Part shown: piece by piece, positions 1 through 64,000 of the stretch | How the letters are laid out: each line of letters starts with the position of its first letter | How positions within the stretch are numbered: position 1 is the stretch's first letter | Assembly: GCA_964498785.1 (NCBI GenBank) | Contig: CAZCJL010000020.1 | Span: 4,946 to 68,945 of the forward strand | Direction of reading: 5' to 3' | Origin: an uncultured Cytophagia bacterium | GTDB lineage: Bacteria > Zhuqueibacterota > Zhuqueibacteria > Thermofontimicrobiales > Thiofontviventaceae | DNA: 64,000 bases | Program-made: the position numbers and the translations under genes | Notes under the pieces: model-generated | Databases searched by the model: none | What the model saw: only the letters and a program-made list of their open reading frames with translations | What the model was told of the DNA's origin: nothing

Positions 1-665
1 TCGAAATTGGAGAACAAACCTTATTTGATGCAGGTATACATGGTGTACATCATGAATTGGTACGGTTATTAGGCAAATTGAATTATCGTACAAGTTATGG
101 ACAAAATGTACTGCAGCATTCATTAGAAGTCTCTTATTTATCTGGTCTCATGGCCTCTGAATTAGAACTTGATGCAGCTATGGCGAAGCGTGCTGGTCTT
201 TTACACGATATTGGGAAGGCTATCGATAAGACAACTGAGGGAACTCATACTGAGATTGGTGTTGAAATTGCAAAAAAATATAAAGAACCTGAAATTGTAT
301 TGAATGCGATTGCATGTCACCATGAAGACGTTGAACCAACATCTCCTATTAGCATCTTAGTTCAGGCCGCAGACGCTATTTCTGGTTCAAGACCTGGCGC
401 AAGGAGAGAGACTCTTGAAGGATATGTTAAACGTTTGCAAAAACTAGAATCGGTTGCTGAATCTTTTGATGGAGTTGTAAAAACTTATGCGATTCAAGCA
501 GGAAGAGAAATACGTGTGATGGTTGAATATGAAAGAATTGATGATGCGATGGCAGAGCAACTCGCAAATGATATCGCCGCAAGAATTCAGGAAGAAATGG
601 AATACCCCGGGCAAATTAAAGTTACTGTGATAAGAGAATACAGAGCTATTAACTATGCAAAATAG
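1..665 (+). CDS. rny: Ribonuclease Y, C-terminal portion (gene start lies upstream of window)
   Basis: Frame 3 is open from the window edge (…[26 protein letters not shown]…) to the stop at 665. HD-domain motifs LLHDIGK and [33 protein letters not shown] are typical of RNase Y. It is followed by a ymdB-like gene, as in Firmicutes-type rny-ymdB synteny. Confidence 0.85.
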
Positions 666-695
666 AATTAGTCATTATTTAAAAATGGTGAAGTT

Positions 696-1484
696 TTGAT
701 TAATAATGCAGTAAATATACTATTTATCGCTGATATTGTTGGTAAACCTGGTTTAAAAATAGTGACAAAATATATACGTGATATTAAAAAAAAACATCGC
801 ATAAATTTTTGTATTGCAAACGGTGAAAACGGTGCCGGCGGAAAAGGCATCACTGAGAAAATAGTAAGAGAATATTTTGAACTAGGAATCGATGTAATTA
901 CCAGTGGAAATCATATTTTTGAAAAAGCAAACGTCTTTAAACAATTTGCTGAGGATCGGCGGCTTTTGAGACCATTGAATTATCCACCAACGAATCCGGG
1001 ACATGGAACCTATATCGCAACTTTATCAGATTTAACAAAAATCGCAGTAATCAATCTGCAGGGAAGGACCTTTATGTACTCAATCGATTGTCCTTTTCGT
1101 ATAATATCAGAAGAACTAAATAAAATAAGCCAGGTTACTAAAATAATAATAGTCGATTTCCATGCAGAAGCAACAGCCGAAAAAATGGCAATGGGTTGGT
1201 ATCTGGATGGTAAGGTAAGCGCTGTTATCGGCACTCATACTCACATTCAAACAGCGGACGAGCGAATTTTAAACAAAGGAACAGGCTACATTACTGACGC
1301 TGGGATGACAGGTCCCTATGATTCTGTAATTGGCTTAAAAAAGGAAATTGCGATACGGCGGTTTATTAACCAGACACCATCGTTTTATCAAGTCGCGGAT
1401 AATGACAACAGATTTTGTGGTGTTGTGTTAAAAATTGATAAAACTACCGGAAAAACATTAAATATTGAAAGAATATTTATGTAA
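696..1484 (+). CDS. ymdB: YmdB-like metallophosphoesterase (TIGR00282-like 2',3'-cyclic-nucleotide phosphodiesterase family)
   Basis: 262 aa. N-terminal ILFIADIVGKPG…NGENGAGGKGIT…GNH and later DFHAE…GTHTHIQTAD match YmdB/calcineurin-like phosphoesterase metal-binding motifs. Lies immediately downstream of rny. Confidence 0.75.
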   Translation: MINNAVNILFIADIVGKPGLKIVTKYIRDIKKKHRINFCIANGENGAGGKGITEKIVREYFELGIDVITSGNHIFEKANVFKQFAEDRRLLRPLNYPPTNPGHGTYIATLSDLTKIAVINLQGRTFMYSIDCPFRIISEELNKISQVTKIIIVDFHAEATAEKMAMGWYLDGKVSAVIGTHTHIQTADERILNKGTGYITDAGMTGPYDSVIGLKKEIAIRRFINQTPSFYQVADNDNRFCGVVLKIDKTTGKTLNIERIFM

Positions 1485-1647
1485 TATGACAACGTTGATG
1501 GTAAGATAATTGCAAGTCGTTTGGTTATGTTTTTAATCAACTAAAAGTACTATATGAATACGCTTTCAAAAAAGGAACTTCTCCATAACATTAATGGTTA
1601 TAAAAAAATGGAGATAAAATAAATACGTTTGTCGATATTTTTAATTT

Positions 1648-1720
<73 letters not shown>

Positions 1721-1747
1721 CATATTTATACTGGTAGCAGATATTTC

Positions 1748-2071
1748 ATGAGCGAAGATATAACAAAAAAAGAAATCGAAGAGGGTAGAGTTGTCGCTGT
1801 AATTAGCTATATCCCATTTCTTTGTTTTATACCAATTTTAGGTGGTCAAAAAAATAACTTCGTTAATAAGCACATCAAGCAAGGATTAGCTTTATTAATA
1901 ATTGAAGTTATTTCTTTACTATTTTTGATTGACTTTTTCAGTCAAATATTTTGGATTGTCATTTTACTTTCGTGTGTAATACTGTCAATAACAGGAAGTT
2001 TAAAAGCGCTTTTTGGGGAAACTTGGCGCGTGCCATATTTAGGTAAACTATTTGAAAAATATGAAATATAA
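1748..2071 (+). CDS. Small integral membrane protein, DUF4870-like
   Basis: 107 aa from the internal Met (MSEDITKKEIEEGRVVAVISYIPFLCFIPILGG…). The upstream part of the tracked ORF overlaps the tRNA, so the start was moved to 1748. Two to three TM helices. The AxISYI…PILG pattern is reminiscent of the DUF4870 family. Confidence 0.45.
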   Translation: MSEDITKKEIEEGRVVAVISYIPFLCFIPILGGQKNNFVNKHIKQGLALLIIEVISLLFLIDFFSQIFWIVILLSCVILSITGSLKALFGETWRVPYLGKLFEKYEI

Positions 2072-2076
2072 AACGA

Positions 2077-3465
2077 ATGAATCAGAAAATTAAAAGAAAA
2101 ACAATTACCACAGAAATTAGTATAAACGAATTTGATGCCCAATTGACTAACCTCGATCTTTCGGTGTCCGATCAGAAAGAAAAACTTCAAATTGCAAAAA
2201 ATATTTTAGAAATTCCTGATAGTTTTACGGATAAAATTGAAATTATTCCAAATGGGGAATACATTGTATTTAAATGGCGGCCGAATCGCTATGATGACAG
2301 AGCTGAAAAATTACATAAAAATGCTCTGACACTGGCACGCGAAGGTAAATTGGAAGATGCTATTAAAAGATGGACTCAGGCTACGCTAATAAATTCCACT
2401 GATCCTGATTATTTTTTCAATCTTGGAATTGCGTATTTCGAGAAAAAACAATTTCAAGAATCAATTGAACACCTTAATAGAGCTTTGGCAATTTGCCCAT
2501 TTTATACAAAAGCTCATCTAATTCTTGGCACCGCGTTTTTAAAAATAAGAAAGTTTGAATTTGCAAAAAAGCACTTGCAAAAAAGCATAAAATATTCAAA
2601 ACCAATGGCTTCTGCGTATCTAAATTTAGGGGCAGTTAATAGCATTCTGAAGATGTATGATGAGGGACTTAAAATGTTTGAAAAAGCCATCGAGATTTCT
2701 CCGAATGAACCTCGCGGATATTTAGGGCTTGCAAAGATATATTCAACAATTGGTAATGATGAAAAAGCAAATTTGTTTTTCAAAAAAGTAATTGAACTTG
2801 ATCAAAAAGGTAATTTAGCTAACTATGCCAAAAGATCAATAGTAAGTGACAGCACAACAAATTACCCAACAGAAGATCGCGACGAAAACGAAACATTGTA
2901 TCAAACCCCCGAAGAATATTACTCTGAAGGTTACCGATTATACATTAGCGGGGATTATATTAACGCAGAAAAAATGTATAAAAGCTACCTTAAGATAAAA
3001 CCCGATGATGATTATGTTTGGTATGCTCTCGGAGAGGCACAATTGAGAAGCAACAAGCCAGAAGATGCTGCAAATTCCTTTAAAAAAGCGATTAAACTGT
3101 ATCCTAAAAAGGGATTATATTTTAAAGAATTAGCCATTGCTTTTGATGTTTTAAATAAACCGGACAAGGTAATTGCTGCCACATCTAAAGCCAAAGAGTT
3201 GGGAAAAACTGATAGCGTCATTTATTGCCTTTGGGGAAAAGCACTTTTTGACTTAGGTAAATACAGTGAAGCAGTAATGATGTTAGAACAAGCTATTGAG
3301 ACGAATAAGAACAATTTTAAAGCCAAATATTTTATTGCAAAGACACATATTGAATTAAAGAATCATCAAGAAGCGATGGATATATTGTACGAATTAAAAG
3401 AAATAAAAATCAATACGCCTTTAAAAGACAAAGCAACACAGATGTACAATAAATTAAACCAATAA
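2077..3465 (+). CDS. Tetratricopeptide (TPR) repeat protein
   Basis: 462 aa with multiple 34-residue TPR-like repeats, e.g. YFFNLGIAYFEKKQFQESIEHLNRALAICP, AHLILGTAFLKIRKFEFAKKHLQKSIKY and YVWYALGEAQLRSNKPEDAANSFKKAIKLYP. Confidence 0.7.
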   Translation: MNQKIKRKTITTEISINEFDAQLTNLDLSVSDQKEKLQIAKNILEIPDSFTDKIEIIPNGEYIVFKWRPNRYDDRAEKLHKNALTLAREGKLEDAIKRWTQATLINSTDPDYFFNLGIAYFEKKQFQESIEHLNRALAICPFYTKAHLILGTAFLKIRKFEFAKKHLQKSIKYSKPMASAYLNLGAVNSILKMYDEGLKMFEKAIEISPNEPRGYLGLAKIYSTIGNDEKANLFFKKVIELDQKGNLANYAKRSIVSDSTTNYPTEDRDENETLYQTPEEYYSEGYRLYISGDYINAEKMYKSYLKIKPDDDYVWYALGEAQLRSNKPEDAANSFKKAIKLYPKKGLYFKELAIAFDVLNKPDKVIAATSKAKELGKTDSVIYCLWGKALFDLGKYSEAVMMLEQAIETNKNNFKAKYFIAKTHIELKNHQEAMDILYELKEIKINTPLKDKATQMYNKLNQ

Positions 3466-3917
3466 AAACACAATTAATGGGTCATATAAGATATATTATG
3501 TAAACTGGCGAATTTATTATTCACTTTTCTTCTAAACGCTCACGAAATTCTCTCCGTGCTAATACATACTTTTACAACATTTAAACCTCTTGTTTATTAA
3601 TTTGTTAAAGTTATTTCACCTATTAACCATAAATGTTTTACAATGAACACGCTGTTTCATGATGAAACATTAAATTATTCCTACCTCACATAATTATTAC
3701 ATATAAGGCGTTGATATTTATAGTACTATGATTCTTGAAGCGTTTGGCATCATATTTGTTAATAAAATAGAAATATTATGATACTTAACTAACTGAAATA
3801 TTTTAATTAACTAAGAGCACTACAACTGGTACTATGTTCAATATCGCACGGAAAAGGCATATTCACAACTTTTATTTGGCAAAGACAGTCAAAAAAGCTC
3901 CACATATTGAAGAAACA

Positions 3918-4844
3918 ATGAATTATGGAGTTAATTTAAAACGATCAGTAGTTATATCTTTATTATTAATAATTATTTGTTTCAATTTATATCCTTATTA
4001 TACGAAACAAAAAATCTATAAAAAAATACAAGATATTTCAACATTAGAGGTTATCGATATTCCTGTTATCGAGTTAGAACAGCCACCACCACCTCCGGTT
4101 AACATAGTAGAGCCAATGACGATGGTCAAAGTTGAAGAACCAAAAGTCGACAAGGAAAATCTGAAAGAAGAAATTAAAGAAATGGATCTTAAATTGGATA
4201 TAGCAAATGATGATAATGAATTGTTATTGGCAAGTTCTCAATTGGGTGATTTCGGCTCTTTAAGTTTCTCATCGAGAAATATTGATCGTCAATCAATGGG
4301 ATCATTGGACTTAGAGTATAGTCGATCTCGTCCAAATCTCAATTCGGGAAACCCCCTTTCGTTAGATCTTGGTTCGCCGGATGCAAAAGTCAATAAAAAA
4401 TATAAGGAAAAATCAATTAATTTAGATACAAAATCGTTGGTCGCTCAAAATAAACCGAAAAAGCCAAAGAAACCAATATCGAATTACGAGTCAAATTTAG
4501 AAAAAGTTATTCAAGTAGATAAAGATCAATTTTTATTACGAGAGTCTGAATCAACAATTGGCACCACAGAATTTAAAACATGGAATCGAATTAACGCGGT
4601 TCTCGACCGTCTTAATAAAGATCGTTATGGTGAATTGCCTGTAAATGTCAAACGTATTTCCAATGGACTGGCAGTTTCATTTTCCTACAGAAATGGGAAG
4701 GCTCATGATATTTTTTGGTCAAAAGGCGGAAAAGTAATTATTCGTGTTACCGGAGCACAACCAAAAAGCAATATCGATGAGTTACAAAGAGCGTATGACG
4801 CTTTATTGCGGTTGTTGTACAAAACAAATTCTTCGACGTCATGA
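3918..4844 (+). CDS. Hypothetical membrane-anchored protein with Pro-rich and Lys-rich linker
   Basis: Tracked ORF is 3834..4844. The likely start is the Met at 3918 (MNYGVNLKRSVVISLLLIIICFNLYPYY, one N-terminal TM helix). The rest contains PPPPPV and KKPKKP low-complexity segments. No recognised catalytic motifs. Confidence 0.4.
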   Translation: MNYGVNLKRSVVISLLLIIICFNLYPYYTKQKIYKKIQDISTLEVIDIPVIELEQPPPPPVNIVEPMTMVKVEEPKVDKENLKEEIKEMDLKLDIANDDNELLLASSQLGDFGSLSFSSRNIDRQSMGSLDLEYSRSRPNLNSGNPLSLDLGSPDAKVNKKYKEKSINLDTKSLVAQNKPKKPKKPISNYESNLEKVIQVDKDQFLLRESESTIGTTEFKTWNRINAVLDRLNKDRYGELPVNVKRISNGLAVSFSYRNGKAHDIFWSKGGKVIIRVTGAQPKSNIDELQRAYDALLRLLYKTNSSTS

Positions 4845-5536
4845 CTAAAATCAAATGCTTAATAATTATGTTACTTTTCTTTACATTATTTCTTCCTCTT
4901 TCCGCACAAGAAGTGCATAACATTTTTTCAAAAGTAAAGATTGAATTCACAAATCAAAATTATCATGCAGTGTTAAATTTATGTCGCGAAATTGAAAGAA
5001 TATGTAGCATAAATCCTGTTTCAGAATGTTATTTTACAAATGTGATGAAAAATGTTTATCGCTATAAGGGATTATCTGAATTTGAAATTTATAAACAAGA
5101 ATTAAAGCCGAAAAGACTTGAAAATTCTATTCAATCGCTGGAAATTAGTTATGGTCTTTATCGTGATGCAGAAATTTTATATACGTATGGGTATCTATTA
5201 GCGGTACAAGCAATATTATTGAAAAATGTGAATGATTTGGATGGTCTTGTTAAAGCCTGGAAAGGAATTATTGAATTATATGGCCATAATAACTGGCAGG
5301 TAAATAAAGATTTAATTGAAAAAATTAAAGACTACATTAAAGTGACTGAAAAATTTGTTATTAAAGTTCCGAGTAAGAATTATGGGGGGCATTATGCAAA
5401 ATTTATGATTGTCATGGCATGTGATTTAGCGGAAAATGCTCAGTTGAACTACGATGATCAAAATTTTTTTAACACATACAAAAAAAAATATAACACAAGT
5501 AAAATTAATAGGTTAATAGATAAGTTAACGGAGTAG
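4841..5536 (+). CDS. Exported hypothetical protein (paralog family A, short member)
   Basis: 231 aa with an N-terminal signal peptide (MTKIKCLIIMLLFFTLFLPLSAQE). The whole protein aligns by eye with the N-terminal ~200 aa of the next gene product (NLCREIERICS…CYFTNVMKNVYRYKGLSEFEIY… vs NLCKQIILRCE…CRYTDVMKQVYQFKGFSEYKLY…; NDLDGLVKAWKGIIELY vs NLDGLVNAWRGILGLY). Confidence 0.5.
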   Translation: MTKIKCLIIMLLFFTLFLPLSAQEVHNIFSKVKIEFTNQNYHAVLNLCREIERICSINPVSECYFTNVMKNVYRYKGLSEFEIYKQELKPKRLENSIQSLEISYGLYRDAEILYTYGYLLAVQAILLKNVNDLDGLVKAWKGIIELYGHNNWQVNKDLIEKIKDYIKVTEKFVIKVPSKNYGGHYAKFMIVMACDLAENAQLNYDDQNFFNTYKKKYNTSKINRLIDKLTE

Positions 5537-5541
5537 CTGTT

Positions 5542-6987
5542 ATGAGAAAGTTTGGTTCTCTTTTTTTAGTGCTTTTCATCTTAATTCTCTCAACTTCTCA
5601 TTTACATGCACAGAATGTAAGATCACTGTATAATAAAGTGAAAAAAGCGCACAAAGAAGATAATTTTGCCACTGTGGTAAATCTTTGTAAACAAATAATT
5701 TTGAGATGCGAGCAAAATTATCCTGATGCCGAATGTCGATATACAGATGTTATGAAACAAGTATATCAATTTAAGGGTTTTTCAGAATACAAGCTCTATT
5801 TAAGGGAAAATAATCTGGATCGTCTTGAAGACGCTATCAATTCGCTTATTAAAAGTTATGATCTTTATGGTGATCCATACATTTCCTTTAATTTCGGTTA
5901 TATGCAATCATTATTAGCGATCAAAAGAGAAGATGGCCGAAATCTAGATGGACTTGTGAATGCATGGAGAGGTATTTTAGGATTATATGCAAATGAAGAA
6001 TGGTCTGTGTCTAACGATCTGCTTGACAAATTAAAAATCTTCACCCAGCAGTCAGTTGAATTAGCGATTACACCGTCTGATAGTGCTTTTACCACTGGGC
6101 GCTTTAATGGCTTTATGATTCAATTAGCTTGTGACCTGGCAAAAACTCGCCGGTTATCCCGGGAGGATAGTCTGTTTTTCAACATCTACTATAGTCGAGC
6201 TGTTGAAGATGAAATAAATTTACGGGGAAATGAGTGGCGAGCCCGAGGATTTTCAGCACAAAAGCTTTTCAAAGAAAATCCAAATGATTCTACTTACAGA
6301 GTGGCGCGGAAGTATTTGGAGCTTGCTTTTCGTTTTGCAAAAAGCGCTCAAAGACAGGCTGAAATGTTGAAAGAACTTACCAAAGTTGCACTTTACATGG
6401 AAAAATATGGAAAAAAAAGCCAAAGAGAAACCGAACTACAATATGCACGGGAAAAAGCAAGTCAGGCCTATGCAATCTTAATAGAACATAGCTCTGATAT
6501 TGACCGTGAGTTAGAAAATGAGATCAAAAAAGTATATGGTAATGCAATCTTTCGGCTTGTTGATTACTATTTTAGTATGGCAACGGCAAAAGACCGCATG
6601 AATGCGTTTTACCGTGCAAAACGAGTTGGAGACGAATTATTAGTCTCGGATGGTAGCGGCGGACTTGTGCAAAAATTCGAATGGGAAGGTTATGAGGACT
6701 TGTATCTGAAACTATCTGATGTAGGTTACGAAATTGGCGAAGAACATTTCGCAGTCGATATGGTAGATAAGGCCTGGAAAGCAGCTTTAAAAATAAATAA
6801 AATTACCCTACCACAAATTTACGGGGCTGTCCCCTCTCAAAAGGCCAAAGAATTATTACAGTTTGCCCAGGTATATCATCAGATCGCTGAACGTTTTGGT
6901 TTACAATCAGTTTTACACTGGTTGCGACCGATTATTAAAAATCTGACGAATAAATCAGTATTAACTTCATCAGGAGGCGCATATTAA
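5542..6987 (+). CDS. Exported hypothetical protein (paralog family A, long member: A-domain plus a helical C-terminal extension)
   Basis: 481 aa with a signal peptide (MRKFGSLFLVLFILILSTSHLHAQN). The N-terminal domain is paralogous to the 4841..5536 product. The C-terminal ~280 aa are predicted helical with no recognised motif. Confidence 0.5.
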   Translation: MRKFGSLFLVLFILILSTSHLHAQNVRSLYNKVKKAHKEDNFATVVNLCKQIILRCEQNYPDAECRYTDVMKQVYQFKGFSEYKLYLRENNLDRLEDAINSLIKSYDLYGDPYISFNFGYMQSLLAIKREDGRNLDGLVNAWRGILGLYANEEWSVSNDLLDKLKIFTQQSVELAITPSDSAFTTGRFNGFMIQLACDLAKTRRLSREDSLFFNIYYSRAVEDEINLRGNEWRARGFSAQKLFKENPNDSTYRVARKYLELAFRFAKSAQRQAEMLKELTKVALYMEKYGKKSQRETELQYAREKASQAYAILIEHSSDIDRELENEIKKVYGNAIFRLVDYYFSMATAKDRMNAFYRAKRVGDELLVSDGSGGLVQKFEWEGYEDLYLKLSDVGYEIGEEHFAVDMVDKAWKAALKINKITLPQIYGAVPSQKAKELLQFAQVYHQIAERFGLQSVLHWLRPIIKNLTNKSVLTSSGGAY

Positions 6988-7523
6988 TGAGATGTCGAAT
7001 CAGATGTTTGATAATCCTATTGACAATTTGTAATATATCCTTAATTTGGGGGCAGTCGGTTTTTGAGACAACTTTTGAAAAACAAATGATCGATTATGAA
7101 TATGATGTTGTTCGAACCTATAATGAACTACAAAAGTTTTTATACGATTGCGAACCGAATTCCGCTGAACAGGAAGCATTTGAAAATCTGCTTTCGATTT
7201 ATGTTGATAGAATACTGGAAATTTATAGCACCATGCAAAGATTATCTGGTTCAACACTTGAAACATATCGTGGTGTTGCCGCACGTGCTTTAATATTTCG
7301 GACATTGACCTATTTAGAACAATCCAAAACATCAGAAGAGCATTATCGTAGAGCTGCAGATGATTATAAACAGGCGCTGCAACTCTATCAGAAAGGTCGA
7401 AATATCCCTATCATGAATAAAAGATTACCCTATGAAGTATGGATTGGCAAAAAGATGTATACTCGCCTCTCAGATTTATTGGATGATAAAAGTAAAGGGT
7501 TTGATTTGTTAGATTCTTTTTAA
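6987..7523 (+). CDS. Exported hypothetical protein (paralog family B, short member)
   Basis: 178 aa with a signal peptide (MRCRIRCLIILLTICNISLIWGQS). Homologous to the N-terminal domain of the next gene product (ILEIYSTMQRLSG…AARALIFRTLTYLEQS…YRRAADDYKQALQLY vs ILEIYETLTLSS…AARSLIFRALTYLEKA…YEKACYDYYRALDMY). Confidence 0.5.
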   Translation: MRCRIRCLIILLTICNISLIWGQSVFETTFEKQMIDYEYDVVRTYNELQKFLYDCEPNSAEQEAFENLLSIYVDRILEIYSTMQRLSGSTLETYRGVAARALIFRTLTYLEQSKTSEEHYRRAADDYKQALQLYQKGRNIPIMNKRLPYEVWIGKKMYTRLSDLLDDKSKGFDLLDSF

Positions 7524-7557
7524 TGATAAAAATATTTATTTATAATCGGGTAGTTAA

Positions 7558-8811
7558 ATGAAAACGCATATTAGTAGTTTACTAATTACATTCCTGGTAA
7601 TTCCTTTCTTTTGTTTCGGACAAAGTCATCATAATATTCTCATAAATAAAATGGAGGAATACGAGGAAGATATTCAAAACACATATAGCGAGTATCAAAA
7701 AGTTTATTATGAAAGAAAATCAAGCAAAAGTGAATTACTGGCGTTTGAAGAAATCATTTCTGTTTATGTTTCACAAATTCTGGAAATTTATGAAACACTT
7801 ACGCTATCTTCTATTAAGATGATGGAAAAACCGCGTGATATTGCTGCGCGCTCATTGATATTTCGGGCACTAACATATCTTGAAAAAGCACCACTAAATG
7901 TTGAGTTTTACGAAAAAGCGTGCTATGATTATTATCGTGCACTGGATATGTACAATGAAAGTAATAAAGTCCCTGTAATTTTAAAATCATTGCCTAAACC
8001 AATTCGTGTTGCGAATATTGAATATAAACGTTTAATTGATTTAATTGAAGCAAAAGGAAATGAGTTGTTTTCGTTCGGAAAGGTGAAGATTGTTCTAAAA
8101 AGCTTTAAAATTACATCAAATTTAAATGCAGAGTCTTTTGAATTTATACGCTTTAGCTCTCCTGCCCGGACAAGAAAATATACCTATGATGAGGCCGAAA
8201 CCAGAATTAAGAGTGCTTTTAGCGAAATCCTATTTAACAATAATTCTAATAGTTTCTTTTTGGCATTGCCAGAAGGTTCATATTTTATTCGATCACGCAC
8301 AATTGATAACCCTTTATTTCCCTATTTATCCGCTATTTATGTTCGAGCAAACCAACAACAGGAATATGTTATTGAACCCCTGGTCGATTGGATAATAATG
8401 TACGAAAATCCAACCACAAAACAACCAGATTTTTATAAAGCGAATGATTCTTTCTCCGTGAATGGCCAGGGACAGGGCAATGGTGGTTCTTCTTTTATTT
8501 CAAATTACAACAGGGAAAACAATGAAACTGTAAATCTATCGATAATCGACGATGCTATATCAAATACAATTGAGAATGTTGATATTAATAAAATATTTAA
8601 TTTACGAGATCCCTGGATTCGTAGTCGGTTTGCGAATGTCGCATCAAAAACTATTTTGATGCGCTTATCGTCATCACAATATTATAATAGCTGGAGTAAT
8701 TGGTGGGATGCATGGGAGATTTCTAAAGAAATTACATCTCAATTTAGTCCGGGAAATGCAGTACCAACCGAATTAATACAATTGGTTCATCAGGTTTTAC
8801 TGAAATTCTAA
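7558..8811 (+). CDS. Exported hypothetical protein (paralog family B, long member)
   Basis: 417 aa with a signal peptide (MKTHISSLLITFLVIPFFCFGQS). The N-terminal domain is paralogous to the 6987..7523 product. The C-terminal ~250 aa are unique. Confidence 0.5.
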   Translation: MKTHISSLLITFLVIPFFCFGQSHHNILINKMEEYEEDIQNTYSEYQKVYYERKSSKSELLAFEEIISVYVSQILEIYETLTLSSIKMMEKPRDIAARSLIFRALTYLEKAPLNVEFYEKACYDYYRALDMYNESNKVPVILKSLPKPIRVANIEYKRLIDLIEAKGNELFSFGKVKIVLKSFKITSNLNAESFEFIRFSSPARTRKYTYDEAETRIKSAFSEILFNNNSNSFFLALPEGSYFIRSRTIDNPLFPYLSAIYVRANQQQEYVIEPLVDWIIMYENPTTKQPDFYKANDSFSVNGQGQGNGGSSFISNYNRENNETVNLSIIDDAISNTIENVDINKIFNLRDPWIRSRFANVASKTILMRLSSSQYYNSWSNWWDAWEISKEITSQFSPGNAVPTELIQLVHQVLLKF

Positions 8812-8826
8812 TTAAAAGGAAATAAT

Positions 8827-9810
8827 ATGCGGTTTTTTAAATACATGCTGATTCTGGGATTCTTCCTGTTAGTAGTTGCAAACGTTTCTGGACAAAGTTT
8901 TGATAAAAGTATTTTGAAAAAATATGAAGAGTGTTGGTCCGCTAAAAAAGAAACTACACTACTGGACACAATAAAAGTCGCAATGAGTAAGAAGAAAATT
9001 GAAGAACATTTCAGAAGACATGATTTTATCCAGACTTTTGGATGCGCTTATGAAGAAAACGATATTCAACAAAATTCGATTCGAGCTGTATATCGTGCAA
9101 TCATTCAATCGACTCGGAATCGAAATGTTAAATTAAGAGATGATTTATTAGCTGCTTTACGAGCCAATCCTCCACGTCCGGATAATTTGATGAGAGAATA
9201 TTCGATTTATGTGAATATTCCACTTCAAAATGGTGTAAAAGCAGCCAGATATGAAATTAAAATACTCGATCTCATTGCAGTTTCAACTATTGAATCTGAA
9301 ATGGCGGTTTGGACACGTATCGTTACCCGATTCGCATATAAAGAGGATTTTAACAAAATAAGCGAAACCAAACAGGTAGAGTCGGAATTTGTGCAAGTGA
9401 TGCAAAGGGCACAGGAAATTCTTACTGCTATTGAAAGAAAGAAATTTTCATCAATTAAAAAAATGCTAAATATAGGTAATGTTGCAGATGTTTATCCGGA
9501 GTCAATCGATGATTTAAGTTTTGGAGACTCTATGCATTTATTTGATGAACAAAATCAAAAAAAGACTTATTTAGGGATATATTTGGGCAAAGGCATTTTT
9601 GCAAGTGATTCACCCGATCATGGCGTCGTTGTTTGTAAATTCGGCGAAGAAAGGTTGTATGGGATTCGAATTGATACCAATACATTTCGTCGTACTACGA
9701 CTATTTTTGCAGAATTAAATTACCAGGCCCCTGAAATTATTTTACAATGTTTATTCATTAAATTCGGAGCAAAAAAACCACAAGGATTACCATCGTTGGA
9801 TAATTTATAA
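8827..9810 (+). CDS. Exported hypothetical protein
   Basis: 327 aa with a signal peptide (MRFFKYMLILGFFLLVVANVSGQS). No recognised domain. Last member of a co-directional run of secreted proteins. Confidence 0.45.
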   Translation: MRFFKYMLILGFFLLVVANVSGQSFDKSILKKYEECWSAKKETTLLDTIKVAMSKKKIEEHFRRHDFIQTFGCAYEENDIQQNSIRAVYRAIIQSTRNRNVKLRDDLLAALRANPPRPDNLMREYSIYVNIPLQNGVKAARYEIKILDLIAVSTIESEMAVWTRIVTRFAYKEDFNKISETKQVESEFVQVMQRAQEILTAIERKKFSSIKKMLNIGNVADVYPESIDDLSFGDSMHLFDEQNQKKTYLGIYLGKGIFASDSPDHGVVVCKFGEERLYGIRIDTNTFRRTTTIFAELNYQAPEIILQCLFIKFGAKKPQGLPSLDNL

Positions 9811-9873
9811 TTCTGTTAAGTCATCTCTCTCCCCAAATTTATATAATATTGACATATTTTTGTAATTTTAAGG

Positions 9874-9902
9874 TTGACTAATTCAAAAAAATTTCCTATA
9901 AT
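9874..9902 (+). promoter_or_regulatory. Near-consensus sigma70-type promoter (TTGACT-N17-TATAAT) upstream of the RRM-protein operon
   Basis: TTGACT at 9874-9879, a 17-nt spacer and TATAAT at 9897-9902. The predicted TSS near 9909 gives a ~150-nt 5'UTR before the ATG at 10057. Confidence 0.45.
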
Positions 9903-10056
9903 TGTGTATGTTTATCAAAATCTAAACATGCATTATGGCATGGATTTTTTATACTGGATTAGTCTTTTTTTTTAATTCAAATAAACATAAAATTAAATAA
10001 TGAGGTATGTATGACATGTAATTGAACCTTAATCTTTAATCTTAGGAGGGAGACAC

Positions 10057-10338
10057 ATGAATATTTATATTGGCAATTTGCCAAAGGATATGGAGGAAGA
10101 AGAACTTTTTGAAATGTTCACAGAGTACGGTTCTGTCAAAACTGTCAAAATAATCCGCGATCGACATACAAAAATTTCTCGTGGTTATGGTTTTATCGAA
10201 ATGGATGATGAAAAGGCAGCGAGAGAGGCAATTAATGATTGGGATCAAGGCTCAATTGATGATAACATCATTAGTGTTAAGGTTGCTTATTCATCACTAA
10301 AAAAACGATCCGTAATGAATCAAGCACATGCTTCTTAA
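10057..10338 (+). CDS. RNA-binding protein with a single RRM (RNA recognition motif) domain
   Basis: 93 aa. RNP-2 IYIGNL and RNP-1 RGYGFIEM in the canonical order and spacing. AGGAGGG RBS 6 nt upstream of the ATG. Confidence 0.8.
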   Translation: MNIYIGNLPKDMEEEELFEMFTEYGSVKTVKIIRDRHTKISRGYGFIEMDDEKAAREAINDWDQGSIDDNIISVKVAYSSLKKRSVMNQAHAS

Positions 10339-10366
10339 TTCCCTTTGAAATTAGATAGGAGGGTTA

Positions 10367-12187
10367 GTGCACTTAATTGATTATACCATTCTATTTCTCT
10401 ACTTAAGCGCAATGATCATTGTTGGTGTGTTGCTCCAAAAACGAGCATCTGCTGGTATCGACTCTTATTTTTTAGGAAATAGAAAATTACCCTGGTGGGT
10501 ACTGGGAGCATCAGGCATGGCATCGAATCTGGATGTTAGTGGAACGATGATTAATACAGCCTGGATTTTTGCTCTGGGAGCTATCGGTTTTTTTATTGAA
10601 ATTCGAGGTGGCGTTACGCTTATTATGGCTTTCCTGATGATCTTTATGGGAAAATGGAACCGCCGCGCCAAAGTGATGACGATGGCAGAATGGATGGCAT
10701 TTCGCTTTGGAAAAGATAAAGAAGGTAACATTGCCAGATTGATTGCCGCTATTTCTATCATTATTGTGACAATCGCGATGATAACCTACTTTGCTGTTGG
10801 TTCCGGTAAATTTATTGGGGAATTTTTAGGTATCCCCGCTTTCTTAGGCCAACCACCAGAATTTTGGGCAGCATCAATTATGATTGTTCTTGCTATGATT
10901 TATACTGTGGCAAGTGGTTTGTATGGAGTTGTCTGGACTGATGTTTTTCAGGGTTTCCTGATTTTCGGACTCATTATTTATATAATTGCACTCGCCTTTT
11001 TTAAATACCCTCTTCCAGAGATTTTTGATATTTCGGTACCTCTTAAAGGTGGAGGGTTCCAACTAATTGAGGGAGTTTCCCGCCAACAATGGACGAGCAT
11101 TGTCCCGCCCTGGAAATTGGACTTTGGCCCAGAAAGCGCCTATTCGATCTATAATCTGTTTGGAATAGCAATTGTTTTTTATCTTCTCAAAGTAACAATT
11201 GAAGGGGCAGGTGGAACCAGTGGTTATATGATCCAACGATTTTTTGCAGCACGAAGTGACAGAGAATCCGGCTTATTATCTCTTTTCTGGACATTTTTGC
11301 TTGCTTTTCGCTGGCCTTTTGTTGCTGCAATTGCCATAATGGGAATTTCGTACGGGACCAGCAGTAATGCTGTTATTCAGGATCCTGAAAAAGTCATTCC
11401 AATTGTCATCTACAATGTCGTTCCAACGGGAATAAAAGGGTTGCTCATTGCAGGATTAATGGCCGCTGCCATGTCTACATTCGACTCGACTGTTAATTCT
11501 GGAGCTTCTTATTGGGTTAAAGATATCTATCAGGCATTTATCAATCCGAATGCATCGTCACGACAACTGATGTCTCATAGTCGATGGGCTTCCATTGTCA
11601 TTGTGTTGTTAGGTTTGTTTTTTAGTATTTTTATCAAAAATATTAATGATATTTGGGGTTGGCTTACAATGAGCATTGGTGCTGGGATGATTATCCCAAC
11701 GCTGGCGCGCTGGTATTGGTGGCGCTTGAACGGATATGGTTTTGCAATTGGCACAATCTTTGGCATGATTGCCGCTATTTTCCAACGGCTCGTTATGCCC
11801 GATGTGCCGGAGTATATTGCGTTCAGTTTTGCTTCGGGAATTTCTTTTATTACAATGATTTTCGGAACAATACTGACAAATCCTACCAATGAAAAAGTAC
11901 TCTATAATTTCTATAGAGAAACCCGACCATTTGGTTTTTGGGGGCAAGTAAGGAAACAAATTCCTGAGAGAATTATTGATAAAGTAAACAAAGAAAACCG
12001 CAGAGATATTATTGCGACATTTATTGCTGTTCCATGGCAGCTTGTTTTATTCATGACGCTAATGATGATACCAATGAAAAGATGGGATGTTTTCGGATAT
12101 CTCAGTATCATGCTCGTTGGCTTATCAGTCGGCCTTTATTTTTTCTGGTATCGACATCTATCCACTGAAGTAAAAATGGATGAATAA
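10367..12187 (+). CDS. Sodium:solute symporter family (SSS) transporter
   Basis: 606 aa with ~13-14 TM. N-terminal LIDYTILFLYLSAMIIVGVLLQKRASAGIDSYFLGNRKLPWWVLGASGMASNLDVSG is typical of SSS (PutP/SglT-like) transporters. GTG start preceded by AGGAGGG. Confidence 0.8.
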   Translation: MHLIDYTILFLYLSAMIIVGVLLQKRASAGIDSYFLGNRKLPWWVLGASGMASNLDVSGTMINTAWIFALGAIGFFIEIRGGVTLIMAFLMIFMGKWNRRAKVMTMAEWMAFRFGKDKEGNIARLIAAISIIIVTIAMITYFAVGSGKFIGEFLGIPAFLGQPPEFWAASIMIVLAMIYTVASGLYGVVWTDVFQGFLIFGLIIYIIALAFFKYPLPEIFDISVPLKGGGFQLIEGVSRQQWTSIVPPWKLDFGPESAYSIYNLFGIAIVFYLLKVTIEGAGGTSGYMIQRFFAARSDRESGLLSLFWTFLLAFRWPFVAAIAIMGISYGTSSNAVIQDPEKVIPIVIYNVVPTGIKGLLIAGLMAAAMSTFDSTVNSGASYWVKDIYQAFINPNASSRQLMSHSRWASIVIVLLGLFFSIFIKNINDIWGWLTMSIGAGMIIPTLARWYWWRLNGYGFAIGTIFGMIAAIFQRLVMPDVPEYIAFSFASGISFITMIFGTILTNPTNEKVLYNFYRETRPFGFWGQVRKQIPERIIDKVNKENRRDIIATFIAVPWQLVLFMTLMMIPMKRWDVFGYLSIMLVGLSVGLYFFWYRHLSTEVKMDE

Positions 12188-12211
12188 TCATTTAAATTAT
12201 TGCTGTAATAC

Positions 12212-13435
12212 ATGAGAAAAGCCCTGATTTTTACAATTTTCGTTTTTGTTGTTCTCACATGTAGCCGGAAAAATGAAAAACGGATTGTCGTGTGGCATTC
12301 AATGCGGCCGGCTGCTACAGAGATACTCAAAGAACAATTAAAAATATTTAGCAAAATGCATCCTGATTGGGAATTTCGGGAGCTTTTCTATGATCCGGAA
12401 ACAGCACGCACAAATTTTATTATATCTGCTATCGGAGGAAGCGGCCCGGATTTGTTTTGGGGGGCAAGTGATAATATCGGGCCCTTTGTTGAACTTGAGG
12501 TTATTAAACCCATAGAACCGTATGTCTCACAAGCGTTCCTGGATAGCTTTATAACTGATCCTATCTCCGCAAATACATGGTTTCAAGAACATCTCTATCA
12601 GGTTGCAGACAGAGTTGGTAATCATCTTTGTCTTGTTTACAATAAAAAATATATCGCAAATCCTCCGATAACCATGTCTCAGCTAATTGAAATTGGCCAA
12701 AATTTAATGGCAAATTCTGATTTTCCTGATCTTGATTATGCATTGGCATGGAACTACACGGAACCCTTTTTTGCAATTCCATTCATTGGCGGTTTCGGCG
12801 GGTGGATAATAGATGAAAATAATCAACCAACTCTTAATACACCGGCAACTATTAAAGCAGCACAATTTATTTACGATCTCGCAAATGTCGAAAAAATTAT
12901 CCCAATTGAAAGCGATTATGAAACTGCCAACGCGTTATTTAAAGACGGCCTAACTGCAATGATCATTAATGGACCCTGGTCATGGAACACGTATATTGAT
13001 AACGGAATTGATATCGGAATTGCCCGTATTCCAAAGATTGATGAAACAGGTTTATGGCCCACTCCCATTATCTCACCATTAGGATATTCATTAAATACAA
13101 ATATATATGGGGAAAAACTTAAAATCACTATCGAACTGCTGAAATTCCTTACATCACCTGAAGTAGAACTTCAATTTACGAAATTCATGGCAACAGTACC
13201 TTCACGAAAAGAAGCATTTAAAACCTCATTTGTTACGACTAATGAACTGCTCAGAACTTCAATCACCCAGATTGAAGTTGGAAAACCAATGCCTGTTGTT
13301 ACAGAATTACGGTGGATATGGGATGCAATGCGGCCGGCTTATCAGGGAATTTTTACTGGTAAATATTCACCGGAACAAGCCGCTAATATGATGCAGGAAC
13401 TTGCTGTTAAACTAATAAAAGAAAACAGACGATAA
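12212..13435 (+). CDS. Sugar ABC transporter substrate-binding lipoprotein (MalE-like, family 1 solute-binding protein)
   Basis: 407 aa. Signal plus lipobox (VFVVLTCS). KRIVVWHSM…GSGPDLFWGASDNIGPF resembles maltose/maltodextrin-binding proteins. Followed by two permease genes. Confidence 0.8.
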   Translation: MRKALIFTIFVFVVLTCSRKNEKRIVVWHSMRPAATEILKEQLKIFSKMHPDWEFRELFYDPETARTNFIISAIGGSGPDLFWGASDNIGPFVELEVIKPIEPYVSQAFLDSFITDPISANTWFQEHLYQVADRVGNHLCLVYNKKYIANPPITMSQLIEIGQNLMANSDFPDLDYALAWNYTEPFFAIPFIGGFGGWIIDENNQPTLNTPATIKAAQFIYDLANVEKIIPIESDYETANALFKDGLTAMIINGPWSWNTYIDNGIDIGIARIPKIDETGLWPTPIISPLGYSLNTNIYGEKLKITIELLKFLTSPEVELQFTKFMATVPSRKEAFKTSFVTTNELLRTSITQIEVGKPMPVVTELRWIWDAMRPAYQGIFTGKYSPEQAANMMQELAVKLIKENRR

Positions 13436-13436
13436 A

Positions 13437-14363
13437 ATGGGAACAGTCGGATATTCGCAAAATAATCGATTAGCATATTATTATGCTTTGCCAGCACTTT
13501 TTGTTATGGCGCTGGTCGTGGTGTATCCGTTTATATACAATGTTATCATCTCATTCTCCAATATGAACCTGACGCATTTCAGGGATTGGCAAATTGTGGG
13601 TCTCAGAAGCTACTGGCAGGTATTGACTGACGATACAATGCATTTAAAGCTATTAGGAATACCAGTCCCCGATTTCTGGTATTTTTTTATTAAAACAATT
13701 TTATGGACAGCTTTAAACATCTTATTTCATGTGACGATTGGTGTTTTTCTGGCAATAATTTTAGATAAAGACATTAAAGGAAAAACTGTTTTTCGAACGT
13801 TGCTTATTCTACCATGGGCCGTTCCCCAATATATTACCGCGCTAACATGGCGGGGAATGTTTACCTCCAATTATGGCGCAATTAGTTTGTTTTCTGAAAA
13901 ATTCTTTGATACACAAATTCCCTGGCTAACAACAGAATGGGGCGCTTTTTCTGCATGTCTAATAACAAATATTTGGTTGGGTTTTCCGTTCATGATGATT
14001 ATTGCACTCGGAGGATTACAAAGCATACCTGATGAACTTTATGAAGCAGCAGAAATTGACGGTGCTGCATGGTTCCATAAACTCAAAAATATTACCATTC
14101 CATTACTTAAGCCTGTAATGATTCCGGCAATTACTTTAGGTGTTATTTGGACATTTAATAATTTTAATGTCGTATGGTTGGTTAGCAACGGAGGTGAGCC
14201 GTCGGATACAACACATATTCTCGTTTCCTGGGTTTATAAGTCCGGTTTTACATATATTCGAATGGGTTATGCAGCCGCTTTTTCGATGATCATTTTTGCT
14301 ATTTTAATTGTGTTTAGCTGGAATTTTATTAAACGAACAAAAGCCACAGAAGCTGTTTACTGA
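13437..14363 (+). CDS. Sugar ABC transporter permease (MalF/UgpA-like)
   Basis: 308 aa, 6 TM. EAAEIDGAAWFHKLKNITIPLLKP is the ABC permease EAA signature. Confidence 0.8.
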   Translation: MGTVGYSQNNRLAYYYALPALFVMALVVVYPFIYNVIISFSNMNLTHFRDWQIVGLRSYWQVLTDDTMHLKLLGIPVPDFWYFFIKTILWTALNILFHVTIGVFLAIILDKDIKGKTVFRTLLILPWAVPQYITALTWRGMFTSNYGAISLFSEKFFDTQIPWLTTEWGAFSACLITNIWLGFPFMMIIALGGLQSIPDELYEAAEIDGAAWFHKLKNITIPLLKPVMIPAITLGVIWTFNNFNVVWLVSNGGEPSDTTHILVSWVYKSGFTYIRMGYAAAFSMIIFAILIVFSWNFIKRTKATEAVY

Positions 14364-14668
14364 TGAAATTAATAATACCAACAGAATATAAATGCTATTT
14401 TTTAACTGATAATTTTAAGCAATATAACAAAATAAATCACAAATACATTATTATGCATAGAATAATGGAATATGGTTCAAGTGATGCTTTAAGATGGTTG
14501 TTATCCATTTACTCAAAACATGAGATAAAAGATTTTATCCTTAAAAAGGGAATCAAATATTTATCAAATAAATCACTGACATACTATCGCGTAATTTTGG
14601 ACATATCGGAAGACGAATGGAAACGAATATCCTTACAGAAACGCAGAAATCATTTTTTAGCAAGTTAA
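14363..14668 (+). CDS. Hypothetical protein (AT-rich insertion, ORF 1)
   Basis: 101 aa in a strongly AT-rich stretch. No recognised motif. Overlaps the next ORF by 52 nt. Possibly the partner of the DUF1814-like ORF. Confidence 0.3.
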   Translation: MKLIIPTEYKCYFLTDNFKQYNKINHKYIIMHRIMEYGSSDALRWLLSIYSKHEIKDFILKKGIKYLSNKSLTYYRVILDISEDEWKRISLQKRRNHFLAS

Positions 14669-15243
14669 ATGAAATTGAAATAATCAAACATTTTTATCTC
14701 GGAAATGGAACCGGCCTCGCCTTGCAGATTGGTCACCGGAAAATTAATGAACTAAATTTCTATACAGCCGAAAATCAATATAATAATTTTCTTAAAAATA
14801 CTTTAACTAAAAGTGATTTATATAAATTAATCTATGAAGATTCAAAAAATATTACATTTTCCTATGAAAACAATTTAGTTTATTTTTCTGAACACCCCTA
14901 TCCCCTGCTCGGTTTAGTTAAAAAAACTGAGTGGAATTTCGGATGTTTGGATATTAAAGATATTGCCTGCATGTGTCTTTTTAATATTGTAAGCAGGGGT
15001 TTTATTACCGATTTTATTGACTTGTACTATATTATTTTCAAAAAATACAGTCTTGATCAGATCATTTCTTTTTTTGAAGATAAATATCGTTCCATTTCTT
15101 ATGAAAATCAACTCATTTTGAAAAGCTTAGTCTATTTTGATGAGGCAAATATTCAATCGCGACCAGATATGCTGGTTGATATGAATTGGGGGAAAATTAA
15201 AAATTATTTTACGAAATATGTTAAAGTAATGAATAAACTATAG
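14617..15243 (+). CDS. DUF1814/AbiEii-like nucleotidyltransferase-fold protein (putative type IV TA toxin / Abi-like), possibly with a degenerate active site
   Basis: 208 aa. N-terminal FYLGNGTGLALQIGHRKINELNFY resembles the LKGGTAL…R.SEDLDF motif of DUF1814, with Glu/Asn in place of the two Asp. C-terminal CLFNIVSRGFITDFIDLYYIIFKKYSLDQIISFFEDKY matches the conserved K..AL..R..RDLYDLYYL region of that family. Confidence 0.4.
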   Translation: METNILTETQKSFFSKLNEIEIIKHFYLGNGTGLALQIGHRKINELNFYTAENQYNNFLKNTLTKSDLYKLIYEDSKNITFSYENNLVYFSEHPYPLLGLVKKTEWNFGCLDIKDIACMCLFNIVSRGFITDFIDLYYIIFKKYSLDQIISFFEDKYRSISYENQLILKSLVYFDEANIQSRPDMLVDMNWGKIKNYFTKYVKVMNKL

Positions 15244-15251
15244 AACCTAAT

Positions 15252-16094
15252 ATGCGAAATCCAAGAGACCTATCAAAGGTAGGCAAAACTGGAGCCTATG
15301 TCGTTTTGACTATTTTTACATTGTTTGCCATTTACCCGATTTTACGGGTAATTAGTATTTCCTTGCGACCGGGTGATCGACTGTTGAGCAAATCACTGGC
15401 AATTATTCCGGATGGAGCTTCATTAACGAACTACTATAATCTAATTTTTAATCAGCCATTTTTAAGTTGGATGTGGAACAGCATCATTGTCTCAGCAATC
15501 GTAACATTTGTCGGCGTGGGGTTGGCAGCAAGCGCAGGATATTCTTTTTCCCGCTATAAATTTATCGGGCGAAACTCTGCAATGTTTGGATTAATCGCAA
15601 CACAAATGTTTCCGGCAACAATGTTACTTCTTCCATTATTCATTACTCTTATTAAATTAAAGTTATATGATTCATATTTAAGCTTGATCGTTGCATACTC
15701 CGCAACTGCATTGCCTTTTACAACATGGCAAATGAAGGGTTATTATGATACTATCCCGTTTAGCATCGAAGAAGCAGCAAGCATCGATGGTTCTTCTCAA
15801 TTTGGAACTTTTTGGAGAATCGTGCTGCCATTGGCATCTCCGGCATTGGTTATTACTGCGCTGTTTTCGTTTATGACAGCCTGGTCTGAATATCTGGTTG
15901 CAGCCGTCCTAATCCAGGATCAAAGTTTATTTACACTGCCATTAGGTTTAAAAATGTTTCAATCAGCGATGGAAACATCTTGGGGGCTTTATTCGGCTGG
16001 TGCAGTCCTTGTAAGCATTCCGATTGTGACGCTATTTCTTTATCTGAGTCAATGGCTAATTTCCGGATTAACGCTTGGCAGTGTAAAAGGATAA
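15252..16094 (+). CDS. Sugar ABC transporter permease (MalG/UgpE-like)
   Basis: 280 aa, 6 TM. EEAASIDGSSQFGTFWRIVLPLASPAL is the EAA signature. Partner of the permease at 13437..14363. Confidence 0.8.
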   Translation: MRNPRDLSKVGKTGAYVVLTIFTLFAIYPILRVISISLRPGDRLLSKSLAIIPDGASLTNYYNLIFNQPFLSWMWNSIIVSAIVTFVGVGLAASAGYSFSRYKFIGRNSAMFGLIATQMFPATMLLLPLFITLIKLKLYDSYLSLIVAYSATALPFTTWQMKGYYDTIPFSIEEAASIDGSSQFGTFWRIVLPLASPALVITALFSFMTAWSEYLVAAVLIQDQSLFTLPLGLKMFQSAMETSWGLYSAGAVLVSIPIVTLFLYLSQWLISGLTLGSVKG

Positions 16095-16117
16095 TACATT
16101 TTTTTGAGGGAATTAAA

Positions 16118-17188
16118 ATGAAACAGTGGCTTAGTTTTTTCTCGATTCTGATTCTTATTTTATTTATCAACGGATGCGGCGTTTTTCAACCCGCATGGAA
16201 AAAGATTCAATTATCAAATGAAGAATTAGAGACTATTGAATTGCTAAAAATTGATGATCAGACAATTAAAAAATTAGATGCAAAACCGTTATATAAATTT
16301 AATGAAAAAGAGCTTGATACTTATCTCGGTTACTTGCAATTCATTGAACCCGACCTGCGTAAAAGGATTCAGCATCTCGCCCGAAAATGCATTGGCCAAC
16401 AGTATCAAATTTTTTTACTTGGTGAATTCCCAGTTGAGTTATTCGACTCTGAACCACTTTTTTCTCTTCAAAAAAGCGATTGTGTCGTATTTAGTGAACA
16501 TATATATGCTATGGCGCTGGCATTTGATTGGAAAAGTTTCTTTGGCATGTTACAACGTATCCGTTATAAAAATGGTGAAATCAGTTTAGTAACACGAAAT
16601 CATTATACAGAACTTGATTGGAATCGAAATAATAATTGGCTTGTCGAAGATATTACGGATAAATTAGGCGGAAAATATGTGGTTACTGTAAATTCGACGT
16701 ATGATAAGGCAAAATTTTTTAGAAAATGGGGATTAGGGCGCGATATTCACCCCGATACGCTTAATTGGACTTATATCCCCTATCAACACATTGAAAAAGT
16801 AATTGACAAATTGAAACCCGGTGATTTTGTAAATGTGATTCGTGGAAATGATGAAAGCAAGTGGGTTGGGCATGTTGGATTAATTACCAGGGGAGCTAAC
16901 GGCGAAATCAATTTCCTGCATTCTGCTAAACCAGAAGTTCGCGAACAACCGTTACTTGGATATATGCAGGAGAGTCTGAAATTAAATTTATATCGAAAAC
17001 AAAAGAATCAAAAAATTTATGAATATAATGAAAAGATCATAAAAAATCAATCCGATAAAAAATTAAAGACACCTCTCCCCTATTTTTACGGTTTTAAATT
17101 TCTAAAATTAAGACAGGATCCGTTATGGGAATTGGTAAAAATTGATGGATTTCGGGCACCAAAAGTCACAATCCCTTCAATTTATTAA
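16118..17188 (+). CDS. Lipoprotein, hypothetical. A conserved Cys…His pair suggests a papain-like (NlpC/P60- or DUF1460-like) hydrolase fold
   Basis: Start placed at the ATG at 16118 (MKQWLSFFSILILILFINGCG, signal plus lipobox). The tracked ORF at 15980 overlaps the upstream permease. SDCVVFSEHIYAMALAF and later WVGHVGLI are a candidate Cys/His dyad. Confidence 0.45.
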   Translation: MKQWLSFFSILILILFINGCGVFQPAWKKIQLSNEELETIELLKIDDQTIKKLDAKPLYKFNEKELDTYLGYLQFIEPDLRKRIQHLARKCIGQQYQIFLLGEFPVELFDSEPLFSLQKSDCVVFSEHIYAMALAFDWKSFFGMLQRIRYKNGEISLVTRNHYTELDWNRNNNWLVEDITDKLGGKYVVTVNSTYDKAKFFRKWGLGRDIHPDTLNWTYIPYQHIEKVIDKLKPGDFVNVIRGNDESKWVGHVGLITRGANGEINFLHSAKPEVREQPLLGYMQESLKLNLYRKQKNQKIYEYNEKIIKNQSDKKLKTPLPYFYGFKFLKLRQDPLWELVKIDGFRAPKVTIPSIY

Positions 17189-17199
17189 GGTGTAGAAGT

Positions 17200-17706
17200 A
17201 TGATCGATTCTCAAAAATTAACAAAATCAGAATTACACGATCTTTTAGTCGATGCAGCAAAAAACTGGCTGGCACACGATGGTTTATGGTTTCTTGCCGC
17301 GGAAGAAAAATACGGAATGCCGGCTGCAATTGAACTTGACCGTGAAGCATGGCGAAAATTCACTGTGGTGGAAGCAAAACGAATCATGAAGCGTTTGGGA
17401 ATGGAACCTGGCGGAGGAATTCCGGCGTTAATAACAGCGCTGGATTATCGCCTTTATGCCTATATTAACATACAATCGGTTGAAGCTGTCAGCGCTAATC
17501 GGTGTATTTTTAAAATGAATAATTGCCGCGTACAAGCCGCCAGAAAAATGAAGAACCTCCCTGATTTTCCCTGCAAATCAGTTGGAATTGTTGAATATCG
17601 ATATTTTGCCCAAACAATAGATCCACAAATTAAAACAAAATGCCTTACCTGTCCCCCGGATGACCATCCTGATGATTATTACTGTGCATGGGAATTTACA
17701 ATCTGA
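17200..17706 (+). CDS. Conserved hypothetical protein (DGLWF motif, Cys-rich C-terminus)
   Basis: 168 aa. WLAHDGLWFLAAEEKYG and C-terminal CLTCPPDDHPDDYYCAWEF. Possibly a DUF-type small cytosolic protein. The 3' end overlaps the convergent aminotransferase remnant by 28 nt. Confidence 0.45.
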   Translation: MIDSQKLTKSELHDLLVDAAKNWLAHDGLWFLAAEEKYGMPAAIELDREAWRKFTVVEAKRIMKRLGMEPGGGIPALITALDYRLYAYINIQSVEAVSANRCIFKMNNCRVQAARKMKNLPDFPCKSVGIVEYRYFAQTIDPQIKTKCLTCPPDDHPDDYYCAWEFTI

Positions 17707-18401
17707 TTATGAATATTTTTCAAATTATCAAAATGCTTTTGATTTACATAAAGAAAACCTGTTCCCATTGGCCCAACTAACCATTTCATGCCACCGGCAC
17801 AATAAAAATCGATACTGTATTTGTTAAGCTGTGCCGGGATGGCGCCAACAGCCTGAATACCATCAACGATCAGATACAGACCATGTTCTTTTGCAATATC
17901 TCCTAATTTTGGAAGATTAAGACGGTAGCCGGACAAAAAATGGACATGATCCACAACAATTGCACGAGTATGACTATCAATATTTTCAATTAGCCTCCTA
18001 TAAAAGTTAACCCCGTTGTTTAGCGGAACATATTTTTTTTTCGCAACATCAAAAATATGATGCAGGATATACAAGCTCGCCGGAAATGCGTCGGCTTGTA
18101 CAATTATATTGTCCCCTGCTTTTAAGTCTATCGAGTGCAATGCAATTGATAACCCCTCGGTTGTATTATGAATGAATGCAATTTCATCAGAGTCAGCAGT
18201 AACCATTTGGGCCATTGCTGCCCGGAAGTCATTTAATTTGCTCATTATTTCCTCAATACGGGGCTCACCTGTTTCTACTAATTGATCAATTAACGACTTC
18301 ATGGCTTCTGTGCATTGTAACGGCATCATACCAACAGCAGCATGATTTAAATACGTCTGATTTGATTTATCATTAAAATATTTCCGGAATTTCTTATCCA
18401 T
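17679..18401 (-). pseudogene. Class V aminotransferase (cysteine desulfurase/SufS-like) N-terminal and large-domain fragment lacking the C-terminal small domain
   Basis: 240 aa. YLNHAAVGMMP near the N-terminus, HNTTEGLS, YLIVDGIQAVGAIP and the PLP-lysine region FYCAGGMKWLVGPMGTGFLY are all class V hallmarks. The ORF ends ~30 residues after the PLP Lys, whereas the family is ~380-400 aa. No downstream continuation in any minus frame; the + strand gene occupies the space. Confidence 0.45.
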
Positions 18402-18516
18402 CTTATCTCCTATGATTTAAATTACTTAATAACATACTTATTTTCAAATAAATAGTCAAGTATTATTATAATATAAAAGCACGATCTCTTATTCTTTGAT
18501 AAATATAAAAATACAG

Positions 18517-18545
18517 TTGAAATTTATTAAAAAATTAGTTATATT
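18517..18545 (+). promoter_or_regulatory. Candidate sigma70-type promoter (TTGAAA-N17-TATATT) for the 18745-28296 cluster
   Basis: TTGAAA at 18517-18522, a 17-nt spacer and TATATT at 18540-18545, ~200 nt upstream of the Omp85-like gene. Confidence 0.3.
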
Positions 18546-18744
18546 CAGGGAATTCAGTTATTCGGAGTTAACTATAAAATTATATTTTATCTTAAATAAC
18601 GTACGTTCGAACTAGGCAATTTAAAGCAATTTTAGCCCCGGATTGACACTGATAAATACAGATTCTTTTTAATTTTCAAACGAAATTCGTGTTCAATCCA
18701 GGCGGATCAGTGGCAAATAATAATTTTAAAGGATTATAAAACGA

Positions 18745-20076
18745 ATGAACCGCTTACTCTCACAACGAGATATTTATATTTTATTTTTAATACTAATCCT
18801 CTTTTCTCAGAGATCCGTATTCGCTCAACAAGCTGAAAATGATTCCAGCCGAAATTATTTACAAAATATGAATCCTAAAATTCATCCATTACGTAATCAC
18901 CAAAAAGATCGTCCAGCTTTTGAAAAAGCGATGCGAGTACCAATAAATATCGTTGAATTTCCGTTTTGGGTTATGGGAAGAGGTTTGGAAAATTCACTTC
19001 AATATATTGAACATAATAAAATTTTTGAAAAATTTGAATTTATCGAAGATTGGCTTGAAAAGCATCATATTCTCTTCGAAGATGGATCTCAGGGTATTGG
19101 ATCTGGATTAGGCCCTGCTGTTGGTTTGTTCACCCATAGTGGGGATTTAAAATTAGCGGTTTCATCGGCGTTGACCACCTGGGGCTATCAAGGGCACAAA
19201 ATCTGGTTTGAATTACCGGAGCTTAATTGCCAAACTCGGTTAGATGGTTGGATAAAATTTCAAAATCGGACCCGGGATAATTTTTTCGGTATCGGGTCAG
19301 ATTCTAAGAATGATGACCGAACGCAATTTCAACAATCGAACGTTAACGGAGGCATTGAATTTTCGTATGCTACAAAAAAATTAAATTTAACTGCATCCAC
19401 AGACTTCACAAAATATAATGAAATTAACGATCCTTTCTGGTCTGGCAGTAAGTCAACAAAGGAAAGATTCAGCGAACTTCCGGGTATTGATGGCGCAGAA
19501 TTGGTTCGCGTGGGCTTACGGCTAACTCACCCGGAAGTCTTGTATAAAGGTTTACCAGGCGTTGAAATCGCTGTTGATTTTTCTGCCGATTATTTTTGGC
19601 AATTGGATTATGACAACAATCGTTTTGATAGATATACGCTTATTTTATATCAAAGCATCCCGCTGTTTCATGGGGATAGACTTTTCGCGATTCGATGTGG
19701 CGGCTCTATGACCAATACAAAAGGAAATTTGACTATTCCTTTTTATGCACTCAATAATTTTGGCGGATGGAATTCGCTGCGCGGGTATGAGAGTTTAAGA
19801 TTTAGAACCCTGGATTGGGTGCTTTTGAATCTGGAATATCGATATCCGATTATGGATATCGGTCTTGAAAATGGATTCGCAATTGATTTCCTCTATTTTT
19901 TTGACGCTGGCATTCCTTCAAATGAAATTGAAAATGATTTAAATATTAAAAATATTTTAAAAACTTACGGAGCAAGCATTCGCTTGCGAAAAAAACTCGG
20001 TGTCATTTTGCGGCTTAGTATTGCAAGAAGTTCAGAATCAACTTTAATCGGATTAAAAATTGGAAAGGATTTTTAG
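18745..20076 (+). CDS. Omp85/BamA-superfamily outer-membrane beta-barrel protein (no POTRA array evident)
   Basis: 443 aa with a signal peptide (…ILFSQRSVFAQQ). C-terminal region FLYFFDAGIPSNE…YGASIRLRKKLGVILRLSIARS…GLKIGKDF resembles the conserved Omp85 barrel C-terminus (FFDAGN…GLGLR…) and ends in an aromatic residue (F). Confidence 0.6.
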   Translation: MNRLLSQRDIYILFLILILFSQRSVFAQQAENDSSRNYLQNMNPKIHPLRNHQKDRPAFEKAMRVPINIVEFPFWVMGRGLENSLQYIEHNKIFEKFEFIEDWLEKHHILFEDGSQGIGSGLGPAVGLFTHSGDLKLAVSSALTTWGYQGHKIWFELPELNCQTRLDGWIKFQNRTRDNFFGIGSDSKNDDRTQFQQSNVNGGIEFSYATKKLNLTASTDFTKYNEINDPFWSGSKSTKERFSELPGIDGAELVRVGLRLTHPEVLYKGLPGVEIAVDFSADYFWQLDYDNNRFDRYTLILYQSIPLFHGDRLFAIRCGGSMTNTKGNLTIPFYALNNFGGWNSLRGYESLRFRTLDWVLLNLEYRYPIMDIGLENGFAIDFLYFFDAGIPSNEIENDLNIKNILKTYGASIRLRKKLGVILRLSIARSSESTLIGLKIGKDF

Positions 20077-20077
20077 A

Positions 20078-21796
20078 ATGAAGTGGTACTTTCCGTTGTT
20101 AATGATATTCGTTTTCTTTTACATTGTCAGTTGTGCCGGCCCATCAAGAGATTTAATCGTTGCCGGAAAATTAGATGATCTGCATGATCGAGAACCGATT
20201 CCGGAACCTGAATTGAGATCACCAAATCAATACTATGATTTTATTGATCGTGCAATATTTAAGCAAGTCCATTCCATATTTGACCTGCCGCGGCACGTGC
20301 GAGCAATTACTGCGCAGCCAAAACAGGCAATTAATGTTGATGCGTTTGATGAAGTTCCAAATTCAACATGGTTTACTAACCGTGCGTATCGAATTACTTA
20401 TAAAGAAGCGCTTAATGGCCCGAACGAGTTTGATGGCCCGGATATGTCTGCGCCATGGATTGTAAAAGGTGTAAAAACACAAGGTATTACACCTGGATTT
20501 CGTATTAAGGATCGTCAAGGAGATATCTACTTGTTAAAATTTGATCCGATTAGCAATCCGGAATTAGCCACTGGCGCTGAAATAATTTCGACGAAACTTT
20601 GTTGGGCAATCGGCTACAATACGCCTGAAAATTACCTGGTATTTTTTAAACCAGAGCAGCTCCTTATTAAAGGAGAGGTAAAACTTGTTGATGAGTTTGG
20701 TTATGATCGAATCTTGAAACCAGAGGACGTGACCCAAATTTTGACTTTTGTTCCCAAATTATCCGACGGTCGGATCAGGGCGGTTGCAAGCAGATTTTTG
20801 CCAGGAAAGCCAATTGGACCTTATTCATATTTCGGCACCCGGCCGGATGATAGCAACGACGTATTTCGCCATGAACATCGACGTGATTTACGCGGACTTT
20901 ACGTATTTGTGTCATTAATCAACCATAATGATATTCGTCGTATTAATTCATTGGACATGTATTGTTCGGAGGGATATATCAAGCATTACTTGATCGATTT
21001 TGGCTCAACTTTAGGAAGTGGTGCGACATCTGAGAATTTGCGAAGCGAAGGCTTTCAATATCAATTGGATTATGGTGAAATTGCAAAAGCCTTTTGCAGT
21101 TTCGGAATGTATACTTTTCCCTGGCAACGCATGAATCTGGAGTCCGGTTTTGAATCAATCGGGTATTTTAGCGGAAAATACGTAAATCCTGGCAAATGGA
21201 AACCGAACTATCCAAATCTTGCGTTTCAACGGTTAACAAACAGAGATGGTTACTGGGGCGCAAAAATTGTTATGAGTCTCACTGATGAGATAATCACGGG
21301 TATCGTTAAACAGGCACAATATTCTGATAAGGATGCTGAAAAATACATGACCAATACTCTCATTCAAAGAAAAAATACGATTGGTAAATATTGGTATCAA
21401 CAGGTGAGTCCACTCGATTGGTTCAAAATTTCAAATTTAACTAATGAAAATGGCCAGTTTTTTTCGTTTACTGATCTGGCAATTTATGAAAAATTCGAGA
21501 ATCAGGAAAATACCCGCTATAAAATTGAACTTAAATATAACAAGGCAACTGGTAGCGATCCATCAATTTTTGATGAAACAGTGATAAACACAGGCAAATT
21601 TCTAATTAGCCCTGAGATCGTTAAAATGGCTGATAAATTATGCATAAACAAGAAAAATCCGAATGAGCGTTTATTTTACATTCAAATTTTAACACAACGT
21701 AAAAATAAACCTGACTGGAAAAAAATCGTTAAAGTCCATTTACTTTTTGAGGACATCGATAGCGGTTTTAAAATAGCCGGAATTGAACGAAAATAA
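20078..21796 (+). CDS. Lipoprotein with protein-kinase-like (PKL) fold motifs
   Basis: Start at the ATG at 20078, directly after the upstream stop. Signal plus lipobox (MKWYFPLLMIFVFFYIVSCAG). Candidate motifs are beta3-Lys DIYLLKFDP, alphaC-Glu PELATGAEIIS, catalytic-loop HxDxxxxN in LINHNDIRRINSL, and the DFG metal-binding motif in YLIDFGSTLGSG. Confidence 0.55.
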   Translation: MKWYFPLLMIFVFFYIVSCAGPSRDLIVAGKLDDLHDREPIPEPELRSPNQYYDFIDRAIFKQVHSIFDLPRHVRAITAQPKQAINVDAFDEVPNSTWFTNRAYRITYKEALNGPNEFDGPDMSAPWIVKGVKTQGITPGFRIKDRQGDIYLLKFDPISNPELATGAEIISTKLCWAIGYNTPENYLVFFKPEQLLIKGEVKLVDEFGYDRILKPEDVTQILTFVPKLSDGRIRAVASRFLPGKPIGPYSYFGTRPDDSNDVFRHEHRRDLRGLYVFVSLINHNDIRRINSLDMYCSEGYIKHYLIDFGSTLGSGATSENLRSEGFQYQLDYGEIAKAFCSFGMYTFPWQRMNLESGFESIGYFSGKYVNPGKWKPNYPNLAFQRLTNRDGYWGAKIVMSLTDEIITGIVKQAQYSDKDAEKYMTNTLIQRKNTIGKYWYQQVSPLDWFKISNLTNENGQFFSFTDLAIYEKFENQENTRYKIELKYNKATGSDPSIFDETVINTGKFLISPEIVKMADKLCINKKNPNERLFYIQILTQRKNKPDWKKIVKVHLLFEDIDSGFKIAGIERK

Positions 21797-21824
21797 TCCG
21801 GTAAAATATGAAAGCGAGTACAAT

Positions 21825-23051
21825 TTGCATCACTTTATTAATAAATTTATAATAAAAATTGGCTTGATTTTGATAGTGATCTTTTATTCCTGTGCAAATA
21901 AAGGACTTGTGAGCGAGACATATAACAAAGACTATTATCAAATTACAAAACTGCTTCCGGAAAATAAAATCGAACAATCCGCTGTAAATTTTTTAATTTA
22001 TAGCGATAATCAGGCTGGATGGCGGATACAGCACAAATTTTTGGACAAATCACGATGGACAAGCCCTAAAATGCTACTGTTTCCATTTTATGAGATTTAC
22101 CTGTTAACAAATGGAGTTATCGGCGGTATTAATGGTCTTCGACATGTCCCTGATTATGGTAAAAATGAACGATTAATGATGCGGGATGTTATTTATTCAA
22201 CTGCACAAAAAATGGATGCTGCATTTATTTTAAACATCGGCGATATTAATGCTTACGATGGCAGACGCCCCGATCATTGGGAAACTTTCTTAAAAGAAAA
22301 CAAGCAAAACCATAATTTATTAAATGAAATTCCCTATTTACCGGTTATCGGAAATCATGAATATGCGAATGATCCCCACTATGGTTATCCGAATTATAAA
22401 GCAATTTTTGGTTATCCACGATTTTATGTAATCGAATTTCCGCAGGCAGCTATTTATGTTGTTGATTCGAATTATATACTCGATCAAAATCAATTCATTG
22501 AGAATAGCGTTCAGGACCAGTTGTTTACAAAGTGGTTTGTGCGGGATAATTTTACTGATACCCTCGCCTGGCTGGAAAAAAAGTTAATTGAATATGATAA
22601 GCCATTGACGATCGTGGCAATGCATCATCCATTGGTTACTTTTGGGAAGCATTATCAGGATTGGCACAATCCTGGGTTTGGGAATGCATTAATTGAGAAA
22701 CGAAACAAACTGATCGATCTTTTTCATAAATATGATGTGGATGTTGTTTTCTCAGGACATGAGCATTCTTATCAACATAATACGTCTACGTCCGAGGGCA
22801 GTAAAATACATTTTCTGGTTGGCGGAGGAGGCGGTACTCCGTTAAGAAATCCGCCAGATGAAGAAACTCAATTTAATATTTTAAATGAATACAAACAAGA
22901 GGGTCATGATGTACAAAATATTTCACTGGCGAAAATTTATCATTATTATACAATTAATATTGAAAATAATGAAATGACAATCAAAGTCATGAAAGTTAGC
23001 AAAAATATTGAACTCCCGATAGAGAAAATAAAAATAGTTGCTCCCAAATAA
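21825..23051 (+). CDS. Exported calcineurin-like metallophosphoesterase (purple-acid-phosphatase-like)
   Basis: Motifs GDINAYDG (GDxxY), VIGNHEY (GNHE), MHHP and FSGHEHSYQH (GHEH) give the complete metallophosphatase signature set. The tracked ORF starts at TTG 21783. An in-frame TTG at 21825 yields a clean lipoprotein-type signal (MHHFINKFIIKIGLILIVIFYSC). Confidence 0.7.
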   Translation: MHHFINKFIIKIGLILIVIFYSCANKGLVSETYNKDYYQITKLLPENKIEQSAVNFLIYSDNQAGWRIQHKFLDKSRWTSPKMLLFPFYEIYLLTNGVIGGINGLRHVPDYGKNERLMMRDVIYSTAQKMDAAFILNIGDINAYDGRRPDHWETFLKENKQNHNLLNEIPYLPVIGNHEYANDPHYGYPNYKAIFGYPRFYVIEFPQAAIYVVDSNYILDQNQFIENSVQDQLFTKWFVRDNFTDTLAWLEKKLIEYDKPLTIVAMHHPLVTFGKHYQDWHNPGFGNALIEKRNKLIDLFHKYDVDVVFSGHEHSYQHNTSTSEGSKIHFLVGGGGGTPLRNPPDEETQFNILNEYKQEGHDVQNISLAKIYHYYTINIENNEMTIKVMKVSKNIELPIEKIKIVAPK

Positions 23052-23087
23052 ATTTCTAATAATCGGATAATTACGTTAGGAGTTTTT

Positions 23088-24422
23088 ATGACCGGTCAAT
23101 TAAAAACAATAATGAACATCCGGCGGGATGAACTACCGTTTTCATTGTTCATGTTTACCTATTTTTTTCTAATCATTACAAACTTCTGGATTTTAAAGCC
23201 CTTAAAAAAAGGCTTATTTATCGGTTTTTATAAAGTGCGGGAAGGAGTAGATCTGTTCTCGTGGCATTTATTGGGTTCGCAAGCAGAACTTCTTGCAAAA
23301 GTATTGAATATGGTTGTCGCATTTTTCGCAGTTATTGTATTTACGTGGCTTGCCAGAAAATTCAGGCGACAACAACTTACATATATTTTTTCTGTATTTA
23401 TCGCATTCTGTCTGATTATATTTTCATTTGTAATCAATAAACCCAATGATTTAACCGTCTGGTTATTTTACTTGTTTGGCGACCTCTTTAACACATTAAT
23501 GGTCGCCACATTTTTTTCATTTCTAAATGATAGTGTAAATACTGATTCTGCCAAACGACTTTACGGTTTAGTTGTGCTCGGCGGTGTAACAGGAGGTGTT
23601 TTCGGAACTCAATTTGTGCGCATCTGGATTGATGACATGACAATGATTTCATGGCTCTGGATTTCCCTTTTTATTACCATCCTTATTGCGTTGATAGCGG
23701 GACTTGCCGGACGTATGGTTAAAGAAAATAACTTTGACGAGATTAAAAGCAAACCAACAATCAATGATAAAACAATAAAAACAAACGCTGCTATCGAAGG
23801 TGCCAAATTAGTTTTTAAATCAAAATACTTACTTGCTATTGTTGGTATTGTTGGATTTTATGAAATCCTTTCAACAGTCATGGATTTCCAATTTTCCGCG
23901 ACTATCGAACATTATCTTCATACGGAAGAAGCAATTGGCAAACAATTCGCAACAGTATTTTCGATTACGAACATCGTTGCACTGGTCGTCCAGCTCTTTC
24001 TGACAAGTTTTATTATGACAAAGTTTGGACTGACAGTTGCATTACTGATTTTACCATGCGCAATTATGTTTGGTTCGTTTACATTTTTAGCTTTTCCAAT
24101 TTTATGGGTTGGAAGTTTTCTGAATACGGCAGATAATGGTTTTAGCTATTCAATAAACCAATCAGCTAAAGAAGCGCTTTATGTTCCGACAAGCAGAGAC
24201 GAAAAATACAAAGCCAAAGCCTTTATCGATATGTTTGTGCAACGATTTGCCAAAGCATTAGCTGTTGGTATTAGCTTATTGATTACCACCATTTTTCGTG
24301 ATTTCTCCAGTATACGATGGCTATCCTTAATAACAATCATTGTTGTTGTTATTTGGATTCTTGTAGTTAGATTTGCTGGTAATAAATTTAACGAGTTGGC
24401 TCCTTCAAAGAAGAATGACTAA
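23088..24422 (+). CDS. TLC-family (ATP/ADP translocase-like, Npt-type) nucleotide transporter homolog
   Basis: 444 aa, ~12 TM. N-terminal ELPFSLFMFTYFFLIITNFWILKPLKKGLFIG resembles the TLC N-terminal signature (L.LMFFLI.FNY.ILR.LKD.L). DSAKRLYGLVVLGGVTGGVFG resembles the TLC AKRFYPLFG.GAN motif. Confidence 0.6.
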   Translation: MTGQLKTIMNIRRDELPFSLFMFTYFFLIITNFWILKPLKKGLFIGFYKVREGVDLFSWHLLGSQAELLAKVLNMVVAFFAVIVFTWLARKFRRQQLTYIFSVFIAFCLIIFSFVINKPNDLTVWLFYLFGDLFNTLMVATFFSFLNDSVNTDSAKRLYGLVVLGGVTGGVFGTQFVRIWIDDMTMISWLWISLFITILIALIAGLAGRMVKENNFDEIKSKPTINDKTIKTNAAIEGAKLVFKSKYLLAIVGIVGFYEILSTVMDFQFSATIEHYLHTEEAIGKQFATVFSITNIVALVVQLFLTSFIMTKFGLTVALLILPCAIMFGSFTFLAFPILWVGSFLNTADNGFSYSINQSAKEALYVPTSRDEKYKAKAFIDMFVQRFAKALAVGISLLITTIFRDFSSIRWLSLITIIVVVIWILVVRFAGNKFNELAPSKKND

Positions 24423-27225
24423 ATTAATTCGAAAAATACTGAATATAAATGAAGGTGAAGGATTAAAAGTATTTTTGATGTTTAGCTATATTTTTTTAGC
24501 TATCGCATCTCTTTTAATCGTTAAACCAGTTCGTAATTCTCTTTTTCTGAGCCATTTTGGTGTTGAAAAACTGCCGTACGCTTTTATTTCAGTTGCAGTA
24601 AGTGCAGCTATTTTTACAAATTTCTATTCCAGATATGCAAAGAAAATCCGCTTAAATATATTAATTTTCTATACAACCGTCTCATCCATTTGCTTTTTAA
24701 TTGTATTTTGGATTTTAATATTTTTAAATAGTAACGAAGGTTGGTTTTATTATTTTGTATATGCATGGGTTGCCCTTTTCGGTGTAATCACCACCTCACA
24801 ATTCTGGTTATTAGCAAATTATGTGTTCAATGCTCGTCAGGCAAAAAGATTATTCGGATTGATAGGAGCAGGTGCTATTTCGGGCGGAATCTTTGGCGGT
24901 TACCTGACCAAATTTCTGGCTCCGATAGTTGGAACAGGGAATTTATTTTTCTTTTGCATTTTTTTCCTGCTTCTTTGCCTCGTGATTATGAAAAAAGTCT
25001 GGAAACAAGGCGCCAGACAAACATATTCTGAGCGAATTCAGCAGGAAAAACGTATCCGAAAAAAATTAACTACCGACAAACCATTTGAATTGCTACAAAA
25101 ATCGAAGCATCTTTCGTATATCGCTGCTATCGTTAGCGTAGGAGTAATTGTTGCAAATCTAGTAGATTATCAATTTAGCGCCATTGCAAGTAATATCATT
25201 AAAGACGAAGATAATTTAACTGCTTTCTTCGGATTCTGGCTTTCCAATTTAAGTATTGCTTCACTATTAATACAATTGTTATTAACCGGTCGTAGTCTTA
25301 AAATATTCGGAGTCACGACTTCTCTCTTCTTTCTGCCATTTGGTATTTTAATTGGCGCGTTGGGCATTCTTTTCGATCCCAGGTTATGGTCTGCTGTTTT
25401 TATTAAGGTTTGTGACGGTAGCTTTAAGCAATCCATTCATAAGGCTAGTCTTGAGTTATTAGCTCTCCCCCTTCCAACCTCCTTAAAAAATCAAGGCAAA
25501 GCGTTTATTGATGTTTTTATCGATAGCCTGGCGACAGGAATCGGTGGAATATTTTTAATTATTTTTACGCAACAGTTCGGATTTTCTGTGCAACAAATCA
25601 GTTTTGTTTTAATTATATTCATAATTATTTGGTTTTACTTAATTAAGTCGGTAAAACAGCAATATATCAACTCATTTCGAACAGCAATTGAAAAAAGGTC
25701 AATCGATCTGCAAGATCAATATCTTAATATTCAGGAAGCATCTGTATTAAATAACATTTTAAAAATCCTTGATAGCAAAAACGAGCGACAAATTCTCTAC
25801 ATTCTTCAATTAATTGAAAATGTTAAAAGTGAACGTCTCATCCCTTATTTTAAAAAATTGATCAAACACCGATCCCATGAAATCAAAATACAGACATTGC
25901 GAATGATGAGAAATTATGAACACATTGATTTTGTTGATGATGTACGAAAGCTGACACAGGATTCCAATTTCAATGTAAAAGTTGAGGCGATTCGTTCTAT
26001 TTACGCAAATTCCAAAAACCGAAATCACGATTTAGAAAAATTATTAGTTGATCAGGATATTTTCATTCGAAGTGCGGCCTTACTATCCTCAGCTTATGAA
26101 CACAGAGATAGTAAGGAATTTCGAAAATCATTTAATATTAAAAACTTATTTGATCAATTTGTTGATAAATTTAGTGAGAAAAGTTTTCATCAGGAAGAAA
26201 TTGACTTTATGAAGACTGTCCTTGCAAAGGTAATTGGAATTTCAAAAATGACTGAGCTTTATCCATTTCTAAAAAATTTATTATTCGATAAAAATATAGA
26301 TGTTGTGCAAGAAGCGACAATTAATGCTGGTTTAACCAGACACAAAATGTTCTTCGAGATTCTTATACAATATTTAAACAAACACACTGTCAGAAAATAC
26401 GCTCGTAACGCGCTGGCAGAATATGAGAATGATGTTATTAATCCCCTAAAAAATTTATTGGAAAATGAAAAAGAAGACTATCAGTTGCGCAACGCAATTC
26501 CCAAAGTTTTGGCATTAATTGGAACCCAAGAATCAGTTAATCTATTGTTAGATAACTTGCTTCAGGAAGATTTAGCATTACGGTTTCAAATACTTCGGGC
26601 ATTAAACAGGTTACGAACGAATTTTCCATACTTAAAATTTGGGGACAACCGAATCCGAAATAGTATTGTTTTTGAGAGCAAAAATTACCATAAAATTTAC
26701 TCTTATTTATCAAATAGTGAATTGCTTGATAGCTATAACATCCAACACATACCTGATCATAAAAAAGCAAAAAAATCTCTCGATTTATTATTAACCTTAT
26801 TAAATGAACGTCTTGATAATACTCTTGAAAGAATATTTCGTCTGCTTGGTTTAAAATATTCATCTGGCGATATGTATAACGCTTATAGAGCGATAACAAG
26901 CAATAGCCCGGATTTGCGAGCGAATGCTGTTGAATTTCTCGAAAATATTCTGGACCCGAATTTAAAACGGATTATAATTCCAATTATAGAATATTCAACC
27001 AGTGCTTTGCTATCTGAGGAATTTAACTTCTCCCGAAAAGATGGTATGTTCCTGGAGCTATTAAAAGAAAAGGATTCATGGCTAAAAGTATGTACTATTT
27101 TCTATATTGCCGAGACTAACATGAACCATTATCAATCTGAAATAAAAAAACTAACAATGGATCATGATTCCACTGTTAAAGAAACCGCTGAATACGCTCT
27201 TGATTTATTAATAAATAGAAAATGA
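24415..27225 (+). CDS. TLC-family transporter domain fused to a C-terminal cytoplasmic HEAT/PBS-lyase-type repeat domain
   Basis: Start at the ATG at 24415 (MTKLIRKILNI…). ATGACTAA gives an 8-nt overlap with the upstream stop, suggesting translational coupling. The first ~440 aa have 12 TM, with GLKVFLMFSYIFLAIASLLIVKPVRNSLFL and QAKRLFGLIGAGAISGGIFGG motifs. The last ~500 aa are soluble alpha-helical repeats (e.g. ERQILYILQLIENVKSERLIPYFKKLIKHRSHEIKIQTLRMM…NVKVEAIRSI). Confidence 0.6.
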   Translation: MTKLIRKILNINEGEGLKVFLMFSYIFLAIASLLIVKPVRNSLFLSHFGVEKLPYAFISVAVSAAIFTNFYSRYAKKIRLNILIFYTTVSSICFLIVFWILIFLNSNEGWFYYFVYAWVALFGVITTSQFWLLANYVFNARQAKRLFGLIGAGAISGGIFGGYLTKFLAPIVGTGNLFFFCIFFLLLCLVIMKKVWKQGARQTYSERIQQEKRIRKKLTTDKPFELLQKSKHLSYIAAIVSVGVIVANLVDYQFSAIASNIIKDEDNLTAFFGFWLSNLSIASLLIQLLLTGRSLKIFGVTTSLFFLPFGILIGALGILFDPRLWSAVFIKVCDGSFKQSIHKASLELLALPLPTSLKNQGKAFIDVFIDSLATGIGGIFLIIFTQQFGFSVQQISFVLIIFIIIWFYLIKSVKQQYINSFRTAIEKRSIDLQDQYLNIQEASVLNNILKILDSKNERQILYILQLIENVKSERLIPYFKKLIKHRSHEIKIQTLRMMRNYEHIDFVDDVRKLTQDSNFNVKVEAIRSIYANSKNRNHDLEKLLVDQDIFIRSAALLSSAYEHRDSKEFRKSFNIKNLFDQFVDKFSEKSFHQEEIDFMKTVLAKVIGISKMTELYPFLKNLLFDKNIDVVQEATINAGLTRHKMFFEILIQYLNKHTVRKYARNALAEYENDVINPLKNLLENEKEDYQLRNAIPKVLALIGTQESVNLLLDNLLQEDLALRFQILRALNRLRTNFPYLKFGDNRIRNSIVFESKNYHKIYSYLSNSELLDSYNIQHIPDHKKAKKSLDLLLTLLNERLDNTLERIFRLLGLKYSSGDMYNAYRAITSNSPDLRANAVEFLENILDPNLKRIIIPIIEYSTSALLSEEFNFSRKDGMFLELLKEKDSWLKVCTIFYIAETNMNHYQSEIKKLTMDHDSTVKETAEYALDLLINRK

Positions 27226-27250
27226 TATCATTTAATAGCAGGTTTTTATC

Positions 27251-27676
27251 ATGTTAACAATTGTTGAAAAAGTTTTATTTCTTCAGGATGTGGATATCTT
27301 TGAGAACACAACGACAGAGGATCTTTCCCATATTGCCGCAATTACAGATGAAATCAATTTTAAGGCAAATACTGATATATATCAGATTGGAGATGTGTCT
27401 GACTCAATGTATTTGGTTATTGAAGGTAAAGTGCGGCTACATCATAACGACCGACAGGTGATGATAGCCCAAATAAAAGATGTATTTGGTACATGGGCTC
27501 TTTTTGATGACGAACCCCGCGTGGTAACAGCTACAACACTGCAAGATTCGGTATTGCTCAAAATTAACCGGGAAGAATTTTACGATTTATTGGCTGATCA
27601 CTTACAAATAACATTAGGAATTTTGAAAACGCTATCGAAACGACTGCGTGGGCTGGTGAATAGTGTCCGAAAATAA
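27251..27676 (+). CDS. Cyclic-nucleotide-binding (cNMP/CAP-effector) domain protein, stand-alone
   Basis: 141 aa. FLQDVDIFENTTTEDLSHIA…IYQIGDVSDSMYLVIEGKVRL…RVVTATTLQDSVLLKINREEF follows the cNMP-binding beta-roll pattern. No DNA-binding HTH is present. Confidence 0.7.
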   Translation: MLTIVEKVLFLQDVDIFENTTTEDLSHIAAITDEINFKANTDIYQIGDVSDSMYLVIEGKVRLHHNDRQVMIAQIKDVFGTWALFDDEPRVVTATTLQDSVLLKINREEFYDLLADHLQITLGILKTLSKRLRGLVNSVRK

Positions 27677-27720
27677 CACAAATAGGTCGAAACGGAAAAG
27701 CAAATTTTTTAACTAGATGC

Positions 27721-27749
27721 TTGCAATTTACAATCGTTTTTATTATATT
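27721..27749 (+). promoter_or_regulatory. Candidate sigma70-type promoter (TTGCAA-N17-TATATT) upstream of the REC gene
   Basis: TTGCAA at 27721-27726, a 17-nt spacer and TATATT at 27744-27749, ~65 nt upstream of the ATG at 27814. Confidence 0.35.
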
Positions 27750-27813
27750 GACTAATATTTATTTCTGATCTTGATGATTTATTCTAATTCTTCAAAAAGG
27801 AGATAATTTTTGT

Positions 27814-28296
27814 ATGTCTGAACAGGAATACAATGCGACGATTGTTGTTGTAGATGATGAAGATATGGTTTTGACAAGTATCGGTTCATTCCTGACTCTT
27901 GAAACTGACTATAATGTAAAAACCTTTACCTCGGCAGACAAGGCGATTAAATACATCGAAAATAGTGAAATCGATCTTGTTATTTCAGATTATCTGATGC
28001 CAGAAATGGACGGAATAACCTTTCTTGCAAAAGTCAGAACGATTAAACCGAATGTCCCCCGGATTATTTTAACTGGTTATGCTGATAAAGAAAATGCAAT
28101 CAAAGCCATTAATGAGGTTGGGCTTTTTCAATATATTGAAAAACCCTGGGAAAATGATGATTTGTTAATTATTATTCGAAACGGCCTTGAAAAGAAAATG
28201 CTAATGAATAAGCTTCAATTAAAAGTCGATGAAATAAATAAAGCTTATTCAGATTTACAAAATATACAGCAGGAAATTTTAAAAACATTTGTTTAA
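27814..28296 (+). CDS. Response regulator, receiver (REC) domain only (CheY-like) with a short C-terminal helix
   Basis: 160 aa. IVVVDDEDMVL (acidic pocket), DLVISDYLMPEMDG (phospho-acceptor Asp), ILTGYAD and conserved Lys in EKPW. No output domain. Confidence 0.75.
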   Translation: MSEQEYNATIVVVDDEDMVLTSIGSFLTLETDYNVKTFTSADKAIKYIENSEIDLVISDYLMPEMDGITFLAKVRTIKPNVPRIILTGYADKENAIKAINEVGLFQYIEKPWENDDLLIIIRNGLEKKMLMNKLQLKVDEINKAYSDLQNIQQEILKTFV

Positions 28297-28320
28297 TACA
28301 TATTCGAGTTTAGAAATAAA

Positions 28321-28359
28321 AATCCCATATCATTTCTATTAATGATATGGGATTTTTTT
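28321..28359. terminator. Bidirectional rho-independent terminator between convergent REC gene and nuoN
   Basis: Perfect 13-bp stem AATCCCATATCAT / ATGATATGGGATT with loop TTCTATTA. Flanked by an A-tract upstream and TTTTTT downstream. Confidence 0.6.
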
Positions 28360-28375
28360 AATTAATTAAATATTT

Positions 28376-29923
28376 TTAGAATAGCATTTTCGCCCATTCA
28401 AGCGCCCAGTTCATTAAGCGCGCGGGTAAAATTCCGAGAACTAAAATAAACAGAGTCGATAATCCGAGTGTTATCCAAACCGGAAACAAACTTTTTTTAT
28501 CAATGTCTGGGATTTTATTATCAGGTTCTTTCATATACATAACGATGATAATATTGATGTAAAAGTAAAGCGCTACCATGCTAAATAATAGCGCAACAAC
28601 TGCGGTTACATAGAATTCGCCATTAATTAATTGTAAGAAAATTTGGATTTTTCCCACGAATCCAACCGCTGGCGGTATTCCGCCAAGAGAGAACATAGCG
28701 ACAGACATCATTGCAGCGGCTCCGGGGTATTTTCTGGCGATGCCAGCGAGATCATCCACTGTTTCACAATAGTGCTCTCGATGTGTCAAAAAAACAAGCA
28801 CACCAAAAGCCAGCATATTCATCGCGATATAGCCAATACCGTAAAATAAAACCGCCTGAATTGCTTCAATATTATGCGCCATTGGCGCCAGAGCTAACGC
28901 CATGTATCCTGCATGAGCAATAGATGAATACGCTAACATCCGTTTAACATTTCGTTGTACAATGGCGACAGAATTTCCATAAATGATTGTTAATAGCGCA
29001 AAGAAAGCAAATATTTTTGAAAATAACGGATCAAATGCCGGCAATACAATCGATCCGGCAAAGATTTTTAAAATTACGGCAAAGGCAGCTAATTTGACGG
29101 CAACTGACATAAAAGAAGTAACAGGAGTTGCTGCGCCCTCATATACATCGGGCGTCCAGGCATGGAATGGTACCAGCGATACTTTAAATGCCAATCCCAC
29201 AAAAATAAAAATTAACCCCAGCCCCATTATCATTGATTCAGCAGATGAAGTTTGCGCTACTTGCGCTAATTGAGTGAGAACGTCATTAATAACTAAAGTG
29301 CCTGTCATTCCGTAAATGAATGAAATTCCTAACAGCAGGAATGCGGATGAAAAGCCTCCTAACAGCAGGTATTTTATTGCAGACTCTCCGACTTTTGAAT
29401 TATAGCGTTTCAGGCCGACTAGTGCGTAAATAGGAATGGACATCATTTCCAGGGACAGGAAAATCATTAAGAAATTTTCAGCCGCGATTAAAGTGAGAGC
29501 GCCGAGTAACGAAAAACAGAGTAGCAGGTAATAATCATTTGCCGGAATTGATTGTGATAACGTGTATCTGGCTGATAATAAAATTGTCAAAATTCCGGCT
29601 CCGAGAATAGCCAATTTTCCAATATATATCCCGCCACCTGCACGAAGCGAATCATTTAACAGAATTACATTTGCATCTGAAGTTGATTTTCCGAAATAGA
29701 GATAAATCGCGGCAACAATCAACAATCCTATCCCTGCAATCCATGTCGATTGTCTGTTACGAGATTCGATATCTGCTGTTATTTCTTGTGTACTACTTAG
29801 CATTGTAAAAATTGGTTTACGGAAAGCATCAACCAACGTAAGAATGACAATTAAGGCAACTAAACTTAATTCTCCGACTAAAAAAATTGGTTCAAATCCT
29901 ATTTGATTCATATCCAAATCCAA
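28376..29923 (-). CDS. nuoN: NADH-quinone oxidoreductase subunit N
   Basis: 515 aa, ~14 TM, antiporter-like subunit. Last gene of the co-directional nuo operon. Confidence 0.8.
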   Translation of the reverse strand: MDLDMNQIGFEPIFLVGELSLVALIVILTLVDAFRKPIFTMLSSTQEITADIESRNRQSTWIAGIGLLIVAAIYLYFGKSTSDANVILLNDSLRAGGGIYIGKLAILGAGILTILLSARYTLSQSIPANDYYLLLCFSLLGALTLIAAENFLMIFLSLEMMSIPIYALVGLKRYNSKVGESAIKYLLLGGFSSAFLLLGISFIYGMTGTLVINDVLTQLAQVAQTSSAESMIMGLGLIFIFVGLAFKVSLVPFHAWTPDVYEGAATPVTSFMSVAVKLAAFAVILKIFAGSIVLPAFDPLFSKIFAFFALLTIIYGNSVAIVQRNVKRMLAYSSIAHAGYMALALAPMAHNIEAIQAVLFYGIGYIAMNMLAFGVLVFLTHREHYCETVDDLAGIARKYPGAAAMMSVAMFSLGGIPPAVGFVGKIQIFLQLINGEFYVTAVVALLFSMVALYFYINIIIVMYMKEPDNKIPDIDKKSLFPVWITLGLSTLFILVLGILPARLMNWALEWAKMLF

Positions 29924-29991
29924 GTGCTTTTATAACCGATTGATTGTTATTTAATGGTACGAGCGATGAATCAATTATCAATTCAAAATAC

Positions 29992-31614
29992 CTAATGCGG
30001 AACCGGATTTTCGTGATTCGCTTCGACTTCTTCCTTTTTTTGTTCTATTGGTGTTTCTTTAACAAGTTTTTGTTTCAGGATTTCCGGTTGATATTCGTTA
30101 ATATAATATTCCACAGATTTATGCATTTTATTCATATAGGGTTTCGGATAAATTCCGATCCAGAAAACTGCAATAATAAACGGAACTAAAACAATCATTT
30201 CACGATAGCTCAGGTCTTTAAGATTTTTATTTTTATCATTATTCAATGGTCCAAAAAAGACTCGCTGTACCATCCACAACATATAATAGGCGCTAAGGAT
30301 CACTCCGGATGAAGCGAAAACTAACAGCACGAGTCGGAAAATACTGTTTTCAAAAATAAAATAAGACCACGCTCCTTTAAAACTGCCTAATAAAATGAGA
30401 AATTCGCCTACAAAACCATTTGTGCCGGGTAATGCGACCGAAGAAAGCGTTATAATCATAAATGAAACCGAGAGCAGCGGTAAGCGATAAGCCAAGCCTC
30501 CAAAGTCTCCGATTTCCCTGGTGTGTCTTCTTTCGTAAATCATTCCCACAAGCAAAAAGAGGGCACCAGTGGAGACACCATGATTCACCATTTGTAGAAT
30601 TCCGCCTTCGATTGCTTCCGGTGTCATTGCGAAAACACCGAGCATAACATAACCCAAATGACTTATTGATGAATACGCGACAAGTTTTTTAAGATCGCTT
30701 TGGGCGAGCGCCAAAAAAGCGCCATAAACAATGCCAATAACAGCGAGTAGCTGCATTAACGGAGCTGCAATTTCTGCAGCTTCAGCGAATAAAGGAATAC
30801 CGAGTCTTACAAAACCATATCCGCCCATTTTCAATAATACACCAGCAAGAATAACCGAACCAGCGGTTGGCGCTTCCACGTGTGCATCCGGGAGCCAGGT
30901 ATGAAACGGAAACATGGGCACTTTAATTGCAAATGCAAGTGCGAACGCAGCAAAGAGCCAAAGCTGAGCTTGTACGGGAATATCTAATTGAAATAATTTT
31001 TCAAATTCAAAGGTGAAGCTTCCAAATTGCTGTTTCGCTATTATCGCAAGGTAAATGATTCCTGCTAACATCATCAGGGAACCAATTACCGTAAACAGTA
31101 CAAATTTAACCGTGGCATAAATACGCCTGGGACCTCCCCAAATTCCGATCAGGAAAAACATCGGGATTAACATTAATTCCCAGAAGATGTAAAAGATAAA
31201 TAGGTTTAGCGCAACAAAAGCACCCAGCATGGTGGATTCCAAAAATAACAGCCAGATGTAATATTCTTTCTTTCTTTTTTGAATATATTTAAAAGAACTC
31301 AACACCGTGAACGGCATCATAATGGTTGTAAGCATAAACAGTAAAATAGAGATTCCATCGATTCCAACGTGATAATTGAGATCAAATTGCGGAACCCAGG
31401 GCACTTTTTCAACAAATTGAAACTGTGATGTTGAATTTTCAAAACCGAGCAACATGTAGACAGACACCAACATGGCGACACTTGTAATGATTAATGATAG
31501 CCAGCCATAAATAGATGCCGAGCTTTTTTCTTTCAAAGAGTCCCGATCCGGAATAAACATCAACAATATTGCGCCAAGTGCCGGGATTAAGATTGTCCAG
31601 GAAATTATGCCCAT
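29992..31614 (-). CDS. nuoM: NADH-quinone oxidoreductase subunit M
   Basis: 540 aa, Mrp-antiporter-like complex I subunit (…WLPDAHVEAPTAGSVILAGVLLKMGGYG…). Confidence 0.85.
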   Translation of the reverse strand: MGIISWTILIPALGAILLMFIPDRDSLKEKSSASIYGWLSLIITSVAMLVSVYMLLGFENSTSQFQFVEKVPWVPQFDLNYHVGIDGISILLFMLTTIMMPFTVLSSFKYIQKRKKEYYIWLLFLESTMLGAFVALNLFIFYIFWELMLIPMFFLIGIWGGPRRIYATVKFVLFTVIGSLMMLAGIIYLAIIAKQQFGSFTFEFEKLFQLDIPVQAQLWLFAAFALAFAIKVPMFPFHTWLPDAHVEAPTAGSVILAGVLLKMGGYGFVRLGIPLFAEAAEIAAPLMQLLAVIGIVYGAFLALAQSDLKKLVAYSSISHLGYVMLGVFAMTPEAIEGGILQMVNHGVSTGALFLLVGMIYERRHTREIGDFGGLAYRLPLLSVSFMIITLSSVALPGTNGFVGEFLILLGSFKGAWSYFIFENSIFRLVLLVFASSGVILSAYYMLWMVQRVFFGPLNNDKNKNLKDLSYREMIVLVPFIIAVFWIGIYPKPYMNKMHKSVEYYINEYQPEILKQKLVKETPIEQKKEEVEANHENPVPH

Positions 31615-31664
31615 GAATTAACTCCAAGTAAATTTATCTTTTCGAATAAAATCGAAAGTTCATA

Positions 31665-33614
31665 TTAGTAAATATAAAAAGCAAAAATAACGGCTATTGC
31701 GGCCCCAAAAATAATGTAGAGACCATACGCCTGAATATTTCCGGTTTGCAAAAATGAGAACAGTGTGGAAACTTGTCGCCACCCTTTTGCCGATCCATTA
31801 GCAGCGCCATCAATTATTTTTTTGTCGGAAATATTTAAAAATATTTTAGTCGCGAGAAATTTTATCGGGTTGATAACAACTTTGTCATATATTTCATCAA
31901 CAAAATATTTATTCCATAATAGCCTGGGAATGCCGGTGTACTTTTCTGGTTCAGGCAGTTCTTTTTTCACTTCACGATACAACCGGGAAGCAATGAACCA
32001 ACCGATGACGGCAATGACAACCGAAAAAAGCATCAACAAATATTCAACAGAGTGGCTGTAATGATGGAGCTCCACATGTCCGTATTTAGTAACTACTGGC
32101 TCGAGATAATGATGGAAAAAATTGGGAATTAACCCGCCGGAGAGAAGTTTTGGAATTCCGATCCATCCACCGATAAGAGAAAGAACGCCAAGAATTACCA
32201 GTGGAAGTGTCATTGTCGATGGCGATTCGTGTAAATGATGCGCCTGCTCTTTTGTGCCCCTGAATTTTCCGAAAAAAGTGAGATATACTAATCTAAACAT
32301 ATAAAATGCAGTGAAGAGCGCCGCAATTGCGCCAATTGCCCAGACAATTTTGCTACCATGGCCGGAAGCAAATACATTCCACAAAATTTCATCTTTTGAG
32401 AAAAACCCTGCAAACGGAGGAATGCCGGCAATCGCTAATGTCGCCAGAAGAAAGGTGAGATAGGTTGTGGGCATAAATTTCTTCAATCCGCCCATAAACC
32501 GAATATCCTGTTCGCCGCCCATTGCATGAATGACACTACCGGAGCCAAGAAATAAACAGGCTTTAAAGAAAGCGTGTGTCATCAAATGAAATATGGCGAT
32601 TACGAATGCACCTGCACCTGCGGCCATAAACATAAATCCAAGTTGGCTAACGGTTGAATACGCCAGCACCTTTTTTATATCGTTCTGATAAACAGCGATT
32701 GTTGCTGAAAAGAGTGCGGTAAGTGCTCCGACCCATAACACAACCTGCATTGCAACAGGTGCTGCAATGTAAAGCCCGTGAAAACGACACACCATATAAA
32801 CACCGGCAGTTACCATTGTGGCAGCGTGAATAAGTGCAGAAACCGGTGTCGGGCCAGCCATCGCATCGGGAAGCCATACGTAAAGCGGAATTTGCGCTGA
32901 TTTTCCCGTCGCACCAATGAACAAACAGATTGCAGCGACATTTGTCCAGAAAAATGTCATTGAATTTTGATGATGAAAAAATTCGTTCACTTCAGAAATG
33001 GTCAGCGAGCCAACATTTGCAAAAATAAGGAACATTCCAAGTAAAAAGCCAAAATCACCAATTCGGTTGACAATAAATGCTTTTTTTCCTGCAATTGCTT
33101 TTTCTTCTTCTTTATACCAAAAACCAATTAACAGATAGCTACACAGACCGACGCCTTCCCAACCAACAAACATTACCGGCATGGAATCGCCAAGAATCAG
33201 AAGTAGCATTGCAAAGACGAATAAGTTAAGGTATGAAAAATATCGAACGCTGGATTCATCTTTGTGAATATACCCAATAGAATAGAAATGTATAACTGAA
33301 CTCACTCCCGTCACGACGAGTAGCATAACTGCGGAAAGATGATCAATCATAAAAGTCAATTTCAGTTGAAGTCCTCCCACATTCATCCATTCATACGGTG
33401 TAAATGCAAGAAAATCAACACCAGTCATTTTAATAAAAACGGCATAAAGCGATAGGATAAAAGAAGTTGCGACAGTGCTAAAAGCCAAAATGCCAGCTAA
33501 TTTCTCTCCCCATATCTCTTTTTTGCGGTAGGCATTGGTAGCAGCTACCACTCCGTTTAAGAAGGCTCCGATTAACGGTAATATTATGATAATTAATATA
33601 AGGCTGCTCTGCAT
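31665..33614 (-). CDS. nuoL: NADH-quinone oxidoreductase subunit L
   Basis: 649 aa. WLPDAMAGPTPVSALIHAATMVTAGVYM is typical of NuoL, with a long C-terminal amphipathic helix region. Confidence 0.85.
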   Translation of the reverse strand: MQSSLILIIIILPLIGAFLNGVVAATNAYRKKEIWGEKLAGILAFSTVATSFILSLYAVFIKMTGVDFLAFTPYEWMNVGGLQLKLTFMIDHLSAVMLLVVTGVSSVIHFYSIGYIHKDESSVRYFSYLNLFVFAMLLLILGDSMPVMFVGWEGVGLCSYLLIGFWYKEEEKAIAGKKAFIVNRIGDFGFLLGMFLIFANVGSLTISEVNEFFHHQNSMTFFWTNVAAICLFIGATGKSAQIPLYVWLPDAMAGPTPVSALIHAATMVTAGVYMVCRFHGLYIAAPVAMQVVLWVGALTALFSATIAVYQNDIKKVLAYSTVSQLGFMFMAAGAGAFVIAIFHLMTHAFFKACLFLGSGSVIHAMGGEQDIRFMGGLKKFMPTTYLTFLLATLAIAGIPPFAGFFSKDEILWNVFASGHGSKIVWAIGAIAALFTAFYMFRLVYLTFFGKFRGTKEQAHHLHESPSTMTLPLVILGVLSLIGGWIGIPKLLSGGLIPNFFHHYLEPVVTKYGHVELHHYSHSVEYLLMLFSVVIAVIGWFIASRLYREVKKELPEPEKYTGIPRLLWNKYFVDEIYDKVVINPIKFLATKIFLNISDKKIIDGAANGSAKGWRQVSTLFSFLQTGNIQAYGLYIIFGAAIAVIFAFYIY

Positions 33615-33620
33615 ATAAAA

Positions 33621-33953
33621 TTAGCCCCTTTCTGATGTATATGTTTCAACGCTAATTGTGCCGGTTCGTTTAAACAAGTGGACGATAATAGCAATGCCGA
33701 CAGCAACTTCACATGCTGCAACGACAAATATCATTAGAGTTAGTATTTGGCCATCATGATTTAGGTGGAGGCGCGAGAAATAAATGAAGCTTAAATTAAC
33801 GGCATTCAGCATTAATTCTACTCCCATTAGCATGTGAAGAAGTGTTCTCCTGAAAAGAACGGTCATCCCGCCTAATGCAAATAAGAGTAATACGACGGCA
33901 ATTGAGTATATTCCACCGCTTCCGATTATGAAGTCAGTAAAAGGGTTATTCAT
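33621..33953 (-). CDS. nuoK: NADH-quinone oxidoreductase subunit K
   Basis: 110 aa, 3 TM, with a conserved Glu in TM helices (…MLMGVELMLNAVNL…AACEVAVGIAI…). Confidence 0.8.
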   Translation of the reverse strand: MNNPFTDFIIGSGGIYSIAVVLLLFALGGMTVLFRRTLLHMLMGVELMLNAVNLSFIYFSRLHLNHDGQILTLMIFVVAACEVAVGIAIIVHLFKRTGTISVETYTSERG

Positions 33954-34519
33954 TATTTTTTACCTTTCCAATCCAGTTGAACTATGGCAATAACTGCCAC
34001 GATAGCAGCGAATAAAAGAGTAGAAACGAATTCAAATGCAAATAAATATTTCGTTAATAATTCTTTGGAAAATATCTTGATACCACCATATATGTTTGGG
34101 ATGTCAGCACTTGAAAAATCTGAATTTAATATGGAAATAAAAGCTCCGTCCGATTTAATGATTGCAGAAAGTTTGAATATAAAAAAGATGATTACCAAAA
34201 ATAATATTGGAGCGCCAAGCCAGAAAAATTTAGAAAATGGTTTTGCATAATCCTCACTTTTAATATCCAGTAACATGATAAAATACACAATTAACACCAT
34301 AACTGCTCCGGCATAAATGATCACCTGAAACACAGCGATACTATGCGCATGAAGTTGAGCGTACATCGCAGCTAAAGCAAGCATCGTGGTTAAAAGACCC
34401 ATCGCACCACGAATCGGATGTTTTGCTATTAACAGTATTATTGCTCCGGCAATGGATACTATCCCGAAAAATATATACATGAGAATGTTAAAATCCATTT
34501 CATTTCCTTTGTTTATCAA
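33953..34519 (-). CDS. nuoJ: NADH-quinone oxidoreductase subunit J
   Basis: 188 aa, 5 TM. Position between nuoI and nuoK. Confidence 0.75.
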   Translation of the reverse strand: MINKGNEMDFNILMYIFFGIVSIAGAIILLIAKHPIRGAMGLLTTMLALAAMYAQLHAHSIAVFQVIIYAGAVMVLIVYFIMLLDIKSEDYAKPFSKFFWLGAPILFLVIIFFIFKLSAIIKSDGAFISILNSDFSSADIPNIYGGIKIFSKELLTKYLFAFEFVSTLLFAAIVAVIAIVQLDWKGKK

Positions 34520-34534
34520 AAATGCTGATAATAA

Positions 34535-35095
34535 TTATTGTGGATTATAGCCGTGAATCACTTCGTCATTAACAATTTTATTCCAGTTTAACAGTGTTTC
34601 TTTGTTATATATCATTTTAACGCGATTGTAATCTACAAGGTCATTCGTGACCGGCAGCATTCGAATTGCATCCACAGGGCACGCTTCCACGCAAAATCCG
34701 CAGAATATACATCGGCTCACATCAATCTCAAAAACGTCCGGCATTTTTTGAATATTCGGATCGTGAGATTCTTTTGCAACAATTGTAATACAAGAAGCCG
34801 GACAATTTGTTGCGCACATTTTACAGGCAACACATCGAGGAGAACCATCTGTTCGCTGCACCAGCACATGTCTGCCGCGATTATTTTCAGAATAGTCATC
34901 TCTCATTTCTTCCGGATATAGAATGACAACTCCTCCCTTTCGGAACGTCAACCATTTCCACATATTGCGGAAAAAATGTTTTGATGTGATCAGAATTCCT
35001 CTTCCAACTTCTTTCACATAAATTCGATCCAGGAACGACATTTTATTTTTATCATAATATTTCATATCCGGTAAGCCGGGAATTTGATAACTCAT
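34535..35095 (-). CDS. nuoI: NADH-quinone oxidoreductase subunit I (2x[4Fe-4S] ferredoxin-type)
   Basis: Two CxxCxxCxxxCP motifs, CVACKMCATNCP and CIFCGFCVEACP. Confidence 0.85.
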   Translation of the reverse strand: MSYQIPGLPDMKYYDKNKMSFLDRIYVKEVGRGILITSKHFFRNMWKWLTFRKGGVVILYPEEMRDDYSENNRGRHVLVQRTDGSPRCVACKMCATNCPASCITIVAKESHDPNIQKMPDVFEIDVSRCIFCGFCVEACPVDAIRMLPVTNDLVDYNRVKMIYNKETLLNWNKIVNDEVIHGYNPQ

Positions 35096-35096
35096 A

Positions 35097-36293
35097 TTAA
35101 AAGCCTCCTAAAGCCACGATAATGATAGAAACAACAAGATTGAGTATTGCAAGAGGAAGTAAATATTTCCATCCTAATTTCATCAACTGGTCATAACGAA
35201 ATCTTGGCAAACTCCAGCGCATCTGTTGCAGCCCCCAACAAAAGAAAAAGACTTTAAATGTGAAGGAAAAAACCTGTAAAAGTACTACACTCGCATGAGA
35301 AAGTGCAAGTGAACTTCCCCAGGGAAAAACAAATCCATCTGCTGTGAGCCATGGGACTGAGTATCCTCCAAAAAACAGGGTGGTTATCATAACAGCAACG
35401 AACGTAATTTCGATGAATTCTGCAAACATAAATAGCAACATTTTAAAACCGGAATATTCAGTAAAATATCCGGAGATAATTTCAGATTCTGCTTCTGGTA
35501 AATCAAAGGGAATCCGTTTGTTTTCGGCAACAGCGGATGCAAGAAATAAGAAAAAAGCCACAGGTTGCAAAAAAATACCCCACTTGGGCAGCCATCCCCA
35601 TGCAAGCTGTTCCTGAGCCTGAACCAGATTCCACAAGTCCACTTGTTCATAAATAAAAATAATTCCCACCAACGCAAGTCCCATGCTCACTTCATAAGAA
35701 ATCATTTGTGCAGCCGATCTCATTGCGCCCATCATCGAAAATTTATTATTAGAAGACCAGCCAGCTAATATTGCTCCGAATACTCCGATACTTCCAATTG
35801 CAAAAACAAAAAGCAAACCAACGTTCAAATTTACAACTTGAATCCGGAAGGAAAAATCCGGTAACTGAGTTGTAAAATATTCAGGCAGCCATGGAATCCA
35901 TTTCAAGTACCATGCTTGAAAAAATTCAGCCGGTTTCATGATGCCGCCGAAGGGTACAACAATAACTGACAGGACTGCGGGTATAAATGCAAAAAAGATA
36001 GCGACATTATACATTAACATGTCATACGCTCGGGGCTTAAAATCTTCCTTAATTAAACACTTGATTGCGTCTGCCAGGTTATTGATAAACCCCCATAACG
36101 CAAGTTTTTTATTCCCTGGCAGCGGGATGCTTGCCCGGTTTGCTCCGATTCTATCCTGCAGTTGTGCAGATTGTTTTCGTTCGGACCAACTCATTACGGC
36201 TCCCATCATAAACATAAACAGGAACACTATAGTCGCCATAAAAAGACTGGAAAAAAGATGAGTAATATTTATTCCCAAAATTGTAGATTCCAT
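35097..36293 (-). CDS. nuoH: NADH-quinone oxidoreductase subunit H
   Basis: 398 aa, 8 TM. RIPFDLPEAESEIISGYFTEYSG is a NuoH/ND1 hallmark. Confidence 0.85.
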   Translation of the reverse strand: MESTILGINITHLFSSLFMATIVFLFMFMMGAVMSWSERKQSAQLQDRIGANRASIPLPGNKKLALWGFINNLADAIKCLIKEDFKPRAYDMLMYNVAIFFAFIPAVLSVIVVPFGGIMKPAEFFQAWYLKWIPWLPEYFTTQLPDFSFRIQVVNLNVGLLFVFAIGSIGVFGAILAGWSSNNKFSMMGAMRSAAQMISYEVSMGLALVGIIFIYEQVDLWNLVQAQEQLAWGWLPKWGIFLQPVAFFLFLASAVAENKRIPFDLPEAESEIISGYFTEYSGFKMLLFMFAEFIEITFVAVMITTLFFGGYSVPWLTADGFVFPWGSSLALSHASVVLLQVFSFTFKVFFFCWGLQQMRWSLPRFRYDQLMKLGWKYLLPLAILNLVVSIIIVALGGF

Positions 36294-36339
36294 TCAACAT
36301 GCCTCTCATGTATTTCTTTTATCGCTGAATTTCTTGATT

Positions 36340-37791
36340 TTAAAATTTTGATCGGACTTCGTGTACAGTTTTTCCCAGGGGTTCGATGTCCAGTTCCTTT
36401 AATAAGTCTACAAAGAAAAGCAGATCATCATAATTCCCGATTCCGTTCACTGCTTTTCTGAACGGCTGAACGACCCCGTCACAATTCGTAAAGGAGCCAT
36501 GTTTTTCTGCAGGGCTACGTCCTGCCAGTAACCATTTTGCTTTGTCCGAAATTTGTTCTCTAACAGTGGAAAGTACAATCAATTCCAAACCATCCAATTT
36601 TTCAAACGGAGCATTCGTTCCCCACACAAATGCGTATTTGAATTCACTGATAATCATTTCTGTAATATTTTTTGCCTGTGGGAATATCGCTTTTATTCCG
36701 GATAAATTAGGCGTTTTGTCCGCATTAATAAGCAAATCATCTTTTTGAATTTCTGTTGATGATTTTTGCCAGAATCGATCTGCCTTATAGAATACGCTTT
36801 TTATTTTTAATTGATCGATTAATTGATTAACCAGGGCAAGCTCTTCATTGGTGGCATGTGATGAGAGCACAAAAGCAAATTCATCCGCGTTTTTCTTGAG
36901 AAGCTTGGCCAAATCCTTTACAAATGTTTTATATTCCACGGCCGAATGATTTTGATGAACACCAGATGTTCGATTTTCGGGTGCATCGAGATAATAATCT
37001 CGCCCAAAATCACACATCCACGTTTTATTGATGTCTTCATTTTCTCGGGGTATTACACGGTAAATTTCATTATCGTTTGATTCAATATAAATATTACAAC
37101 CGCGTGAACATCCGGCACAGACAGATTCTGTCGAATGTAAATTCCATACACGTTCTTTAAATCGGAATCTTCGATCGGTAAGCGCGCCTACCGGACAAAT
37201 GTCAGTTACACACAGGCTGTATGGATCATCAAAAGTATCGTTAGAGGCTAATGAGACAAAAGAATTATCGCCCCGCGCAAGGATTCCTAATTTTTGTGTT
37301 TTTGATATTTCTCTGGTAAATCGGACACAACGAGAACAGGTGACACACCTCTCTGCATCGTAGATAATGCGCTCGCTAAAGATTACCAATTTTTCTTTGG
37401 CAACTTTGGTTTCATTGAAGCGAGATTTATCACCAGAGAACATCATATATTGATCTTGAAGCATGCATTCGCCGGCTTTATCACAAATCGGGCAATCCAG
37501 GGGATGGTTAATCAGCATAAATTCGAGAATTGCTTTCCTCATTTCGGCAATTTCAGGAGTGTTCGTGTAAATGATCATGCCATTGGCAACCGATGTCATA
37601 CAGGCAGGTTGTGGCTTCGGATTTTTTTCAATTTTGACCAGACACATCCGACAATTACCACTTTCAGTAAGGTGTTTATGATAACAGAAACGAGGAATAT
37701 AGATACCATTTTGTTCGCACGCATCAATAATCAGTGTTCCCTGCGGAACAGTCAGTTCTTTACCATCGACAGTAATCGTAACTTCTTTCAT
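36340..37791 (-). CDS. nuoG: NADH-quinone oxidoreductase subunit G, short form
   Basis: 483 aa. N-terminal 2Fe-2S CYHKHLTESGNCRMCLV, 4Fe-4S HPLDCPICDKAGEC and CVTCSRCVRF…CPVGAL. Lacks most of the molybdopterin-like C-terminal domain found in 700-900 aa NuoG proteins. Confidence 0.8.
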   Translation of the reverse strand: MKEVTITVDGKELTVPQGTLIIDACEQNGIYIPRFCYHKHLTESGNCRMCLVKIEKNPKPQPACMTSVANGMIIYTNTPEIAEMRKAILEFMLINHPLDCPICDKAGECMLQDQYMMFSGDKSRFNETKVAKEKLVIFSERIIYDAERCVTCSRCVRFTREISKTQKLGILARGDNSFVSLASNDTFDDPYSLCVTDICPVGALTDRRFRFKERVWNLHSTESVCAGCSRGCNIYIESNDNEIYRVIPRENEDINKTWMCDFGRDYYLDAPENRTSGVHQNHSAVEYKTFVKDLAKLLKKNADEFAFVLSSHATNEELALVNQLIDQLKIKSVFYKADRFWQKSSTEIQKDDLLINADKTPNLSGIKAIFPQAKNITEMIISEFKYAFVWGTNAPFEKLDGLELIVLSTVREQISDKAKWLLAGRSPAEKHGSFTNCDGVVQPFRKAVNGIGNYDDLLFFVDLLKELDIEPLGKTVHEVRSKF

Positions 37792-37796
37792 AAAAA

Positions 37797-39098
37797 TTAT
37801 ATCCTCTCTTGCAAGCGGGTGAATTTACCATTGTATGGACAACCGCCTTTTTCAATATGCTCTATAAATTCTTCTCTAAATTTTTTAATAAAACTGTCAA
37901 CAGGCCCGCAAGCTGCGTCACCTAACGGACAAATTGTATGAAAAGCGATATATTTGGTAATGCTGGTTAATGTATCCAAATCTTCTAATTTGCCGTTGCC
38001 TTCTTCAATCCGTTTGATAATTTTTAGCAGCCACCCTGTCCCTTCGCGGCATGGTGTACATTGTCCGCATGATTCATGATGATAAAAATGGGCTAATACT
38101 TCAAGTGTTTTTACCATGCATGTTCCTTCGGCGATCACAATAACTGCGCCGGAGCCAAGACTTGAGCCAGCAGCGGTAATCGATTCATAATCGATGGTCA
38201 TATTTTCACAATCTTCAGGGCGTAATACTGGCGTTGAAGAACCTCCGGGGATGACAGCTTTTAATTTTTTACCACCTAATATTCCACCGCATTGATTATT
38301 AAAAAAATCCATAAAGGAATCACCCATGACCACTTCATAAACACCAGGCTTTCGAACATGTCCGCTAACAGATAGTAGTTTTGTCCCAGTTGATTTTTCA
38401 GTTCCGATTTTAGCATATTTCTCTCCCCCATTTTCAACGATATAGGGAATCGATGCCAGGGTTTCGACATTATTAATAATCGTCGGGCATCTGTACAAGC
38501 CTTCCACAGCAGGAAACGGTGGTTTATTGCGAGTTTGACCCTTTTTGCCCTCAATAGAATTCATCAGGCCTGTTTCGTCTCCTACAACATAAGCACCAGC
38601 GCCTTTATGTACGGTTATATCACATTGATAATTCGTGCCAGGCAATATTTTCCCGAGGTATCCGGCTTTATAGGCTTCGTTAACAGCTTGCTGTGTTTGG
38701 CGCAATGCGTAGCCATATTCGCCGCGAATATAGATGTATGCATGTTTTGCTTTAATTGCGTAACTGCTTAAAATAATCCCTTCAATTAACATGTGAGGAT
38801 TTTCTTCCAGGATGACACGGTCTTTGAAAGTTCCGGGTTCGCCTTCATCGCCATTGCAAATTAAATACACTGGTTTGTCCGTATCTTTCGGTAAAAATGA
38901 CCATTTCAATCCTGCCGGAAAACCTGCGCCTCCGCGACCGCGAATACCGCTCTTTTTAACTTCGTCGATGACTTCTTGAGTACTGTATTTTTTGAGAGCT
39001 GTTTTTATTGTCTTGTAACCACCGCGGTTTTTATAGCTTTCTAAAGTGTGACTTTTGCCATTTTTTTCGAAATTGAGTAGAATTTTAATATCTGACAT
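37797..39098 (-). CDS. nuoF: NADH-quinone oxidoreductase subunit F (NADH/FMN-binding, 4Fe-4S)
   Basis: GRGGAGFPAGLKW (NADH/FMN site), ICNGDEGEPGTFKDR and 4Fe-4S ESCGQCTPCREG. Confidence 0.9.
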   Translation of the reverse strand: MSDIKILLNFEKNGKSHTLESYKNRGGYKTIKTALKKYSTQEVIDEVKKSGIRGRGGAGFPAGLKWSFLPKDTDKPVYLICNGDEGEPGTFKDRVILEENPHMLIEGIILSSYAIKAKHAYIYIRGEYGYALRQTQQAVNEAYKAGYLGKILPGTNYQCDITVHKGAGAYVVGDETGLMNSIEGKKGQTRNKPPFPAVEGLYRCPTIINNVETLASIPYIVENGGEKYAKIGTEKSTGTKLLSVSGHVRKPGVYEVVMGDSFMDFFNNQCGGILGGKKLKAVIPGGSSTPVLRPEDCENMTIDYESITAAGSSLGSGAVIVIAEGTCMVKTLEVLAHFYHHESCGQCTPCREGTGWLLKIIKRIEEGNGKLEDLDTLTSITKYIAFHTICPLGDAACGPVDSFIKKFREEFIEHIEKGGCPYNGKFTRLQERI

Positions 39099-39138
39099 AT
39101 CGATCTCGATTTTTTGAGCTATTAATGTAATTAAGTGC

Positions 39139-39654
39139 CTATTTGTACTCAGGAAATTGTTGTGGTTGCTGGGAGTGTTCTTGGCCGTTCCTCAAGTTAT
39201 CCAGTATGTTATCGACCTTTTTTTCATCCAGTAATTCATAATAATTATCGCCAACTTGCATCATTGGCCCTGTACCGCAAGATCCCAGACATTCAGCAGT
39301 TTTTACTGTGAACCTTCCATCAGCAGTTGTTTCGCCGACTTTAATCTTTAGTTTATCACACATATAATCAATAAGTTGTTGACTACCTAATATTGAACAA
39401 GATATATTATTGCAAATTTCCAGGACATACGTTCCTTCTTTTTGTTGGGTGAACATGGAATACCATGAACGAACTTCTTCCACCCAAATTCTTGGAATAT
39501 CCAGTTCTTCTGCGATGAGTTGACAGGCGTCATCGGATACGTATCCATCTCTTTTTTGAATCATCCATAAGCATGGCAGAGTTAATGACCTGGCATCAGG
39601 ATATCTGGTCCTAAGATGTTCTATTTCTTTCTTTTCAGTTTCGGTAAATTCCAT
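39139..39654 (-). CDS. nuoE: NADH-quinone oxidoreductase subunit E (thioredoxin-like 2Fe-2S)
   Basis: 171 aa. CNNISCSILG … CLGSCGTGPMMQV gives the four 2Fe-2S Cys ligands. Confidence 0.85.
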   Translation of the reverse strand: MEFTETEKKEIEHLRTRYPDARSLTLPCLWMIQKRDGYVSDDACQLIAEELDIPRIWVEEVRSWYSMFTQQKEGTYVLEICNNISCSILGSQQLIDYMCDKLKIKVGETTADGRFTVKTAECLGSCGTGPMMQVGDNYYELLDEKKVDNILDNLRNGQEHSQQPQQFPEYK

Positions 39655-39690
39655 ATAAAACCTTTTGTAAGATTTAATAAGGGTTAAATT

Positions 39691-40944
39691 TTATCGATCA
39701 CATTCACCGCCAACCATATTGACGGAGCCAAAAATGGGAATAATATCAGCTAATTGATGGCCGATAATAATTTTGTCCAATGTTCCCATAATAAGAAAAC
39801 TGGGACCTCTTACATGCAGACGATATGCAGTGCCGCTTCCGTCCGAGACCAGAAAAAATCCTAATTCACCGTTAGCGCTTTCAACTGCATGATAAACCGT
39901 ACCTTTTGGAACGTTTGGTCCCTCGATAATTATTTTAAAATGGTTTATTAGTCCTTCAATTGAATCATAAACCGCGGCTTTCTCCGGAAGATGCGCTTGA
40001 TAGTCATCAGAATTAATCGGGCCATCGGGAATCTTTTCGATACATTGCATACAAATTTTAAAAGATTCTTCGATTTCTCGCATCCTCACATAATAACGGT
40101 CGTAATTATCACCATACTTGCCGGTTGGTACGTCCCACTCGATTTCATCATATTTAAGGTATGGCATTTTTTTACGAATATCATAATCAGAACCTGTAGA
40201 CCTTAAAAACGGGCCTGTAATTCCGGCATTAATTGCATCTTCTTTTGAAATTTCCCCGACGCCATATAGACGGTCTAAGAATATACGGTTTTTATCCAAT
40301 AAACCATGAATATCTTTTAAAAGAGGGATATTGGATAATAAAATTTCTTTCATTTTTTTCAGCCATCCTTCAGGAATATCTCTGGCTAAACCACCGACTC
40401 GCGCGTAGCTATAGGTTTGGCGGGCGCCAGTTGCCCAGTTGAAATGTTCCCAAATATAATCACGGGCCTGCATAAAATATAAAAACGGCGTCATTGCTCC
40501 TAATTCACTACATAACGCTGCCTGGCAGGTATAATGGTCCGTAATTCGGGAAAGCTCAGAAAACAATGTACGAAGCCATGCACATCGTTGCGTAATTTCG
40601 ATGTTAAGCATTTTTTCGATCGTGCCAATATAGCCAAAATTATTAATAAAGGCAGATACATAATTTAAACGGTCAGTATATGGAAGTGCTGTAACGTAAT
40701 TATGATTCTCCATCATTTTTTCGAAACCGCGATGCAGAAAACCAGGTTCAACATCGATGTTGACGATAGTCTCGCCGACTAATTCTGCTACCATTTTAAT
40801 CGTACCATGCATTGCCGGATGGGATGGCCCGATATTAACTTTGATTGGTTGGTCGTGAGGGCTTGTTATTGGTAATTCGAGTAATTCTTTTCTCTTTTTT
40901 ACTTCTTCAACTTTATATTTTGCTGGAAAATCAGCTTGTGCCAT
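39691..40944 (-). CDS. nuoD: NADH-quinone oxidoreductase subunit D
   Basis: 417 aa, 49-kDa subunit (…HRGFEKMMENHNY…; C-terminal …GSVNMVGGECDR). Separate from nuoC (not fused). Confidence 0.85.
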   Translation of the reverse strand: MAQADFPAKYKVEEVKKRKELLELPITSPHDQPIKVNIGPSHPAMHGTIKMVAELVGETIVNIDVEPGFLHRGFEKMMENHNYVTALPYTDRLNYVSAFINNFGYIGTIEKMLNIEITQRCAWLRTLFSELSRITDHYTCQAALCSELGAMTPFLYFMQARDYIWEHFNWATGARQTYSYARVGGLARDIPEGWLKKMKEILLSNIPLLKDIHGLLDKNRIFLDRLYGVGEISKEDAINAGITGPFLRSTGSDYDIRKKMPYLKYDEIEWDVPTGKYGDNYDRYYVRMREIEESFKICMQCIEKIPDGPINSDDYQAHLPEKAAVYDSIEGLINHFKIIIEGPNVPKGTVYHAVESANGELGFFLVSDGSGTAYRLHVRGPSFLIMGTLDKIIIGHQLADIIPIFGSVNMVGGECDR

Positions 40945-41494
40945 TATTTTGCTCCGGATTTCGTAATGTAATTCTTGGTTGTTCTCCCATCGTCGGAAAG
41001 TCCTTTCTCAATGGGAAACCTTCAAATTCTTCATAAAGGAGAACTCTTCGTAAATCAGGATGTCCGTTAAACTTGATTCCAAACATATCAAAAACTTCTC
41101 TTTCTAAAAAATGTGCTGCACTCCACCATTTATAACAGCTTAAGAGTTCGGGTTCTTCGCCACCACAACTGGTGATAATTCGGATTCGCTTATTTGTTGT
41201 CATTGAATAAAAATGATAGACAACATCAAATCGCGATTCAGAGTATAAATCTTCCTCACGGCCGGTTAGATTTGGTTTTTCGGCGTAATTGCTCGTAAGA
41301 TAATCCACGGTGGTTAGATCAGTCAACATTTCCATTGGAAATTTTTTATGATTTTTTAGAAAGTTGAACAGATTTTCAAGCTCGGCGGGCGGAATACGAA
41401 CAGTTCCTTGAGAGAATTGTTCCTCATAAACAGCCATCTTAAATGATTCAAATAAGTCTTTCAAATCATCCTTAAGTAACCAATATTTTTGCAT
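40931..41494 (-). CDS. nuoC: NADH-quinone oxidoreductase subunit C
   Basis: 187 aa, 30-kDa subunit. Overlaps the nuoD start by 14 nt. Confidence 0.8.
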   Translation of the reverse strand: MQKYWLLKDDLKDLFESFKMAVYEEQFSQGTVRIPPAELENLFNFLKNHKKFPMEMLTDLTTVDYLTSNYAEKPNLTGREEDLYSESRFDVVYHFYSMTTNKRIRIITSCGGEEPELLSCYKWWSAAHFLEREVFDMFGIKFNGHPDLRRVLLYEEFEGFPLRKDFPTMGEQPRITLRNPEQNNGTS

Positions 41495-41511
41495 GAACTC
41501 AACCTGCTTTT

Positions 41512-41979
41512 TTATAGATATTGCCTGGAATTACGAATTTTGTCTTGCAAAGCCATGATACCATCCAGGATCATTTCGGGACGCGGAGGACATCCTGGAA
41601 TATAGACGTCTACCGGAATAATACGATCGCATCCCTGTACTGTTGCATAGTTCCGATAAAAACCGCCGCTTACAGCGCAGGCGCCAACGGCTACAACATA
41701 TTTGGGGTCTGCCATTTGTTCCCAAATTCGGCGTAATACCGGACCCTGTTTATGGGTGATTGTTCCGACCACCATCAGCATGTCTGATTGCCTCGGAGAG
41801 TATCTGGGCATTGCAGCGCCAAATCTGTCAGTATCATAATGCGAAGCGCTTACAGACATAAATTCCATCGCGCAGCATGCCGTTCCAAAAACATATTGCC
41901 AAAGAGAATAGCTTCGGGCCCAACCAATAAATTTATCCAGTCTTGTGGTAACGACATTGTCGGGAAGTTTATCCACCAT
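41512..41979 (-). CDS. nuoB: NADH-quinone oxidoreductase subunit B (N2 4Fe-4S)
   Basis: GTACCAMEF, VAVGACAVSGG and IPGCPP give the four N2-cluster Cys in canonical context. Confidence 0.9.
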   Translation of the reverse strand: MVDKLPDNVVTTRLDKFIGWARSYSLWQYVFGTACCAMEFMSVSASHYDTDRFGAAMPRYSPRQSDMLMVVGTITHKQGPVLRRIWEQMADPKYVVAVGACAVSGGFYRNYATVQGCDRIIPVDVYIPGCPPRPEMILDGIMALQDKIRNSRQYL

Positions 41980-41985
41980 TAAATT

Positions 41986-42354
41986 CTACCTCCAATCCAA
42001 TGCTTTTCGTTTATATGCATAAAAAAATGCAATCACCAGAAAAAAAAGGAAAATAGAAATCTCAATAATTGCAATACTACCTAATGAGCGCGCAACAACA
42101 GCCCAGGGATACAATAAAATTCCCTCCAAATCGAATAACACAAACAGCAGTGCAATCAGATAATAACGGATGCTAACTCGGCGAGTGTTATCTTGTAGAA
42201 GATCGGAACCACATTCAAAAGGAGTTGCTTTGGAAGGAAAATCTTTACGGTGTTTTGCTTTTGGGCCAAAAATCGCATTTAAGATAAGAATTAGTGCGAC
42301 AGTACTTGCGGCAATTAAAATATACAACAATACAGGCAGATACTGGTCTGTCAT
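41986..42354 (-). CDS. nuoA: NADH-quinone oxidoreductase subunit A
   Basis: 122 aa, 3 TM, with PFECG motif (ATPFECGSDL). First gene of the operon. Confidence 0.85.
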   Translation of the reverse strand: MTDQYLPVLLYILIAASTVALILILNAIFGPKAKHRKDFPSKATPFECGSDLLQDNTRRVSIRYYLIALLFVLFDLEGILLYPWAVVARSLGSIAIIEISIFLFFLVIAFFYAYKRKALDWR

Positions 42355-42575
42355 GTAGTAAATCTCCTGATATATAGATGTATGATAAATTTCTTTTCAT
42401 GCAGGTTGCAATGAAGTTGATCATTTTGATGAAACATAAAGAAAGGATTTATACTCCAATTAAAAGTGGAGTTCATGTAATAATTCCTCGATTAGCTTAC
42501 AAAATTTTACTAAACGGCATTCGTTTATAATTAAATTTTGTTAACACAAGTGAACTAATAAAATCATGAGGTAAA

Positions 42576-42604
42576 AATATACGAAAAAAAAATTTGCATG
42601 TCAA
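42576..42604 (-). promoter_or_regulatory. Candidate sigma70-type promoter for the nuo operon (minus strand TTGACA-N17-TATATT)
   Basis: On the minus strand, TTGACA (42604..42599), a 17-nt spacer and TATATT (42581..42576). Predicts a ~215-nt 5'UTR before nuoA. Confidence 0.35.
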
Positions 42605-42742
42605 GAACTTTTTGCCCATTTTAGATAATCTGATGATGAAATTTAATTTTGGGGATGGAGTCTGATGTAAGCATGTGGATAATAATTTTAAATTATGCAT
42701 CGGACGATTCAATATAATGAATCGCCCGATAATTTTTAATGT

Positions 42743-43903
42743 CTATGTTTTCAACCATGTTGATCCCTTTTGGGCAGATTCGGCAGCTTTATTCGTGAAA
42801 CGAACTCCCCGTAGGCCATCATATACAGTGGGAAATTCGTATTCCACTGTCTGTAAAGGAGTGCCGTTAATATAACTTCGGATTGCGTTCACAACACCCA
42901 CATAAATATTTGCAAACGCTTCAAGGTAACCTTCCGGATGTCCTGTGGGAATGCGGGTTGCATTTGCTGCGGCTTCTGAAAGATACTCACTGGCGCGGGT
43001 CAAAATTTCCCGCGGCTGATTGTAGCGATAGACATGCAGATAATTCGGATTTTCCTGCTCCCATATTATAGCGCCTTTTGACGCATAAACCTTTATTCGC
43101 AGGTTATTTTCTTCCCCGGTCGCGATCTGGCTGACTGTGATCAAACCTTTACCTCCGCCTTTTAATCGAATCAACACATTCGCATCTTCATCCAAGGTGC
43201 GATCCGGCAGAAATGTTGAAAAATCAGCACATAATTCACTAATTTCTTCGCCGGTAATGTATTCCAATAAATTCTCTGCATGTGTGCCGCAATCCCCAAT
43301 CGTTCCGACAAGCCCCGATTGTTTCGGATCAACGCGCCAAGCTGCCTGTTTGTGTCCCTCTTTTTCATGCGGATACATCATAAAATCCTGCAAGTATTGA
43401 ACAATAACCTTACGAACGTCTCCCATTTGACCAGTGCGGAACAGATTTCTGGCATGACGTACTAATGGATGACCGGTATAGTTATGCGTGAGCGCAAATA
43501 CCAGTCCTGTCTTTTTAACTAACGAGGCGAGTTGTTCAGCTTCGTCAATCGTACACGTCATGGGTTTATCACAAACAACATGGATACCAGCTTCTAAAAA
43601 TGCTTTGCAAATCGAAAAGTGAGATGCATTCGGAGTCACGATAGACACAAAATCGATTCGTTCATCGTCCGGCAATTTTGATTCATTTTCCGCCATTTCT
43701 TCAAAAGTTGCATAGCAACGTTTTAGATCGAGATACAGTTCTTTCCCTGTGATTTTTGTATTTTCAAAATCACGGGAAAAGCAACCAGCAACAAATTCGA
43801 TTTGCTGGTCCAGAGCTGCGGCCATGCGATGCACAGCGCCAATAAACGCGTCCTGTCCCCCGCCAACCATTCCCATGCGAAGCTTGCGTTTCCATGATTT
43901 CAT
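42743..43903 (-). CDS. Gfo/Idh/MocA family NAD(P)-dependent oxidoreductase
   Basis: 386 aa. N-terminal Rossmann LRMGMVGGGQDAFIGAVH, followed by an EAGIHVVCDKP-type motif. Confidence 0.75.
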   Translation of the reverse strand: MKSWKRKLRMGMVGGGQDAFIGAVHRMAAALDQQIEFVAGCFSRDFENTKITGKELYLDLKRCYATFEEMAENESKLPDDERIDFVSIVTPNASHFSICKAFLEAGIHVVCDKPMTCTIDEAEQLASLVKKTGLVFALTHNYTGHPLVRHARNLFRTGQMGDVRKVIVQYLQDFMMYPHEKEGHKQAAWRVDPKQSGLVGTIGDCGTHAENLLEYITGEEISELCADFSTFLPDRTLDEDANVLIRLKGGGKGLITVSQIATGEENNLRIKVYASKGAIIWEQENPNYLHVYRYNQPREILTRASEYLSEAAANATRIPTGHPEGYLEAFANIYVGVVNAIRSYINGTPLQTVEYEFPTVYDGLRGVRFTNKAAESAQKGSTWLKT

Positions 43904-43922
43904 AAATATGCTCCTGTTAGTT

Positions 43923-44972
43923 TCATTGTAATCCTAAAATTATCTTATTTGTTTCTATATCCGTATCACCACCGGCAAAATCGTCAAATGCCACTTCTGT
44001 GGTTTCAATAATATGCTCCCGAATAAAAGATGCAGCCTCTCTGGCGCCCTGCTCCGGGCTTTTGATACAACATTCCCATTCCAGCACGCCCCAGCCGTCA
44101 TATCCGGCTTCAGTAAGCAAAGAAAAAACTCGTTTAAAATCAACCTGACCGTCTCCCAGCGAGCGAAAACGCCCGGCACGGTTTATCCAGGATTGATAAC
44201 CGCCGTATACACCAACTCTGCCGGTTGGATGGAATTCAGCATCTTTCACATGAAATGATTTTATGCGGCCCCCATAGAGTTCAATAAATTGCAGATAATC
44301 GAGTTGTTGAAGTACGAAATGACTCGGATCATACGTAAGACATGCTGCCGGATGATTATCTGCGGCATCTAAAAACATCTCAAAAGTGGCGCCATCGAAT
44401 AGATCTGATCCCGGATGCAATTCATACGAAATGTAAATTCCTTTGTCCTGTGCCATATCGAGAACAGGTTTCCAGCGTTTCGCCATCTCCTGAAATGCCA
44501 TCCCGATCAATCCATCGGGACGTTGGGGCCAGGGATATACCATGTGCCAGGCTAATCCGCCAGACAGAACAGGAACGCTGTTCAATCCCATATTTGCAGA
44601 AGCAGTTATCGCCATTTTTATCTGATCTTCTGCCCATTGTGTGCGTTCGCTATCACTCTGTCCGTTGGGATGAAATCCCTGAAAAGCAACCGCGTACACC
44701 GGATGAACAACTAACATCTGTCCTTGTAAATGGGCAGAAAGTTCTGCAACTTCCAATCCTATTTCCTTTAGCTTTCCAAGAATATCATCACAATATCCTT
44801 TTGATTCTGCTGCTTTTTCCAAATCAATGACACGGCTCTCCCATGTAGGTATTTGAACACCTTTAAAACCTAAATCAGACGCCCATTTTCCGATATTTTC
44901 CAGATTATTATATGGTTCTTCATCTCTTAAGAATTGAGCCAGAAAAATTCCAGGCCCTTTCATTTTTTTCAT
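43923..44972 (-). CDS. Sugar phosphate isomerase/epimerase (xylose-isomerase-like TIM barrel)
   Basis: Start moved to the ATG at 44972 (MKKMKGPGIF…). The upstream in-frame Met would include the GGGGAGGG RBS itself. TIM-barrel metal ligands are in …SYELHPGSDLF…, HVKD and …VLEWE…. Confidence 0.7.
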   Translation of the reverse strand: MKKMKGPGIFLAQFLRDEEPYNNLENIGKWASDLGFKGVQIPTWESRVIDLEKAAESKGYCDDILGKLKEIGLEVAELSAHLQGQMLVVHPVYAVAFQGFHPNGQSDSERTQWAEDQIKMAITASANMGLNSVPVLSGGLAWHMVYPWPQRPDGLIGMAFQEMAKRWKPVLDMAQDKGIYISYELHPGSDLFDGATFEMFLDAADNHPAACLTYDPSHFVLQQLDYLQFIELYGGRIKSFHVKDAEFHPTGRVGVYGGYQSWINRAGRFRSLGDGQVDFKRVFSLLTEAGYDGWGVLEWECCIKSPEQGAREAASFIREHIIETTEVAFDDFAGGDTDIETNKIILGLQ

Positions 44973-45063
44973 GTAGCACCCTCCCCAATGATATTTAGTT
45001 AAATTCAATATATTAAAAGTGCATGAACATGCTCTTAAAGGATAACACGCCGGAGTTACACCA

Positions 45064-46053
45064 TCACGCTTCCCGAATACATTCTCTGATTAATCGCGAC
45101 ATCGCCGGTCCTTCGGTTCCGGTAGCGCGCAATTCCCTGGCTCCTTTCTCGTTCATTAATTTAACAACATTTTGCGCCAAACGCAAGTTTTCAACCGACA
45201 ATTTCATGAAATCAAGCGGATCATCGCGGTACGGGAACAAGTCAAGTCCGTACCAACCATCATAGTTCATTTGATCGAGCATGTAGACAATACTGACCAG
45301 TCGGATAAAATTCGCTGATCCGGGCGGTATGTCGGCATCCGCTTGCTGGTCATTATCATCAAAATGGGTATGAAATAACTTGTTGTAACGAAGCACGAGT
45401 GCAATTTGGTCTTCAACATTTTCGCGGGCAATCAGGCTATGACCGATATCAAGATTGATTCCGAAGTTCGGATCATCTACTTCATTGACAATTGCCAGTG
45501 CCTGCCCGGTGGTCCCCATCATAATCCACGAACGCGGTTCAAAGGGCTTGGGTTCGATGCAGACTTTGGTTTGATATTTATTTGCGTGTAAATAATCCAA
45601 AATCTGATGCACCGAATCAACGTAACGATCGTAAAGCGCGACATAATCTGTTTGTAACGGAAAATCCATTCCATCTGTTGCAGGCCACAAAACGCTGATC
45701 GGGACATTGAACCGGGCTCCCAATTCCAACGCCCATTTCACGCGGTCAATCGCCTGTGATCGAACTTTGGGATCAGAATCGCCCAGCGCACCGAATTTAT
45801 ACTGTTTTTCAGTCCACGTATGACCGCACAGTTGCACCATTTGCAGATTATAATCCTTTAAAACTTTTTCGATTTCATTTGCATTTTTATCATTGATTTC
45901 AGTGGGAACGTGCAATTCAATGCCATCAATGTCCTCGGTCTCCCCCACTGCTTTGATGCGGTCGATCACCGAAACTTCTTCTCCGAATCCATTCACATTG
46001 AAACGATCACGGAGATTGGTCATACCCCAAATCCCCATACAAATTTTATTCAT
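45064..46053 (-). CDS. Sugar phosphate isomerase/epimerase (xylose-isomerase-like TIM barrel), second paralogous type
   Basis: Start at the ATG at 46053 (MNKICMGIWG…), preceded by GGAGG. IEPKP…, LDIGH and …HFDDN… are metal-binding-like motifs. Confidence 0.7.
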   Translation of the reverse strand: MNKICMGIWGMTNLRDRFNVNGFGEEVSVIDRIKAVGETEDIDGIELHVPTEINDKNANEIEKVLKDYNLQMVQLCGHTWTEKQYKFGALGDSDPKVRSQAIDRVKWALELGARFNVPISVLWPATDGMDFPLQTDYVALYDRYVDSVHQILDYLHANKYQTKVCIEPKPFEPRSWIMMGTTGQALAIVNEVDDPNFGINLDIGHSLIARENVEDQIALVLRYNKLFHTHFDDNDQQADADIPPGSANFIRLVSIVYMLDQMNYDGWYGLDLFPYRDDPLDFMKLSVENLRLAQNVVKLMNEKGARELRATGTEGPAMSRLIRECIREA

Positions 46054-46072
46054 AACAGCCTCCATGAAAAAG

Positions 46073-47017
46073 TTATGTGATTGCAAATTTTTCCAATTCC
46101 GGGAAAATAACACGCTCCTGCTTTTTATTCATAAATTCGTTCATTTCCTGTTGCTGTATCGGAGCAGTGGCGCCGGCTTTTGAAGCAGTCAGCGCACCAA
46201 GTATATTCCCAAAATTACATGCTTCAGTTAATGGCTTTTCACGTAAAATTTTATACACAAATCCGGCAGAAAATGCATCACCGGCGCCGAGAGAATCCAC
46301 TAATTTTATTTTATAGCCCACGGCATAAACACGTTCTCCAAATTCAGACATGGCAAACGCGCCTTTCTCTGCGCATGTTACAAGACAATATTTTAGCGCC
46401 CATTTTTCAATCATTTCTTCACAAAAATGTGGAATCGAAGGATGTGGCACATTCATCAGCCCGGAAAGCTTCAATGCCTCTTCTTCATTCAATTTCAGTA
46501 CATCTGCATTCTGCAAAGAAAAAGTGATCGTTTCCGGGCTATAGCATAATTTGCGCAGATTAATATCCAGAAATTTAAGGCTGTTAACAGATTTTTCGAG
46601 AAGTTGTTTGAGAGTTTGACGTGAGGTATCAGATCGTTGCGCGAGCGTTCCGAAGCAAGTGCACTCCGCACGTTCTGCAATCTGCGCGAGGGAATCGGTC
46701 ATTTTGATATAATCATACGCGACGCCGGGATTGATGACATAATCCGGATTATGCTGTGCATCGAAACTAACATCCACCGTGCCGGTAGGAAATTCATCAT
46801 CCTGTCCCAAAAACGTCGTTTCGATGCCCAATGCTTTAACATGTTCCAGCGCCTCTTGTCCCAACCTGTCCTTTCCCAGCTTACTGACAATGATGCCTCT
46901 GTCACCAAGCGAATTGATTCGATAAGCAAAATTAAATGGCGCTCCCCCCAAAATCGAATTGTCCGGCAAAATATCCCATAAAATTTCGCCAAAAGAAAGA
47001 ATTGTCTTTTTATCCAT
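46073..47017 (-). CDS. PfkB-family carbohydrate kinase (fructokinase-like)
   Basis: ILSFGEILWDILP…GGAPFNFAY at the N-terminus and the DSLGAGDAFSAGFVY anion-hole/ATP motif near the C-terminus. Confidence 0.75.
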   Translation of the reverse strand: MDKKTILSFGEILWDILPDNSILGGAPFNFAYRINSLGDRGIIVSKLGKDRLGQEALEHVKALGIETTFLGQDDEFPTGTVDVSFDAQHNPDYVINPGVAYDYIKMTDSLAQIAERAECTCFGTLAQRSDTSRQTLKQLLEKSVNSLKFLDINLRKLCYSPETITFSLQNADVLKLNEEEALKLSGLMNVPHPSIPHFCEEMIEKWALKYCLVTCAEKGAFAMSEFGERVYAVGYKIKLVDSLGAGDAFSAGFVYKILREKPLTEACNFGNILGALTASKAGATAPIQQQEMNEFMNKKQERVIFPELEKFAIT

Positions 47018-47665
47018 TTATTTCGGTACCTTCTCCCAATCTTTAATAAATTGAGCAAGACCATTATCTGTGAGCGGATGTTGGTACATCTGGAAAAATA
47101 ATGCGTCAGGAACTGTCGCGATATCCGCGCCAACGCGCAACGAGTCCAGAACATGATTCTGTGTTTTTAAACTGGCTGCCAGTACTTCTGATTTAAATCC
47201 ATAATTTTGTTTGATGGTCACCGCATCCTGCAACAGAACAATACTTTCATTTGCCACAGCGTCCAATCGGCTAAGAACGATGCTCACAAAAGTTGCTCCG
47301 GCTTTCATTGCCAGAAAAACCTGAGTGGATGAGAAAATCATCGTCACATTCGTTTTTATGTTTAATTCATGGGACAGAACCGGCACTGCACGCAGTCCTT
47401 CAAAATTCATCGGTATCTTGATGGCGATATTTGGCGCGATCGCCGCGATTTCCTGTGCTTCTTTAATCATGCCTTCTGCATCATCAGCCATCACTTCTGC
47501 GCTTATCGGACCGGGTACAATGCTGGAAATTTCTTTCACAACATCACGAAACTTTCCGCCGGATTTTAATATATGGGTTGGATTTGTTGTCACGCCGTCA
47601 ATCAGGCCGGATCGAGCCGCTTTTTTAATCACATCAATATTTGCCGTATCCAAAAATATTTTCAT
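47018..47665 (-). CDS. Short-type transaldolase / fructose-6-phosphate aldolase (TalC/FSA family)
   Basis: 215 aa. MKIFLDTANIDVIKKA…GVTTNP, Schiff-base Lys region IAIKIPM, and C-terminal HPLTDNGLAQFIKDWEK. Near-colinear with B. subtilis Tal and E. coli FsaA. Confidence 0.75.
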   Translation of the reverse strand: MKIFLDTANIDVIKKAARSGLIDGVTTNPTHILKSGGKFRDVVKEISSIVPGPISAEVMADDAEGMIKEAQEIAAIAPNIAIKIPMNFEGLRAVPVLSHELNIKTNVTMIFSSTQVFLAMKAGATFVSIVLSRLDAVANESIVLLQDAVTIKQNYGFKSEVLAASLKTQNHVLDSLRVGADIATVPDALFFQMYQHPLTDNGLAQFIKDWEKVPK

Positions 47666-47748
47666 TGTATTCTCCTTTTCAACTCGTGTGTCTTGTTAAA
47701 ACTTTTGTCATTATCTAAATTCTTCTTAAGCCGAATGGCTACTGTTTT

Positions 47749-48459
47749 TTATTTTGTCAGTTTGCGCAGGTTATCAACCGTCACCTGGACGTTTGGTGGA
47801 TCACCAAGCTCATTTACAACCTGATCTGATTCTGCAAAATCTTCTTTTTGTGTATACCCGTTTGTTGTTATTACGCACTGCATCCCGGCGGCTTTAGCCG
47901 CAAGCAGACCATTCCGGCTATCTTCGATGACCACGCACTCTTTCGGGTTAAGCTGTAATTTTTTCGTGGCCAGATTGTATATTTCAGGATCCGGCTTTTT
48001 CTTTGAAACGACATCTCCGGCAAAAATTTTACTGAAATGTTTTTTCCGTTCCTCGCCCAACAACTTGCTCACAATCAAATTCACAGCCCGTTCATTTGAG
48101 GTTGAACATACTGCCAAAACGAGACCTGCTTCAATCGCCTCATCCACAATTCGGGCCACACCGGGTCGCAATTGCAATTCACCGGATTCGATGATCTGCA
48201 TAAATAAATCTGTTTTCAATTTATGTAATTCTTTAATGAGCGCATCTTTATCACTTGTTCCCGGCGGCCATGTTGTTTGGTTGAAATAGTGGCGCATCCG
48301 TTCTTTTCCGCCTGCTACTTTCAAAAGATCACCATATAAATCAACACTCCATTCGACATCATATCCTTTTTTCACAAATGCCCTGTTAAAAGCAACCCGA
48401 TGGCCATCCCGCTCCGTATCCACCAGCACACCATCGCAATCAAAAATTAATGCCTTCAT
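47749..48459 (-). CDS. HAD-IA hydrolase, CbbY-like sugar-phosphate phosphatase
   Basis: MKALIFDCDGVLVDTERDGHRVAFNRAF closely matches the CbbY N-terminus (DxDG nucleophile motif). Later …KKPDPEIY and …EDSRNGLLAAKAAGM (HAD motifs III/IV). Confidence 0.7.
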   Translation of the reverse strand: MKALIFDCDGVLVDTERDGHRVAFNRAFVKKGYDVEWSVDLYGDLLKVAGGKERMRHYFNQTTWPPGTSDKDALIKELHKLKTDLFMQIIESGELQLRPGVARIVDEAIEAGLVLAVCSTSNERAVNLIVSKLLGEERKKHFSKIFAGDVVSKKKPDPEIYNLATKKLQLNPKECVVIEDSRNGLLAAKAAGMQCVITTNGYTQKEDFAESDQVVNELGDPPNVQVTVDNLRKLTK

Positions 48460-49682
48460 TGTACTAGTCCTTTATTTTTTTGATCAAATTGTTCCAGATA
48501 TTCTTTAATTGAATTCAAAAATTGGGCGGCGTAGCTACCGTCCACGGCACGATGATCGCACGCGATGCTCATGTTCATCACATTGGCGATACCAATGCTG
48601 TTCCTGTCGCGAACAACCACTTTTTGATCAATTTTTCCGATTCCCAAAATTCCGCACTCCGGCGGATTGATGATCGGTACAAAACTATTGATCGCATACA
48701 TCCCCAAATTGCTGATTGTGAACGTACCGACAGCCGGTGTTTTAAGAACGCCCTGTCGGGCGCCTTCTGCATTTTCTCTTGAAATCCTGCTGATTTCTAA
48801 CAGTGATTTTTCGTTTGTTCTGGGAATCACTGGTACGATTAACCCATCTTCCACCGAAACTGCCACCCCGACATTAATATCCGTCCGTAACACGATTTTA
48901 TTTTCAATGACATGGGCATTCAATCGGGGGTATTTTTCCAGCGACGCAGCCACTGCTTTTACAATCATGTCATTCACAGTGATTTTATCACTGGCATTTT
49001 TATTGAAAACAGCTCGCCATTCCAGCGCTGTGGTCATGTCGATATCAATAAACAAATAAAAATGCGGAATCGTTCGTTTGCTTGTAATAAGCCGTTCGGC
49101 GATCTTTTGCCGCATTTTTGAGAACGGAATTTCCTGATCTGCTGCTGTAACAATTGTCTCTTCAGCTTCTGGCGTGGATATCCCCTTGCCATCATCAGTA
49201 TCAGCAGATTTCGTTGCGGCTGCAAGCACATCCTTTTTGACAATACGCCCACCAGGACCCGTGCCCTGAATTTTATTCAACTCAATCCCCTGCTCTTTTG
49301 CCACTCGCCGCGCAGATGGGGATGCGAAAACACGGCTCGATGATTTCCGGATATCAATTCCCTCCTTAGAATCTTCTGCCGGTTCTTTTTCATCAGCCTG
49401 ATCGGTTTTCGTAACGAAATCTTCGTCATCCGAGACAGTCTCTCCCTGTTCACCAATATAGGCGATCGGTTGAAATGTTTTGATTTCTTCAGCGGGTTCA
49501 AATAGAATTTTCAAAATATAACCGGACTCGTACACTTCCAGATCGAATGTTGCTTTTTCCGATTCGATAGAGGCGATAATGTCGCCTTTTTCCACATAAT
49601 CTCCTTCTTTCACAAACCATTCGCCAATAAATCCGGATTCCACATCCTGACCAACCTGCGGCATTTTCACTGGATTCGCCAT
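48456..49682 (-). CDS. 2-oxoacid/acetoin dehydrogenase complex E2 (dihydrolipoamide acyltransferase)
   Basis: 408 aa. Lipoyl domain with the lipoyl-Lys in IESEKATFDLE, peripheral-subunit-binding domain SPSARRVAKEQGIELNKIQGTGPGGRI, and catalytic DHRAVDG. Confidence 0.8.
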   Translation of the reverse strand: MANPVKMPQVGQDVESGFIGEWFVKEGDYVEKGDIIASIESEKATFDLEVYESGYILKILFEPAEEIKTFQPIAYIGEQGETVSDDEDFVTKTDQADEKEPAEDSKEGIDIRKSSSRVFASPSARRVAKEQGIELNKIQGTGPGGRIVKKDVLAAATKSADTDDGKGISTPEAEETIVTAADQEIPFSKMRQKIAERLITSKRTIPHFYLFIDIDMTTALEWRAVFNKNASDKITVNDMIVKAVAASLEKYPRLNAHVIENKIVLRTDINVGVAVSVEDGLIVPVIPRTNEKSLLEISRISRENAEGARQGVLKTPAVGTFTISNLGMYAINSFVPIINPPECGILGIGKIDQKVVVRDRNSIGIANVMNMSIACDHRAVDGSYAAQFLNSIKEYLEQFDQKNKGLVQ

Positions 49683-49687
49683 TCTGC

Positions 49688-50545
49688 TTATTCTTCCTTT
49701 CCTGAACTTCCGAAAAATTCGATATTTTCTTTAACTTCTTTTTTTAACTGCTCATATTGGTCAGCCAGTACTTTCACCGGCTCATATTCGTTTGGATGCT
49801 CCTGATGATATTTTACAAATTCATTGATAAAAGCATGTTTTAACTGAGTGGATATATTTACCTTAGCACACCCCAGTGAAATACATTTGCGAAAAACATC
49901 CGACGAAAGCCCTGTTCCGCCATGAAGCGCCAATGGCACCGGAGTTCTGCCCGCAATCGTTTTTAATCGTTCGAAATCGATTTTGGGTTCGCCTTTATAA
50001 ACCCCGTGTGCAGTACCGATTGCCGGCGCAAAACATTGTAAATCAAGCGTCTGACAAAATCGCTCCGCTTTATCCGGATCCGCAAGATGTGCATCTTCCT
50101 CTGCAACGACTATATCATCTTCAACACCGCCAATTTCACCGAGCTCGGCTTCAACACTCACATTTGCTGGTTTTGCCATTTCCACAACCTGCCGTGTGAG
50201 TTCCATGTTTTTTTCAAACGGTTGAGAAGAAGCATCGATCATTACTGATGTCCAGCCCGCTTGAATACATTTTTGGATCATATCAAGATCTTTGCAATGA
50301 TCAAGATTCATGGCAACGGGAATTTTTACATTTTCTGAAAGTTGATGATACCAGGATACAATTGCATTGTATCCCCATAATTTCACTGTTTTTACTGAAA
50401 TTTGAACAATGACCGGCGCGTTTAAGTCGCTCGCAGCATCGACAACTGCTTTAAACGAATTATAATCCAGTATATTAAACGCACCAACTGCATATTTCCC
50501 ATCCCGGGCTTTTCGCAGCATGTCAGTCATATTTACAATAGCCAT
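49688..50545 (-). CDS. Class II (ketose-bisphosphate) aldolase family: fructose/tagatose-bisphosphate aldolase type
   Basis: 285 aa. MTDMLRKARDGKYAVGAFNILDYNS…NAPVIVQIS and …LDHCKD… / …ALHGGTGLS… are class II aldolase hallmarks. Confidence 0.8.
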   Translation of the reverse strand: MAIVNMTDMLRKARDGKYAVGAFNILDYNSFKAVVDAASDLNAPVIVQISVKTVKLWGYNAIVSWYHQLSENVKIPVAMNLDHCKDLDMIQKCIQAGWTSVMIDASSQPFEKNMELTRQVVEMAKPANVSVEAELGEIGGVEDDIVVAEEDAHLADPDKAERFCQTLDLQCFAPAIGTAHGVYKGEPKIDFERLKTIAGRTPVPLALHGGTGLSSDVFRKCISLGCAKVNISTQLKHAFINEFVKYHQEHPNEYEPVKVLADQYEQLKKEVKENIEFFGSSGKEE

Positions 50546-50863
50546 ATCACATCACCCTAATATAGTTATTTGTTAACTTCGACTTGAATTGAGCGATTGA
50601 CATTTAGTTATAAGAATTCAATTAATTAGAATGATAATTGTGTATCACCCATCAAATGAAATATTATAAACAAGCTAATTGCTTCTAAATTAAAAGCCAA
50701 AGGCTAAAAGCTAATAGCCAAACGCTGTTTTTAGATTCAAAAAAGAAAATTCAATCGTTCAATTTAGAAATTATCCTGAAAACCACAATTATAAATTTTA
50801 AATAATCCCCTGACTCTACCATGTACCTTCCGATAGAATCGGGAGACCGTATTTTAATATAAA

Positions 50864-52390
50864 TCATTCCTGTTGTTGAAGCTCTATTGCCTTGTAACCG
50901 CCTTTTGATCTAAAATAGAAGATCAACCCAAGATAACATAACAGCATAATTGCCGGAAAAATCGCAACGGTCATTAATGCATTTTTCTTTGCCGTATCAA
51001 CTAATCGCTTTACAATTCCTTTTTCCTCAGCAGTTAATATCGCTAATTTTGCCTGATTGATTGGCTGATACTTTCCGAACACACTACTTTCTTCCTGTCC
51101 GACGACTTTTTCATGCAAAATAATATTTTGATCGGCGAGATCCCTGTCAATTTGCCGGTCCTGAATATTTCCCAAAAATGCAGCGCCAATAACACCGACA
51201 GTTAACATACCAACTCCTGAAATCGTGTTCAGTGTAAGTGCGCCTCCTTTGGGAAATCGTTCGGCGACAACCCCCAACATTGTGGGCCAGAAAAAGGATT
51301 TACCGATGCCATATAATGTTGCCGCGATAAAAATCATAATTCCAACAGCTTTGGATAAAAACACCAGACCAATGATTGCCACAACACTGCAAATCGCCAG
51401 CGTTCCCAATGGGGTGAATTTATCTACTATCGGACCGGCGGAAAAGCGCATAATCATCATAATAAGTGATGTATAAACCAACACCCAACCAGCCTGCAAT
51501 CCGATGTCACCCATCACCGGCGTTAACAATTCCGTAATCCAGCTATCTGTGCCCAGTTCGGTAGTTGCCATTGGAATCATGATGAGTACGAGAAAAATAA
51601 ACATCGGCCTGCCAGGTGAACGTACGTAAACTGCGTATCCTATTATCAGCACGGCAGAAATAATAATTTGAGCGGTTAATGACCATGCGAAGACACGTCC
51701 CAGCTCGCGCACCATCATGACGACAATAATCGCCGCGCCCAATACTCCTGCTTCCTGCAACATCGCTTTGTAAGAAACGCCGGCTTTCACACGCTCGTGC
51801 ACCGGAAATTTGACACGCAGCATCATGACTCCGTAAATAATTGCGGGAATAAAAATCAAACCGACTTTCCATTTCCATTCAATTCCCGGTCCCATGATCA
51901 ATGCCAGCACGCCACCCAGTACAAGTCCGCCTGGCCATCCGGCATGTAAAATATTCAGCCATTTTGTCTTTTCCCTGGAAAATACAGTTGCCACGACCGG
52001 ATTGATCACTGCTTCCACCGTGCCATTTCCCAATGCAACGATGAAGGTTCCAATATATAACATCCAATAGCCATTGGCAAAAATGGTGAGAATTGCAGAA
52101 GTAATGTGACAAACAAACGCGAAAATCATCGCTCTGCCATAACCAATTTTATCAATGACAAAGCTGAACAGGACAATACTGATCGCAAAAGGCCATAAAC
52201 CAACGCCGAGCAACTCTCCTTTTTGTGTTTCGCTGAGATTAAACTCGACTCCCCAATCACCAATAATTTGCGTTCTGATAATAAATCCAAACGCAGTGGC
52301 AACCAGTGCGATGAAGCATGCCCAAAACAACCATTGCGGCTTCTCTTCAGCCAGTTCCCTGACCGAATCCTTTTTACCTGCCTGACTCAT
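50864..52390 (-). CDS. MFS-type transporter with a C-terminal cytoplasmic extension
   Basis: Start at the ATG at 52390 (MSQAGKK…), preceded by AGGAGG. ~12 TM, followed by a ~90-aa hydrophilic tail and a final hydrophobic segment. Confidence 0.6.
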   Translation of the reverse strand: MSQAGKKDSVRELAEEKPQWLFWACFIALVATAFGFIIRTQIIGDWGVEFNLSETQKGELLGVGLWPFAISIVLFSFVIDKIGYGRAMIFAFVCHITSAILTIFANGYWMLYIGTFIVALGNGTVEAVINPVVATVFSREKTKWLNILHAGWPGGLVLGGVLALIMGPGIEWKWKVGLIFIPAIIYGVMMLRVKFPVHERVKAGVSYKAMLQEAGVLGAAIIVVMMVRELGRVFAWSLTAQIIISAVLIIGYAVYVRSPGRPMFIFLVLIMIPMATTELGTDSWITELLTPVMGDIGLQAGWVLVYTSLIMMIMRFSAGPIVDKFTPLGTLAICSVVAIIGLVFLSKAVGIMIFIAATLYGIGKSFFWPTMLGVVAERFPKGGALTLNTISGVGMLTVGVIGAAFLGNIQDRQIDRDLADQNIILHEKVVGQEESSVFGKYQPINQAKLAILTAEEKGIVKRLVDTAKKNALMTVAIFPAIMLLCYLGLIFYFRSKGGYKAIELQQQE

Positions 52391-52461
52391 TCGTCCCTCC
52401 TCATTAATACACAATAATCTGAATTAAAAAATGACAAACGCAAAAAATTATATAACGTGAA

Positions 52462-53475
52462 TTATAATATTCTCTTTACAGCATCAATAATGTCATTTTC
52501 ATGCGGAACGCTTCGTTTTTCCAGATTTAAATTAAATGGTACGGGTGAATTCATTCCGGCGACAATTTCAATGGGAGCATCCAGATAATCGAACGCCTGT
52601 TGCTGAATGATAGACGCAATGTCCGAAGCAATTCCCCCTCTGCGAATTGCCTCCTGCACAATCACAACATGTTCGGTTTTGCGCACCGATTCTAAAATGG
52701 CGTCGCTATCCAAAGGGCTAAGCGTGCGCGGATCAACGACTTCCGCGTCAATGCCCTGTTGCGCCAGCGTTTCTGCCGCGGCCAGCGATTTTGGAACCAT
52801 ATTCGACCAGGCAATGATTGTCACATTGCTGCCGCTCCTTTTTATGTCAGCTTTGCCAAAATCGATGGTATAGTCTTCCGGCGGAACGTGCCCTTCCTGC
52901 ATATAAAGTAATTTATGTTCAATGAAAATCACCGGGTCATCGGCACGGATAGCAGTTTTCAGTAACCCTTTGGCATCATACGGCGTGGATGGCATCACGA
53001 CTTTCAAACCGGGGATATGATAGAAAATCGCTTCCAGACTTTGCGAATGCTGCGCTGCCAGTCCATTTCCAACGCCGCCCTGGGTTCTCATAACAATCGG
53101 AACTCGTCCGATACCACCGGTCATGAAATTGTATTTCGCCGCCTGATTTATCAACTGATCCAGCGTGAGCAACGTGAAATCCACAAACAATATTTCTACG
53201 ACCGGCCGCATTCCCGTGATTGCAGCGCCGATACCTGCACCGGTAAAACTCGCCTCGGCAATCGGGGTATCAATCACCCGTTGTGGTCCAAATTCCTTTA
53301 ATAAATCTACTGTTACTTTATATGAACCACCTCGTTCGGCGATTCCCTCTCCCATCAGGAATACCGTGGAATCACGCGTCATCTCTTCACGTAATGCTTC
53401 ATTCAGCGCTTCTCGATAAAGCAGCGGTCGTTGTGCTGTATTATTTTTTGATTTTGCTTTCGTTAGAACGGTCAT
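52462..53475 (-). CDS. TPP-dependent 2-oxoacid/acetoin dehydrogenase E1 component, beta subunit
   Basis: 337 aa. …VFLMGEGI…GSYKVT…EFGPQRVIDTPIAEASFTGAGIGAA… is a canonical E1-beta (transketolase-like Pyr and C-terminal domains). Confidence 0.85.
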   Translation of the reverse strand: MTVLTKAKSKNNTAQRPLLYREALNEALREEMTRDSTVFLMGEGIAERGGSYKVTVDLLKEFGPQRVIDTPIAEASFTGAGIGAAITGMRPVVEILFVDFTLLTLDQLINQAAKYNFMTGGIGRVPIVMRTQGGVGNGLAAQHSQSLEAIFYHIPGLKVVMPSTPYDAKGLLKTAIRADDPVIFIEHKLLYMQEGHVPPEDYTIDFGKADIKRSGSNVTIIAWSNMVPKSLAAAETLAQQGIDAEVVDPRTLSPLDSDAILESVRKTEHVVIVQEAIRRGGIASDIASIIQQQAFDYLDAPIEIVAGMNSPVPFNLNLEKRSVPHENDIIDAVKRIL

Positions 53476-53486
53476 TTTTTGCTCCG

Positions 53487-54446
53487 TTAATAATCCATTA
53501 CCATTTGATTAAATTCCGCAAAGGTCAGCTCCGGACTTTTTTTCGCAAATTCAATTGCCTGCTCCATGTTCGCTTCTACCTCTTTTTCAATCTGCTCAAT
53601 CTCAGATTCGCTCATTTTTCCTTCTTCTCTGAGATAATCTTTTGCTACACTTACCGGATCCTTTGATTTGAAATATTCGAGACGATCTTTGGGCATGTAT
53701 GCACCGGGATCGTTCACATGATGCCCGCCATGCCGATAGGTTTTTGATTCAATCAGTACCGGACCTTTTCCCTGAACGCATAAATCACGGGCTTCTCTTG
53801 TTTGTTCAAGAACTTTAATAACATCATTTCCATCTACCGAAAATGATCGCACGCCATATCCTGCCGCTCGTTCGTACAGGTTTGGATTCCGGCTCGATTC
53901 TTCAATGGGGGTTGATACGGCATAATGATTATTTTCAAGAAGAAATATAACAGGTAGATTCCATATTGCAGCCAAATTCAGTGATTCGGCAAAAACGCCG
54001 TTATTAGCCGCCCCATCTGAAAAGAAAATGACAACGACCCTTTTTTCTTTACGGATGGAAATTCCGAGAGCAGCTCCGACTCCGATGGGAATGCCGCCAC
54101 CCACGATGCCGTTTGCGCCAAGATTACCAACCTGAACATCGGCGATATGCATAGATCCTCCCAGTCCGCGACAGTAACCAGTCTTTTTGCCTAATAATTC
54201 AGCAACCATTCTATCGATGTTCGCACCGCGTGCAATGCAGTGTCCATGACCACGATGCGTGCTAATGATATAATCATCATCGTTTAACGCCGCACAGACG
54301 CCAACAGCAGTGGCCTCTTCGCCAAGATACGGGTGAAAATATCCTCTGATCAATCCCTGTCGGTATAATTTAATACATTCCGTTTCAAAGACCCGAATAG
54401 TATAAATCGTGTGAAATAATTGCTTTAATAAATCTTTCTCGTACAT
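53487..54446 (-). CDS. TPP-dependent 2-oxoacid/acetoin dehydrogenase E1 component, alpha subunit
   Basis: 319 aa. …THRGHGHCIARG…GGSMHIAD…GIVGGGIPIGVGAA…FFSDGAANNGVF…ENNHYAVSTP carries the TPP-binding GDG-X-N signature. Confidence 0.85.
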   Translation of the reverse strand: MYEKDLLKQLFHTIYTIRVFETECIKLYRQGLIRGYFHPYLGEEATAVGVCAALNDDDYIISTHRGHGHCIARGANIDRMVAELLGKKTGYCRGLGGSMHIADVQVGNLGANGIVGGGIPIGVGAALGISIRKEKRVVVIFFSDGAANNGVFAESLNLAAIWNLPVIFLLENNHYAVSTPIEESSRNPNLYERAAGYGVRSFSVDGNDVIKVLEQTREARDLCVQGKGPVLIESKTYRHGGHHVNDPGAYMPKDRLEYFKSKDPVSVAKDYLREEGKMSESEIEQIEKEVEANMEQAIEFAKKSPELTFAEFNQMVMDY

Positions 54447-54565
54447 AGTATCTCCGTTTTTTTCTAATCAGATTTCCATGCGAATGGGGCTGTATATTTT
54501 CTTATATGAAAAGCGGTTCAATATTTAAAACACTAACTTAACGCTAAAAGTGTTAATAAAAAAAA

Positions 54566-55291
54566 TCAGGTCGCTCTGACAGTAAATTTATATTTGTCGC
54601 CGCGATAAATCGATTTTTCCATTTCCAAAATCATTTCTTTCCCACAAAATGTAACGCCTTCAATCAGGAACGCAGGTGTAGCTTCTTTGACATCGAAAAA
54701 TTCTTTGATTCCTGTATTCATCATAATGGCGCTTAGCTCCTGGACGACTTCAGAAAGGCGGAGTTTGTATATTTTCTCATAAACATTATCATACAAAGAG
54801 CCGCTAAAATCCTGATTTTCGATATCCGGGCAAAACTGTTTGTTTATGTACCGAACTTCCATCATCATGGGAATATTGTTTGCGTATCGCAGACGATGAA
54901 TTTTGAAAACAGGTCCTTTGATAGTGTACTTGCGCCCACTGATGAGAGCAGAGTATCCATCCGCTATTTCCTTTGTCTCCAAAATTTTTGTGGAAGGTGT
55001 ATAACCCGCCTCAATCATATTTTTTGTAAAACTCAAAATTCGGGTAGCCGACCGCTCTATTGTATTTCTCTGGACAAAAGTGCCTTTGCCTTTAATCTTT
55101 AATGCCCATCCCAAAGATTCAATTTCATTTAGAATCTTACGGGCAGTGGTATTACTCACTTCATATTTTTTAACAATTTCGTTTTCAGAGGGAACACGCA
55201 TTCCCGGTAGTAATTCACCGGTCTGAATTTTTTCAATTATCTCTCGACTGATTTGATAATACAGAGGGAGATTGTGGTCTCTTGCATTCAT
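54566..55291 (-). CDS. GntR-family transcriptional regulator, HutC/UTRA subfamily
   Basis: 241 aa. N-terminal wHTH LPSENEIVKKYEVSNTTARKILNEIESLGWALKIKGKGTFV and a C-terminal UTRA-like effector domain. Sits at the head of the minus-strand catabolic locus. Confidence 0.8.
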   Translation of the reverse strand: MNARDHNLPLYYQISREIIEKIQTGELLPGMRVPSENEIVKKYEVSNTTARKILNEIESLGWALKIKGKGTFVQRNTIERSATRILSFTKNMIEAGYTPSTKILETKEIADGYSALISGRKYTIKGPVFKIHRLRYANNIPMMMEVRYINKQFCPDIENQDFSGSLYDNVYEKIYKLRLSEVVQELSAIMMNTGIKEFFDVKEATPAFLIEGVTFCGKEMILEMEKSIYRGDKYKFTVRAT

Positions 55292-55451
55292 TGTTTTTCT
55301 GATTGTTAAGTTAACGCTCTAACCTGTTAACATATTATAATAATAATTTTTGATTTTGTCAATACTTTTTTTCCATCAAAAAAGCCCTGTACCTATCATT
55401 AATTTAATAGAATCAGGGCTTTTAATAAAATTGATTCATGTAATATTTTTT

Positions 55452-56957
55452 TTATACCCTGCCGTAAAGTTCAGTCGATTCAGCCAAAGATTCTTTTAAA
55501 GCAGGAGTAATTTGTTCCTGTAATAATCGCCAGCTCCAGTTACCAGATGCAGTTGCGGGTCGATTCATTCGGGCTTCCGGACCAAGTCCCAGCAAATCCT
55601 GCATCGACAGGATGCAAATATTGGCGACAGATTGCATTACCATGCGCACAAATTCTTTGGGAACTTCATCCCGTGTTACTTTCCGGCCAATATATCTGAA
55701 CACAGATTGCTTCATTTTATCATTTGCTTCCTGATCGAACCATCCTTTTACCGTATTATTATCGTGTGTGCCAGTATAAGCAATGCAATTCTGAATATAA
55801 TTATGTGGTGCATCCGGATTGCGCGGCAGGTTTTCATCGAATGCAAATGACAGGACTCGCATTCCCGGGAAGCCAAAATGATGGATTGTCTCAACGACAT
55901 CCGGAGTAATAAATCCAAGATCTTCGGCAATAATGGGTAAATGTGGAAAATGCTTTAACAATGTATTAAAATAATCCATAACCGGAGCCTTAATCCACTC
56001 CCCTTTTACTGCTGTTTTTTCTGTTGCAGGCACTTCCCAAAATGCAACAAACCCGCGAAAATGATCAATGCGCACAATATCAAAGAGACTTAAATTATGT
56101 TTCATTCGCTGAATCCACCAGTCGTATTCTGTCTCTTTCAGAACATCCCATCGAAATACCGGATTTCCCCACAATTGACCGGTAGAACTAAAATAATCCG
56201 GAGGCACTCCTGCAACAAATTCAGGCATTTTTTTATGATCAAGTTTAAAAATTTCCGGATTTTTCCATACTTCCACACTGTCGTAGCTCACATAATACGG
56301 TACATCTCCAATAATCTGCACACCCTTATCGTTACAATATTTTTTAAGAGCATCCCACTGCTTATAAAACAAAAACTGGATAAATTTTTCTAACTCAATT
56401 CGCTCACGTAATTTTTTCTTAAGGGTTGAAAGGGTTGCCTCATTTCTATCACGAACCGTCTGTGGCCAATGGCTCCATGATTGTTCCTGATAGGAAGATT
56501 TTAGGGCTCGAAAAAAAGCAAAATCGTCAACCCAATCTGCATTTTTATTGATAAAATGTTCGAATTCATTCTGAAACAATTTTTTATTTTTATTAAAACG
56601 TTCGAATGCTTTTTGAAATAAAATGTCTTTAAAATGAATCACCTTATCATAACTCACACGATCCAGAGTAAAATCCGGAATTGTTTTCAGATCCGACATT
56701 TTTAACAAACCGTTCTCTAACATAATTTCCGGGCTGATGACCAGCGGATTCCCGGCATACATGGAAACACTGCTATACGGAGAATTATCCATTGCCGGAT
56801 TGGTTGGATTTAATGGAAGCATCTGCCAGTAACTTTGTTTCGTTTCGGCCAGGAAATCGACAAAATTATACGCGCCTGGCCCCATATCTCCGATTCCATA
56901 ATCCGAAGGAAGCGATGTTAAGTGTAGCAGAATTCCATTTCCTCGTTTAATAATCAT
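55452..56957 (-). CDS. malQ: 4-alpha-glucanotransferase (amylomaltase, GH77)
   Basis: 501 aa. …GILLHLTSLPSDYGIGDMGPGAYNFVDFLAETKQSYWQMLPLNPT… and …RIDHFRGF… are GH77 catalytic-region motifs. Confidence 0.85.
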   Translation of the reverse strand: MIIKRGNGILLHLTSLPSDYGIGDMGPGAYNFVDFLAETKQSYWQMLPLNPTNPAMDNSPYSSVSMYAGNPLVISPEIMLENGLLKMSDLKTIPDFTLDRVSYDKVIHFKDILFQKAFERFNKNKKLFQNEFEHFINKNADWVDDFAFFRALKSSYQEQSWSHWPQTVRDRNEATLSTLKKKLRERIELEKFIQFLFYKQWDALKKYCNDKGVQIIGDVPYYVSYDSVEVWKNPEIFKLDHKKMPEFVAGVPPDYFSSTGQLWGNPVFRWDVLKETEYDWWIQRMKHNLSLFDIVRIDHFRGFVAFWEVPATEKTAVKGEWIKAPVMDYFNTLLKHFPHLPIIAEDLGFITPDVVETIHHFGFPGMRVLSFAFDENLPRNPDAPHNYIQNCIAYTGTHDNNTVKGWFDQEANDKMKQSVFRYIGRKVTRDEVPKEFVRMVMQSVANICILSMQDLLGLGPEARMNRPATASGNWSWRLLQEQITPALKESLAESTELYGRV

Positions 56958-58294
56958 TTTCTTCTCCTATCAATAGCCCTACTGGGAAATGCTGCATTAC
57001 ATTTCCCACAAATAAATCATGAACGTCCTGATTCGTTATTCCATCTCTCCAACAATTAACTTTAACAGGAAAAGTTAACTGCGTATTTTTCCATACACTT
57101 TTTCCAATATAATCTCTTATTCGACGGGGATAATCTGTATATTCACTCGCAAAAAACGGAAACGTTCCAATTAATGTTTGATACAGGAAATATTCATCAT
57201 TTCTATCCGGCGCTTTTCCGTTTTTTGTATTCTTTTTTTTGCGACGATTAATTTTCGCCCATATTTTAAAATTTTTTTCCCATTCATCCGGAATTTCCGA
57301 TAGTATATTCAACCGAGCCCGTACATCCTCCCCTCGTTTAATATCGTGCGTGGAAGTTGCATTCATCGTATTTGGCCAATTGTTTATTCGATTTTTATTA
57401 AAATAGTGAAATTCAATGGTTGATATACCAAACTTATCCGGGTTCCCTCCGACCTCATTTAATGAGATTAGCCGGTTAAAATTATACATCACCGTGTCTT
57501 CAAGTCCTTTTGCCATTAACGGGCCGGTCATTTGCTGAAATCGCATCACAAAATTTCTCCACTGCTCTTTTTCTTCATCAGGTAAATTATCATCAAAATT
57601 GAGTGACAACATTTTTTGTATAAAATTGAATTCATTCTCAAAATTGGGCATAACTATTTTTGCCTTGCGGACAGCTTCGCCGATGTATTGAATTTCATTT
57701 TCAGTGATTTCATTTGTGAGGTTATAGGTTCGATAGACAGGAAACCAGGATAAAATTTCGACCAGTGACCGACGCAAACCATATAGAGTAAAATCAGCAG
57801 CGTCTCGGCGTTTACTGGCAATGTTAGCCAACAGGTGTGCAAGATTAGCCACATCCCCTGCCATGTGTTTCCCCATAATCAGTCTTTTTTTTGCATGTAC
57901 TAAATTTTCGAATTGAATGGGGTTCCCATTCGATATCAAAAAAATGTGCATATCGGGAGTGTGGTCCATTTTCCAGGACATCCATCAGGATTTTATTTTG
58001 CGAATCATACGCCATGTGATTCGGGACCACATCTTGTAACCAGCCCATATTCACTTTTTTCAATTCTTCGTTCAATTTTGAAAAATCGTTCTCTGTCCCC
58101 AATTCAGAGTTCAACTGCGTCGGATCAACAACATCGTAACCATGCATACTTCCTTTTCGGGCTTTAAAAATTGGCGATGCGTACACATCGGAAATTCCCA
58201 GTTCCGCAAGATACAAAATGATCGCTTTCAAATCCTGAAATGTGAATTCATGATTCAATTGTATTCGATAAGTTGATTTTGGGATATGTTTCAT
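56947..58294 (-). pseudogene. treY: Malto-oligosyltrehalose synthase (TreY) remnant: frameshifted, with internal and C-terminal deletions
   Basis: The 149-aa ORF 57845..58294 matches the TreY N-terminus (STYRIQLNHEFTF…VYASPIF…GYDVVDPT…VPNHMAYD…FDIEWEP) and then runs into a stop. A second 344-aa ORF in another frame (56947..57981) matches the TreY mid-region (PVYRTY, FQQMTGPLMAKGLEDT, STHDIKRGEDVRARL). The total span of ~450 codons is well short of the ~720-800 aa of full-length TreY. Confidence 0.6.
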
Positions 58295-58300
58295 TGGTTA

Positions 58301-60124
58301 TCATTCTTTACAATACAAAGCCATAGTCAACGGCGTTATCATATAATTTTGGCCATGTATTAACGTTTTGGGTAATTCAGATCCAGTGCCCTGCCAGGTT
58401 TTACCAGATGAATCGAGTATCTTTTTCCATTTACCAGTGGGTACATTCAGTTCAACCTGAATCAATTCTTTGTTAAAATTATAAATTCCGACAATCTCGC
58501 TCCTTTTATGCCACCGATGCATAACGATTAATTTATCAACAGGTTGTTCATAGTTTTTTATCGCACTTTTATCAAGAGATGAACAGGCTGGTATTTTTTT
58601 TCGAAAATGAATCAGTTGTTTGTAAAAATCCCGGAGTATTTTATGGTTACCTTTGTTTTGAGAATTCCAGTCGATTTTAGAAGAAAAAAATGTATCAACG
58701 TTTTGCGGATCAGGCGGCGTTCCTTTCCACTGAAATGATTTGAATTCCGACTTTCGTCCGTCACGAACGGCCTGGATTAAATCCGGATCACCGTGGCTGA
58801 CAAAATATAAAAACGGAGCGGTTTCGCCAAATTCCTCGCCCATGAATAATAATGTTATGTATGGCGATAGCAATAAGACGCCAGCAGCCAGTTTCAATCC
58901 TTCAAATGAAATCAATTGTGACAAACGTTCTCCCAACATTCGATTCCCGACTTGATCGTGGTTTTGAATCGCTACAACAAACTGATACGCCAATTGATTG
59001 CTGAAGGAATTGCCATGACGGCATTTTCGATATGTGGAATATTGCCCCGAATAGACAACACCGTTTTCTAATACTTTAATCAGGTCATTTGTTTTCCCGA
59101 AATCGAGATAATAGCCCTGCTGTTCTGTTGTAAGTAGTGCGTGGACCGAATGGTGAAAATCATCTGACCATTGCGCATCTAATCCGTAACCACCAACTTC
59201 ACTGGGTCGAATAACTTTTGAATTGTTTAAATCGCTTTCAGCAATTAAATAAAATTTCTTCACATGCTGCATGGAAAACTGTTCCACGCGTTCAGCCAAT
59301 TCTTGCAGAAACGGTCGGGCACTCATGTCATAAATCGCGTGAATCGCATCCAATCGCAGTGCGTCGATATGAAAATGTTGAAACCAGTATAGTGCATTTT
59401 CAATAAAATAATTCCGAACCTCATCGCTATAGGCGCCATCAAAATTAATTGCCTCGCCCCAGGGGGTTTTGTATTTATCCGTGAAATACGGGCCAAAATC
59501 TCGCAGGTAATTTCCTTCTGGTCCCAGGTGGTTGTAAACAACGTCCAGAACAACGGCAATTCCGTGTCGATGGCAATCGTTTACTAATTTTTTAAGACTA
59601 TCCGGAGAGCCATAAGAATTTTGCACTGCAAAGGGAAAAACGCCGTCATACCCCCAATTTCGTTCTCCTGGAAATTGTGCCACTGGCATTATTTCGATTG
59701 TATTAATTCCCAAATCCGTTAAATTTTTCAATCGCGGCAGAATAGCTTCAAATGATCCATCTTTTGTAAATGTTCCCACGTGTAATTCATAGATGATGAT
59801 ATCATTCAGATTGATTCCGGACCATTTGTCATCAAGCCATCGGAATGAAAGGTGATCCACTACCTGCGAGGCCTGATGCACACCGTGCGGCTGATAAAAT
59901 GATACCGGATCGGGGCGTTCAGTATCGCCATTTAAAATATACGTATATTCAGTGCAATCTGATATACAAGTGGCAACAACGTTCCAGTAGCCGTTATCAT
60001 CCCGCTTCATGGGAATAATACGCTCTTCTTTTTCTCTGATCTTTAATTCAACTTTTTCAGGAATCGGAGCCCACACTGTGAATTCACATATTCCGTTTCC
60101 TTTATAAAACGCTCCAATTTTCAT
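58301..60124 (-). CDS. treZ: Malto-oligosyltrehalose trehalohydrolase (TreZ, GH13 with N-terminal CBM48-like domain)
   Basis: Start placed at the ATG at 60124 (MKIGAFYKGNGICEFTVWAP…), 9 nt after GGAGG and overlapping the upstream TGA as ATGA. GH13 catalytic motifs VVLDVVYNH, GFRLDA-type ALRLDAIH, EFGE-type and QNHDQ. Confidence 0.8.
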   Translation of the reverse strand: MKIGAFYKGNGICEFTVWAPIPEKVELKIREKEERIIPMKRDDNGYWNVVATCISDCTEYTYILNGDTERPDPVSFYQPHGVHQASQVVDHLSFRWLDDKWSGINLNDIIIYELHVGTFTKDGSFEAILPRLKNLTDLGINTIEIMPVAQFPGERNWGYDGVFPFAVQNSYGSPDSLKKLVNDCHRHGIAVVLDVVYNHLGPEGNYLRDFGPYFTDKYKTPWGEAINFDGAYSDEVRNYFIENALYWFQHFHIDALRLDAIHAIYDMSARPFLQELAERVEQFSMQHVKKFYLIAESDLNNSKVIRPSEVGGYGLDAQWSDDFHHSVHALLTTEQQGYYLDFGKTNDLIKVLENGVVYSGQYSTYRKCRHGNSFSNQLAYQFVVAIQNHDQVGNRMLGERLSQLISFEGLKLAAGVLLLSPYITLLFMGEEFGETAPFLYFVSHGDPDLIQAVRDGRKSEFKSFQWKGTPPDPQNVDTFFSSKIDWNSQNKGNHKILRDFYKQLIHFRKKIPACSSLDKSAIKNYEQPVDKLIVMHRWHKRSEIVGIYNFNKELIQVELNVPTGKWKKILDSSGKTWQGTGSELPKTLIHGQNYMITPLTMALYCKE

Positions 60125-63100
60125 TTGTGATAATCCTCCAGAATATGCAAAATTCCTGTTATCGGAATAATGAGCCATTCCGGTCTGTTTGCAAGTTCAT
60201 ATACCAATTCATTAATTGACTTTTCCAAAGAAATGACTTGTAATAAAATATTAAGCTGGGATTTTTCCTGAGGCATAAATGGCGCGCCAGCACCTCCTTC
60301 AAAATATCCGCGCAGAAACATGCTGCTCATGTAAAAAAGCCACGGATTAATCCATTGCTCAAGTATGGGTGCATCTGTTGGTCGCATTAAAGAACGTTGA
60401 AAGAACGCGCTGTATATGGCATAGTGAAATGAACGTATCATACTGGCAACGTCACGTAGCGCAGGATATTTCAGCCGCTTTTGGCTGGCTGTTTTTTCAG
60501 GTTCCCCGTCAAAATCAATGATCACAAAATCTTTTCCGGTATAAAGAACTCGCTTTAAATGAAAATCACCATGCACGCGTATTTTCATCGCGGTAATTTT
60601 TACATTCAAAATATCTTTAAAGCAGTCAAGGATATCCTTCTTTTTTGAAAGTAATTCCTGCGCCCTGTTTTTTACCGAACCGTGTAAATCAGGGATAACT
60701 TTTTGTAAAATGGTGAAACCTCTGGTAGCAGTCGTTCTCATCGTTTGATAAAGCGCCCGTTGATATAGTTTTGAAAACATTTCAGGTCGAAACGCCGGAT
60801 CTGTAGTTGATGACGCCAGCGCTCGATGTAATTCAACAGTTCTTTTGCCGAGAAGATAAAGCTGTTCCATCTGAAAACTACCCATTATTTCATATATCAC
60901 ATCCGGGATATCTTCAAATTCTCCGCTCAAAAACTGATATCGTTTAACACCGACTTCAGCAATATCAACCTCTTTGGAAAGAACACGATCAAAATATTGT
61001 CCGATCCCATCCTGAACCATTGACCAGGCATTGCCCTCGCTACGGACAATTTTTTGAAGCATGACACATTCAAACGGATCGGATCGTTCGCGGTTAAGCT
61101 GTAATTCCGATACAAACGTCGGAATATACTTAAAACGAACATGATCACTCAAAAATTTAACTAATTCTGACTCCGGGTTCTTCCCGGCTTCCACACAATG
61201 ATAGAACTTTAGTCTAAAATCATCGTCAAATATCATATTTGAATGATTTCTGCTGAACTTTAGATCACGTTGAAAAGTAGGTGCTGAATCTGTGATGCTG
61301 TGCTTGTAAAAACGACTTCTCACGGATGTCATTTCAGAAGAATTATCAGCGAATCTCTTTCGCCGGGTTAATATTTTGATAAGCGCCCTCCCAAACCTTT
61401 TATCGTAAATCGCATCAATTACCGTATTTTTCGTATTGTCAGTAATTATCGTGACCAACGTATGATGAGCAAGCTCCTGTTCTGATAAATCGCATTCATC
61501 AGTCCTGACGAACGCGATCGGGAAAATATATGTTTCTTTTTTTGCAGATGTGAATATTACATCGGTGATGATAAAAACGTAATTTTGATAATTTTTTGGA
61601 TCCAGCGGAATAACTTTTTGGATCGAAATTGTCCGGATATTTTGTGCTTTATTGTGAAACCAGATCCGAGTCTCTAAAAACAGCGGTAACTTTTCTTTTT
61701 CCAGGAAAACTTTGTTATCTTTGTGAAAAATAGATGTCCATTTACCTCTGACAGGCATTTGCATAATATCGGTGTGTACATCCGCAACTATTTTTTTCCG
61801 TTCTTTGATAAGATTTAACCAATAATTACCATGTGGCCCCAACGTCATTAAGTATGGTTTATCCTGAATTTCCGGGAACCGATTTTGACTGAAAACTTCT
61901 TCCGGGATATAATTTACAAACTCTGGCAAAAGGAGCTCTACCACCTGAGTGAAGCGGGAGAGGTTTATTACAATGAGCATAATTTCTTCTTTAAATTGCC
62001 GTATAAATACCAGCACTTTCGGATTATCCGGGAAATAGAAATTTAAGGTACCCTGACTGAAAGATTTAAATCGCTTTCTCATTTCGATCACCCGTTTCAT
62101 CCACCACAACAATGATGAGGGGTTGTGCTCCTGGTTCTCCATATTCAGCGCTTCAAAATGATATTCAGGATCGATAATCACCGGTAAAAAAAGCTTTTGC
62201 GGATTTGCCCTGGAAAATCCGGCGTTTCGGTCAGCGCTCCATTGCATGGGCGTACGAACGCCATCACGGTCACCAAGGTAGTAGTTATCCCCCATTCCGA
62301 TTTCATCGCCGTAATAAATGACCGGTGTACCGGGTAATGAAAGTAGCATAATATTCATCAATTCGATTTTGCGGCGATTATTATCGAGCAATGGCGCTAA
62401 CCGACGACGAATTCCCAGATTAATCCGGGCATGGGAATCGACGGCAAACACGCGATACATATAATCGCGCTCCTCGTCTGTAACCATCTCCAGGGTTAAT
62501 TCATCGTGATTCCGCAGGAACATTGCCCACTGCGCTTTCTCCGGGATTTCTGGCGTTTGCTCAAGTATATCAATAATCGGAAACCGGTCCTCCATTTGAA
62601 CAGACATAAATAGCCTCGGCATTACCGGGAAATGAAAGGCCATGTGACATTCATCCCCATGGCCTTCGCCAAAATAGGCAGTTGCATCTTCTGGCCATTG
62701 ATTGGCTTCAGCAATAAAAATTTTATTTTTATATTTACGATCGATATGGGCGCGCATTTTTTTTAGAAAATCATGCGTCTCGTCAAGATTTTCACAATTG
62801 GTTCCGTCCCGCTCGTAAAGATACGGGATCGCATCCAGGCGCATGCCGTCCACACCCATATCAAACCAATAATCCATGATGCGAATGATTTCCTTTTGCA
62901 CGTGCGCATTATCAAAATTCAAATCTGGTTGATGCGAATAAAATCGATGCCAGTAATACGCTTTTGCCTGCGAATCCCAGGTCCAGTTGGACGCCTCAAA
63001 ATCTTTAAAAATGATTCGCGCTTCCTGATACCTCTCCGGTGTATCGCTCCATACATAATAATCCCTGTAAACAGAGCCCTGTTTCGCCTGTCTTGCTCGC

Positions 63101-63450
63101 TGAAACCATGGGTGTTGATCAGAAGTATGATTGACCACAAGCTCTGTAATAACACGGATTCCCCGTTCATGTGCGGCCTTCAGGAAGCGTTTAAAATCAC
63201 GCAAATTTCCGTAATCCGGATGAATATTTCTGTAATCTGAAATATCGTAGCCATCGTCCCGCAACGGCGACGGATAAAACGGTAATAGCCACAACGCGGT
63301 TATGCCCAAACTTTCCAGATAATCCAGCTTTGTCATCAATCCCCGTAAATCACCGATTCCGTCACCGTTACTATCGCAAAATGATTTAACATGAAGTTCA
63401 TAGATAATGGCGTCTTTGTACCAATCGGATGCATTCCCAATCATGTTCAT
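60121..63450 (-). CDS. treS: Trehalose synthase (TreS, GH13_16) fused to a C-terminal maltokinase (Mak/Pep2) domain
   Basis: 1109 aa. N-terminal ~560 aa WYKDAIIYELHVKSF…GDLRGL…LGITALWLLPFY…DGYDISDY, VVNHTS and GMRLDA are TreS. The C-terminal ~500 aa (…RVHGDFHLKRVLYTGKDFVIIDFDGEP…) is an aminoglycoside-phosphotransferase-like maltokinase. Confidence 0.8.
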   Translation of the reverse strand: MNMIGNASDWYKDAIIYELHVKSFCDSNGDGIGDLRGLMTKLDYLESLGITALWLLPFYPSPLRDDGYDISDYRNIHPDYGNLRDFKRFLKAAHERGIRVITELVVNHTSDQHPWFQRARQAKQGSVYRDYYVWSDTPERYQEARIIFKDFEASNWTWDSQAKAYYWHRFYSHQPDLNFDNAHVQKEIIRIMDYWFDMGVDGMRLDAIPYLYERDGTNCENLDETHDFLKKMRAHIDRKYKNKIFIAEANQWPEDATAYFGEGHGDECHMAFHFPVMPRLFMSVQMEDRFPIIDILEQTPEIPEKAQWAMFLRNHDELTLEMVTDEERDYMYRVFAVDSHARINLGIRRRLAPLLDNNRRKIELMNIMLLSLPGTPVIYYGDEIGMGDNYYLGDRDGVRTPMQWSADRNAGFSRANPQKLFLPVIIDPEYHFEALNMENQEHNPSSLLWWMKRVIEMRKRFKSFSQGTLNFYFPDNPKVLVFIRQFKEEIMLIVINLSRFTQVVELLLPEFVNYIPEEVFSQNRFPEIQDKPYLMTLGPHGNYWLNLIKERKKIVADVHTDIMQMPVRGKWTSIFHKDNKVFLEKEKLPLFLETRIWFHNKAQNIRTISIQKVIPLDPKNYQNYVFIITDVIFTSAKKETYIFPIAFVRTDECDLSEQELAHHTLVTIITDNTKNTVIDAIYDKRFGRALIKILTRRKRFADNSSEMTSVRSRFYKHSITDSAPTFQRDLKFSRNHSNMIFDDDFRLKFYHCVEAGKNPESELVKFLSDHVRFKYIPTFVSELQLNRERSDPFECVMLQKIVRSEGNAWSMVQDGIGQYFDRVLSKEVDIAEVGVKRYQFLSGEFEDIPDVIYEIMGSFQMEQLYLLGKRTVELHRALASSTTDPAFRPEMFSKLYQRALYQTMRTTATRGFTILQKVIPDLHGSVKNRAQELLSKKKDILDCFKDILNVKITAMKIRVHGDFHLKRVLYTGKDFVIIDFDGEPEKTASQKRLKYPALRDVASMIRSFHYAIYSAFFQRSLMRPTDAPILEQWINPWLFYMSSMFLRGYFEGGAGAPFMPQEKSQLNILLQVISLEKSINELVYELANRPEWLIIPITGILHILEDYHK

Positions 63451-63564
63451 TTATTCCCTGATATTTATATAAATCGAATCAAATTTCGATTCAATCGTAT
63501 TTTGATGCTTTCACCAATATTCATTGTCATAATATATACACAAAACAATACGAATGCATCTAAA

Positions 63565-64000
63565 TTATTTTATTTTACCAGACGCACGGTCAAAAGCATC
63601 TTTTACATCCTTCCATGCTTTTTCAACTCCGTCTTTCAAGTTTTCCCAAACATCGGCATTCGCCTCTTTGAGCTCTTGCAATTTTTTCTTTCCCTCTGTC
63701 AATCTATTTTGAATATCGTCAATGTATTTCTGAGACCCTTCTTTTACATCATCTTTTGCATGTTCTGCCTTTTTAGAAAGGTCCGCTAATTTCTCTTCCA
63801 GCACTTTGATTTGTTGATCCATGCGCTCGCTGAAATTTGCCTGAGTTTCTTTTACTTCTTCCTTTTTTTTAGCATATTTTTTACGACCACGGGTTGTGAT
63901 AAAAAAAGCAACGAGAAATACAATGATAGCAATAATAACAAGCAACCAGGCGAATCGCTGCTGACCTGCAGCACGAGACTCTCTTTCATCAAGCGCTTTT
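63565..64000 (-). CDS. YtxH/DUF948-like membrane-anchored coiled-coil protein (5' end beyond the window edge, or TTG start at 63945)
   Basis: The minus-strand frame is open from the window edge (…KALDERESRAAGQQRFAWLLVIIAIIVFLVAFFITTRGRKK…). One TM helix is followed by a Lys/Glu-rich coiled coil (…KKAEHAKDDVKEG…KDAFDRASGKIK). Confidence 0.35.
   Translation of the reverse strand, partial: KALDERESRAAGQQRFAWLLVIIAIIVFLVAFFITTRGRKKYAKKKEEVKETQANFSERMDQQIKVLEEKLADLSKKAEHAKDDVKEGSQKYIDDIQNRLTEGKKKLQELKEANADVWENLKDGVEKAWKDVKDAFDRASGKIK

Follow-up and report, generated by a model that had tools for sequence, protein, structure and literature searches.

Does this locus encode a kinase-fold enzyme that works outside the bacterial cytoplasm and, if so, with which partners and on what would it act? 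The preliminary description of the window (the whole stretch of 64,000 nucleotides analysed here) had pointed to a lipoprotein gene whose product carries the ordered lysine, helix glutamate, HxDxxxxN and DFG motifs of a kinase core, with genes for an outer-membrane barrel and a phosphoesterase on its two sides. The explanation that we favour, with somewhat more than even confidence, is that the product is an exported, lipid-anchored and catalytically competent phosphotransferase of the protein-kinase-like (PKL) type, working with an Omp85 partner and with accessory genes. A point against this explanation is that the periplasm is usually regarded as free of ATP.

Gene, export signal and catalytic motifs

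The reading frame extends from an ATG at 20078 to a stop codon at 21794–21796, and the same product results from an independent public gene call on an identical contig. An AGGA-type ribosome-binding sequence is located about 9 nt 5' of this ATG, which itself lies 1 nt beyond the end of the stop codon of the upstream gene. Both flanks are as previously described, the barrel belonging to the Omp85 family (PF01103) and the phosphoesterase being of the calcineurin-like metallophosphoesterase type (PF00149). No Rfam element was found in the interval 17600–28400, where the lone sub-threshold match (Histone3) is attributed to chance, and scans for promoters and terminators gave no improvement over shuffled sequence. 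The GC-skew switch was considered as a possible replication terminus, and a search for a dif site of the E. coli type gave no match.

Table 1. Coordinates of the kinase-like gene, its predicted elements and its neighbours in the window.
Feature	Position	Strand	Remarks
POTRA-less Omp85-family outer-membrane barrel	18745..20076	+	443 aa, signal peptide; near-obligate partner gene
Kinase-like lipoprotein gene	20078..21796	+	572 aa
Lipoprotein signal peptide MKWYFPLLMIFVFFYIVSC	20078..20134	+	lipobox IVSC (residues 16–19), Cys19 = 20132–20134
N-terminal extension motif NVDAFDEVPNSTWFTNR, residues 86–102	20333..20383	+	conserved, 5' of kinase core
Predicted protein-kinase-like catalytic core, ~residues 125–445	20450..21412	+	comprises the hairpin, Lys, Glu, catalytic loop and DFG below
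Glycine-rich hairpin KTQGITPGF	residues 133–141	+	part of kinase core
Beta3 Lys K154 in LLKFDP	20537–20539	+	part of kinase core
Helix Glu E168 in GAEII	20579–20581	+	part of kinase core
Family-specific motif DDSNDVFRHEHRRDLRG, residues 257–273	20846..20896	+	just N-terminal to catalytic loop
Catalytic loop H283-x-D285-xxxx-N290 in NHNDIRRIN	20924–20947	+	part of kinase core
D307-F308-G309 in IDFG	20996–21004	+	part of kinase core
C-terminal beta-sandwich, residues 446–571	21413..21793	+	Ig/fibronectin-III-like; sequence variable
Purple-acid-phosphatase-like metallophosphoesterase, probable lipoprotein (…KFIIKIGLILIVIFYSC)	21783..23051	+	Pfam PF00149 E 9.6e-13
NTT/TLC-family (ATP/ADP-transporter-like) MFS membrane protein	23088..24422	+	444 aa; Pfam TLC PF03219 E 4.3e-21
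NTT-HEAT fusion: TLC-like transporter + C-terminal HEAT-repeat domain	24373..27225	+	TLC E 6.3e-17, HEAT_2 E 1.5e-14

Conservation was assessed in a close set of 34 homologues (39–59% identity) and in a diverse set of 128 cluster representatives (29–41% identity). The N-terminus reads as the lipoprotein signal first proposed: by pattern match, a lipobox of the form [LVI][ASTVI][GAS]C closes the signal peptide, which predicts lipidation, and Cys19 is conserved in at least 90% of the close set. Among 245 full-length relatives a hydrophobic N-terminal signal is present in 233 and a lipobox-like cysteine in 141, lipidation being probably typical of the branch of the window protein and not of the whole family. 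Also, one family member with the same Omp85 gene context is fused to a PAP2 domain that has all three PAP2 motifs, and PAP2 active sites are extracytoplasmic. The lipobox, the signals in the relatives and this natural fusion thus support export from the cytoplasm, in line with the location initially suggested.

Every motif string quoted in the preliminary description is present in the reading frame, and the expected conservation stood for most, not all, of the residues. In the close set K154, E168, D285, N290, D293, H303 and the D307-F308-G309 triad are invariant, and H283 is kept in at least 90% of the sequences. At the lower identities of the diverse set K154, D285 and D307 are each retained at 97% and N290 at 95%, along with H303 (98%), the hairpin glycine G136 (96%) and G309 (75%); the weaker positions are H283, the histidine of HxD, which goes down to 66%, and that of E168, occupied by Glu in 72% and by Asp in 20%. 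In the predicted structure K154 closes strand 150–155, E168 lies inside helix 163–177, the segment H283–N290 is placed between helix 274–281 and strand 291–295, and D307 directly follows strand 301–305. Judging from the alignments, such a pattern is not one of chance: the catalytic residues of a PKL protein (Lys, Glu, Asp, Asn and the DFG Asp) are found in order and conserved throughout the family. Since K154, D285, D307 and N290 are retained, a pseudokinase across the family is disfavoured; the active site appears complete and the protein is apparently an active kinase-fold enzyme, as far as activity may be read from its residues.

The most conserved residues of the family are not those of the kinase motifs, being instead D258, D261, H265, R269, R272, D390, W393 and R431. 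Several of these cluster in the family-specific motif at residues 257–273, which is conserved above the kinase motifs (D261, H265, R269 and R272 at 100%, D258 at 99% and R268 at 97% in the 128 sequences) and is a candidate substrate- or cofactor-binding site. The N-terminal extension has a conserved motif of its own, modelled with a pLDDT of 91–93, in which N86, S96, W98 and N101 are invariant in the close set, and S96 (95%), W98 (91%) and R102 (at least 97%) stand out in the diverse one.

PKL folds are known with other or no chemistry, as illustrated by AMPylation in SelO, glutamylation in SidJ and the pseudokinase Fam20A. It is rather unlikely, in our estimate, that the present family uses the same fold for AMPylation, glutamylation or nucleotide hydrolysis, or with a donor other than ATP such as polyphosphate, pyrophosphate or undecaprenyl pyrophosphate. 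Such alternative activities are documented in PKL families (the KINtaro paper, PMC10870513), the eight top-conserved residues hint at a family-specific ligand site, and a periplasm presumed to be without ATP makes a different donor more likely; on the other hand, the Lys, Asp-x4-Asn and DFG Asp are kept in canonical order and spacing, and the linkage to nucleotide-transporter-like genes (see below) favours a nucleotide co-substrate.

Fold assignment and known kinases

The AF2 model of the lipoprotein (pLDDT 90.5, pTM 0.90) has a bilobal kinase fold that is recognisable by structure comparison, which places it among PKL folds, as anticipated in the preliminary description, with CtkA, Fam20C and CotH as closest structural relatives. 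The kinase assignment is based on predicted structure and motifs because sequence and profile searches gave nothing relevant: no kinase match to the lipoprotein was obtained in Pfam, in NCBIfam, by phmmer against the PDB or by hmmsearch of the PDB with the family profile, no Pfam family matched at E ≤ 0.1, and an hhalign comparison of the family profile with E. coli HipA gave no match (probability 0.1%). Equivalence to residues of solved kinases was established from motif order and secondary structure. The best reading of the model is that the protein belongs with the atypical kinases of the CtkA/HipA/Fam20/PI4KII/CotH type, and membership in each of the established families was considered and rejected.

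For HipA_C/CtkA-like proteins (PF07804) there is no Pfam match, the PDB profile search retrieved no kinase and the hhalign probability is the one given above. With CtkA itself (JHP940, a Ser/Thr kinase of Helicobacter pylori; PDB 3akj) the window protein shares 13% identity, a relationship that is undetectable at the sequence or profile level, and the 275-residue chain of the solved entry is devoid of an N-terminal extension, an FN3-like tail and an Omp85 partner; CtkA, moreover, has been connected with type IV secretion (PMC5536186) and is not a lipoprotein. HipA/HipT and CotH (PDB 5k98, 7ab3, 7wcf, 5jda) are set apart by the lack of any HipA_C or CotH (PF08757) profile match in the window protein, by the nature of HipA as a cytoplasmic toxin with its HipB antitoxin, and by the occurrence of CotH without Omp85 or NTT context. 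The PI3/PI4 kinases (PF00454), represented by PI4KIIalpha and Legionella MavQ (PDB 4pla/4hnd, 7m7a), are cytosolic and have a DRHxxN loop, whereas the window protein has H-x-D-xxxx-N (NHNDIRRIN) and no PF00454 match. Towards Fam20C, the Golgi casein kinase (PDB 4kqa, 5yh0, 5xom), identity is 8–13% and a Pfam Fam20 (PF06702) match is absent, so that the likeness is purely structural; Fam20C is a eukaryotic type II membrane or secreted protein and has no Omp85 partner. It works in a compartment that is topologically outside the cytosol and into which ATP is imported, and ACP5, an extracellular purple acid phosphatase, removes some of the phosphates that it adds. In the window a purple-acid-phosphatase-like gene lies downstream of the kinase-like gene, which is to be taken as an analogy only.

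The window gene founds a large unannotated bacterial family, which falls into about 4,060 clusters when grouped at 50% identity, every one of them named "hypothetical", with no Pfam or NCBIfam model. Of 185,579 species genomes at least 444 contain a member, and the family ranges over FCB-group candidate phyla, Acidobacteriota, Gemmatimonadota and Zixibacteria. The family is absent from the kinase catalogues checked, and no match was found to the Pfam-based families among the 72 PKL families of KINtaro.

The Omp85 partner

The gene directly upstream matches the Omp85 domain (PF01103, E 9.6e-7) and has no Pfam POTRA match; NCBIfam NF047779, 'Omp85 family OMP', is hit at E 6e-18, under the family cut-off. 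Its AF2 model is of low confidence (pLDDT 53.7), having been built with few relatives (5–9 from the search, even with a 57-sequence profile), and was used solely for strand count and fold class: 16 strands are predicted across residues 125–439. Within the SLRGY motif R346 and G347 are invariant in alignment A5, and in alignment A4 each is kept in 90% or more of the sequences. The loop-6 signature (V/L)RG(F/Y), the 16 strands of the low-confidence model and the lack of POTRA domains correspond to the 'noNterm' class of the Omp85 superfamily, barrels without N-terminal domains whose function was left open (PMC4104836).

In 68 of 74 species loci the family gene is directly preceded by a co-oriented gene for an Omp85 homologue; in 2 further species such a gene lies directly downstream, and it is upstream in all 6 of 6 metagenomic homologues. 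The partnership is thus near-obligate and, along with the NTT link described below, provides the strongest contextual signal, neither having been part of the preliminary description. Pairs of a barrel and a lipoprotein are likewise formed by Slam and surface lipoproteins, LptD/LptE and BamA/BamB-E; unlike the window lipoprotein, none of these known partners (Slam cargo, LptE, BamB-E) is a kinase-fold enzyme.

Adjacency of barrel and cargo is a signature of Slam/surface-lipoprotein and TpsB/TpsA pairs, and the strict adjacency and co-orientation of barrel and exported protein could likewise reflect a translocon and its cargo. The Omp85 protein would then flip the lipoprotein to the surface, or release its non-lipidated versions, and the enzyme would act on extracellular or surface substrates, a view to which the closest structural relatives lend weight, as CtkA, Fam20C and CotH all work outside the cytoplasm of their producer. 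We regard this as unlikely, although deserving consideration. TpsB translocases recruit their cargo via POTRA domains, which the partner lacks; the acidic Bacteroidota-type surface-export motif after the lipobox cysteine was looked for and is found in only 1 of the 141 relatives with such a cysteine; and a surface site would make the nucleotide supply harder and leave the linkage to NTT genes unexplained.

Lipoprotein partners are also typical of Omp85 and LptD-type barrels, and the near-obligate pairing, together with a translational coupling that suggests stoichiometric production, would suit a structural subunit without catalytic function, which assists a specialised Omp85 machine (compare BamB-E/BamA and LptE/LptD) and employs its kinase fold for binding only. 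Pseudokinases, however, normally lack at least one of the Lys, Asp, Asn and DFG Asp, whereas here all four are conserved at 95% or more across thousands of divergent members, as is G136 at its 96%, and we consider such a role very improbable.

Linked transporter and phosphoesterase genes and the possible role

Further downstream lie a single-domain NTT-like gene and an NTT-HEAT fusion, the latter with a likely start at ATG 24415. Both exceed the Pfam TLC gathering cut-off of 21 bits (75.7 and 62 bits, respectively) and neither attains that of the NTP/NDP exchange transporter group TIGR00769 (66 and 42 bits against 387); because these scores are far under the exchanger cut-off, the substrate of the transporters is not assignable. 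TLC-like genes are located within 10 kb of the family gene in 37 of 80 species (about 46%), a linkage which is hence not obligatory in cis, and they are densest close to the pair, with 12.4 per 100 kb inside the first 2 kb and none left at 8–10 kb; 45 of 54 are on the strand of the pair. TLC is the commonest Pfam family in operon-chain neighbours (downstream 24 of 84, upstream 6 of 75). Energy parasitism is an unlikely role for the NTT-like genes of this organism, since its complex I operon looks complete and genes of sugar and glycogen metabolism are present as well.

The NTT-HEAT architecture is widespread and its role was left open by Major et al. 2017 (PMC5381601), who report NTT genes in Latescibacteria, Marinimicrobia, Poribacteria, Acidobacteria, Gemmatimonadetes and Bacteroidetes. 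These NTTs of free-living bacteria thus share phyla with the kinase-like family, and the window likewise has one single-domain gene and one fusion directly downstream; PMC5381601 names neither a function for them nor a kinase-like or Omp85 link, the linkage being new here. The characterised NTTs are importers (PMC5381601; PMC1951785), PamNTT1 showing a bias towards ATP import and an independence of membrane potential (PMC1951785), which weighs against the favoured explanation.

The metallophosphoesterase has an uncertain start, at TTG 21783 or TTG 21825, and with GTG 21876, the start in the public gene call, the signal would be lost. In the PDB its sequence comes closest to tartrate-resistant/purple acid phosphatases (E 2.7e-7). 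Weak NCBIfam matches to anti-phage phosphoesterases, at 18 bits against cut-offs of 420–790, reflect generic metallophosphoesterase similarity. In other species 13 of 84 downstream neighbours on the same strand have a Metallophos domain, and same-strand counts for PAP2, PhoD and 5'-nucleotidase are 5, 2 and 1; overall, phosphoesterases accompany the pair in 17 of 80 species by tblastn (about 20%), again not an obligatory linkage in cis. Two-component systems are frequent among the neighbours of the family gene.

Such a set of genes would also be compatible with nutrient scavenging, in which the phosphoesterases would free phosphate, the NTT-like proteins would import nucleotides and the lipoprotein would bind or process a nucleotide or phosphoester at an outer-membrane channel. 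The recurrent neighbours are indeed phosphate-releasing extracytoplasmic types (purple-acid-phosphatase-like Metallophos, PAP2, PhoD, 5'-nucleotidase), import is the direction of the characterised NTTs, and two-component systems often adjoin. Nevertheless, mere binding does not need Asp285 and Asn290, which are 95–97% conserved, we know of no Omp85 barrel that serves as a solute channel, phosphoesterases are found in a minority of species, and neither a Pho-box nor genes for phosphate transporters turned up within the window; scavenging is therefore, in our view, improbable.

The linkage suggests instead a phosphorylation system outside the cytoplasm. In our favoured explanation, a phosphotransferase working with its Omp85 partner, the protein would combine three parts, namely the conserved extension at its N-terminus, an atypical-kinase core with all its elements and the C-terminal Ig/FN3-like beta-sandwich, and the lipoprotein would be made together with its dedicated POTRA-less barrel. 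We infer that it is catalytic and acts at the outer membrane in physical association with this barrel, on the periplasmic rather than the surface side, where a nucleotide would serve as phosphate donor and a component of the envelope (a protein, lipid/LPS or glycan) as acceptor. The motif at residues 86–102 and a conserved segment near the N-terminus of the Omp85 protein are candidate contact sites. The NTT-like inner-membrane transporters would most plausibly exchange the nucleotide substrate and product with the cytoplasm, and the extracytoplasmic-type phosphoesterases may reverse the modification or clear nucleotide products. A bolder version, which we put forward tentatively and hold to be doubtful, is that of a self-contained system with an energy supply of its own, in which the divergent NTT and NTT-HEAT proteins would export ATP into the periplasm in exchange for ADP, an Omp85-docked Fam20/CtkA-like kinase would modify an outer-membrane or secreted substrate, and purple-acid-phosphatase-like, PAP2 or PhoD enzymes would reverse this. 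If true, bacteria would have a counterpart to the secretory-pathway kinase system of eukaryotes, with its lumenal ATP import, Fam20C and extracellular acid phosphatase, and the cluster would provide a first function for the NTT genes of free-living bacteria and for a 'noNterm' Omp85.

The locus thus brings forward a new and large kinase-fold family, as yet without name or model, of which the window member is apparently an active kinase in a compartment usually described as ATP-free. Its linkage makes testable two questions which PMC5381601 and PMC4104836, respectively, did not settle: the role of NTT and NTT-HEAT proteins in free-living bacteria and that of POTRA-less Omp85 proteins. If the activity is confirmed, it would reveal regulated phosphorylation of the envelope in widespread, mostly uncultured environmental phyla.

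The predicted fold of the kinase-like lipoprotein

The gene that the preliminary description had read as a lipoprotein with kinase-core motifs was recovered with the same coordinates, and the 572-residue product agrees with that of a public contig of identical sequence, whose genes were called independently. The N-terminal sequence MKWYFPLLMIFVFFYIVSC closes with a classical lipobox (IVSC, with Cys19), which bears out the proposed signal, and the four motif strings quoted in that description are all found, at residues 152–157, 166–170, 282–290 and 306–309. Among 245 full-length relatives, 233 have an N-terminal hydrophobic signal and 141 a lipobox-like cysteine, the next residue being Gly, Ser or Ala in 116 of the latter; the acidic motif marking Bacteroidota surface lipoproteins is present in only one of the 141. 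As judged by these signals, the protein is exported and of the lipid-anchored type.

The AlphaFold2 model (34-sequence alignment; pLDDT 90.5, pTM 0.90) has the catalytic motifs placed where a kinase needs them. Indeed, modelled strands 127–133 and 140–144 form a glycine-rich hairpin, K154 lies at the end of strand 150–155 (β3), E168 within helix 163–177 (helix C), H283-D285-N290 between helix 274–281 and strand 291–295, and D307 after strand 301–305, the Asp-to-Asn spacing being five residues, as in classical kinases. By structural comparison the predicted fold is of the protein-kinase-like (PKL) type, its neighbours being the protein kinases CtkA (score 14.9), Fam20C (13.3–13.7 for Golgi casein kinase/Fam20 entries), CotH (12.4), HipA/HipT-type proteins (10.6–12.0) and actin-fragmin kinase (11.5), together with the lipid kinases PI4KIIα (12.7–12.8) and MavQ (10.7) and a glycan kinase (Fam20B-type, 5xom); since these comprise protein, lipid and glycan kinases, they do not allow the acceptor class to be called. 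For a prediction, the fold assignment is solid.

Pfam and NCBIfam scans of the protein gave no match, PDB searches by sequence or family profile recovered no kinase, and hhalign against E. coli HipA gave no match, so that the family, isolated at the sequence level, is placed in the PKL superfamily on the strength of its motifs and predicted structure. It is predicted to fold and work like secreted or atypical kinases such as CtkA and Fam20C, yet every family-level membership test run was negative, and membership of Fam20, HipA_C, PI3_PI4_kinase and CotH was rejected. Among the 72 PKL families of KINtaro none of the Pfam-based ones matches, the Legionella-, oral-microbiome- and Toxoplasma-derived entries lying outside this comparison.

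Size and conservation of the family

This is a large family without annotation. At least 2,963 relatives were recovered from 5.8 billion proteins by a word-indexed search, those among the matches listed being all unnamed or "hypothetical", devoid of precomputed Pfam domains and distributed over Latescibacterota, Krumholzibacteria, Zixibacteria, Calditrichia, Marinimicrobia, Poribacteria and others. When 1.84 billion cluster representatives were searched exhaustively with the family profile, 4,060 clusters matched at E ≤ 1e-3 (1,485 at E ≤ 1e-30). With each species represented by a single genome, members occur in at least 444 species, which adds, among the matches listed, Acidobacteriota, Gemmatimonadota, KSB1, Ignavibacteria, Bacteroidota and Myxococcota.

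K154, E168, D285, N290, D293, H303 and D307-F308-G309 are invariant in 34 homologues (39–59% identity). In 128 diverse representatives (29–41% identity) conservation amounts to 97% for K154, D285 and D307, 95% for N290, 98% for H303 and 96% for G136 of the glycine-rich hairpin; E168 is Glu in 72% and Asp in 20%, and H283 is kept in 66%. The catalytic residues are thus retained in close and distant sequences alike, and not lost among homologues, the outcome that the preliminary description had named as counting against a kinase. The predicted kinase fold is accompanied by a full conserved catalytic set, and in respect to the proposal that the protein is a non-catalytic accessory of the barrel, this conservation makes it the least likely of the alternatives. 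Above the kinase motifs rank D258, D261, H265, R269, R272, G313, D390, W393 and R431 (99–100% in the 128 representatives), some of them in a family-specific motif (see table); we conjecture that this Arg/His/Asp/Trp-rich site would be suited to binding a glycan or an anionic ligand. Alternatively to a kinase reaction, the fold may carry another chemistry, or use another phosphodonor.

The Omp85 partner and the gene neighbourhood

Features of the window
Feature	Position	Strand	Remarks
AmiA-like N-acetylmuramoyl-L-alanine amidase-like gene	15980-17188	+	lipoprotein-type signal; directly precedes DUF6125 gene
DUF6125 protein gene	17200-17706	+	Pfam E 5e-82; upstream of cluster
Class-V aminotransferase ORF	17679-18401	-	240 aa; 3' end overlaps DUF6125 gene
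Omp85 barrel gene	18745-20076	+	directly upstream of kinase-like lipoprotein; TAG 20074-20076
Kinase-like lipoprotein gene	20078-21796	+	ATG 20078; stop 21794-21796
Motif DDxNDxxxHxHRRxLRG	20846-20896	+	residues 257-273; shortly ahead of catalytic loop
Metallophosphoesterase, purple-acid-phosphatase-like	21783-23051	+	
NTT-like transporter gene	23088-24422	+	
NTT-HEAT fusion gene	24373-27225	+	
Stand-alone response-regulator receiver	27814-28296	+	160 aa; after NTT-HEAT gene
Complex I operon	28376-41979	-	
ORFs of 481, 417 and 208 aa	5542-6987, 7558-8811, 14617-15243	+	no Pfam family at E ≤ 1e-5

The flanking genes are those of the preliminary description, an outer-membrane barrel (Omp85) upstream and a phosphoesterase downstream. 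The Omp85 stop codon falls one base short of the kinase-like ATG, which has an AGGA-type ribosome-binding sequence about 9 nt on its 5' side, and for these reasons translation of the two is probably coupled. Within our sample of 80 species loci, a relative of this Omp85 is the next gene upstream, in the same orientation, in 68 of the 74 with enough upstream sequence, and immediately downstream in two further loci; an Omp85 gene of 437–458 aa is also directly upstream in six of six distant metagenomic homologues. The barrel, whose closest named relative is from candidate division KSB1, matched no POTRA domain in Pfam, bears the loop-6 RG(Y/F) motif, and in a low-confidence model has 16 predicted strands and BamA, Sam50, TamA and FhaC barrels as best structural matches. 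It fits the "noNterm" class of Omp85 proteins (without N-terminal domains), of unknown function (PMC4104836). In a rival reading, the enzyme may reach the cell surface by way of its partner barrel, much as in Slam or two-partner systems.

ATP/ADP-transporter-like (TLC/NTT) genes occur within 10 kb of the Omp85/kinase-like pair in 37 of the 80 loci, that is under half of the species; their density per 100 kb falls over successive 2-kb bins from 12.4 to 5.1, 1.8, 0.5 and 0, and 45 of 54 are on the strand of the pair. Pfam counts among its same-strand neighbours (84 downstream, 75 upstream) gave TLC in 24 and 6, respectively, and, overall, HEAT_2 in 9, Metallophos in 13, PAP2 in 5, PhoD in 2 and 5'-nucleotidase in 1, with several two-component sensors or regulators. 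A dedicated Omp85 barrel is thus co-produced with the kinase-like lipoprotein, and often so are NTT-like transporters and extracytoplasmic-type phosphoesterases; the cluster is at its fullest in the window (Omp85, kinase-like lipoprotein, metallophosphoesterase, NTT-like and NTT-HEAT). The window's phosphoesterase, with tartrate-resistant acid phosphatases as best solved relatives, probably carries a lipoprotein signal as well.

A natural fusion of the kinase-like domain to a C-terminal PAP2 domain with all three PAP2 motifs is found in P0236 (locus L090, 3628–5976), which has a signal peptide without lipobox and a long Pro/Ala/Ser-rich linker between the domains. The preceding gene matches the partner-Omp85 profile (hhalign 99.8%, E 1e-27), and the end of this divergent Omp85 overlaps the start of the fusion gene by 4 nt. 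PAP2 active sites face the extracytoplasmic side, and the fusion therefore supports an extracytoplasmic location and a kinase/phosphatase relationship. Stand-alone PAP2 genes lie just upstream of Omp85 in Zixibacteria (L003, a Pfam PAP2 call, and its duplicate L065), and genes in a similar position occur in L012 and L017.

Also in the window, the DUF6125 and AmiA-like genes are both present on the identical public contig, and the aminotransferase ORF, covering positions 2–222 of a 371-position profile, may be a truncated gene or pseudogene. At ~27200–28400 the GC skew changes sign, with a cumulative peak, and gene orientation switches from the + strand (genes up to 28296) to the - strand (from the complex I operon onwards), as expected of a replication terminus or simply of a convergent gene boundary; a search of the window for a dif site of the E. 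coli type was negative. Histidine kinases and response regulators often adjoin the pair in other species.

Possible role of the cluster

Complex I, an ABC sugar transporter and glycogen enzymes in the window indicate that the host is a free-living respiring bacterium and not an energy parasite. Caveats to the role proposed below are that the window's transporters score far under the NTP/NDP-exchanger cut-off, that the characterised chlamydial NTT is biased towards importing ATP and does not depend on membrane potential (PMC1951785), and that NTT genes accompany the pair in fewer than half of the species. We infer that the kinase-like lipoprotein would be an active phosphotransferase working with the barrel at the outer membrane, that the NTT-like proteins would swap its nucleotide substrate and product over the inner membrane, and that the phosphoesterases would undo the phosphate mark or clear nucleotide products; activity, substrate, topology and transporter role all belong to this inference. 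The cluster may, alternatively, serve phosphate or nucleotide scavenging.

The preliminary interpretation, a kinase-like fold outside the cytoplasm, is supported by predicted fold, motif conservation and export signals. A full-text literature search returned no paper on such a protein or on an Omp85-partnered kinase, and from these predictions we rate the family as a new PKL family with an extracytoplasmic location, a POTRA-less Omp85 as near-obligate partner and repeated linkage to NTT and phosphoesterase genes. A 2017 survey that described NTT-HEAT proteins as widespread left their role open (PMC5381601), and the literature search found nothing later on it. The NTT/NTT-HEAT tandem of the window recurs downstream of the Omp85/kinase-like pair in several phyla (L008, L012, L013, L020, L026, L033, L048, L071 and L080), and its linkage to the pair may offer a first hint, from gene context, of the NTT-HEAT role. 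The gene context joins three poorly understood subjects, namely periplasmic phosphorylation, the NTTs of free-living bacteria and the noNterm Omp85 proteins.

Follow-up and report, generated by a model that had tools for sequence, protein, structure and literature searches.

Within the window, which is the whole 64-kb stretch of DNA that was analysed, the four genes of a preliminary description were found where it had placed them, between 23088 and 28296: a TLC-family carrier (TLC1), a second carrier fused to HEAT repeats (TLC-HEAT), a cNMP-binding-domain (cNBD) protein and a receiver (REC). Pfam architectures agreed with all four domain assignments. These genes make up the 3′ half of a seven-gene cluster spanning 18745-28296, the 5′ half of which encodes an Omp85-type barrel, a kinase-like lipoprotein and a phosphoesterase lipoprotein. 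The latter three genes, located upstream of TLC1 and co-conserved, had previously been overlooked. The features of the region are as follows.

18745-20076, + strand: Omp85-family outer-membrane barrel, 443 aa, with signal peptide; first gene of the cluster (Pfam Omp85, NCBIfam Omp85_fam)
20078-21796, + strand: predicted exported kinase-like lipoprotein, 572 aa (AlphaFold, Foldseek, invariant motifs)
21783-23051, + strand: calcineurin/purple-acid-phosphatase-like metallophosphoesterase, predicted lipoprotein, 422 aa (Pfam Metallophos)
23088-24422, + strand: TLC1, single-domain NTT/TLC-family carrier, 444 aa (Pfam TLC)
24415-27225, + strand: TLC-HEAT fusion, 936 aa (Pfam TLC and HEAT_2)
24415-24422, + strand: 8-nt overlap ATGACTAA in which TLC1 stops and TLC-HEAT starts (sequence)
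24415-25695, + strand: membrane domain of TLC-HEAT, 12 helices, NTT fold (Pfam TLC, AlphaFold, Foldseek)
25738-27225, + strand: cytoplasmic HEAT-repeat solenoid of TLC-HEAT, residues 442-936 (Pfam HEAT_2, AlphaFold, AlphaRep matches in the PDB)
27251-27676, + strand: stand-alone cNMP-binding-domain protein, 141 aa (Pfam cNMP_binding)
27721-27749, + strand: promoter-like TTGCAA-N17-TATATT 5′ of the REC gene (score 9/12)
27814-28296, + strand: stand-alone receiver (REC), 160 aa, with a C-terminal helix (Pfam Response_reg)
28318-28364, no strand assigned: 17-bp hairpin between an A-run and a T-run (fold energy)

The hairpin downstream of REC has a fold energy of -22.5 kcal/mol (z = -5.87), and none of 200 shuffled sequences was equally stable. 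It separates REC from the convergent nuo genes and, as a predicted bidirectional terminator, marks the 3′ boundary of the cluster. Three overlapping open reading frames (24741-25031, 25170-25436 and 26537-26899) were rejected as genes because they lie inside the conserved TLC-HEAT frame. An Rfam scan identified tRNA only, with no match in the spacer between the cNMP and REC genes, and the window holds none of the histidine kinase, REC-PP2C or phytase-like genes that are known from related clusters.

Both carriers matched the Pfam TLC model (PF03219; TCDB AAA family; cut-off 21 bits), TLC1 with 75.7 and TLC-HEAT with 60.4 bits, with both matches spanning only model positions ~145-491; the fusion additionally matched HEAT_2 with 54.6 bits. 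Against the NCBIfam model of the NTP/NDP exchange transporter (TIGR00769), the scores of 65.9 (TLC1) and 41.9 bits (TLC-HEAT) stayed below the cut-off of 387.2. Judging from these profile scores, both are distant family members and not equivalogs of the characterised exchangers. An alignment over the full length of the two carriers yielded 26% identity (E=1e-38) and recovered the N-terminal similarity and the AKRL(Y/F)GL...GG motif for which they had been described as related. TLC1 orthologues from other phyla are 60-69% identical to it, and the two carriers of the locus are old paralogues; a recent carrier duplication was rejected on the basis of their mutual identity. Furthermore, TLC1 aligned with AtNTT1 (PDB 9j3j; E=5.7e-12) in the KE..Y.P...K.KAxID and AK(R/K).Y motifs. 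The former is complete in TLC1 and partial in TLC-HEAT, which lacks the lysine of KE..Y.P and the acidic residue, both of which are present in TLC1.

The AlphaFold model of TLC-HEAT (pLDDT 79) shows 12 membrane helices within residues 16-427, followed by an all-helical solenoid of ~490 residues with pLDDT values mostly between 85 and 95, for which AlphaRep proteins were matched in the PDB. This corresponds well to the HEAT domain of ~500 residues that had been proposed. In the structure-based fold comparison, which covered TLC-HEAT alone, the top three Foldseek matches were the solved NTTs 9j3n, 9j3m and 9j3l (TM 0.66-0.72), with VMAT and NorA ranking lower. According to their PDB entry titles, the solved NTTs bind ATP and ADP/Pi. 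Together with the Pfam matches, this ranking supports the initial placement of both carriers in the TLC family and rules out an unrelated MFS family. More than 1600 full-length homologues of TLC-HEAT were found, with a length of ~940 aa. The overlap of the two carrier genes is likewise real; at six orthologous loci, including that of the nearest relative, the overlap again measures 4 or 8 nt.

The cNMP gene starts after a gap of 25 nt 3′ of TLC-HEAT, and its 141-aa product matched Pfam cNMP_binding (PF00027) with 64.2 bits (cut-off 27.5), without an HTH, as had been described. The protein carries a variant phosphate-binding cassette, FGTWALFDDEPRVVTA, which was compared with the canonical FGE[LM]AL...PR[ST]A. 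Across the clade, the loop reads FG(T/S)W…PRV, in which the key Arg is present and the Glu is gone. The conserved cNMP-binding residues on which the initial assignment depended were thus retained in part: Gly80, Arg90 and Ala94 are conserved in at least 95% of sequences, but the ribose-binding Glu is replaced by Thr (Thr/Ser), Leu/Met by Trp, and the Ser/Thr after the Arg by Val. This variant loop is kept in 46 orthologues. With these changes fixed throughout the clade, a ligand other than cAMP or cGMP is possible. Epac-type domains likewise lack the cassette Glu. Single-chain TLC-HEAT-cNMP fusions of 1000-1090 aa, the existence of which had been stated in the preliminary description, were confirmed by Pfam; they also contain the GxW loop, and their C-terminal domains, with 40-50% identity, rank among the nearest relatives of the 141-aa protein. 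In a tree, fused and free-standing cNBDs interleave, and fusion or fission therefore occurred several times.

REC matched Pfam Response_reg (PF00072) with 95.6 bits and lacks an output domain, in agreement with its description as a REC-only protein. Residues D14, D15, D59, T87 and K110 are present and conserved in 36 orthologues, residues 81-120 are nearly invariant, and the median identity across phyla is 72%. The best NCBIfam match was to the N-terminal 140 residues of a NosR-family REC-HD-GYP regulator (146 bits). The claim that REC has a promoter of its own held only in part. The site exists, and its hexamers and their spacing are kept in the nearest relative, in which the flanking intergenic DNA has diverged. 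Promoter-like matches in this AT-rich stretch were, however, not enriched over shuffled sequences (50 observed vs 44.4±7.2). The promoter was therefore rejected as a statistical claim and retained as a conserved site.

Turning to the 5′ half of the cluster, the barrel protein matched Pfam Omp85 (PF01103) with 29 bits (cut-off 24), and its orthologues scored 56-58 bits; in almost every related locus, its gene directly precedes the kinase-like gene. The 572-aa protein encoded next had no match in Pfam or NCBIfam, and searching PDB sequences with a profile of its family gave chance matches only. Its AlphaFold model (pLDDT 90) had as best Foldseek matches in the PDB HipT, Fam20C/A, PI4KIIα and Rio2, with E-values of ~5e-4 and weak TM-scores of 0.26-0.41. 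Among 30 diverse sequences, a G136/G140 loop, K154, E168, H283-x-D285-x4-N290 and D307-F-G309 are invariant, and in the model these kinase motifs fall on the corresponding strands and helices. Conservation of Cys19 is at least 90%; orthologues possess a signal peptide or a lipobox, and those of the phosphoesterase a lipobox Cys. The 572-aa protein is therefore predicted to be an exported lipoprotein with a protein-kinase-like fold and a complete set of catalytic motifs. A word-filtered search yielded ~3000 matches to this family, every one of them unnamed or annotated as hypothetical. The phosphoesterase matched Pfam Metallophos (PF00149) with 49.4 bits (cut-off 21.5), and its translation shows the GDxxxY, GNHE, MHHP and GHEH motifs. 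In some related clusters, a phytase-like lipoprotein is encoded as well.

We analysed the neighbourhood of TLC-HEAT in 80 genomes that represent several phyla. In 45 of the 77 loci with room for it, a cNMP gene was found no more than 600 nt 3′ of TLC-HEAT, at a median distance of 32 nt, and this arrangement is far beyond chance. It spans KSB1, Zixibacteria, Calditrichia, Gemmatimonadota and Latescibacteria, among others, with a free-standing cNBD; many other TLC-HEAT genes, in Bacteroidota and some Calditrichia, are solitary. The REC orthologue and a TLC1-type upstream carrier are restricted to loci with the cNMP gene, REC being present in 35 of 39 such loci and in no cNMP-negative locus. The kinase-like gene follows the same division (24 of 34 cNMP-positive loci with room vs 0 of 23 cNMP-negative ones), and the phosphoesterase gene was found in 11 of the 34 cNMP-positive loci. 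Conversely, starting from the kinase-like gene in metagenome loci that extend at least 3 kb to each side of it, a TLC gene was present within 9 kb in 21 of 23 cases, with varying gene order and orientation. Two loci contain a minimal trio of Omp85, kinase-like and TLC genes amid unrelated genes, and two kinase-family members have no TLC gene nearby. As the closest relatives were retained, the scanned loci are not independent samples. In six related loci, a PAS-HisKA histidine kinase gene is inserted beside REC, in some lineages between the cNMP and REC genes.

The core of this layout was published in 2017, when Major, Embley & Williams (Genome Biol Evol, PMC5381601) described an NTT-HEAT clade that is widespread in free-living bacteria, with a cNBD gene of the same operon only a few nucleotides downstream, as well as NTT-HEAT-cNBD fusions. 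With its HEAT region C-terminal to the NTT domain and its cNBD gene directly downstream, the locus is a member of this NTT-HEAT/NTT-HEAT-cNBD clade. Absent from that report are the co-conserved receiver, the upstream single-domain paralogue, the GxW loop and the linked Omp85, kinase-like and phosphoesterase genes. What is new is therefore the larger conserved cluster with an exported kinase-like lipoprotein, the restriction of REC and TLC1 to cNMP-positive loci, and the variant loop. AtNTT1, Chlamydia Npt1/NTT1 and Rickettsia Tlc1 (9j3l, 9j3m, 9j3n) share the Pfam family, the 12-helix fold and the signature motifs with the carriers described here. The latter differ from these canonical translocators in being only ~17% identical to them, far under the NCBIfam cut-off, and in having additional regulatory partners. 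Moreover, canonical translocators occur in obligate intracellular bacteria or plastids and import their substrates, whereas the hosts of the present carriers are apparently free-living environmental bacteria and the direction proposed here is export.

Building on the observed domain identities, NTT fold, export signals, predicted kinase-like fold with its motifs, gene co-occurrence and repeated cNBD fusion, we infer a substrate, a transport direction, protein contacts and a kinase target. In this model, the four genes encode a regulated inner-membrane nucleotide-exchange module, the carriers of which would feed the exported kinase by outward ATP/ADP exchange, a tentative reading to which we give a little less than an even chance. 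TLC1 would be produced together with the HEAT-bearing carrier, and both would act as ATP/ADP(+Pi) exchangers that move cytoplasmic ATP to the periplasm and return ADP. The cNBD protein may dock on the HEAT solenoid, to which it is covalently fused in other lineages, while the receiver would convey a two-component phosphorylation signal, so that both would jointly gate transport. The earlier suggestion that the cNMP protein regulates the carrier in trans with input through REC is plausible, given that REC and TLC1 co-occur with the cNMP gene and that a PAS kinase gene is inserted in some loci. In the periplasm, ATP would feed the kinase-like lipoprotein, and the phosphoesterase would undo the phosphorylation made by it. 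Counting against ATP export are the divergence from characterised NTTs, the weak TM-scores of the kinase-like fold, the solitary TLC-HEAT genes, the non-canonical cNBD loop, the lack of a histidine kinase gene in the window and the two kinase-like genes without a TLC neighbour.

Fam20C, a secretory-pathway kinase, is supplied by lumenal ATP import via an ER/Golgi ATP carrier. By analogy, the 572-aa protein might be another kinase-like enzyme outside the cytosol that needs an ATP carrier, and Fam20C and Fam20A are among its best structural matches. The resemblance is distant (TM ~0.3-0.4, 8-12% identity), the two kinds of carrier are from unrelated families, and the present case concerns the bacterial periplasm. 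HipA/HipT, with 7ab4_F as the top Foldseek match, have a similar arrangement of HxDxxxxN and DFG. They are, however, cytoplasmic toxins with an antitoxin, whereas the 572-aa protein is a predicted exported lipoprotein encoded beside Omp85 and without similarity to them at the sequence level.

In textbooks, NTT carriers stand for energy parasitism, and since 2017, when they were reported from free-living bacteria, their occurrence there has gone unexplained. A large subclade of NTT-HEAT is now genomically tied to a cNBD/receiver signalling pair and to a family of exported kinase-like lipoproteins, and this link suggests why free-living bacteria keep such carriers. Taken further, and as a somewhat doubtful generalisation, free-living diderms (KSB1, Zixibacteria, Calditrichia, Gemmatimonadota and Latescibacteria) would export ATP through an NTT exchanger to fuel a new family of exported kinase-like lipoproteins. 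A dedicated Omp85 barrel would be their partner, an exported phosphoesterase would counteract them, and the HEAT-docked cNBD protein and the receiver would throttle the release of ATP. Literature searches on periplasmic kinases linked to ATP export, and on NTTs from these phyla, returned nothing relevant. If this generalisation is correct, the kinases would form a new family in bacteria and the cell envelope would have an energy supply of a new kind; it would also explain the persistence of NTTs in non-parasitic bacteria and overturn the assumption of a periplasm without ATP-driven kinase chemistry. If not, the cluster still defines partners for functional studies of NTT-HEAT proteins, including the uncharacterised Chlamydia homologue.

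Among the alternatives to ATP export, we regard classical NTT import as rather unlikely. Here, extracellular nucleotides from decaying biomass would be taken up by ATP/ADP exchange or proton symport, the phosphoesterase and the barrel would process and admit the substrates, and cNBD and REC would tune uptake to the energy state of the cell, as proposed by Major et al. (PMC5381601). All characterised NTTs import nucleotides or their derivatives (PMC5381601), and the origin of the relatives from sediments and soils, the exported metallophosphoesterase and the phytase-like lipoprotein of some related clusters would fit such a role. However, import leaves unexplained the exported protein with a full set of ATP-dependent kinase motifs, to which the TLC gene is linked most tightly, and a periplasmic phosphatase would destroy the very nucleotides meant for uptake. 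Moreover, Omp85 barrels are protein-handling machines and not solute channels.

An unlikely alternative is that the cargo is not a free nucleotide but a nucleotide-activated precursor, an NAD or SAM cofactor or a phosphorylated metabolite that is used or made by envelope enzymes. The NTT family does include NAD and SAM carriers (PMC5381601). Both carriers of the locus are very divergent from ATP/ADP translocators, and AMPylases and kinases of sugars or lipids are found among kinase-like folds, with Fam20A/C and PI4KIIα among the matches of the 572-aa protein. Relatives of Fam20A/C include a sugar kinase. Nevertheless, nothing points positively to any one alternative substrate, and the signature motifs of the family are retained in TLC1, where they align with AtNTT1.

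Quite improbable is that the exported proteins are neighbours by inherited synteny without function and that TLC-HEAT, cNBD and REC act alone. Some TLC-HEAT and some kinase-family genes are indeed solitary, and the retention of non-independent close relatives would favour apparent linkage, but this linkage spans several phyla, outlasts changes of order and orientation at seven loci and is all-or-none with the cNBD subtype. Finally, the preliminary description read the locus as a split and duplicated version of a single-chain TLC-HEAT-cNMP gene; a recent origin in this way is very improbable, since, despite the existence of single-chain forms with similar cNBDs, the two carriers are too dissimilar, TLC1 has separate orthologues elsewhere, the free cNBD arrangement extends across many phyla with fused forms scattered among free ones in the tree, and fusion has been argued to be the derived state (PMC5381601).

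Both small regulatory proteins differ in build from their better-known relatives. The 141-aa protein has in common with CRP/PKA-type domains the PF00027 match, the β-barrel with C-helix and the Gly, Arg and Ala of the cassette, but it is devoid of an effector domain and has the Glu, Leu/Met and Ser/Thr positions replaced. REC shares the canonical phospho-acceptor set with single-domain response regulators and with REC-HD-GYP/NosR receivers; in contrast to those, it has neither an output domain nor a cognate kinase in the window, is unusually conserved and is genomically tied to TLC-HEAT and the cNBD gene.

Four genes lie on one strand in the region 23088-28296 of the window, and Pfam bore out the genes and domains named in the preliminary description:

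23088-24422, + strand: TLC1, a carrier of 444 aa (Pfam TLC, 75.7 bits)
24415-27225, + strand: TLC-HEAT, a carrier-HEAT fusion of 936 aa (Pfam TLC, 60.4 bits; HEAT_2, 54.6 bits)
27251-27676, + strand: cNBD protein of 141 aa (Pfam cNMP_binding, 64.2 bits), without a DNA-binding domain
27814-28296, + strand: REC, 160 aa (Pfam receiver, 95.6 bits), without an output domain

The two NTT-fold carriers are made together, one of them with a cytoplasmic HEAT platform. Their genes overlap as described, with 8 bases in common (ATGACTAA), and the shared AKRL(Y/F)GL…GG motif falls within a full-length alignment of the membrane domains (26% identity, E=1e-38). The AlphaFold model of TLC-HEAT (pLDDT 79) consists of 12 long helices at residues 16-427, a disordered linker and an all-helical solenoid up to the C-terminus. 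Its best structural matches are the solved ATP/ADP translocators 9j3n, 9j3m and 9j3l (TM 0.66-0.72), with VMAT and NorA, other MFS carriers, ranking below them; furthermore, TLC1 matches AtNTT1 in sequence (E=5.7e-12), and the motifs of the family line up. An assignment of the carriers to an unrelated MFS family was therefore ruled out. The NCBIfam TIGR00769 scores of the two carriers, 66 and 42 bits, lie below the cut-off of 387, and both are, as judged by sequence, distant members of the NTT family; the nearest named relatives come from candidate division KSB1 MAGs (79% identity).

The core of this finding is an arrangement already documented, since NTT-HEAT fusions have been described as one monophyletic clade, widespread among free-living bacteria and including no characterised protein, together with cNBD genes within a few nucleotides 3' in some genomes, as an apparent operon, and three-domain NTT-HEAT-cNBD fusions (Major, Embley & Williams 2017, PMC5381601). 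That paper, which largely anticipates the interpretation in the preliminary description, makes no mention of the response regulator, the tandem carrier or the upstream genes, and within the literature searched the term NTT-HEAT occurs in just two further papers. New are the tight linkage of REC, a variant binding loop specific to the cNBD clade, and a conserved link to a family of exported kinase-like proteins that is still uncharacterised; this link offers a specific explanation, open to test, of why free-living bacteria have NTTs.

The protein collection holds more than 1600 homologues of the 936-aa architecture, named at source 'Npt1/Npt2 family nucleotide transporter' or 'AAA family ATP:ADP antiporter'. 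Among 80 genome loci, whose ORFs were scored against the window proteins, a cNMP orthologue lies 3' of TLC-HEAT in 45 of the 77 with room for it, at a median start distance of 32 nt. A REC orthologue is found in 35 of the 39 cNMP-positive loci that extend 1.5 kb or more downstream and in no cNMP-negative locus of this sample; a single-domain TLC gene lies upstream in 28/40 cNMP-positive loci versus 0/29 cNMP-negative ones. Median identities to the window across phyla are 72% for REC, 63% for TLC1, 61% for the cNBD and 46% for TLC-HEAT, and the small proteins are, by sequence comparison, the most conserved parts of the module. REC, a canonical receiver co-inherited with the module, retains D14, D15, D59, T87 and K110 and shows almost no variation over residues 81-120, the α4-β5-α5 face. 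Several lineages carry a soluble PAS-HisKA-HATPase histidine kinase, a REC-SpoIIE (PP2C) protein or a phytase-like/SdiA-regulated lipoprotein between the cNMP and REC genes (related loci L006, 10359-11141; L008, 4503-6710; L011, 5926-8348; L027, 10271-14033; L055, 10312-14347; L083, 15399-16982); a search of the 64-kb window for histidine kinase, REC-PP2C and phytase-like genes found none.

Three upstream genes for exported proteins travel with the module in the same phmmer screen, and one of the products resembles a kinase and has the motif set intact:

18745-20076, + strand: Omp85-family barrel with a signal peptide
20078-21796, + strand: exported lipoprotein of 572 aa, predicted to be kinase-like
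21783-23051, + strand: calcineurin/purple-acid-phosphatase-like phosphoesterase with a lipoprotein signal

The 20078-21796 protein belongs to no family in Pfam or NCBIfam, and its approximately 3000 homologues are, every one, unnamed or 'hypothetical'. A model built from a 30-sequence alignment (pLDDT 90) has PDB neighbours that are almost all kinases or kinase-like (HipT, Fam20C/A, PI4KIIα, Rio2, PINK1), at modest scores (E ~5e-4, TM 0.26-0.41). In this alignment and model, the invariant residues occupy kinase positions: K133, G136 and G140 in a Gly-rich β-hairpin, Lys154 at a strand end, Glu168 in the next helix, H283-x-D285-x4-N290 after a helix, and D307-F-G309 after the next two strands. 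The signal peptide ends with a Cys conserved to 90% or more, and lipoboxes or ordinary signal peptides are present in the orthologues. We read the product as a putative exported protein-kinase-like enzyme, taking the fold to be probable and being less sure of the activity.

The kinase-like gene was found in 24 of 34 cNMP-positive TLC-HEAT loci versus 0 of 23 cNMP-negative ones (at least 5 kb upstream), and TLC genes lie alongside it in two of four contigs looked up from its own family. Among 80 metagenome loci, a TLC-family gene lies within 9 kb in 21 of the 23 kinase-centred loci that extend 3 kb or more to either side, and in 10 of the 11 that extend 6 kb or more, counts that do not come from independent samples of all lineages because the scans retain the best-matching loci. 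In a Calditrichae genome (L084, 11669-13015), an Omp85-kinase pair occurs without TLC genes; after it come an epimerase and an ABC1/UbiB-type kinase gene.

According to the titles of entries 9j3l and 9j3m, the family binds ATP and ADP/Pi. The carriers may be ATP/ADP(+Pi) exchangers, which in a cell making its own ATP would export ATP and bring back ADP; the exported ATP would feed the exported kinase, whose modification the phosphoesterase would undo. We propose this export model tentatively, as somewhat less than an even bet. TLC1 retains more of the canonical motifs and is the commoner carrier partner of the kinase gene, and TLC-HEAT may therefore be a regulated or regulatory paralogue. The chief rival of the export model is that the carriers import or scavenge nucleotides, which leaves the exported kinase without a part; that they move a different substrate is a further rival, with the low TIGR00769 scores on its side and the motifs that TLC1 shares with AtNTT1 against it.

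Less probably, the neighbourhood could be meaningless synteny, a reading to be weighed against its changing layout. The TLC-to-REC block lies downstream of the Omp85-kinase genes in the window, upstream of them in four related loci (L117, L118, L121, L138) and inverted in two (L094, L109); in L022, REC is followed by the Omp85 and kinase genes, and soil lineages (L096, L123) have a minimal Omp85-kinase-TLC trio flanked by unrelated opposite-strand genes.

When the 141-aa protein served as query in an exhaustive search, two fusion groups emerged among its closest relatives, both confirmed by Pfam: TLC-HEAT-cNMP fusions of 1000-1090 aa, with C-terminal domains 40-50% identical to the query, and fusions of 1200-1270 aa with two cNBDs each. 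The window cNBD and 46 orthologues share the distinctive binding loop FG-T-W-ALFDDEP-R-VVTA. In it the conservation of Gly, Arg and Ala is 95% or higher, Thr/Ser takes the canonical Glu position, Trp comes next and Val follows the Arg. This GxW loop is also found in the single-cNBD fusions; the double-cNBD fusions have the canonical FGEMALL…PRSA. In a neighbour-joining tree without support values, the GxW domains form one clade in which free and fused forms interleave in at least 5 places, and fusion or fission has therefore been recurrent. This recurrence speaks well for a physical partnership of the cNBD with the HEAT protein, to whose platform it has been fused repeatedly during evolution. 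In the export model, binding of the cNBD and of phospho-REC to the HEAT domain would limit the costly flux, and this regulatory part, taken alone, is reasonably likely. The preliminary description had derived the locus from a single-chain TLC-HEAT-cNMP protein by splitting and duplication; its observation stands and its interpretation holds in part, without that origin. Recurrent fusion or fission is no evidence of a recent split here, the weakest of the rivals, and duplication is likewise unsupported, the carriers being 26% identical and TLC1 having orthologues of its own. In other KSB1 genomes a second, different single-domain TLC paralogue occupies its position. Directly 5' of TLC-HEAT, a different paralogue stands in L002, L003, L005, L009, L010, L012, L016, L018, L019, L024, L025 and L033; this paralogue scores 114-150 bits against TLC1, compared to 550-650 bits for true orthologues, which suggests that one carrier partner was replaced by another.

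The seven genes of the cluster are spaced by -14 to 137 nt, and 343 nt lie between the Omp85 gene and a truncated aminotransferase gene in divergent orientation. The latter (17679-18401, - strand; class V, 240 aa) covers no more than positions 2-222 of its model, which has 371, overlaps with its 3′ end the end of the DUF6125 gene, and may be a truncated remnant; the DUF6125 gene (17200-17706, + strand), just upstream of the cluster, encodes a full-length protein (274 bits). The TTGCAA-N17-TATATT promoter proposed for REC is present in the spacer before the gene, though not statistically distinguishable in this AT-rich DNA; it is kept in the closest relative, where the neighbouring spacer has diverged, and an internal promoter is plausible. 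A 17-bp hairpin flanked by A and T runs (28318-28364, z = -5.9) sits between REC and convergent nuo genes, which presumably encode large membrane proteins resembling NADH:quinone oxidoreductase N, M and L (28376-33614, - strand, probably on to ~42354). Gene orientation switches from + to - at this junction, and the cumulative GC skew of the window peaks at ~26000-30000, which could reflect a terminus-like convergence or merely coding-strand bias. The sole RNA gene found in the window is tRNA-Arg(CCG) at 1648-1721. The first nuo-like protein after REC matches the gene adjoining REC in the related locus L001 with 934 bits, and synteny with the cluster therefore reaches the nearest relative.

Follow-up and report, generated by a model that had tools for sequence, protein, structure and literature searches.

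Why should the E1 and E2 components of a complex related to pyruvate dehydrogenase (PDH) be embedded among sugar isomerases, aldolases and a sugar kinase? The question is raised by a 12-gene locus lying in a window of 64,000 nucleotides, the whole stretch of DNA analyzed here. An earlier note on it had proposed inositol/cyclitol or rare-ketose catabolism, in which E1/E2 replaces IolD and IolA and a cyclic 1,2-dione is cleaved. This now appears most improbable, being largely refuted by orthology; we tentatively propose an acyclic ketose phosphate, and not a cyclic dione, as the E1 substrate.

Organization and regulation of the locus

Positions 42743 to 55291 hold all 12 genes, which are intact and share the minus strand (Table 1). 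Pfam and NCBIfam agree with the content, order and families given in the earlier note, which was also right about the CbbY-like HAD phosphatase and about the absence of E3, IolD and IolA; these three and IolB are absent from the locus and from the scanned ORFs of the window. The starts of the MFS transporter (52390), TIM_A (46053) and TIM_B (44972) were chosen over the longest ORF on the basis of homologues and an independent gene call. Intergenic gaps range from -4 to 119 bp, except for the 318 bp between the MFS and FBA genes, and the E2 stop lies within a 4-bp overlap with the HAD gene. The flanks are unrelated, with malQ/treZ/treS upstream and nuoA-N downstream.

Table 1. Genes and predicted regulatory sites of the sugar locus
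Feature	Position	Strand	Remarks
Promoter-like site upstream of gntR	55334..55362	minus	TTGACA, 17 nt, TATAAT; 12/12 consensus positions
Predicted GntR operator O1	55311..55322	minus	TTAGAGCGTTAA; 12-23 nt downstream of -10 box
GntR+UTRA regulator (HutC family)	54566-55291	minus	PF00392 (winged helix), PF07702 (UTRA effector domain)
Predicted operator O2	54538..54549	minus	TTTTAGCGTTAA; 10/12 to consensus; gntR/E1alpha interval
E1alpha	53487-54446	minus	PF00676
E1beta	52462-53475	minus	pyrimidine-binding and transketolase C-terminal domains
MFS transporter	50864-52390	minus	508 aa
Class II FBA (FBA2, ketose-bisphosphate aldolase)	49688-50545	minus	PF01116 at 2.5e-95
E2	48456-49682	minus	lipoyl, PSBD and catalytic domains
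HAD, CbbY-type phosphatase	47749-48459	minus	PDB 4uav match
Short transaldolase/FSA	47018-47665	minus	TIGR00875
PfkB sugar kinase	46073-47017	minus	PF00294
TIM_A (AP_endonuc_2 TIM barrel)	45064-46053	minus	xylose-isomerase-type
TIM_B (AP_endonuc_2 TIM barrel)	43923-44972	minus	putative AtHYD orthologue
GFO (Gfo/Idh/MocA oxidoreductase)	42743-43903	minus	putative 3-keto-glucose reductase orthologue

Ahead of gntR, 11 distinct loci carry a common predicted GntR operator, TTAGWGCGTTAA. The motif occupies the position equivalent to O1 in L008, L029, L030, L063/L073, L066, L067, L070, L071, L113 and L011, and a second copy precedes E1alpha, in the place of O2, in L008, L030 and L070. The regulator scores under all NCBIfam equivalog cut-offs; we propose that the operon is repressed by this GntR/HutC protein.

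Distribution and co-variation of the modules

The same gene string is present in about 50 metagenome/MAG loci labelled KSB1, Phycisphaerae/Planctomycetota and Acidobacteria (all labels from MAGs), and the TIM_A family occurs in several further phyla. The order E1a-E1b-FBA-E2-HAD-Tal-PfkB-TIM_A-TIM_B is retained in loci carrying each of these labels. Dozens of independent loci show this string, so the arrangement is not due to chance; the locus is one copy of a widespread, uncharacterised bacterial sugar operon; a literature search found no paper describing it. The earlier observation that E1/E2 is dedicated to, and embedded in, a predicted GntR-controlled sugar locus thus holds across phyla, with one operator in common. 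The GC content of the operon block, 43.0% vs 36.8% in its surroundings, and the 60-85% identity of its copies across phyla point to a mobile accessory module. The MFS gene is a lineage-specific insertion at the E1beta/FBA junction, found only in some loci (L008, L030 and L066, with more distant copies in L067, L069 and L070).

FBA invariably lies at the E1beta/E2 junction, and HAD is either fused to E2 or coupled to it in translation. Of 27 fully covered loci, 24 have FBA together with HAD and 3 have neither; in none of the 27 are transaldolase and the FBA+HAD pair missing together, which fits two alternative routes doing one job. Many copies without TIM_B and any Gfo-type enzyme retain TIM_A, PfkB and E1/E2. 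Variants lacking E1/E2 also exist (L113, with GntR-FBA-HAD-PfkB, L042, L051 and L071; one of them in a complete genome), so that FBA, HAD and PfkB must have a role independent of E1. PFK, TPI, GAPDH and E3 are found in no copy of the operon.

Putative 3-keto-sugar enzymes

TIM_B matches the solved 2-hydroxy-3-keto-glucal hydratase (PDB 8ro4) at an E-value of 2e-141 and is assigned by sequence as an orthologue of the Agrobacterium hydratase AtHYD, whose function has been reported (PMC10628242). GFO, which also matches PDB 3v5n (3e-110), shares 43% identity with 'Gfo Oxo' (Suppl. Table 6, PMC10628242) in a full-length alignment of 382 aa (E 2e-95), so it is probably orthologous to the NADH-dependent reductase of 3-keto-glucose from A. 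tumefaciens. The A. tumefaciens enzyme, together with AtOGE, AtHYD and NADH, converts 3-keto-phlorizin into glucose (PMC10628242). At the same operon end, sister loci have enzymes resembling levoglucosan dehydrogenase as well as a third TIM barrel. Among the accessory genes of the operon, those for 3-keto-sugar enzymes (hydratase, reductase, levoglucosan-dehydrogenase-like) are the most frequent.

The inositol/cyclitol or rare-ketose reading does not survive these assignments. At the level of families the Gfo/Idh/MocA enzyme, the TIM barrels, PfkB and the class II aldolase do resemble iolG/E/I/C/J, and the lack of IolD, IolA and IolB is as that reading expected. However, every iol equivalog model scores far under its cut-off (IolG 56 vs 355, IolE 68 vs 290, IolC 91 vs 300), the supposed IolE-like barrel and IolG-like enzyme are the putative hydratase and reductase, TIM_A is xylose-isomerase-like and not IolI/IolE-like, levoglucosan-dehydrogenase-like enzymes are found in the sister loci, and CbbY and the transaldolase would be left without a role.

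Sugar-phosphate enzymes

TIM_A matches PDB 3ktc (2e-33) and the Actinoplanes and Streptomyces xylose isomerases, with its EPKPxEP, GH, DxD and D287-equivalent positions aligned to their metal-site motifs. It is predicted to interconvert aldoses and ketoses as a metal-dependent isomerase of the xylose-isomerase type, and its family, uncharacterised so far, is very conserved (72-88% identity across phyla). PfkB falls under all NCBIfam equivalog cut-offs and appears fructokinase-like (PDB 2qhp 'fructokinase', 1e-50). FBA exceeds the cut-off of TIGR00167 cbbA (283 vs 215.6) and matches PDB 7ncc (2e-65). HAD matches Arabidopsis CbbY (4uav) at 2e-82, with about 58% identity counted from the alignment, and Rhodobacter CbbY at 4e-46; it is a likely close orthologue of CbbY, a xylulose-1,5-bisphosphate (XuBP) 1-phosphatase. 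The transaldolase scores above the TIGR00875 cut-off (254.6 vs 245.95) and matches T. maritima transaldolase 1vpx (1e-64); in a motif comparison of 30 homologues its subfamily has an invariant SIVLSRLD in place of SPFVGRxDD, so the active-site motif appears to have been rebuilt in every copy.

The E1/E2 complex

E1alpha, predicted to be the TPP-binding subunit of a heterotetrameric E1 of the 2-oxoacid/acetoin-dehydrogenase type, scores 344.8 against the TIGR03182 cut-off of 393.85; it matches human PDH E1alpha at 1e-65 and has homologues of about 70% identity in other phyla. E1beta exceeds the cut-off of the PDH subfamily NF006667 (417 vs 321), and E2, with lipoyl (ESEKA), E3/E1-binding and acyltransferase core (CDHRAVDG) domains, remains under that of TIGR01349 (338 vs 445). 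All three are closest to genuine pyruvate dehydrogenases and their catalytic motifs, including the lipoyl lysine and DHRxxDG, are ordinary. Outside the clade, the most closely related E1 sequences (45-53% identity) lie in an icd-obg-dprA context where the sugar genes are absent.

One clade, represented by at least 9 loci, has lost the E2 core but retains E1, and the loss is seen in at least 14 protein clusters; the lipoyl domain, with its lysine, is there joined via PSBD to the CbbY domain. The lipoyl domain is even more conserved than the HAD domain (mean identity 95.5% vs 91%). Such a loss would not be tolerable in a housekeeping PDH. The general idea of the earlier note, that E1/E2 splits a carbonyl compound derived from sugar and forms an acyl thioester, is plausible and close to the pathway proposed below.

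A possible pathway and its alternatives

To the enzyme identities, conserved synteny, module co-variation and common operator, established above by sequence comparison, we add a tentative explanation: a horizontally spread, GntR/HutC-repressed operon of four modules, in which a hexose derived from 3-keto-glycosides loses C2 units to E1 and its lipoyl carrier and the aldose phosphate is recycled. TIM_B and GFO would convert a 2-hydroxy-3-keto-glycal or 3-keto-hexose, products of the oxidative, non-hydrolytic cleavage of glucosides or anhydro-sugars, into an aldohexose, most likely D-glucose. The constant pair would follow, TIM_A turning the aldose into a ketose and the fructokinase-type PfkB, probably acting before E1, turning this into a ketose phosphate of the fructose 6-phosphate type. 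E1alpha/beta would not oxidise pyruvate; TPP would attack the C2 carbonyl of the ketose phosphate, as in transketolase, and the two-carbon fragment (glycolyl or acetyl) would pass to lipoate, and to CoA where the E2 core is present, releasing an aldose phosphate two carbons shorter. This could be recycled by two interchangeable routes, both leading to a pentose-phosphate-pathway intermediate: the modified transaldolase would add a C3 unit, or the class II aldolase would add DHAP and the CbbY-type enzyme strip the 1-phosphate from the bisphosphate.

In the bifid shunt and in non-oxidative glycolysis, aldolase, bisphosphatase and transaldolase recycle the remainder after C2 removal; this set is dispensable for reaching pyruvate by the EMP route. 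Two further points speak against the proposal: CbbY is documented with a C5 bisphosphate, XuBP, whereas the hexose route predicts a C7 bisphosphate, SBP, and an oxidative split would yield glycolyl-CoA, for which the locus holds no obvious onward route. By analogy, a precedent for the E1/lipoyl step is offered by QncN/L and SclQ2-4, where a split E1-like protein and a lipoyl-acyltransferase together obtain a C2 unit from ketose phosphates (PMC6335953).

The main rival, which we consider somewhat doubtful, is an ordinary PDH riding in an operon for glucoside or 3-keto-sugar utilisation. TIM_B, GFO, TIM_A and PfkB would then lead to fructose 6-phosphate, FBA and transaldolase would be the usual glycolytic and pentose-phosphate enzymes, HAD a fructose/sedoheptulose bisphosphatase or metabolite-repair enzyme, and E1/E2 the cell's PDH, with E3 encoded elsewhere. 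An lpd gene encoded elsewhere and common to several complexes is frequent, complex I, which oxidises NADH, adjoins the locus, and two observations that weigh against C2 removal weigh in favour of this rival: the PDH-like matches and motifs of E1alpha, E1beta and E2, with E1beta above its cut-off, and the E1/E2-less variants, where the sugar genes function alone. However, it leaves unexplained the core-less clade with its conserved lipoyl domain, the FBA that always splits E1beta from E2, the HAD coupled or fused to E2 and the rebuilt transaldolase; a glycolytic operon has no use for a bisphosphatase, E1alpha and E2 fall short of the PDH equivalogs, PFK, TPI, GAPDH and E3 are lacking in every copy, and GC content and cross-phylum identity mark an accessory module.

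It is unlikely that the 3-keto-hexose stays unreduced, is converted by TIM_A into a 2,3-hexodiulose, phosphorylated by PfkB and cleaved by an acetoin-dehydrogenase-like action of E1, the alpha-diketone or alpha-hydroxyketone giving a C2 acyl-lipoate and a C4 fragment assimilated by transaldolase or FBA+HAD. Acetoin-type E1 enzymes do cleave alpha-hydroxyketones and diketones, E1alpha lies outside the PDH equivalog, and 3-keto-sugar genes are frequent companions of the operon; yet copies without TIM_B and Gfo-type enzymes keep TIM_A, PfkB and E1/E2, we know of no xylose-isomerase-type enzyme forming 2,3-hexodiulose from a 3-keto-hexose, and cleavage would give 4-phosphoerythronate, not an aldehyde, leaving FBA, HAD and transaldolase without a substrate. 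Quite unlikely, too, is the assimilation of a small hydroxy-aldehyde by the invariant trio PfkB, FBA and CbbY, where phosphorylated glycolaldehyde (or a tetrose) would be joined to DHAP, and the resulting xylulose-1,5-bisphosphate (or sedoheptulose-1,7-bisphosphate) dephosphorylated to a pentose-phosphate intermediate, E1/E2 and transaldolase being accessory and serving to produce or process that aldehyde. FBA does condense DHAP with glycolaldehyde phosphate, the exact documented CbbY substrate would be used, and both the strict FBA+HAD pairing and the E1-less GntR-FBA-HAD-PfkB variants would be accounted for. Against this, PfkB is fructokinase-like, no PfkB-family glycolaldehyde kinase is known to us, and TIM_A, TIM_B, GFO and secreted accessory proteins suggest a hexose or glycoside substrate.

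If C2 removal from a ketose phosphate is the function of this operon, it would tie a PDH-like enzyme to sugar-phosphate enzymes and not to pyruvate metabolism, and may represent a new way to split sugars into two-carbon units.

Organization and surroundings of the operon

The operon consists of twelve intact, co-oriented genes, and the families that the earlier note had assigned to them from the sequence alone were all recovered with Pfam and NCBIfam models: a HutC-type GntR regulator, the 2-oxoacid-dehydrogenase-type subunits E1alpha and E1beta, an MFS transporter, a class II aldolase (FBA), E2, a CbbY-type phosphatase (HAD), a short transaldolase/FSA (Tal), a PfkB kinase, two AP_endonuc_2 TIM barrels (TIM_A and TIM_B) and a Gfo/Idh/MocA enzyme (GFO). 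Better starts than those of the longest ORFs were found for MFS (52390), TIM_A (46053) and TIM_B (44972). Spacing between genes ranges from -4 to 119 bp, being 19 bp between TIM_B and GFO, with the sole exception of 318 bp after the MFS gene; this MFS-FBA gap contains a weak terminator-like hairpin, and neither a riboswitch or other RNA element nor any Rfam element was found in it.

Both flanks are unrelated to the operon: malQ, treY fragments, treZ and a treS-like gene lie upstream, and a complete nuoA-N operon lies downstream. The G+C content is 43.0% in the locus and 36.8% in the window outside it, and in one related locus (L066) an IS701/IS4-like transposase adjoins the operon; both observations are consistent with horizontal transfer. 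The sequence comes from a metagenome, and the closest named relatives belong to candidate division KSB1. Coordinates are collected in the table below, where L-numbers designate the metagenome, MAG and genome loci that were compared with the window.

Three features elsewhere in the window are recorded here in their own right. Of treY there are just two ORFs, both short (344 and 149 aa) and overlapping, which cover parts of models about 840-1,700 positions long. The gene seems to be truncated or split, and the independent assemblies L001 and L002 show this arrangement too. Two neighbouring genes code for MFS proteins resembling TLC-type ATP/ADP translocases, the second of 950 aa with C-terminal HEAT repeats, a pair that is unusual for a free-living sediment bacterium. 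Finally, several consecutive ORFs of 230-580 aa without a Pfam match at E<=1e-5 adjoin a TPR protein and an Omp85-like protein.

Coordinates of features in the window and in the loci compared with it
Feature	Where	Positions	Remark
Operon, twelve genes	window	42743-55291	minus strand
GFO	window	42743-43903	Gfo/Idh/MocA
TIM_B	window	43923-44972	AP_endonuc_2 barrel
TIM_A	window	45064-46053	AP_endonuc_2 barrel
HAD	window	47749-48459	CbbY-type phosphatase
Predicted operator TTAGAGCGTTAA	window	55311-55322	12 to 23 nt downstream of the -10 box
Near copy TTTTAGCGTTAA	window	54538-54549	between gntR and E1alpha
treY fragments	window	56947-58294	between malQ and treZ
TLC-type translocase-like pair	window	23088-27225	
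ORFs without Pfam match	window	3834-9810; 20060-21796	
Levoglucosan-dehydrogenase-like Gfo and extra AP_endonuc_2 barrel genes	other loci	L074:3824-4954; L098:10997-12160; L043:8041-9174; L074:6769-7752; L063:4574-5578	
Lipoyl-PSBD-CbbY fusions	other loci	L007:12867-14114; L032:12836-14083; also L033, L037, L041, L045, L053, L055, L087	about 402-439 aa
PGDVFREYxW family	other loci	L061:4890-6164; L031:15983-17221; L032:17352-18605; L113:11767-13008	about 420 aa
FG-GAP/VCBS and ConA-like genes	other loci	L005:14171-17602; L032:18672-20932; L033:6794-11532; L051:13717-15903	
Region with a sulfatase directly upstream of E1alpha	other loci	L003:8746-11964; L030:8737-11994	sulfatase of about 411-416 aa
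IS701/IS4-like transposase	other locus	L066:767-1978	

Conservation of the operon across phyla

Homologues of E1alpha (about 70% identity) and TIM_A (72-88%) are found in MAGs of several phyla, labelled KSB1, Phycisphaerae/Sedimentisphaerales/Planctomycetota, Acidobacteria, Omnitrophota, Gemmatimonadota, Poribacteria and Sumerlaeota. Gene contexts were taken from around E1alpha and from 80 metagenome loci around TIM_A, and their common order is (GntR)-E1a-E1b-FBA-E2-HAD-Tal-PfkB-TIM_A-(TIM_B)-(Gfo), with FBA always between E1beta and E2. All parts of the operon belong to known families, and no published description of it was found in full-text literature searches. Searching genome contigs with the single E1alpha returned only 21 loci, mostly distant PDH-like genes, and no cultured carrier of the operon.

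Composition was counted on the 27 loci in which the stretch from E1beta to TIM_A is completely covered. The full set is present in 15 of them; in eight, five of which also lack Tal, E2 is cut down to its lipoyl domain and its E3/E1-binding domain (PSBD) and fused to HAD; three lack both FBA and HAD and retain Tal with a full E2; the last one lacks E2. Throughout these 27 loci FBA and HAD are, without exception, both present or both absent, and no locus lacks Tal together with the FBA-HAD pair. Variants without E1 and E2 also exist (GntR-FBA-HAD-PfkB...), one of them in a complete Phycisphaerales genome (CP070675.1).

The fusion proteins, seen in at least nine independent loci, are composed of lipoyl domain, linker, PSBD and CbbY domain, without the acyltransferase core; among the 120 HAD relatives that match best, at least 14 share this architecture. 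Their lipoyl domain keeps its lysine and has a mean identity of 95.5% (minimum 90%), more than the HAD domain (91%) and the linker/PSBD segment (73%). Higher conservation of the lipoyl domain than of the phosphatase, in proteins that have no core, means that the lipoyl arm is under selection and that the CoA-transferring core is dispensable; the fused CbbY domain would be docked to E1 through the PSBD.

Other genes recur around the operon in some lineages. In Phycisphaerae-type copies, the place after TIM_B, or that between PfkB and TIM_A, is often taken by a member of a family of signal-peptide proteins with the conserved N-terminus PGDVFREYxW, which is absent from the window. Further recurrent companions of the operon are large secreted proteins of the FG-GAP/VCBS type, 750-1150 aa long and faintly matching the AUDH beta-propeller, and a 728-aa ConA-like lectin/glucanase protein; they may release the substrate of the operon from a polymer. 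Neither the PGDVFREYxW family nor the FG-GAP proteins received a Pfam, NCBIfam or PDB assignment. A 1,5-anhydrofructose route, which the faint AUDH-propeller matches had suggested, was considered and is unsupported. A sulfatase directly upstream of E1alpha is seen in two loci: in L030 it is inside the operon, downstream of the second operator and beside a GH63-like gene; in L003 E1alpha and E1beta stand alone beside it.

A candidate regulator-operator pair

A perfect TTGACA-17-TATAAT promoter-like site precedes gntR in the window, followed by the predicted operator. At the same place upstream of gntR, an imperfect palindrome, TTAGWGCGTTAA, is found in L008, L011, L029, L030, L063/L073, L066, L067, L070, L071 and L113; its version in L067 is perfect (TTAACGCGTTAA), it is in tandem in L063/L073 and L011, and a second copy follows gntR in L008, L030 and L070. 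It is a candidate operator of the HutC-type regulator across phyla. That its position is conserved is an argument for regulator, operator and operon moving as one, and for control of E1alpha by the GntR regulator.

Sugar-phosphate enzymes

TIM_A matches xylose isomerases (2e-33 to 1e-19) and L-rhamnose isomerase. Its motifs IEPKPFEP, DIGH, ADAD and GLDLFP align with residues E181/K183, H220, D255/D257 and D287 of the Streptomyces xylose isomerase, and these metal-site motifs (EPKPxEP, GH, DxD and the D287 equivalent) are invariant in 26 family members. The score on the XylA equivalog model is 118, below the cut-off of 447; by its motifs TIM_A is a predicted metal-dependent aldose-ketose isomerase of the xylose-isomerase superfamily. 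PfkB has a "fructokinase" as its best structural match (1e-50), and FBA is a generic class II ketose-bisphosphate aldolase.

HAD carries the nucleophile motif FDCDGVL. Its match to Arabidopsis CbbY (4uav, a xylulose-1,5-bisphosphate phosphatase) has an E-value of 2e-82 over 222 aa, and that to Rhodobacter CbbY one of 4e-46, so that the label "CbbY-like" given to it in the earlier note is well justified and a close relationship to characterised CbbY is indicated. The pairing of a class II ketose-bisphosphate aldolase with CbbY recalls cbb (Calvin cycle) operons and plant CbbY; here, however, neither the locus nor the window has Rubisco or phosphoribulokinase, the operon around the pair is one for heterotrophic sugar use, and some lineages have CbbY fused to a lipoyl-PSBD arm.

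Tal scores 254.6 on TIGR00875 (cut-off 245.95), is closest to the T. maritima transaldolase and keeps the positions of the Schiff-base lysine and the catalytic glutamate. The canonical active-site strand is S-P-F/Y-V-G/N-R, with Phe in transaldolase and Tyr in FSA. This strand is not present in the window Tal: T. maritima Tal reads SPFVGRMDD at this position, and the window protein reads SIVLSRLD, as do nearly all of 30 operon homologues; three depart from it by a single substitution. Sulfoquinovose pathways were considered and set aside; the sulfofructose transaldolase BmSF-TAL is a weaker match to Tal (3e-35) than ordinary transaldolases, and no sulfoquinovosidase, sulfolactaldehyde enzyme or sulfite exporter was found.

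The distal pair and the 3-keto-glycoside route

TIM_B matches the solved 2-hydroxy-3-keto-glucal hydratase (PDB 8ro4) at 2e-141 over 348 aa, and GFO shares 43% identity over 382 aa (E 2e-95) with the Gfo oxidoreductase of A. tumefaciens (supplement sequence of PMC10628242). The latter enzyme, together with AtOGE, AtHYD and NADH, converts 3-keto-phlorizin into glucose (PMC10628242). On the basis of these matches, TIM_B and GFO would provide the hydratase and the adjoining NADH-dependent 3-keto-glucose reductase of a 3-keto-glycoside/levoglucosan pathway.

As adjacent orthologues of AtHYD and the Gfo reductase, the two proteins resemble the final part of the oxidation-elimination-hydration-reduction pathways of A. 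tumefaciens (GlycDH/AtOGE/AtHYD/Gfo) and Bacillus smithii (LgdA/B1/B2/C). In contrast to these pathways, the window has no recognisable eliminase and no glycoside or levoglucosan 3-dehydrogenase, GFO reaching 117 bits against the levoglucosan dehydrogenase cut-off of 650; moreover, the pair is here the optional distal end of a larger operon whose E1/E2, FBA, CbbY, Tal, kinase and isomerase are absent from the known pathways. TIM_A was considered as the missing eliminase and rejected: no solved chain named as an eliminase of glycosides or levoglucosan matches it at E<=1e-3, it has retained the motifs of xylose isomerase, and it is found where TIM_B or Gfo is missing. Sister loci from other lineages add, at the distal end, a levoglucosan-dehydrogenase-like Gfo enzyme (366-391 bits on NF052479, cut-off 650) and a third AP_endonuc_2 barrel, and may encode the full oxidation-elimination-hydration set.

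The earlier note had read the operon as inositol or rare-ketose catabolism, with E1/E2 in place of IolD and IolA. The likeness to the Bacillus subtilis iol operon extends to four families (Gfo/Idh/MocA, AP_endonuc_2, PfkB and class II aldolase), and the absence of IolD (TPP_enzyme) and IolA (Aldedh) was confirmed in the locus and the scanned window ORFs, where IolB is missing too. The iol equivalog models, however, are missed widely: TIM_B scores 67.8 bits on the IolE model TIGR04379 (cut-off 290) and matches the IolE structure 3cny at 2e-9 only, GFO scores 56.1 on the inositol 2-dehydrogenase model TIGR04380 (cut-off 355) and PfkB 91 on the IolC model TIGR04382 (cut-off 300). As the supposed IolE-like and IolG-like enzymes have closer, different orthologues, we consider the inositol reading very improbable.

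E1/E2 components and the proposed route

E1alpha, E1beta and E2 look like PDH components: the TPP motif, the lipoyl lysine and DHRxxDG are intact, and, as in PdhABCD and AcoABCL, a heterotetramer-type E1 is accompanied by an E2 with lipoyl domain, PSBD and DHRxxDG core. E1beta exceeds the cut-off of subfamily model NF006667 (417 against 321), whereas E1alpha (344.8 on TIGR03182, cut-off 393.85) and E2 (338.3 on TIGR01349, cut-off 445) fall below the PDH equivalog cut-offs. On the AcoC model NF011457, E2 reaches 67.7 bits (cut-off 307), through its lipoyl/PSBD part alone, and no linked acoL/E3 is found in the locus, just as the earlier note had reported for E3. In fact, neither the window nor any of about 50 operon copies, at the level of the loci, contains the disulfide/redox motif of E3 (dihydrolipoamide dehydrogenase); an E3 may be encoded elsewhere.

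That the three proteins form an ordinary PDH within a sugar operon would agree with their PDH-like sequences, but we think it unlikely. E1 genes at 45-53% identity do occur in a housekeeping-type context (icd-obg-dprA) without sugar genes; here, E1beta is separated from E2 by sugar-phosphate genes, with FBA in between in every copy, HAD is coupled or fused to E2, one clade has lost the E2 core and retained the lipoyl domain, FBA and HAD strictly co-vary and seem interchangeable with Tal, and no copy has an E3 gene, all of which fits poorly with a housekeeping PDH fed by pyruvate from glycolysis. Two other readings were considered: cleavage of a diketone derived from the 3-keto-hexose, which is improbable, and assimilation of a small hydroxy-aldehyde by PfkB, FBA and CbbY, which we regard as slightly less probable.

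When C2 is removed from a ketose phosphate, a class II aldolase, a 1-phosphatase and a transaldolase are needed to recycle the aldose phosphate; the same logic underlies the bifid shunt and non-oxidative glycolysis, and it is not needed for the EMP route. Precedent for such a removal by E1-like proteins comes from secondary metabolism, where QncN/QncL/QncM and SclQ1-4 take a C2 (glycolicacyl) unit from a ketose phosphate, not from a 2-oxo acid, for non-ribosomal peptides, QncN/L and SclQ2-4 being E1-like proteins and a lipoyl acyltransferase (PMC6335953). Compared by architecture, both systems have separate TPP-binding and pyrimidine-binding/TK-C proteins plus a lipoyl acyltransferase of similar sizes; theirs deliver to an ACP, whereas the operon studied here has no ACP, possesses a PSBD and is a catabolic sugar operon.

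The set of recycling enzymes, this precedent and the observations against PDH together lead us to favour, tentatively, a lipoate-dependent C2 split of a ketose phosphate with recycling by Tal or FBA/CbbY, a proposal that we rate as possible. The distal genes would convert a 3-keto-glycal or 3-keto-hexose from a non-hydrolytic glycoside or anhydro-sugar route into an aldohexose, TIM_A and PfkB would turn this into a ketose phosphate, E1 and lipoate would split off the C2 unit, and Tal or FBA/CbbY would recycle the leftover aldose phosphate. In its logic the scheme resembles the bifid shunt and phosphoketolase pathways and the sulfo-TK/sulfo-TAL sulfoquinovose pathways: these begin with an isomerase that forms a ketose, go on to the removal of C2 by a TPP enzyme (or of C3 by a transaldolase), and end with the rest being recycled through aldolase, phosphatase and transaldolase. 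Unlike them, the operon has no phosphoketolase, transketolase or sulfonate-handling genes, and its TPP enzyme would be E1alpha/beta with a lipoyl acceptor. The weak points of the C2-split proposal are the PDH-like sequences of E1 and E2, an expected glycolyl-CoA product for which the locus offers no evident further use, the variants without E1, and the C5 substrate of known CbbY, where a hexose route predicts C7.

Significance

There is a substantial chance that the operon encodes a new route. The fuller claim, which we hold to be less likely than not, is that primary metabolism includes a natural catabolic route where C2 is taken from ketose phosphates by a lipoate-dependent E1alpha/beta instead of by phosphoketolase or transketolase, the remainder being recycled by tethered FBA/CbbY (or a modified transaldolase). 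Even on a conservative reading, the operon connects the non-hydrolytic 3-keto-glycoside route, a recent discovery, with downstream metabolism, and defines a conserved candidate regulator-operator pair and three uncharacterised, highly conserved subfamilies (TIM_A, the SIVLSRLD transaldolases and the lipoyl-PSBD-CbbY fusions). If true, the C2-splitting route would represent a new type of C-C cleavage in central sugar catabolism, a lipoate-linked counterpart of phosphoketolase, with the lipoyl-PSBD arm serving as the dock of a phosphatase on E1. CbbY, to date regarded as a scavenger of Rubisco inhibitors, would gain a mainstream physiological role in heterotrophs beyond Rubisco repair, and a gene block common in poorly known complex-glycan-degrading sediment phyla (KSB1, Phycisphaerae and others) would be explained.
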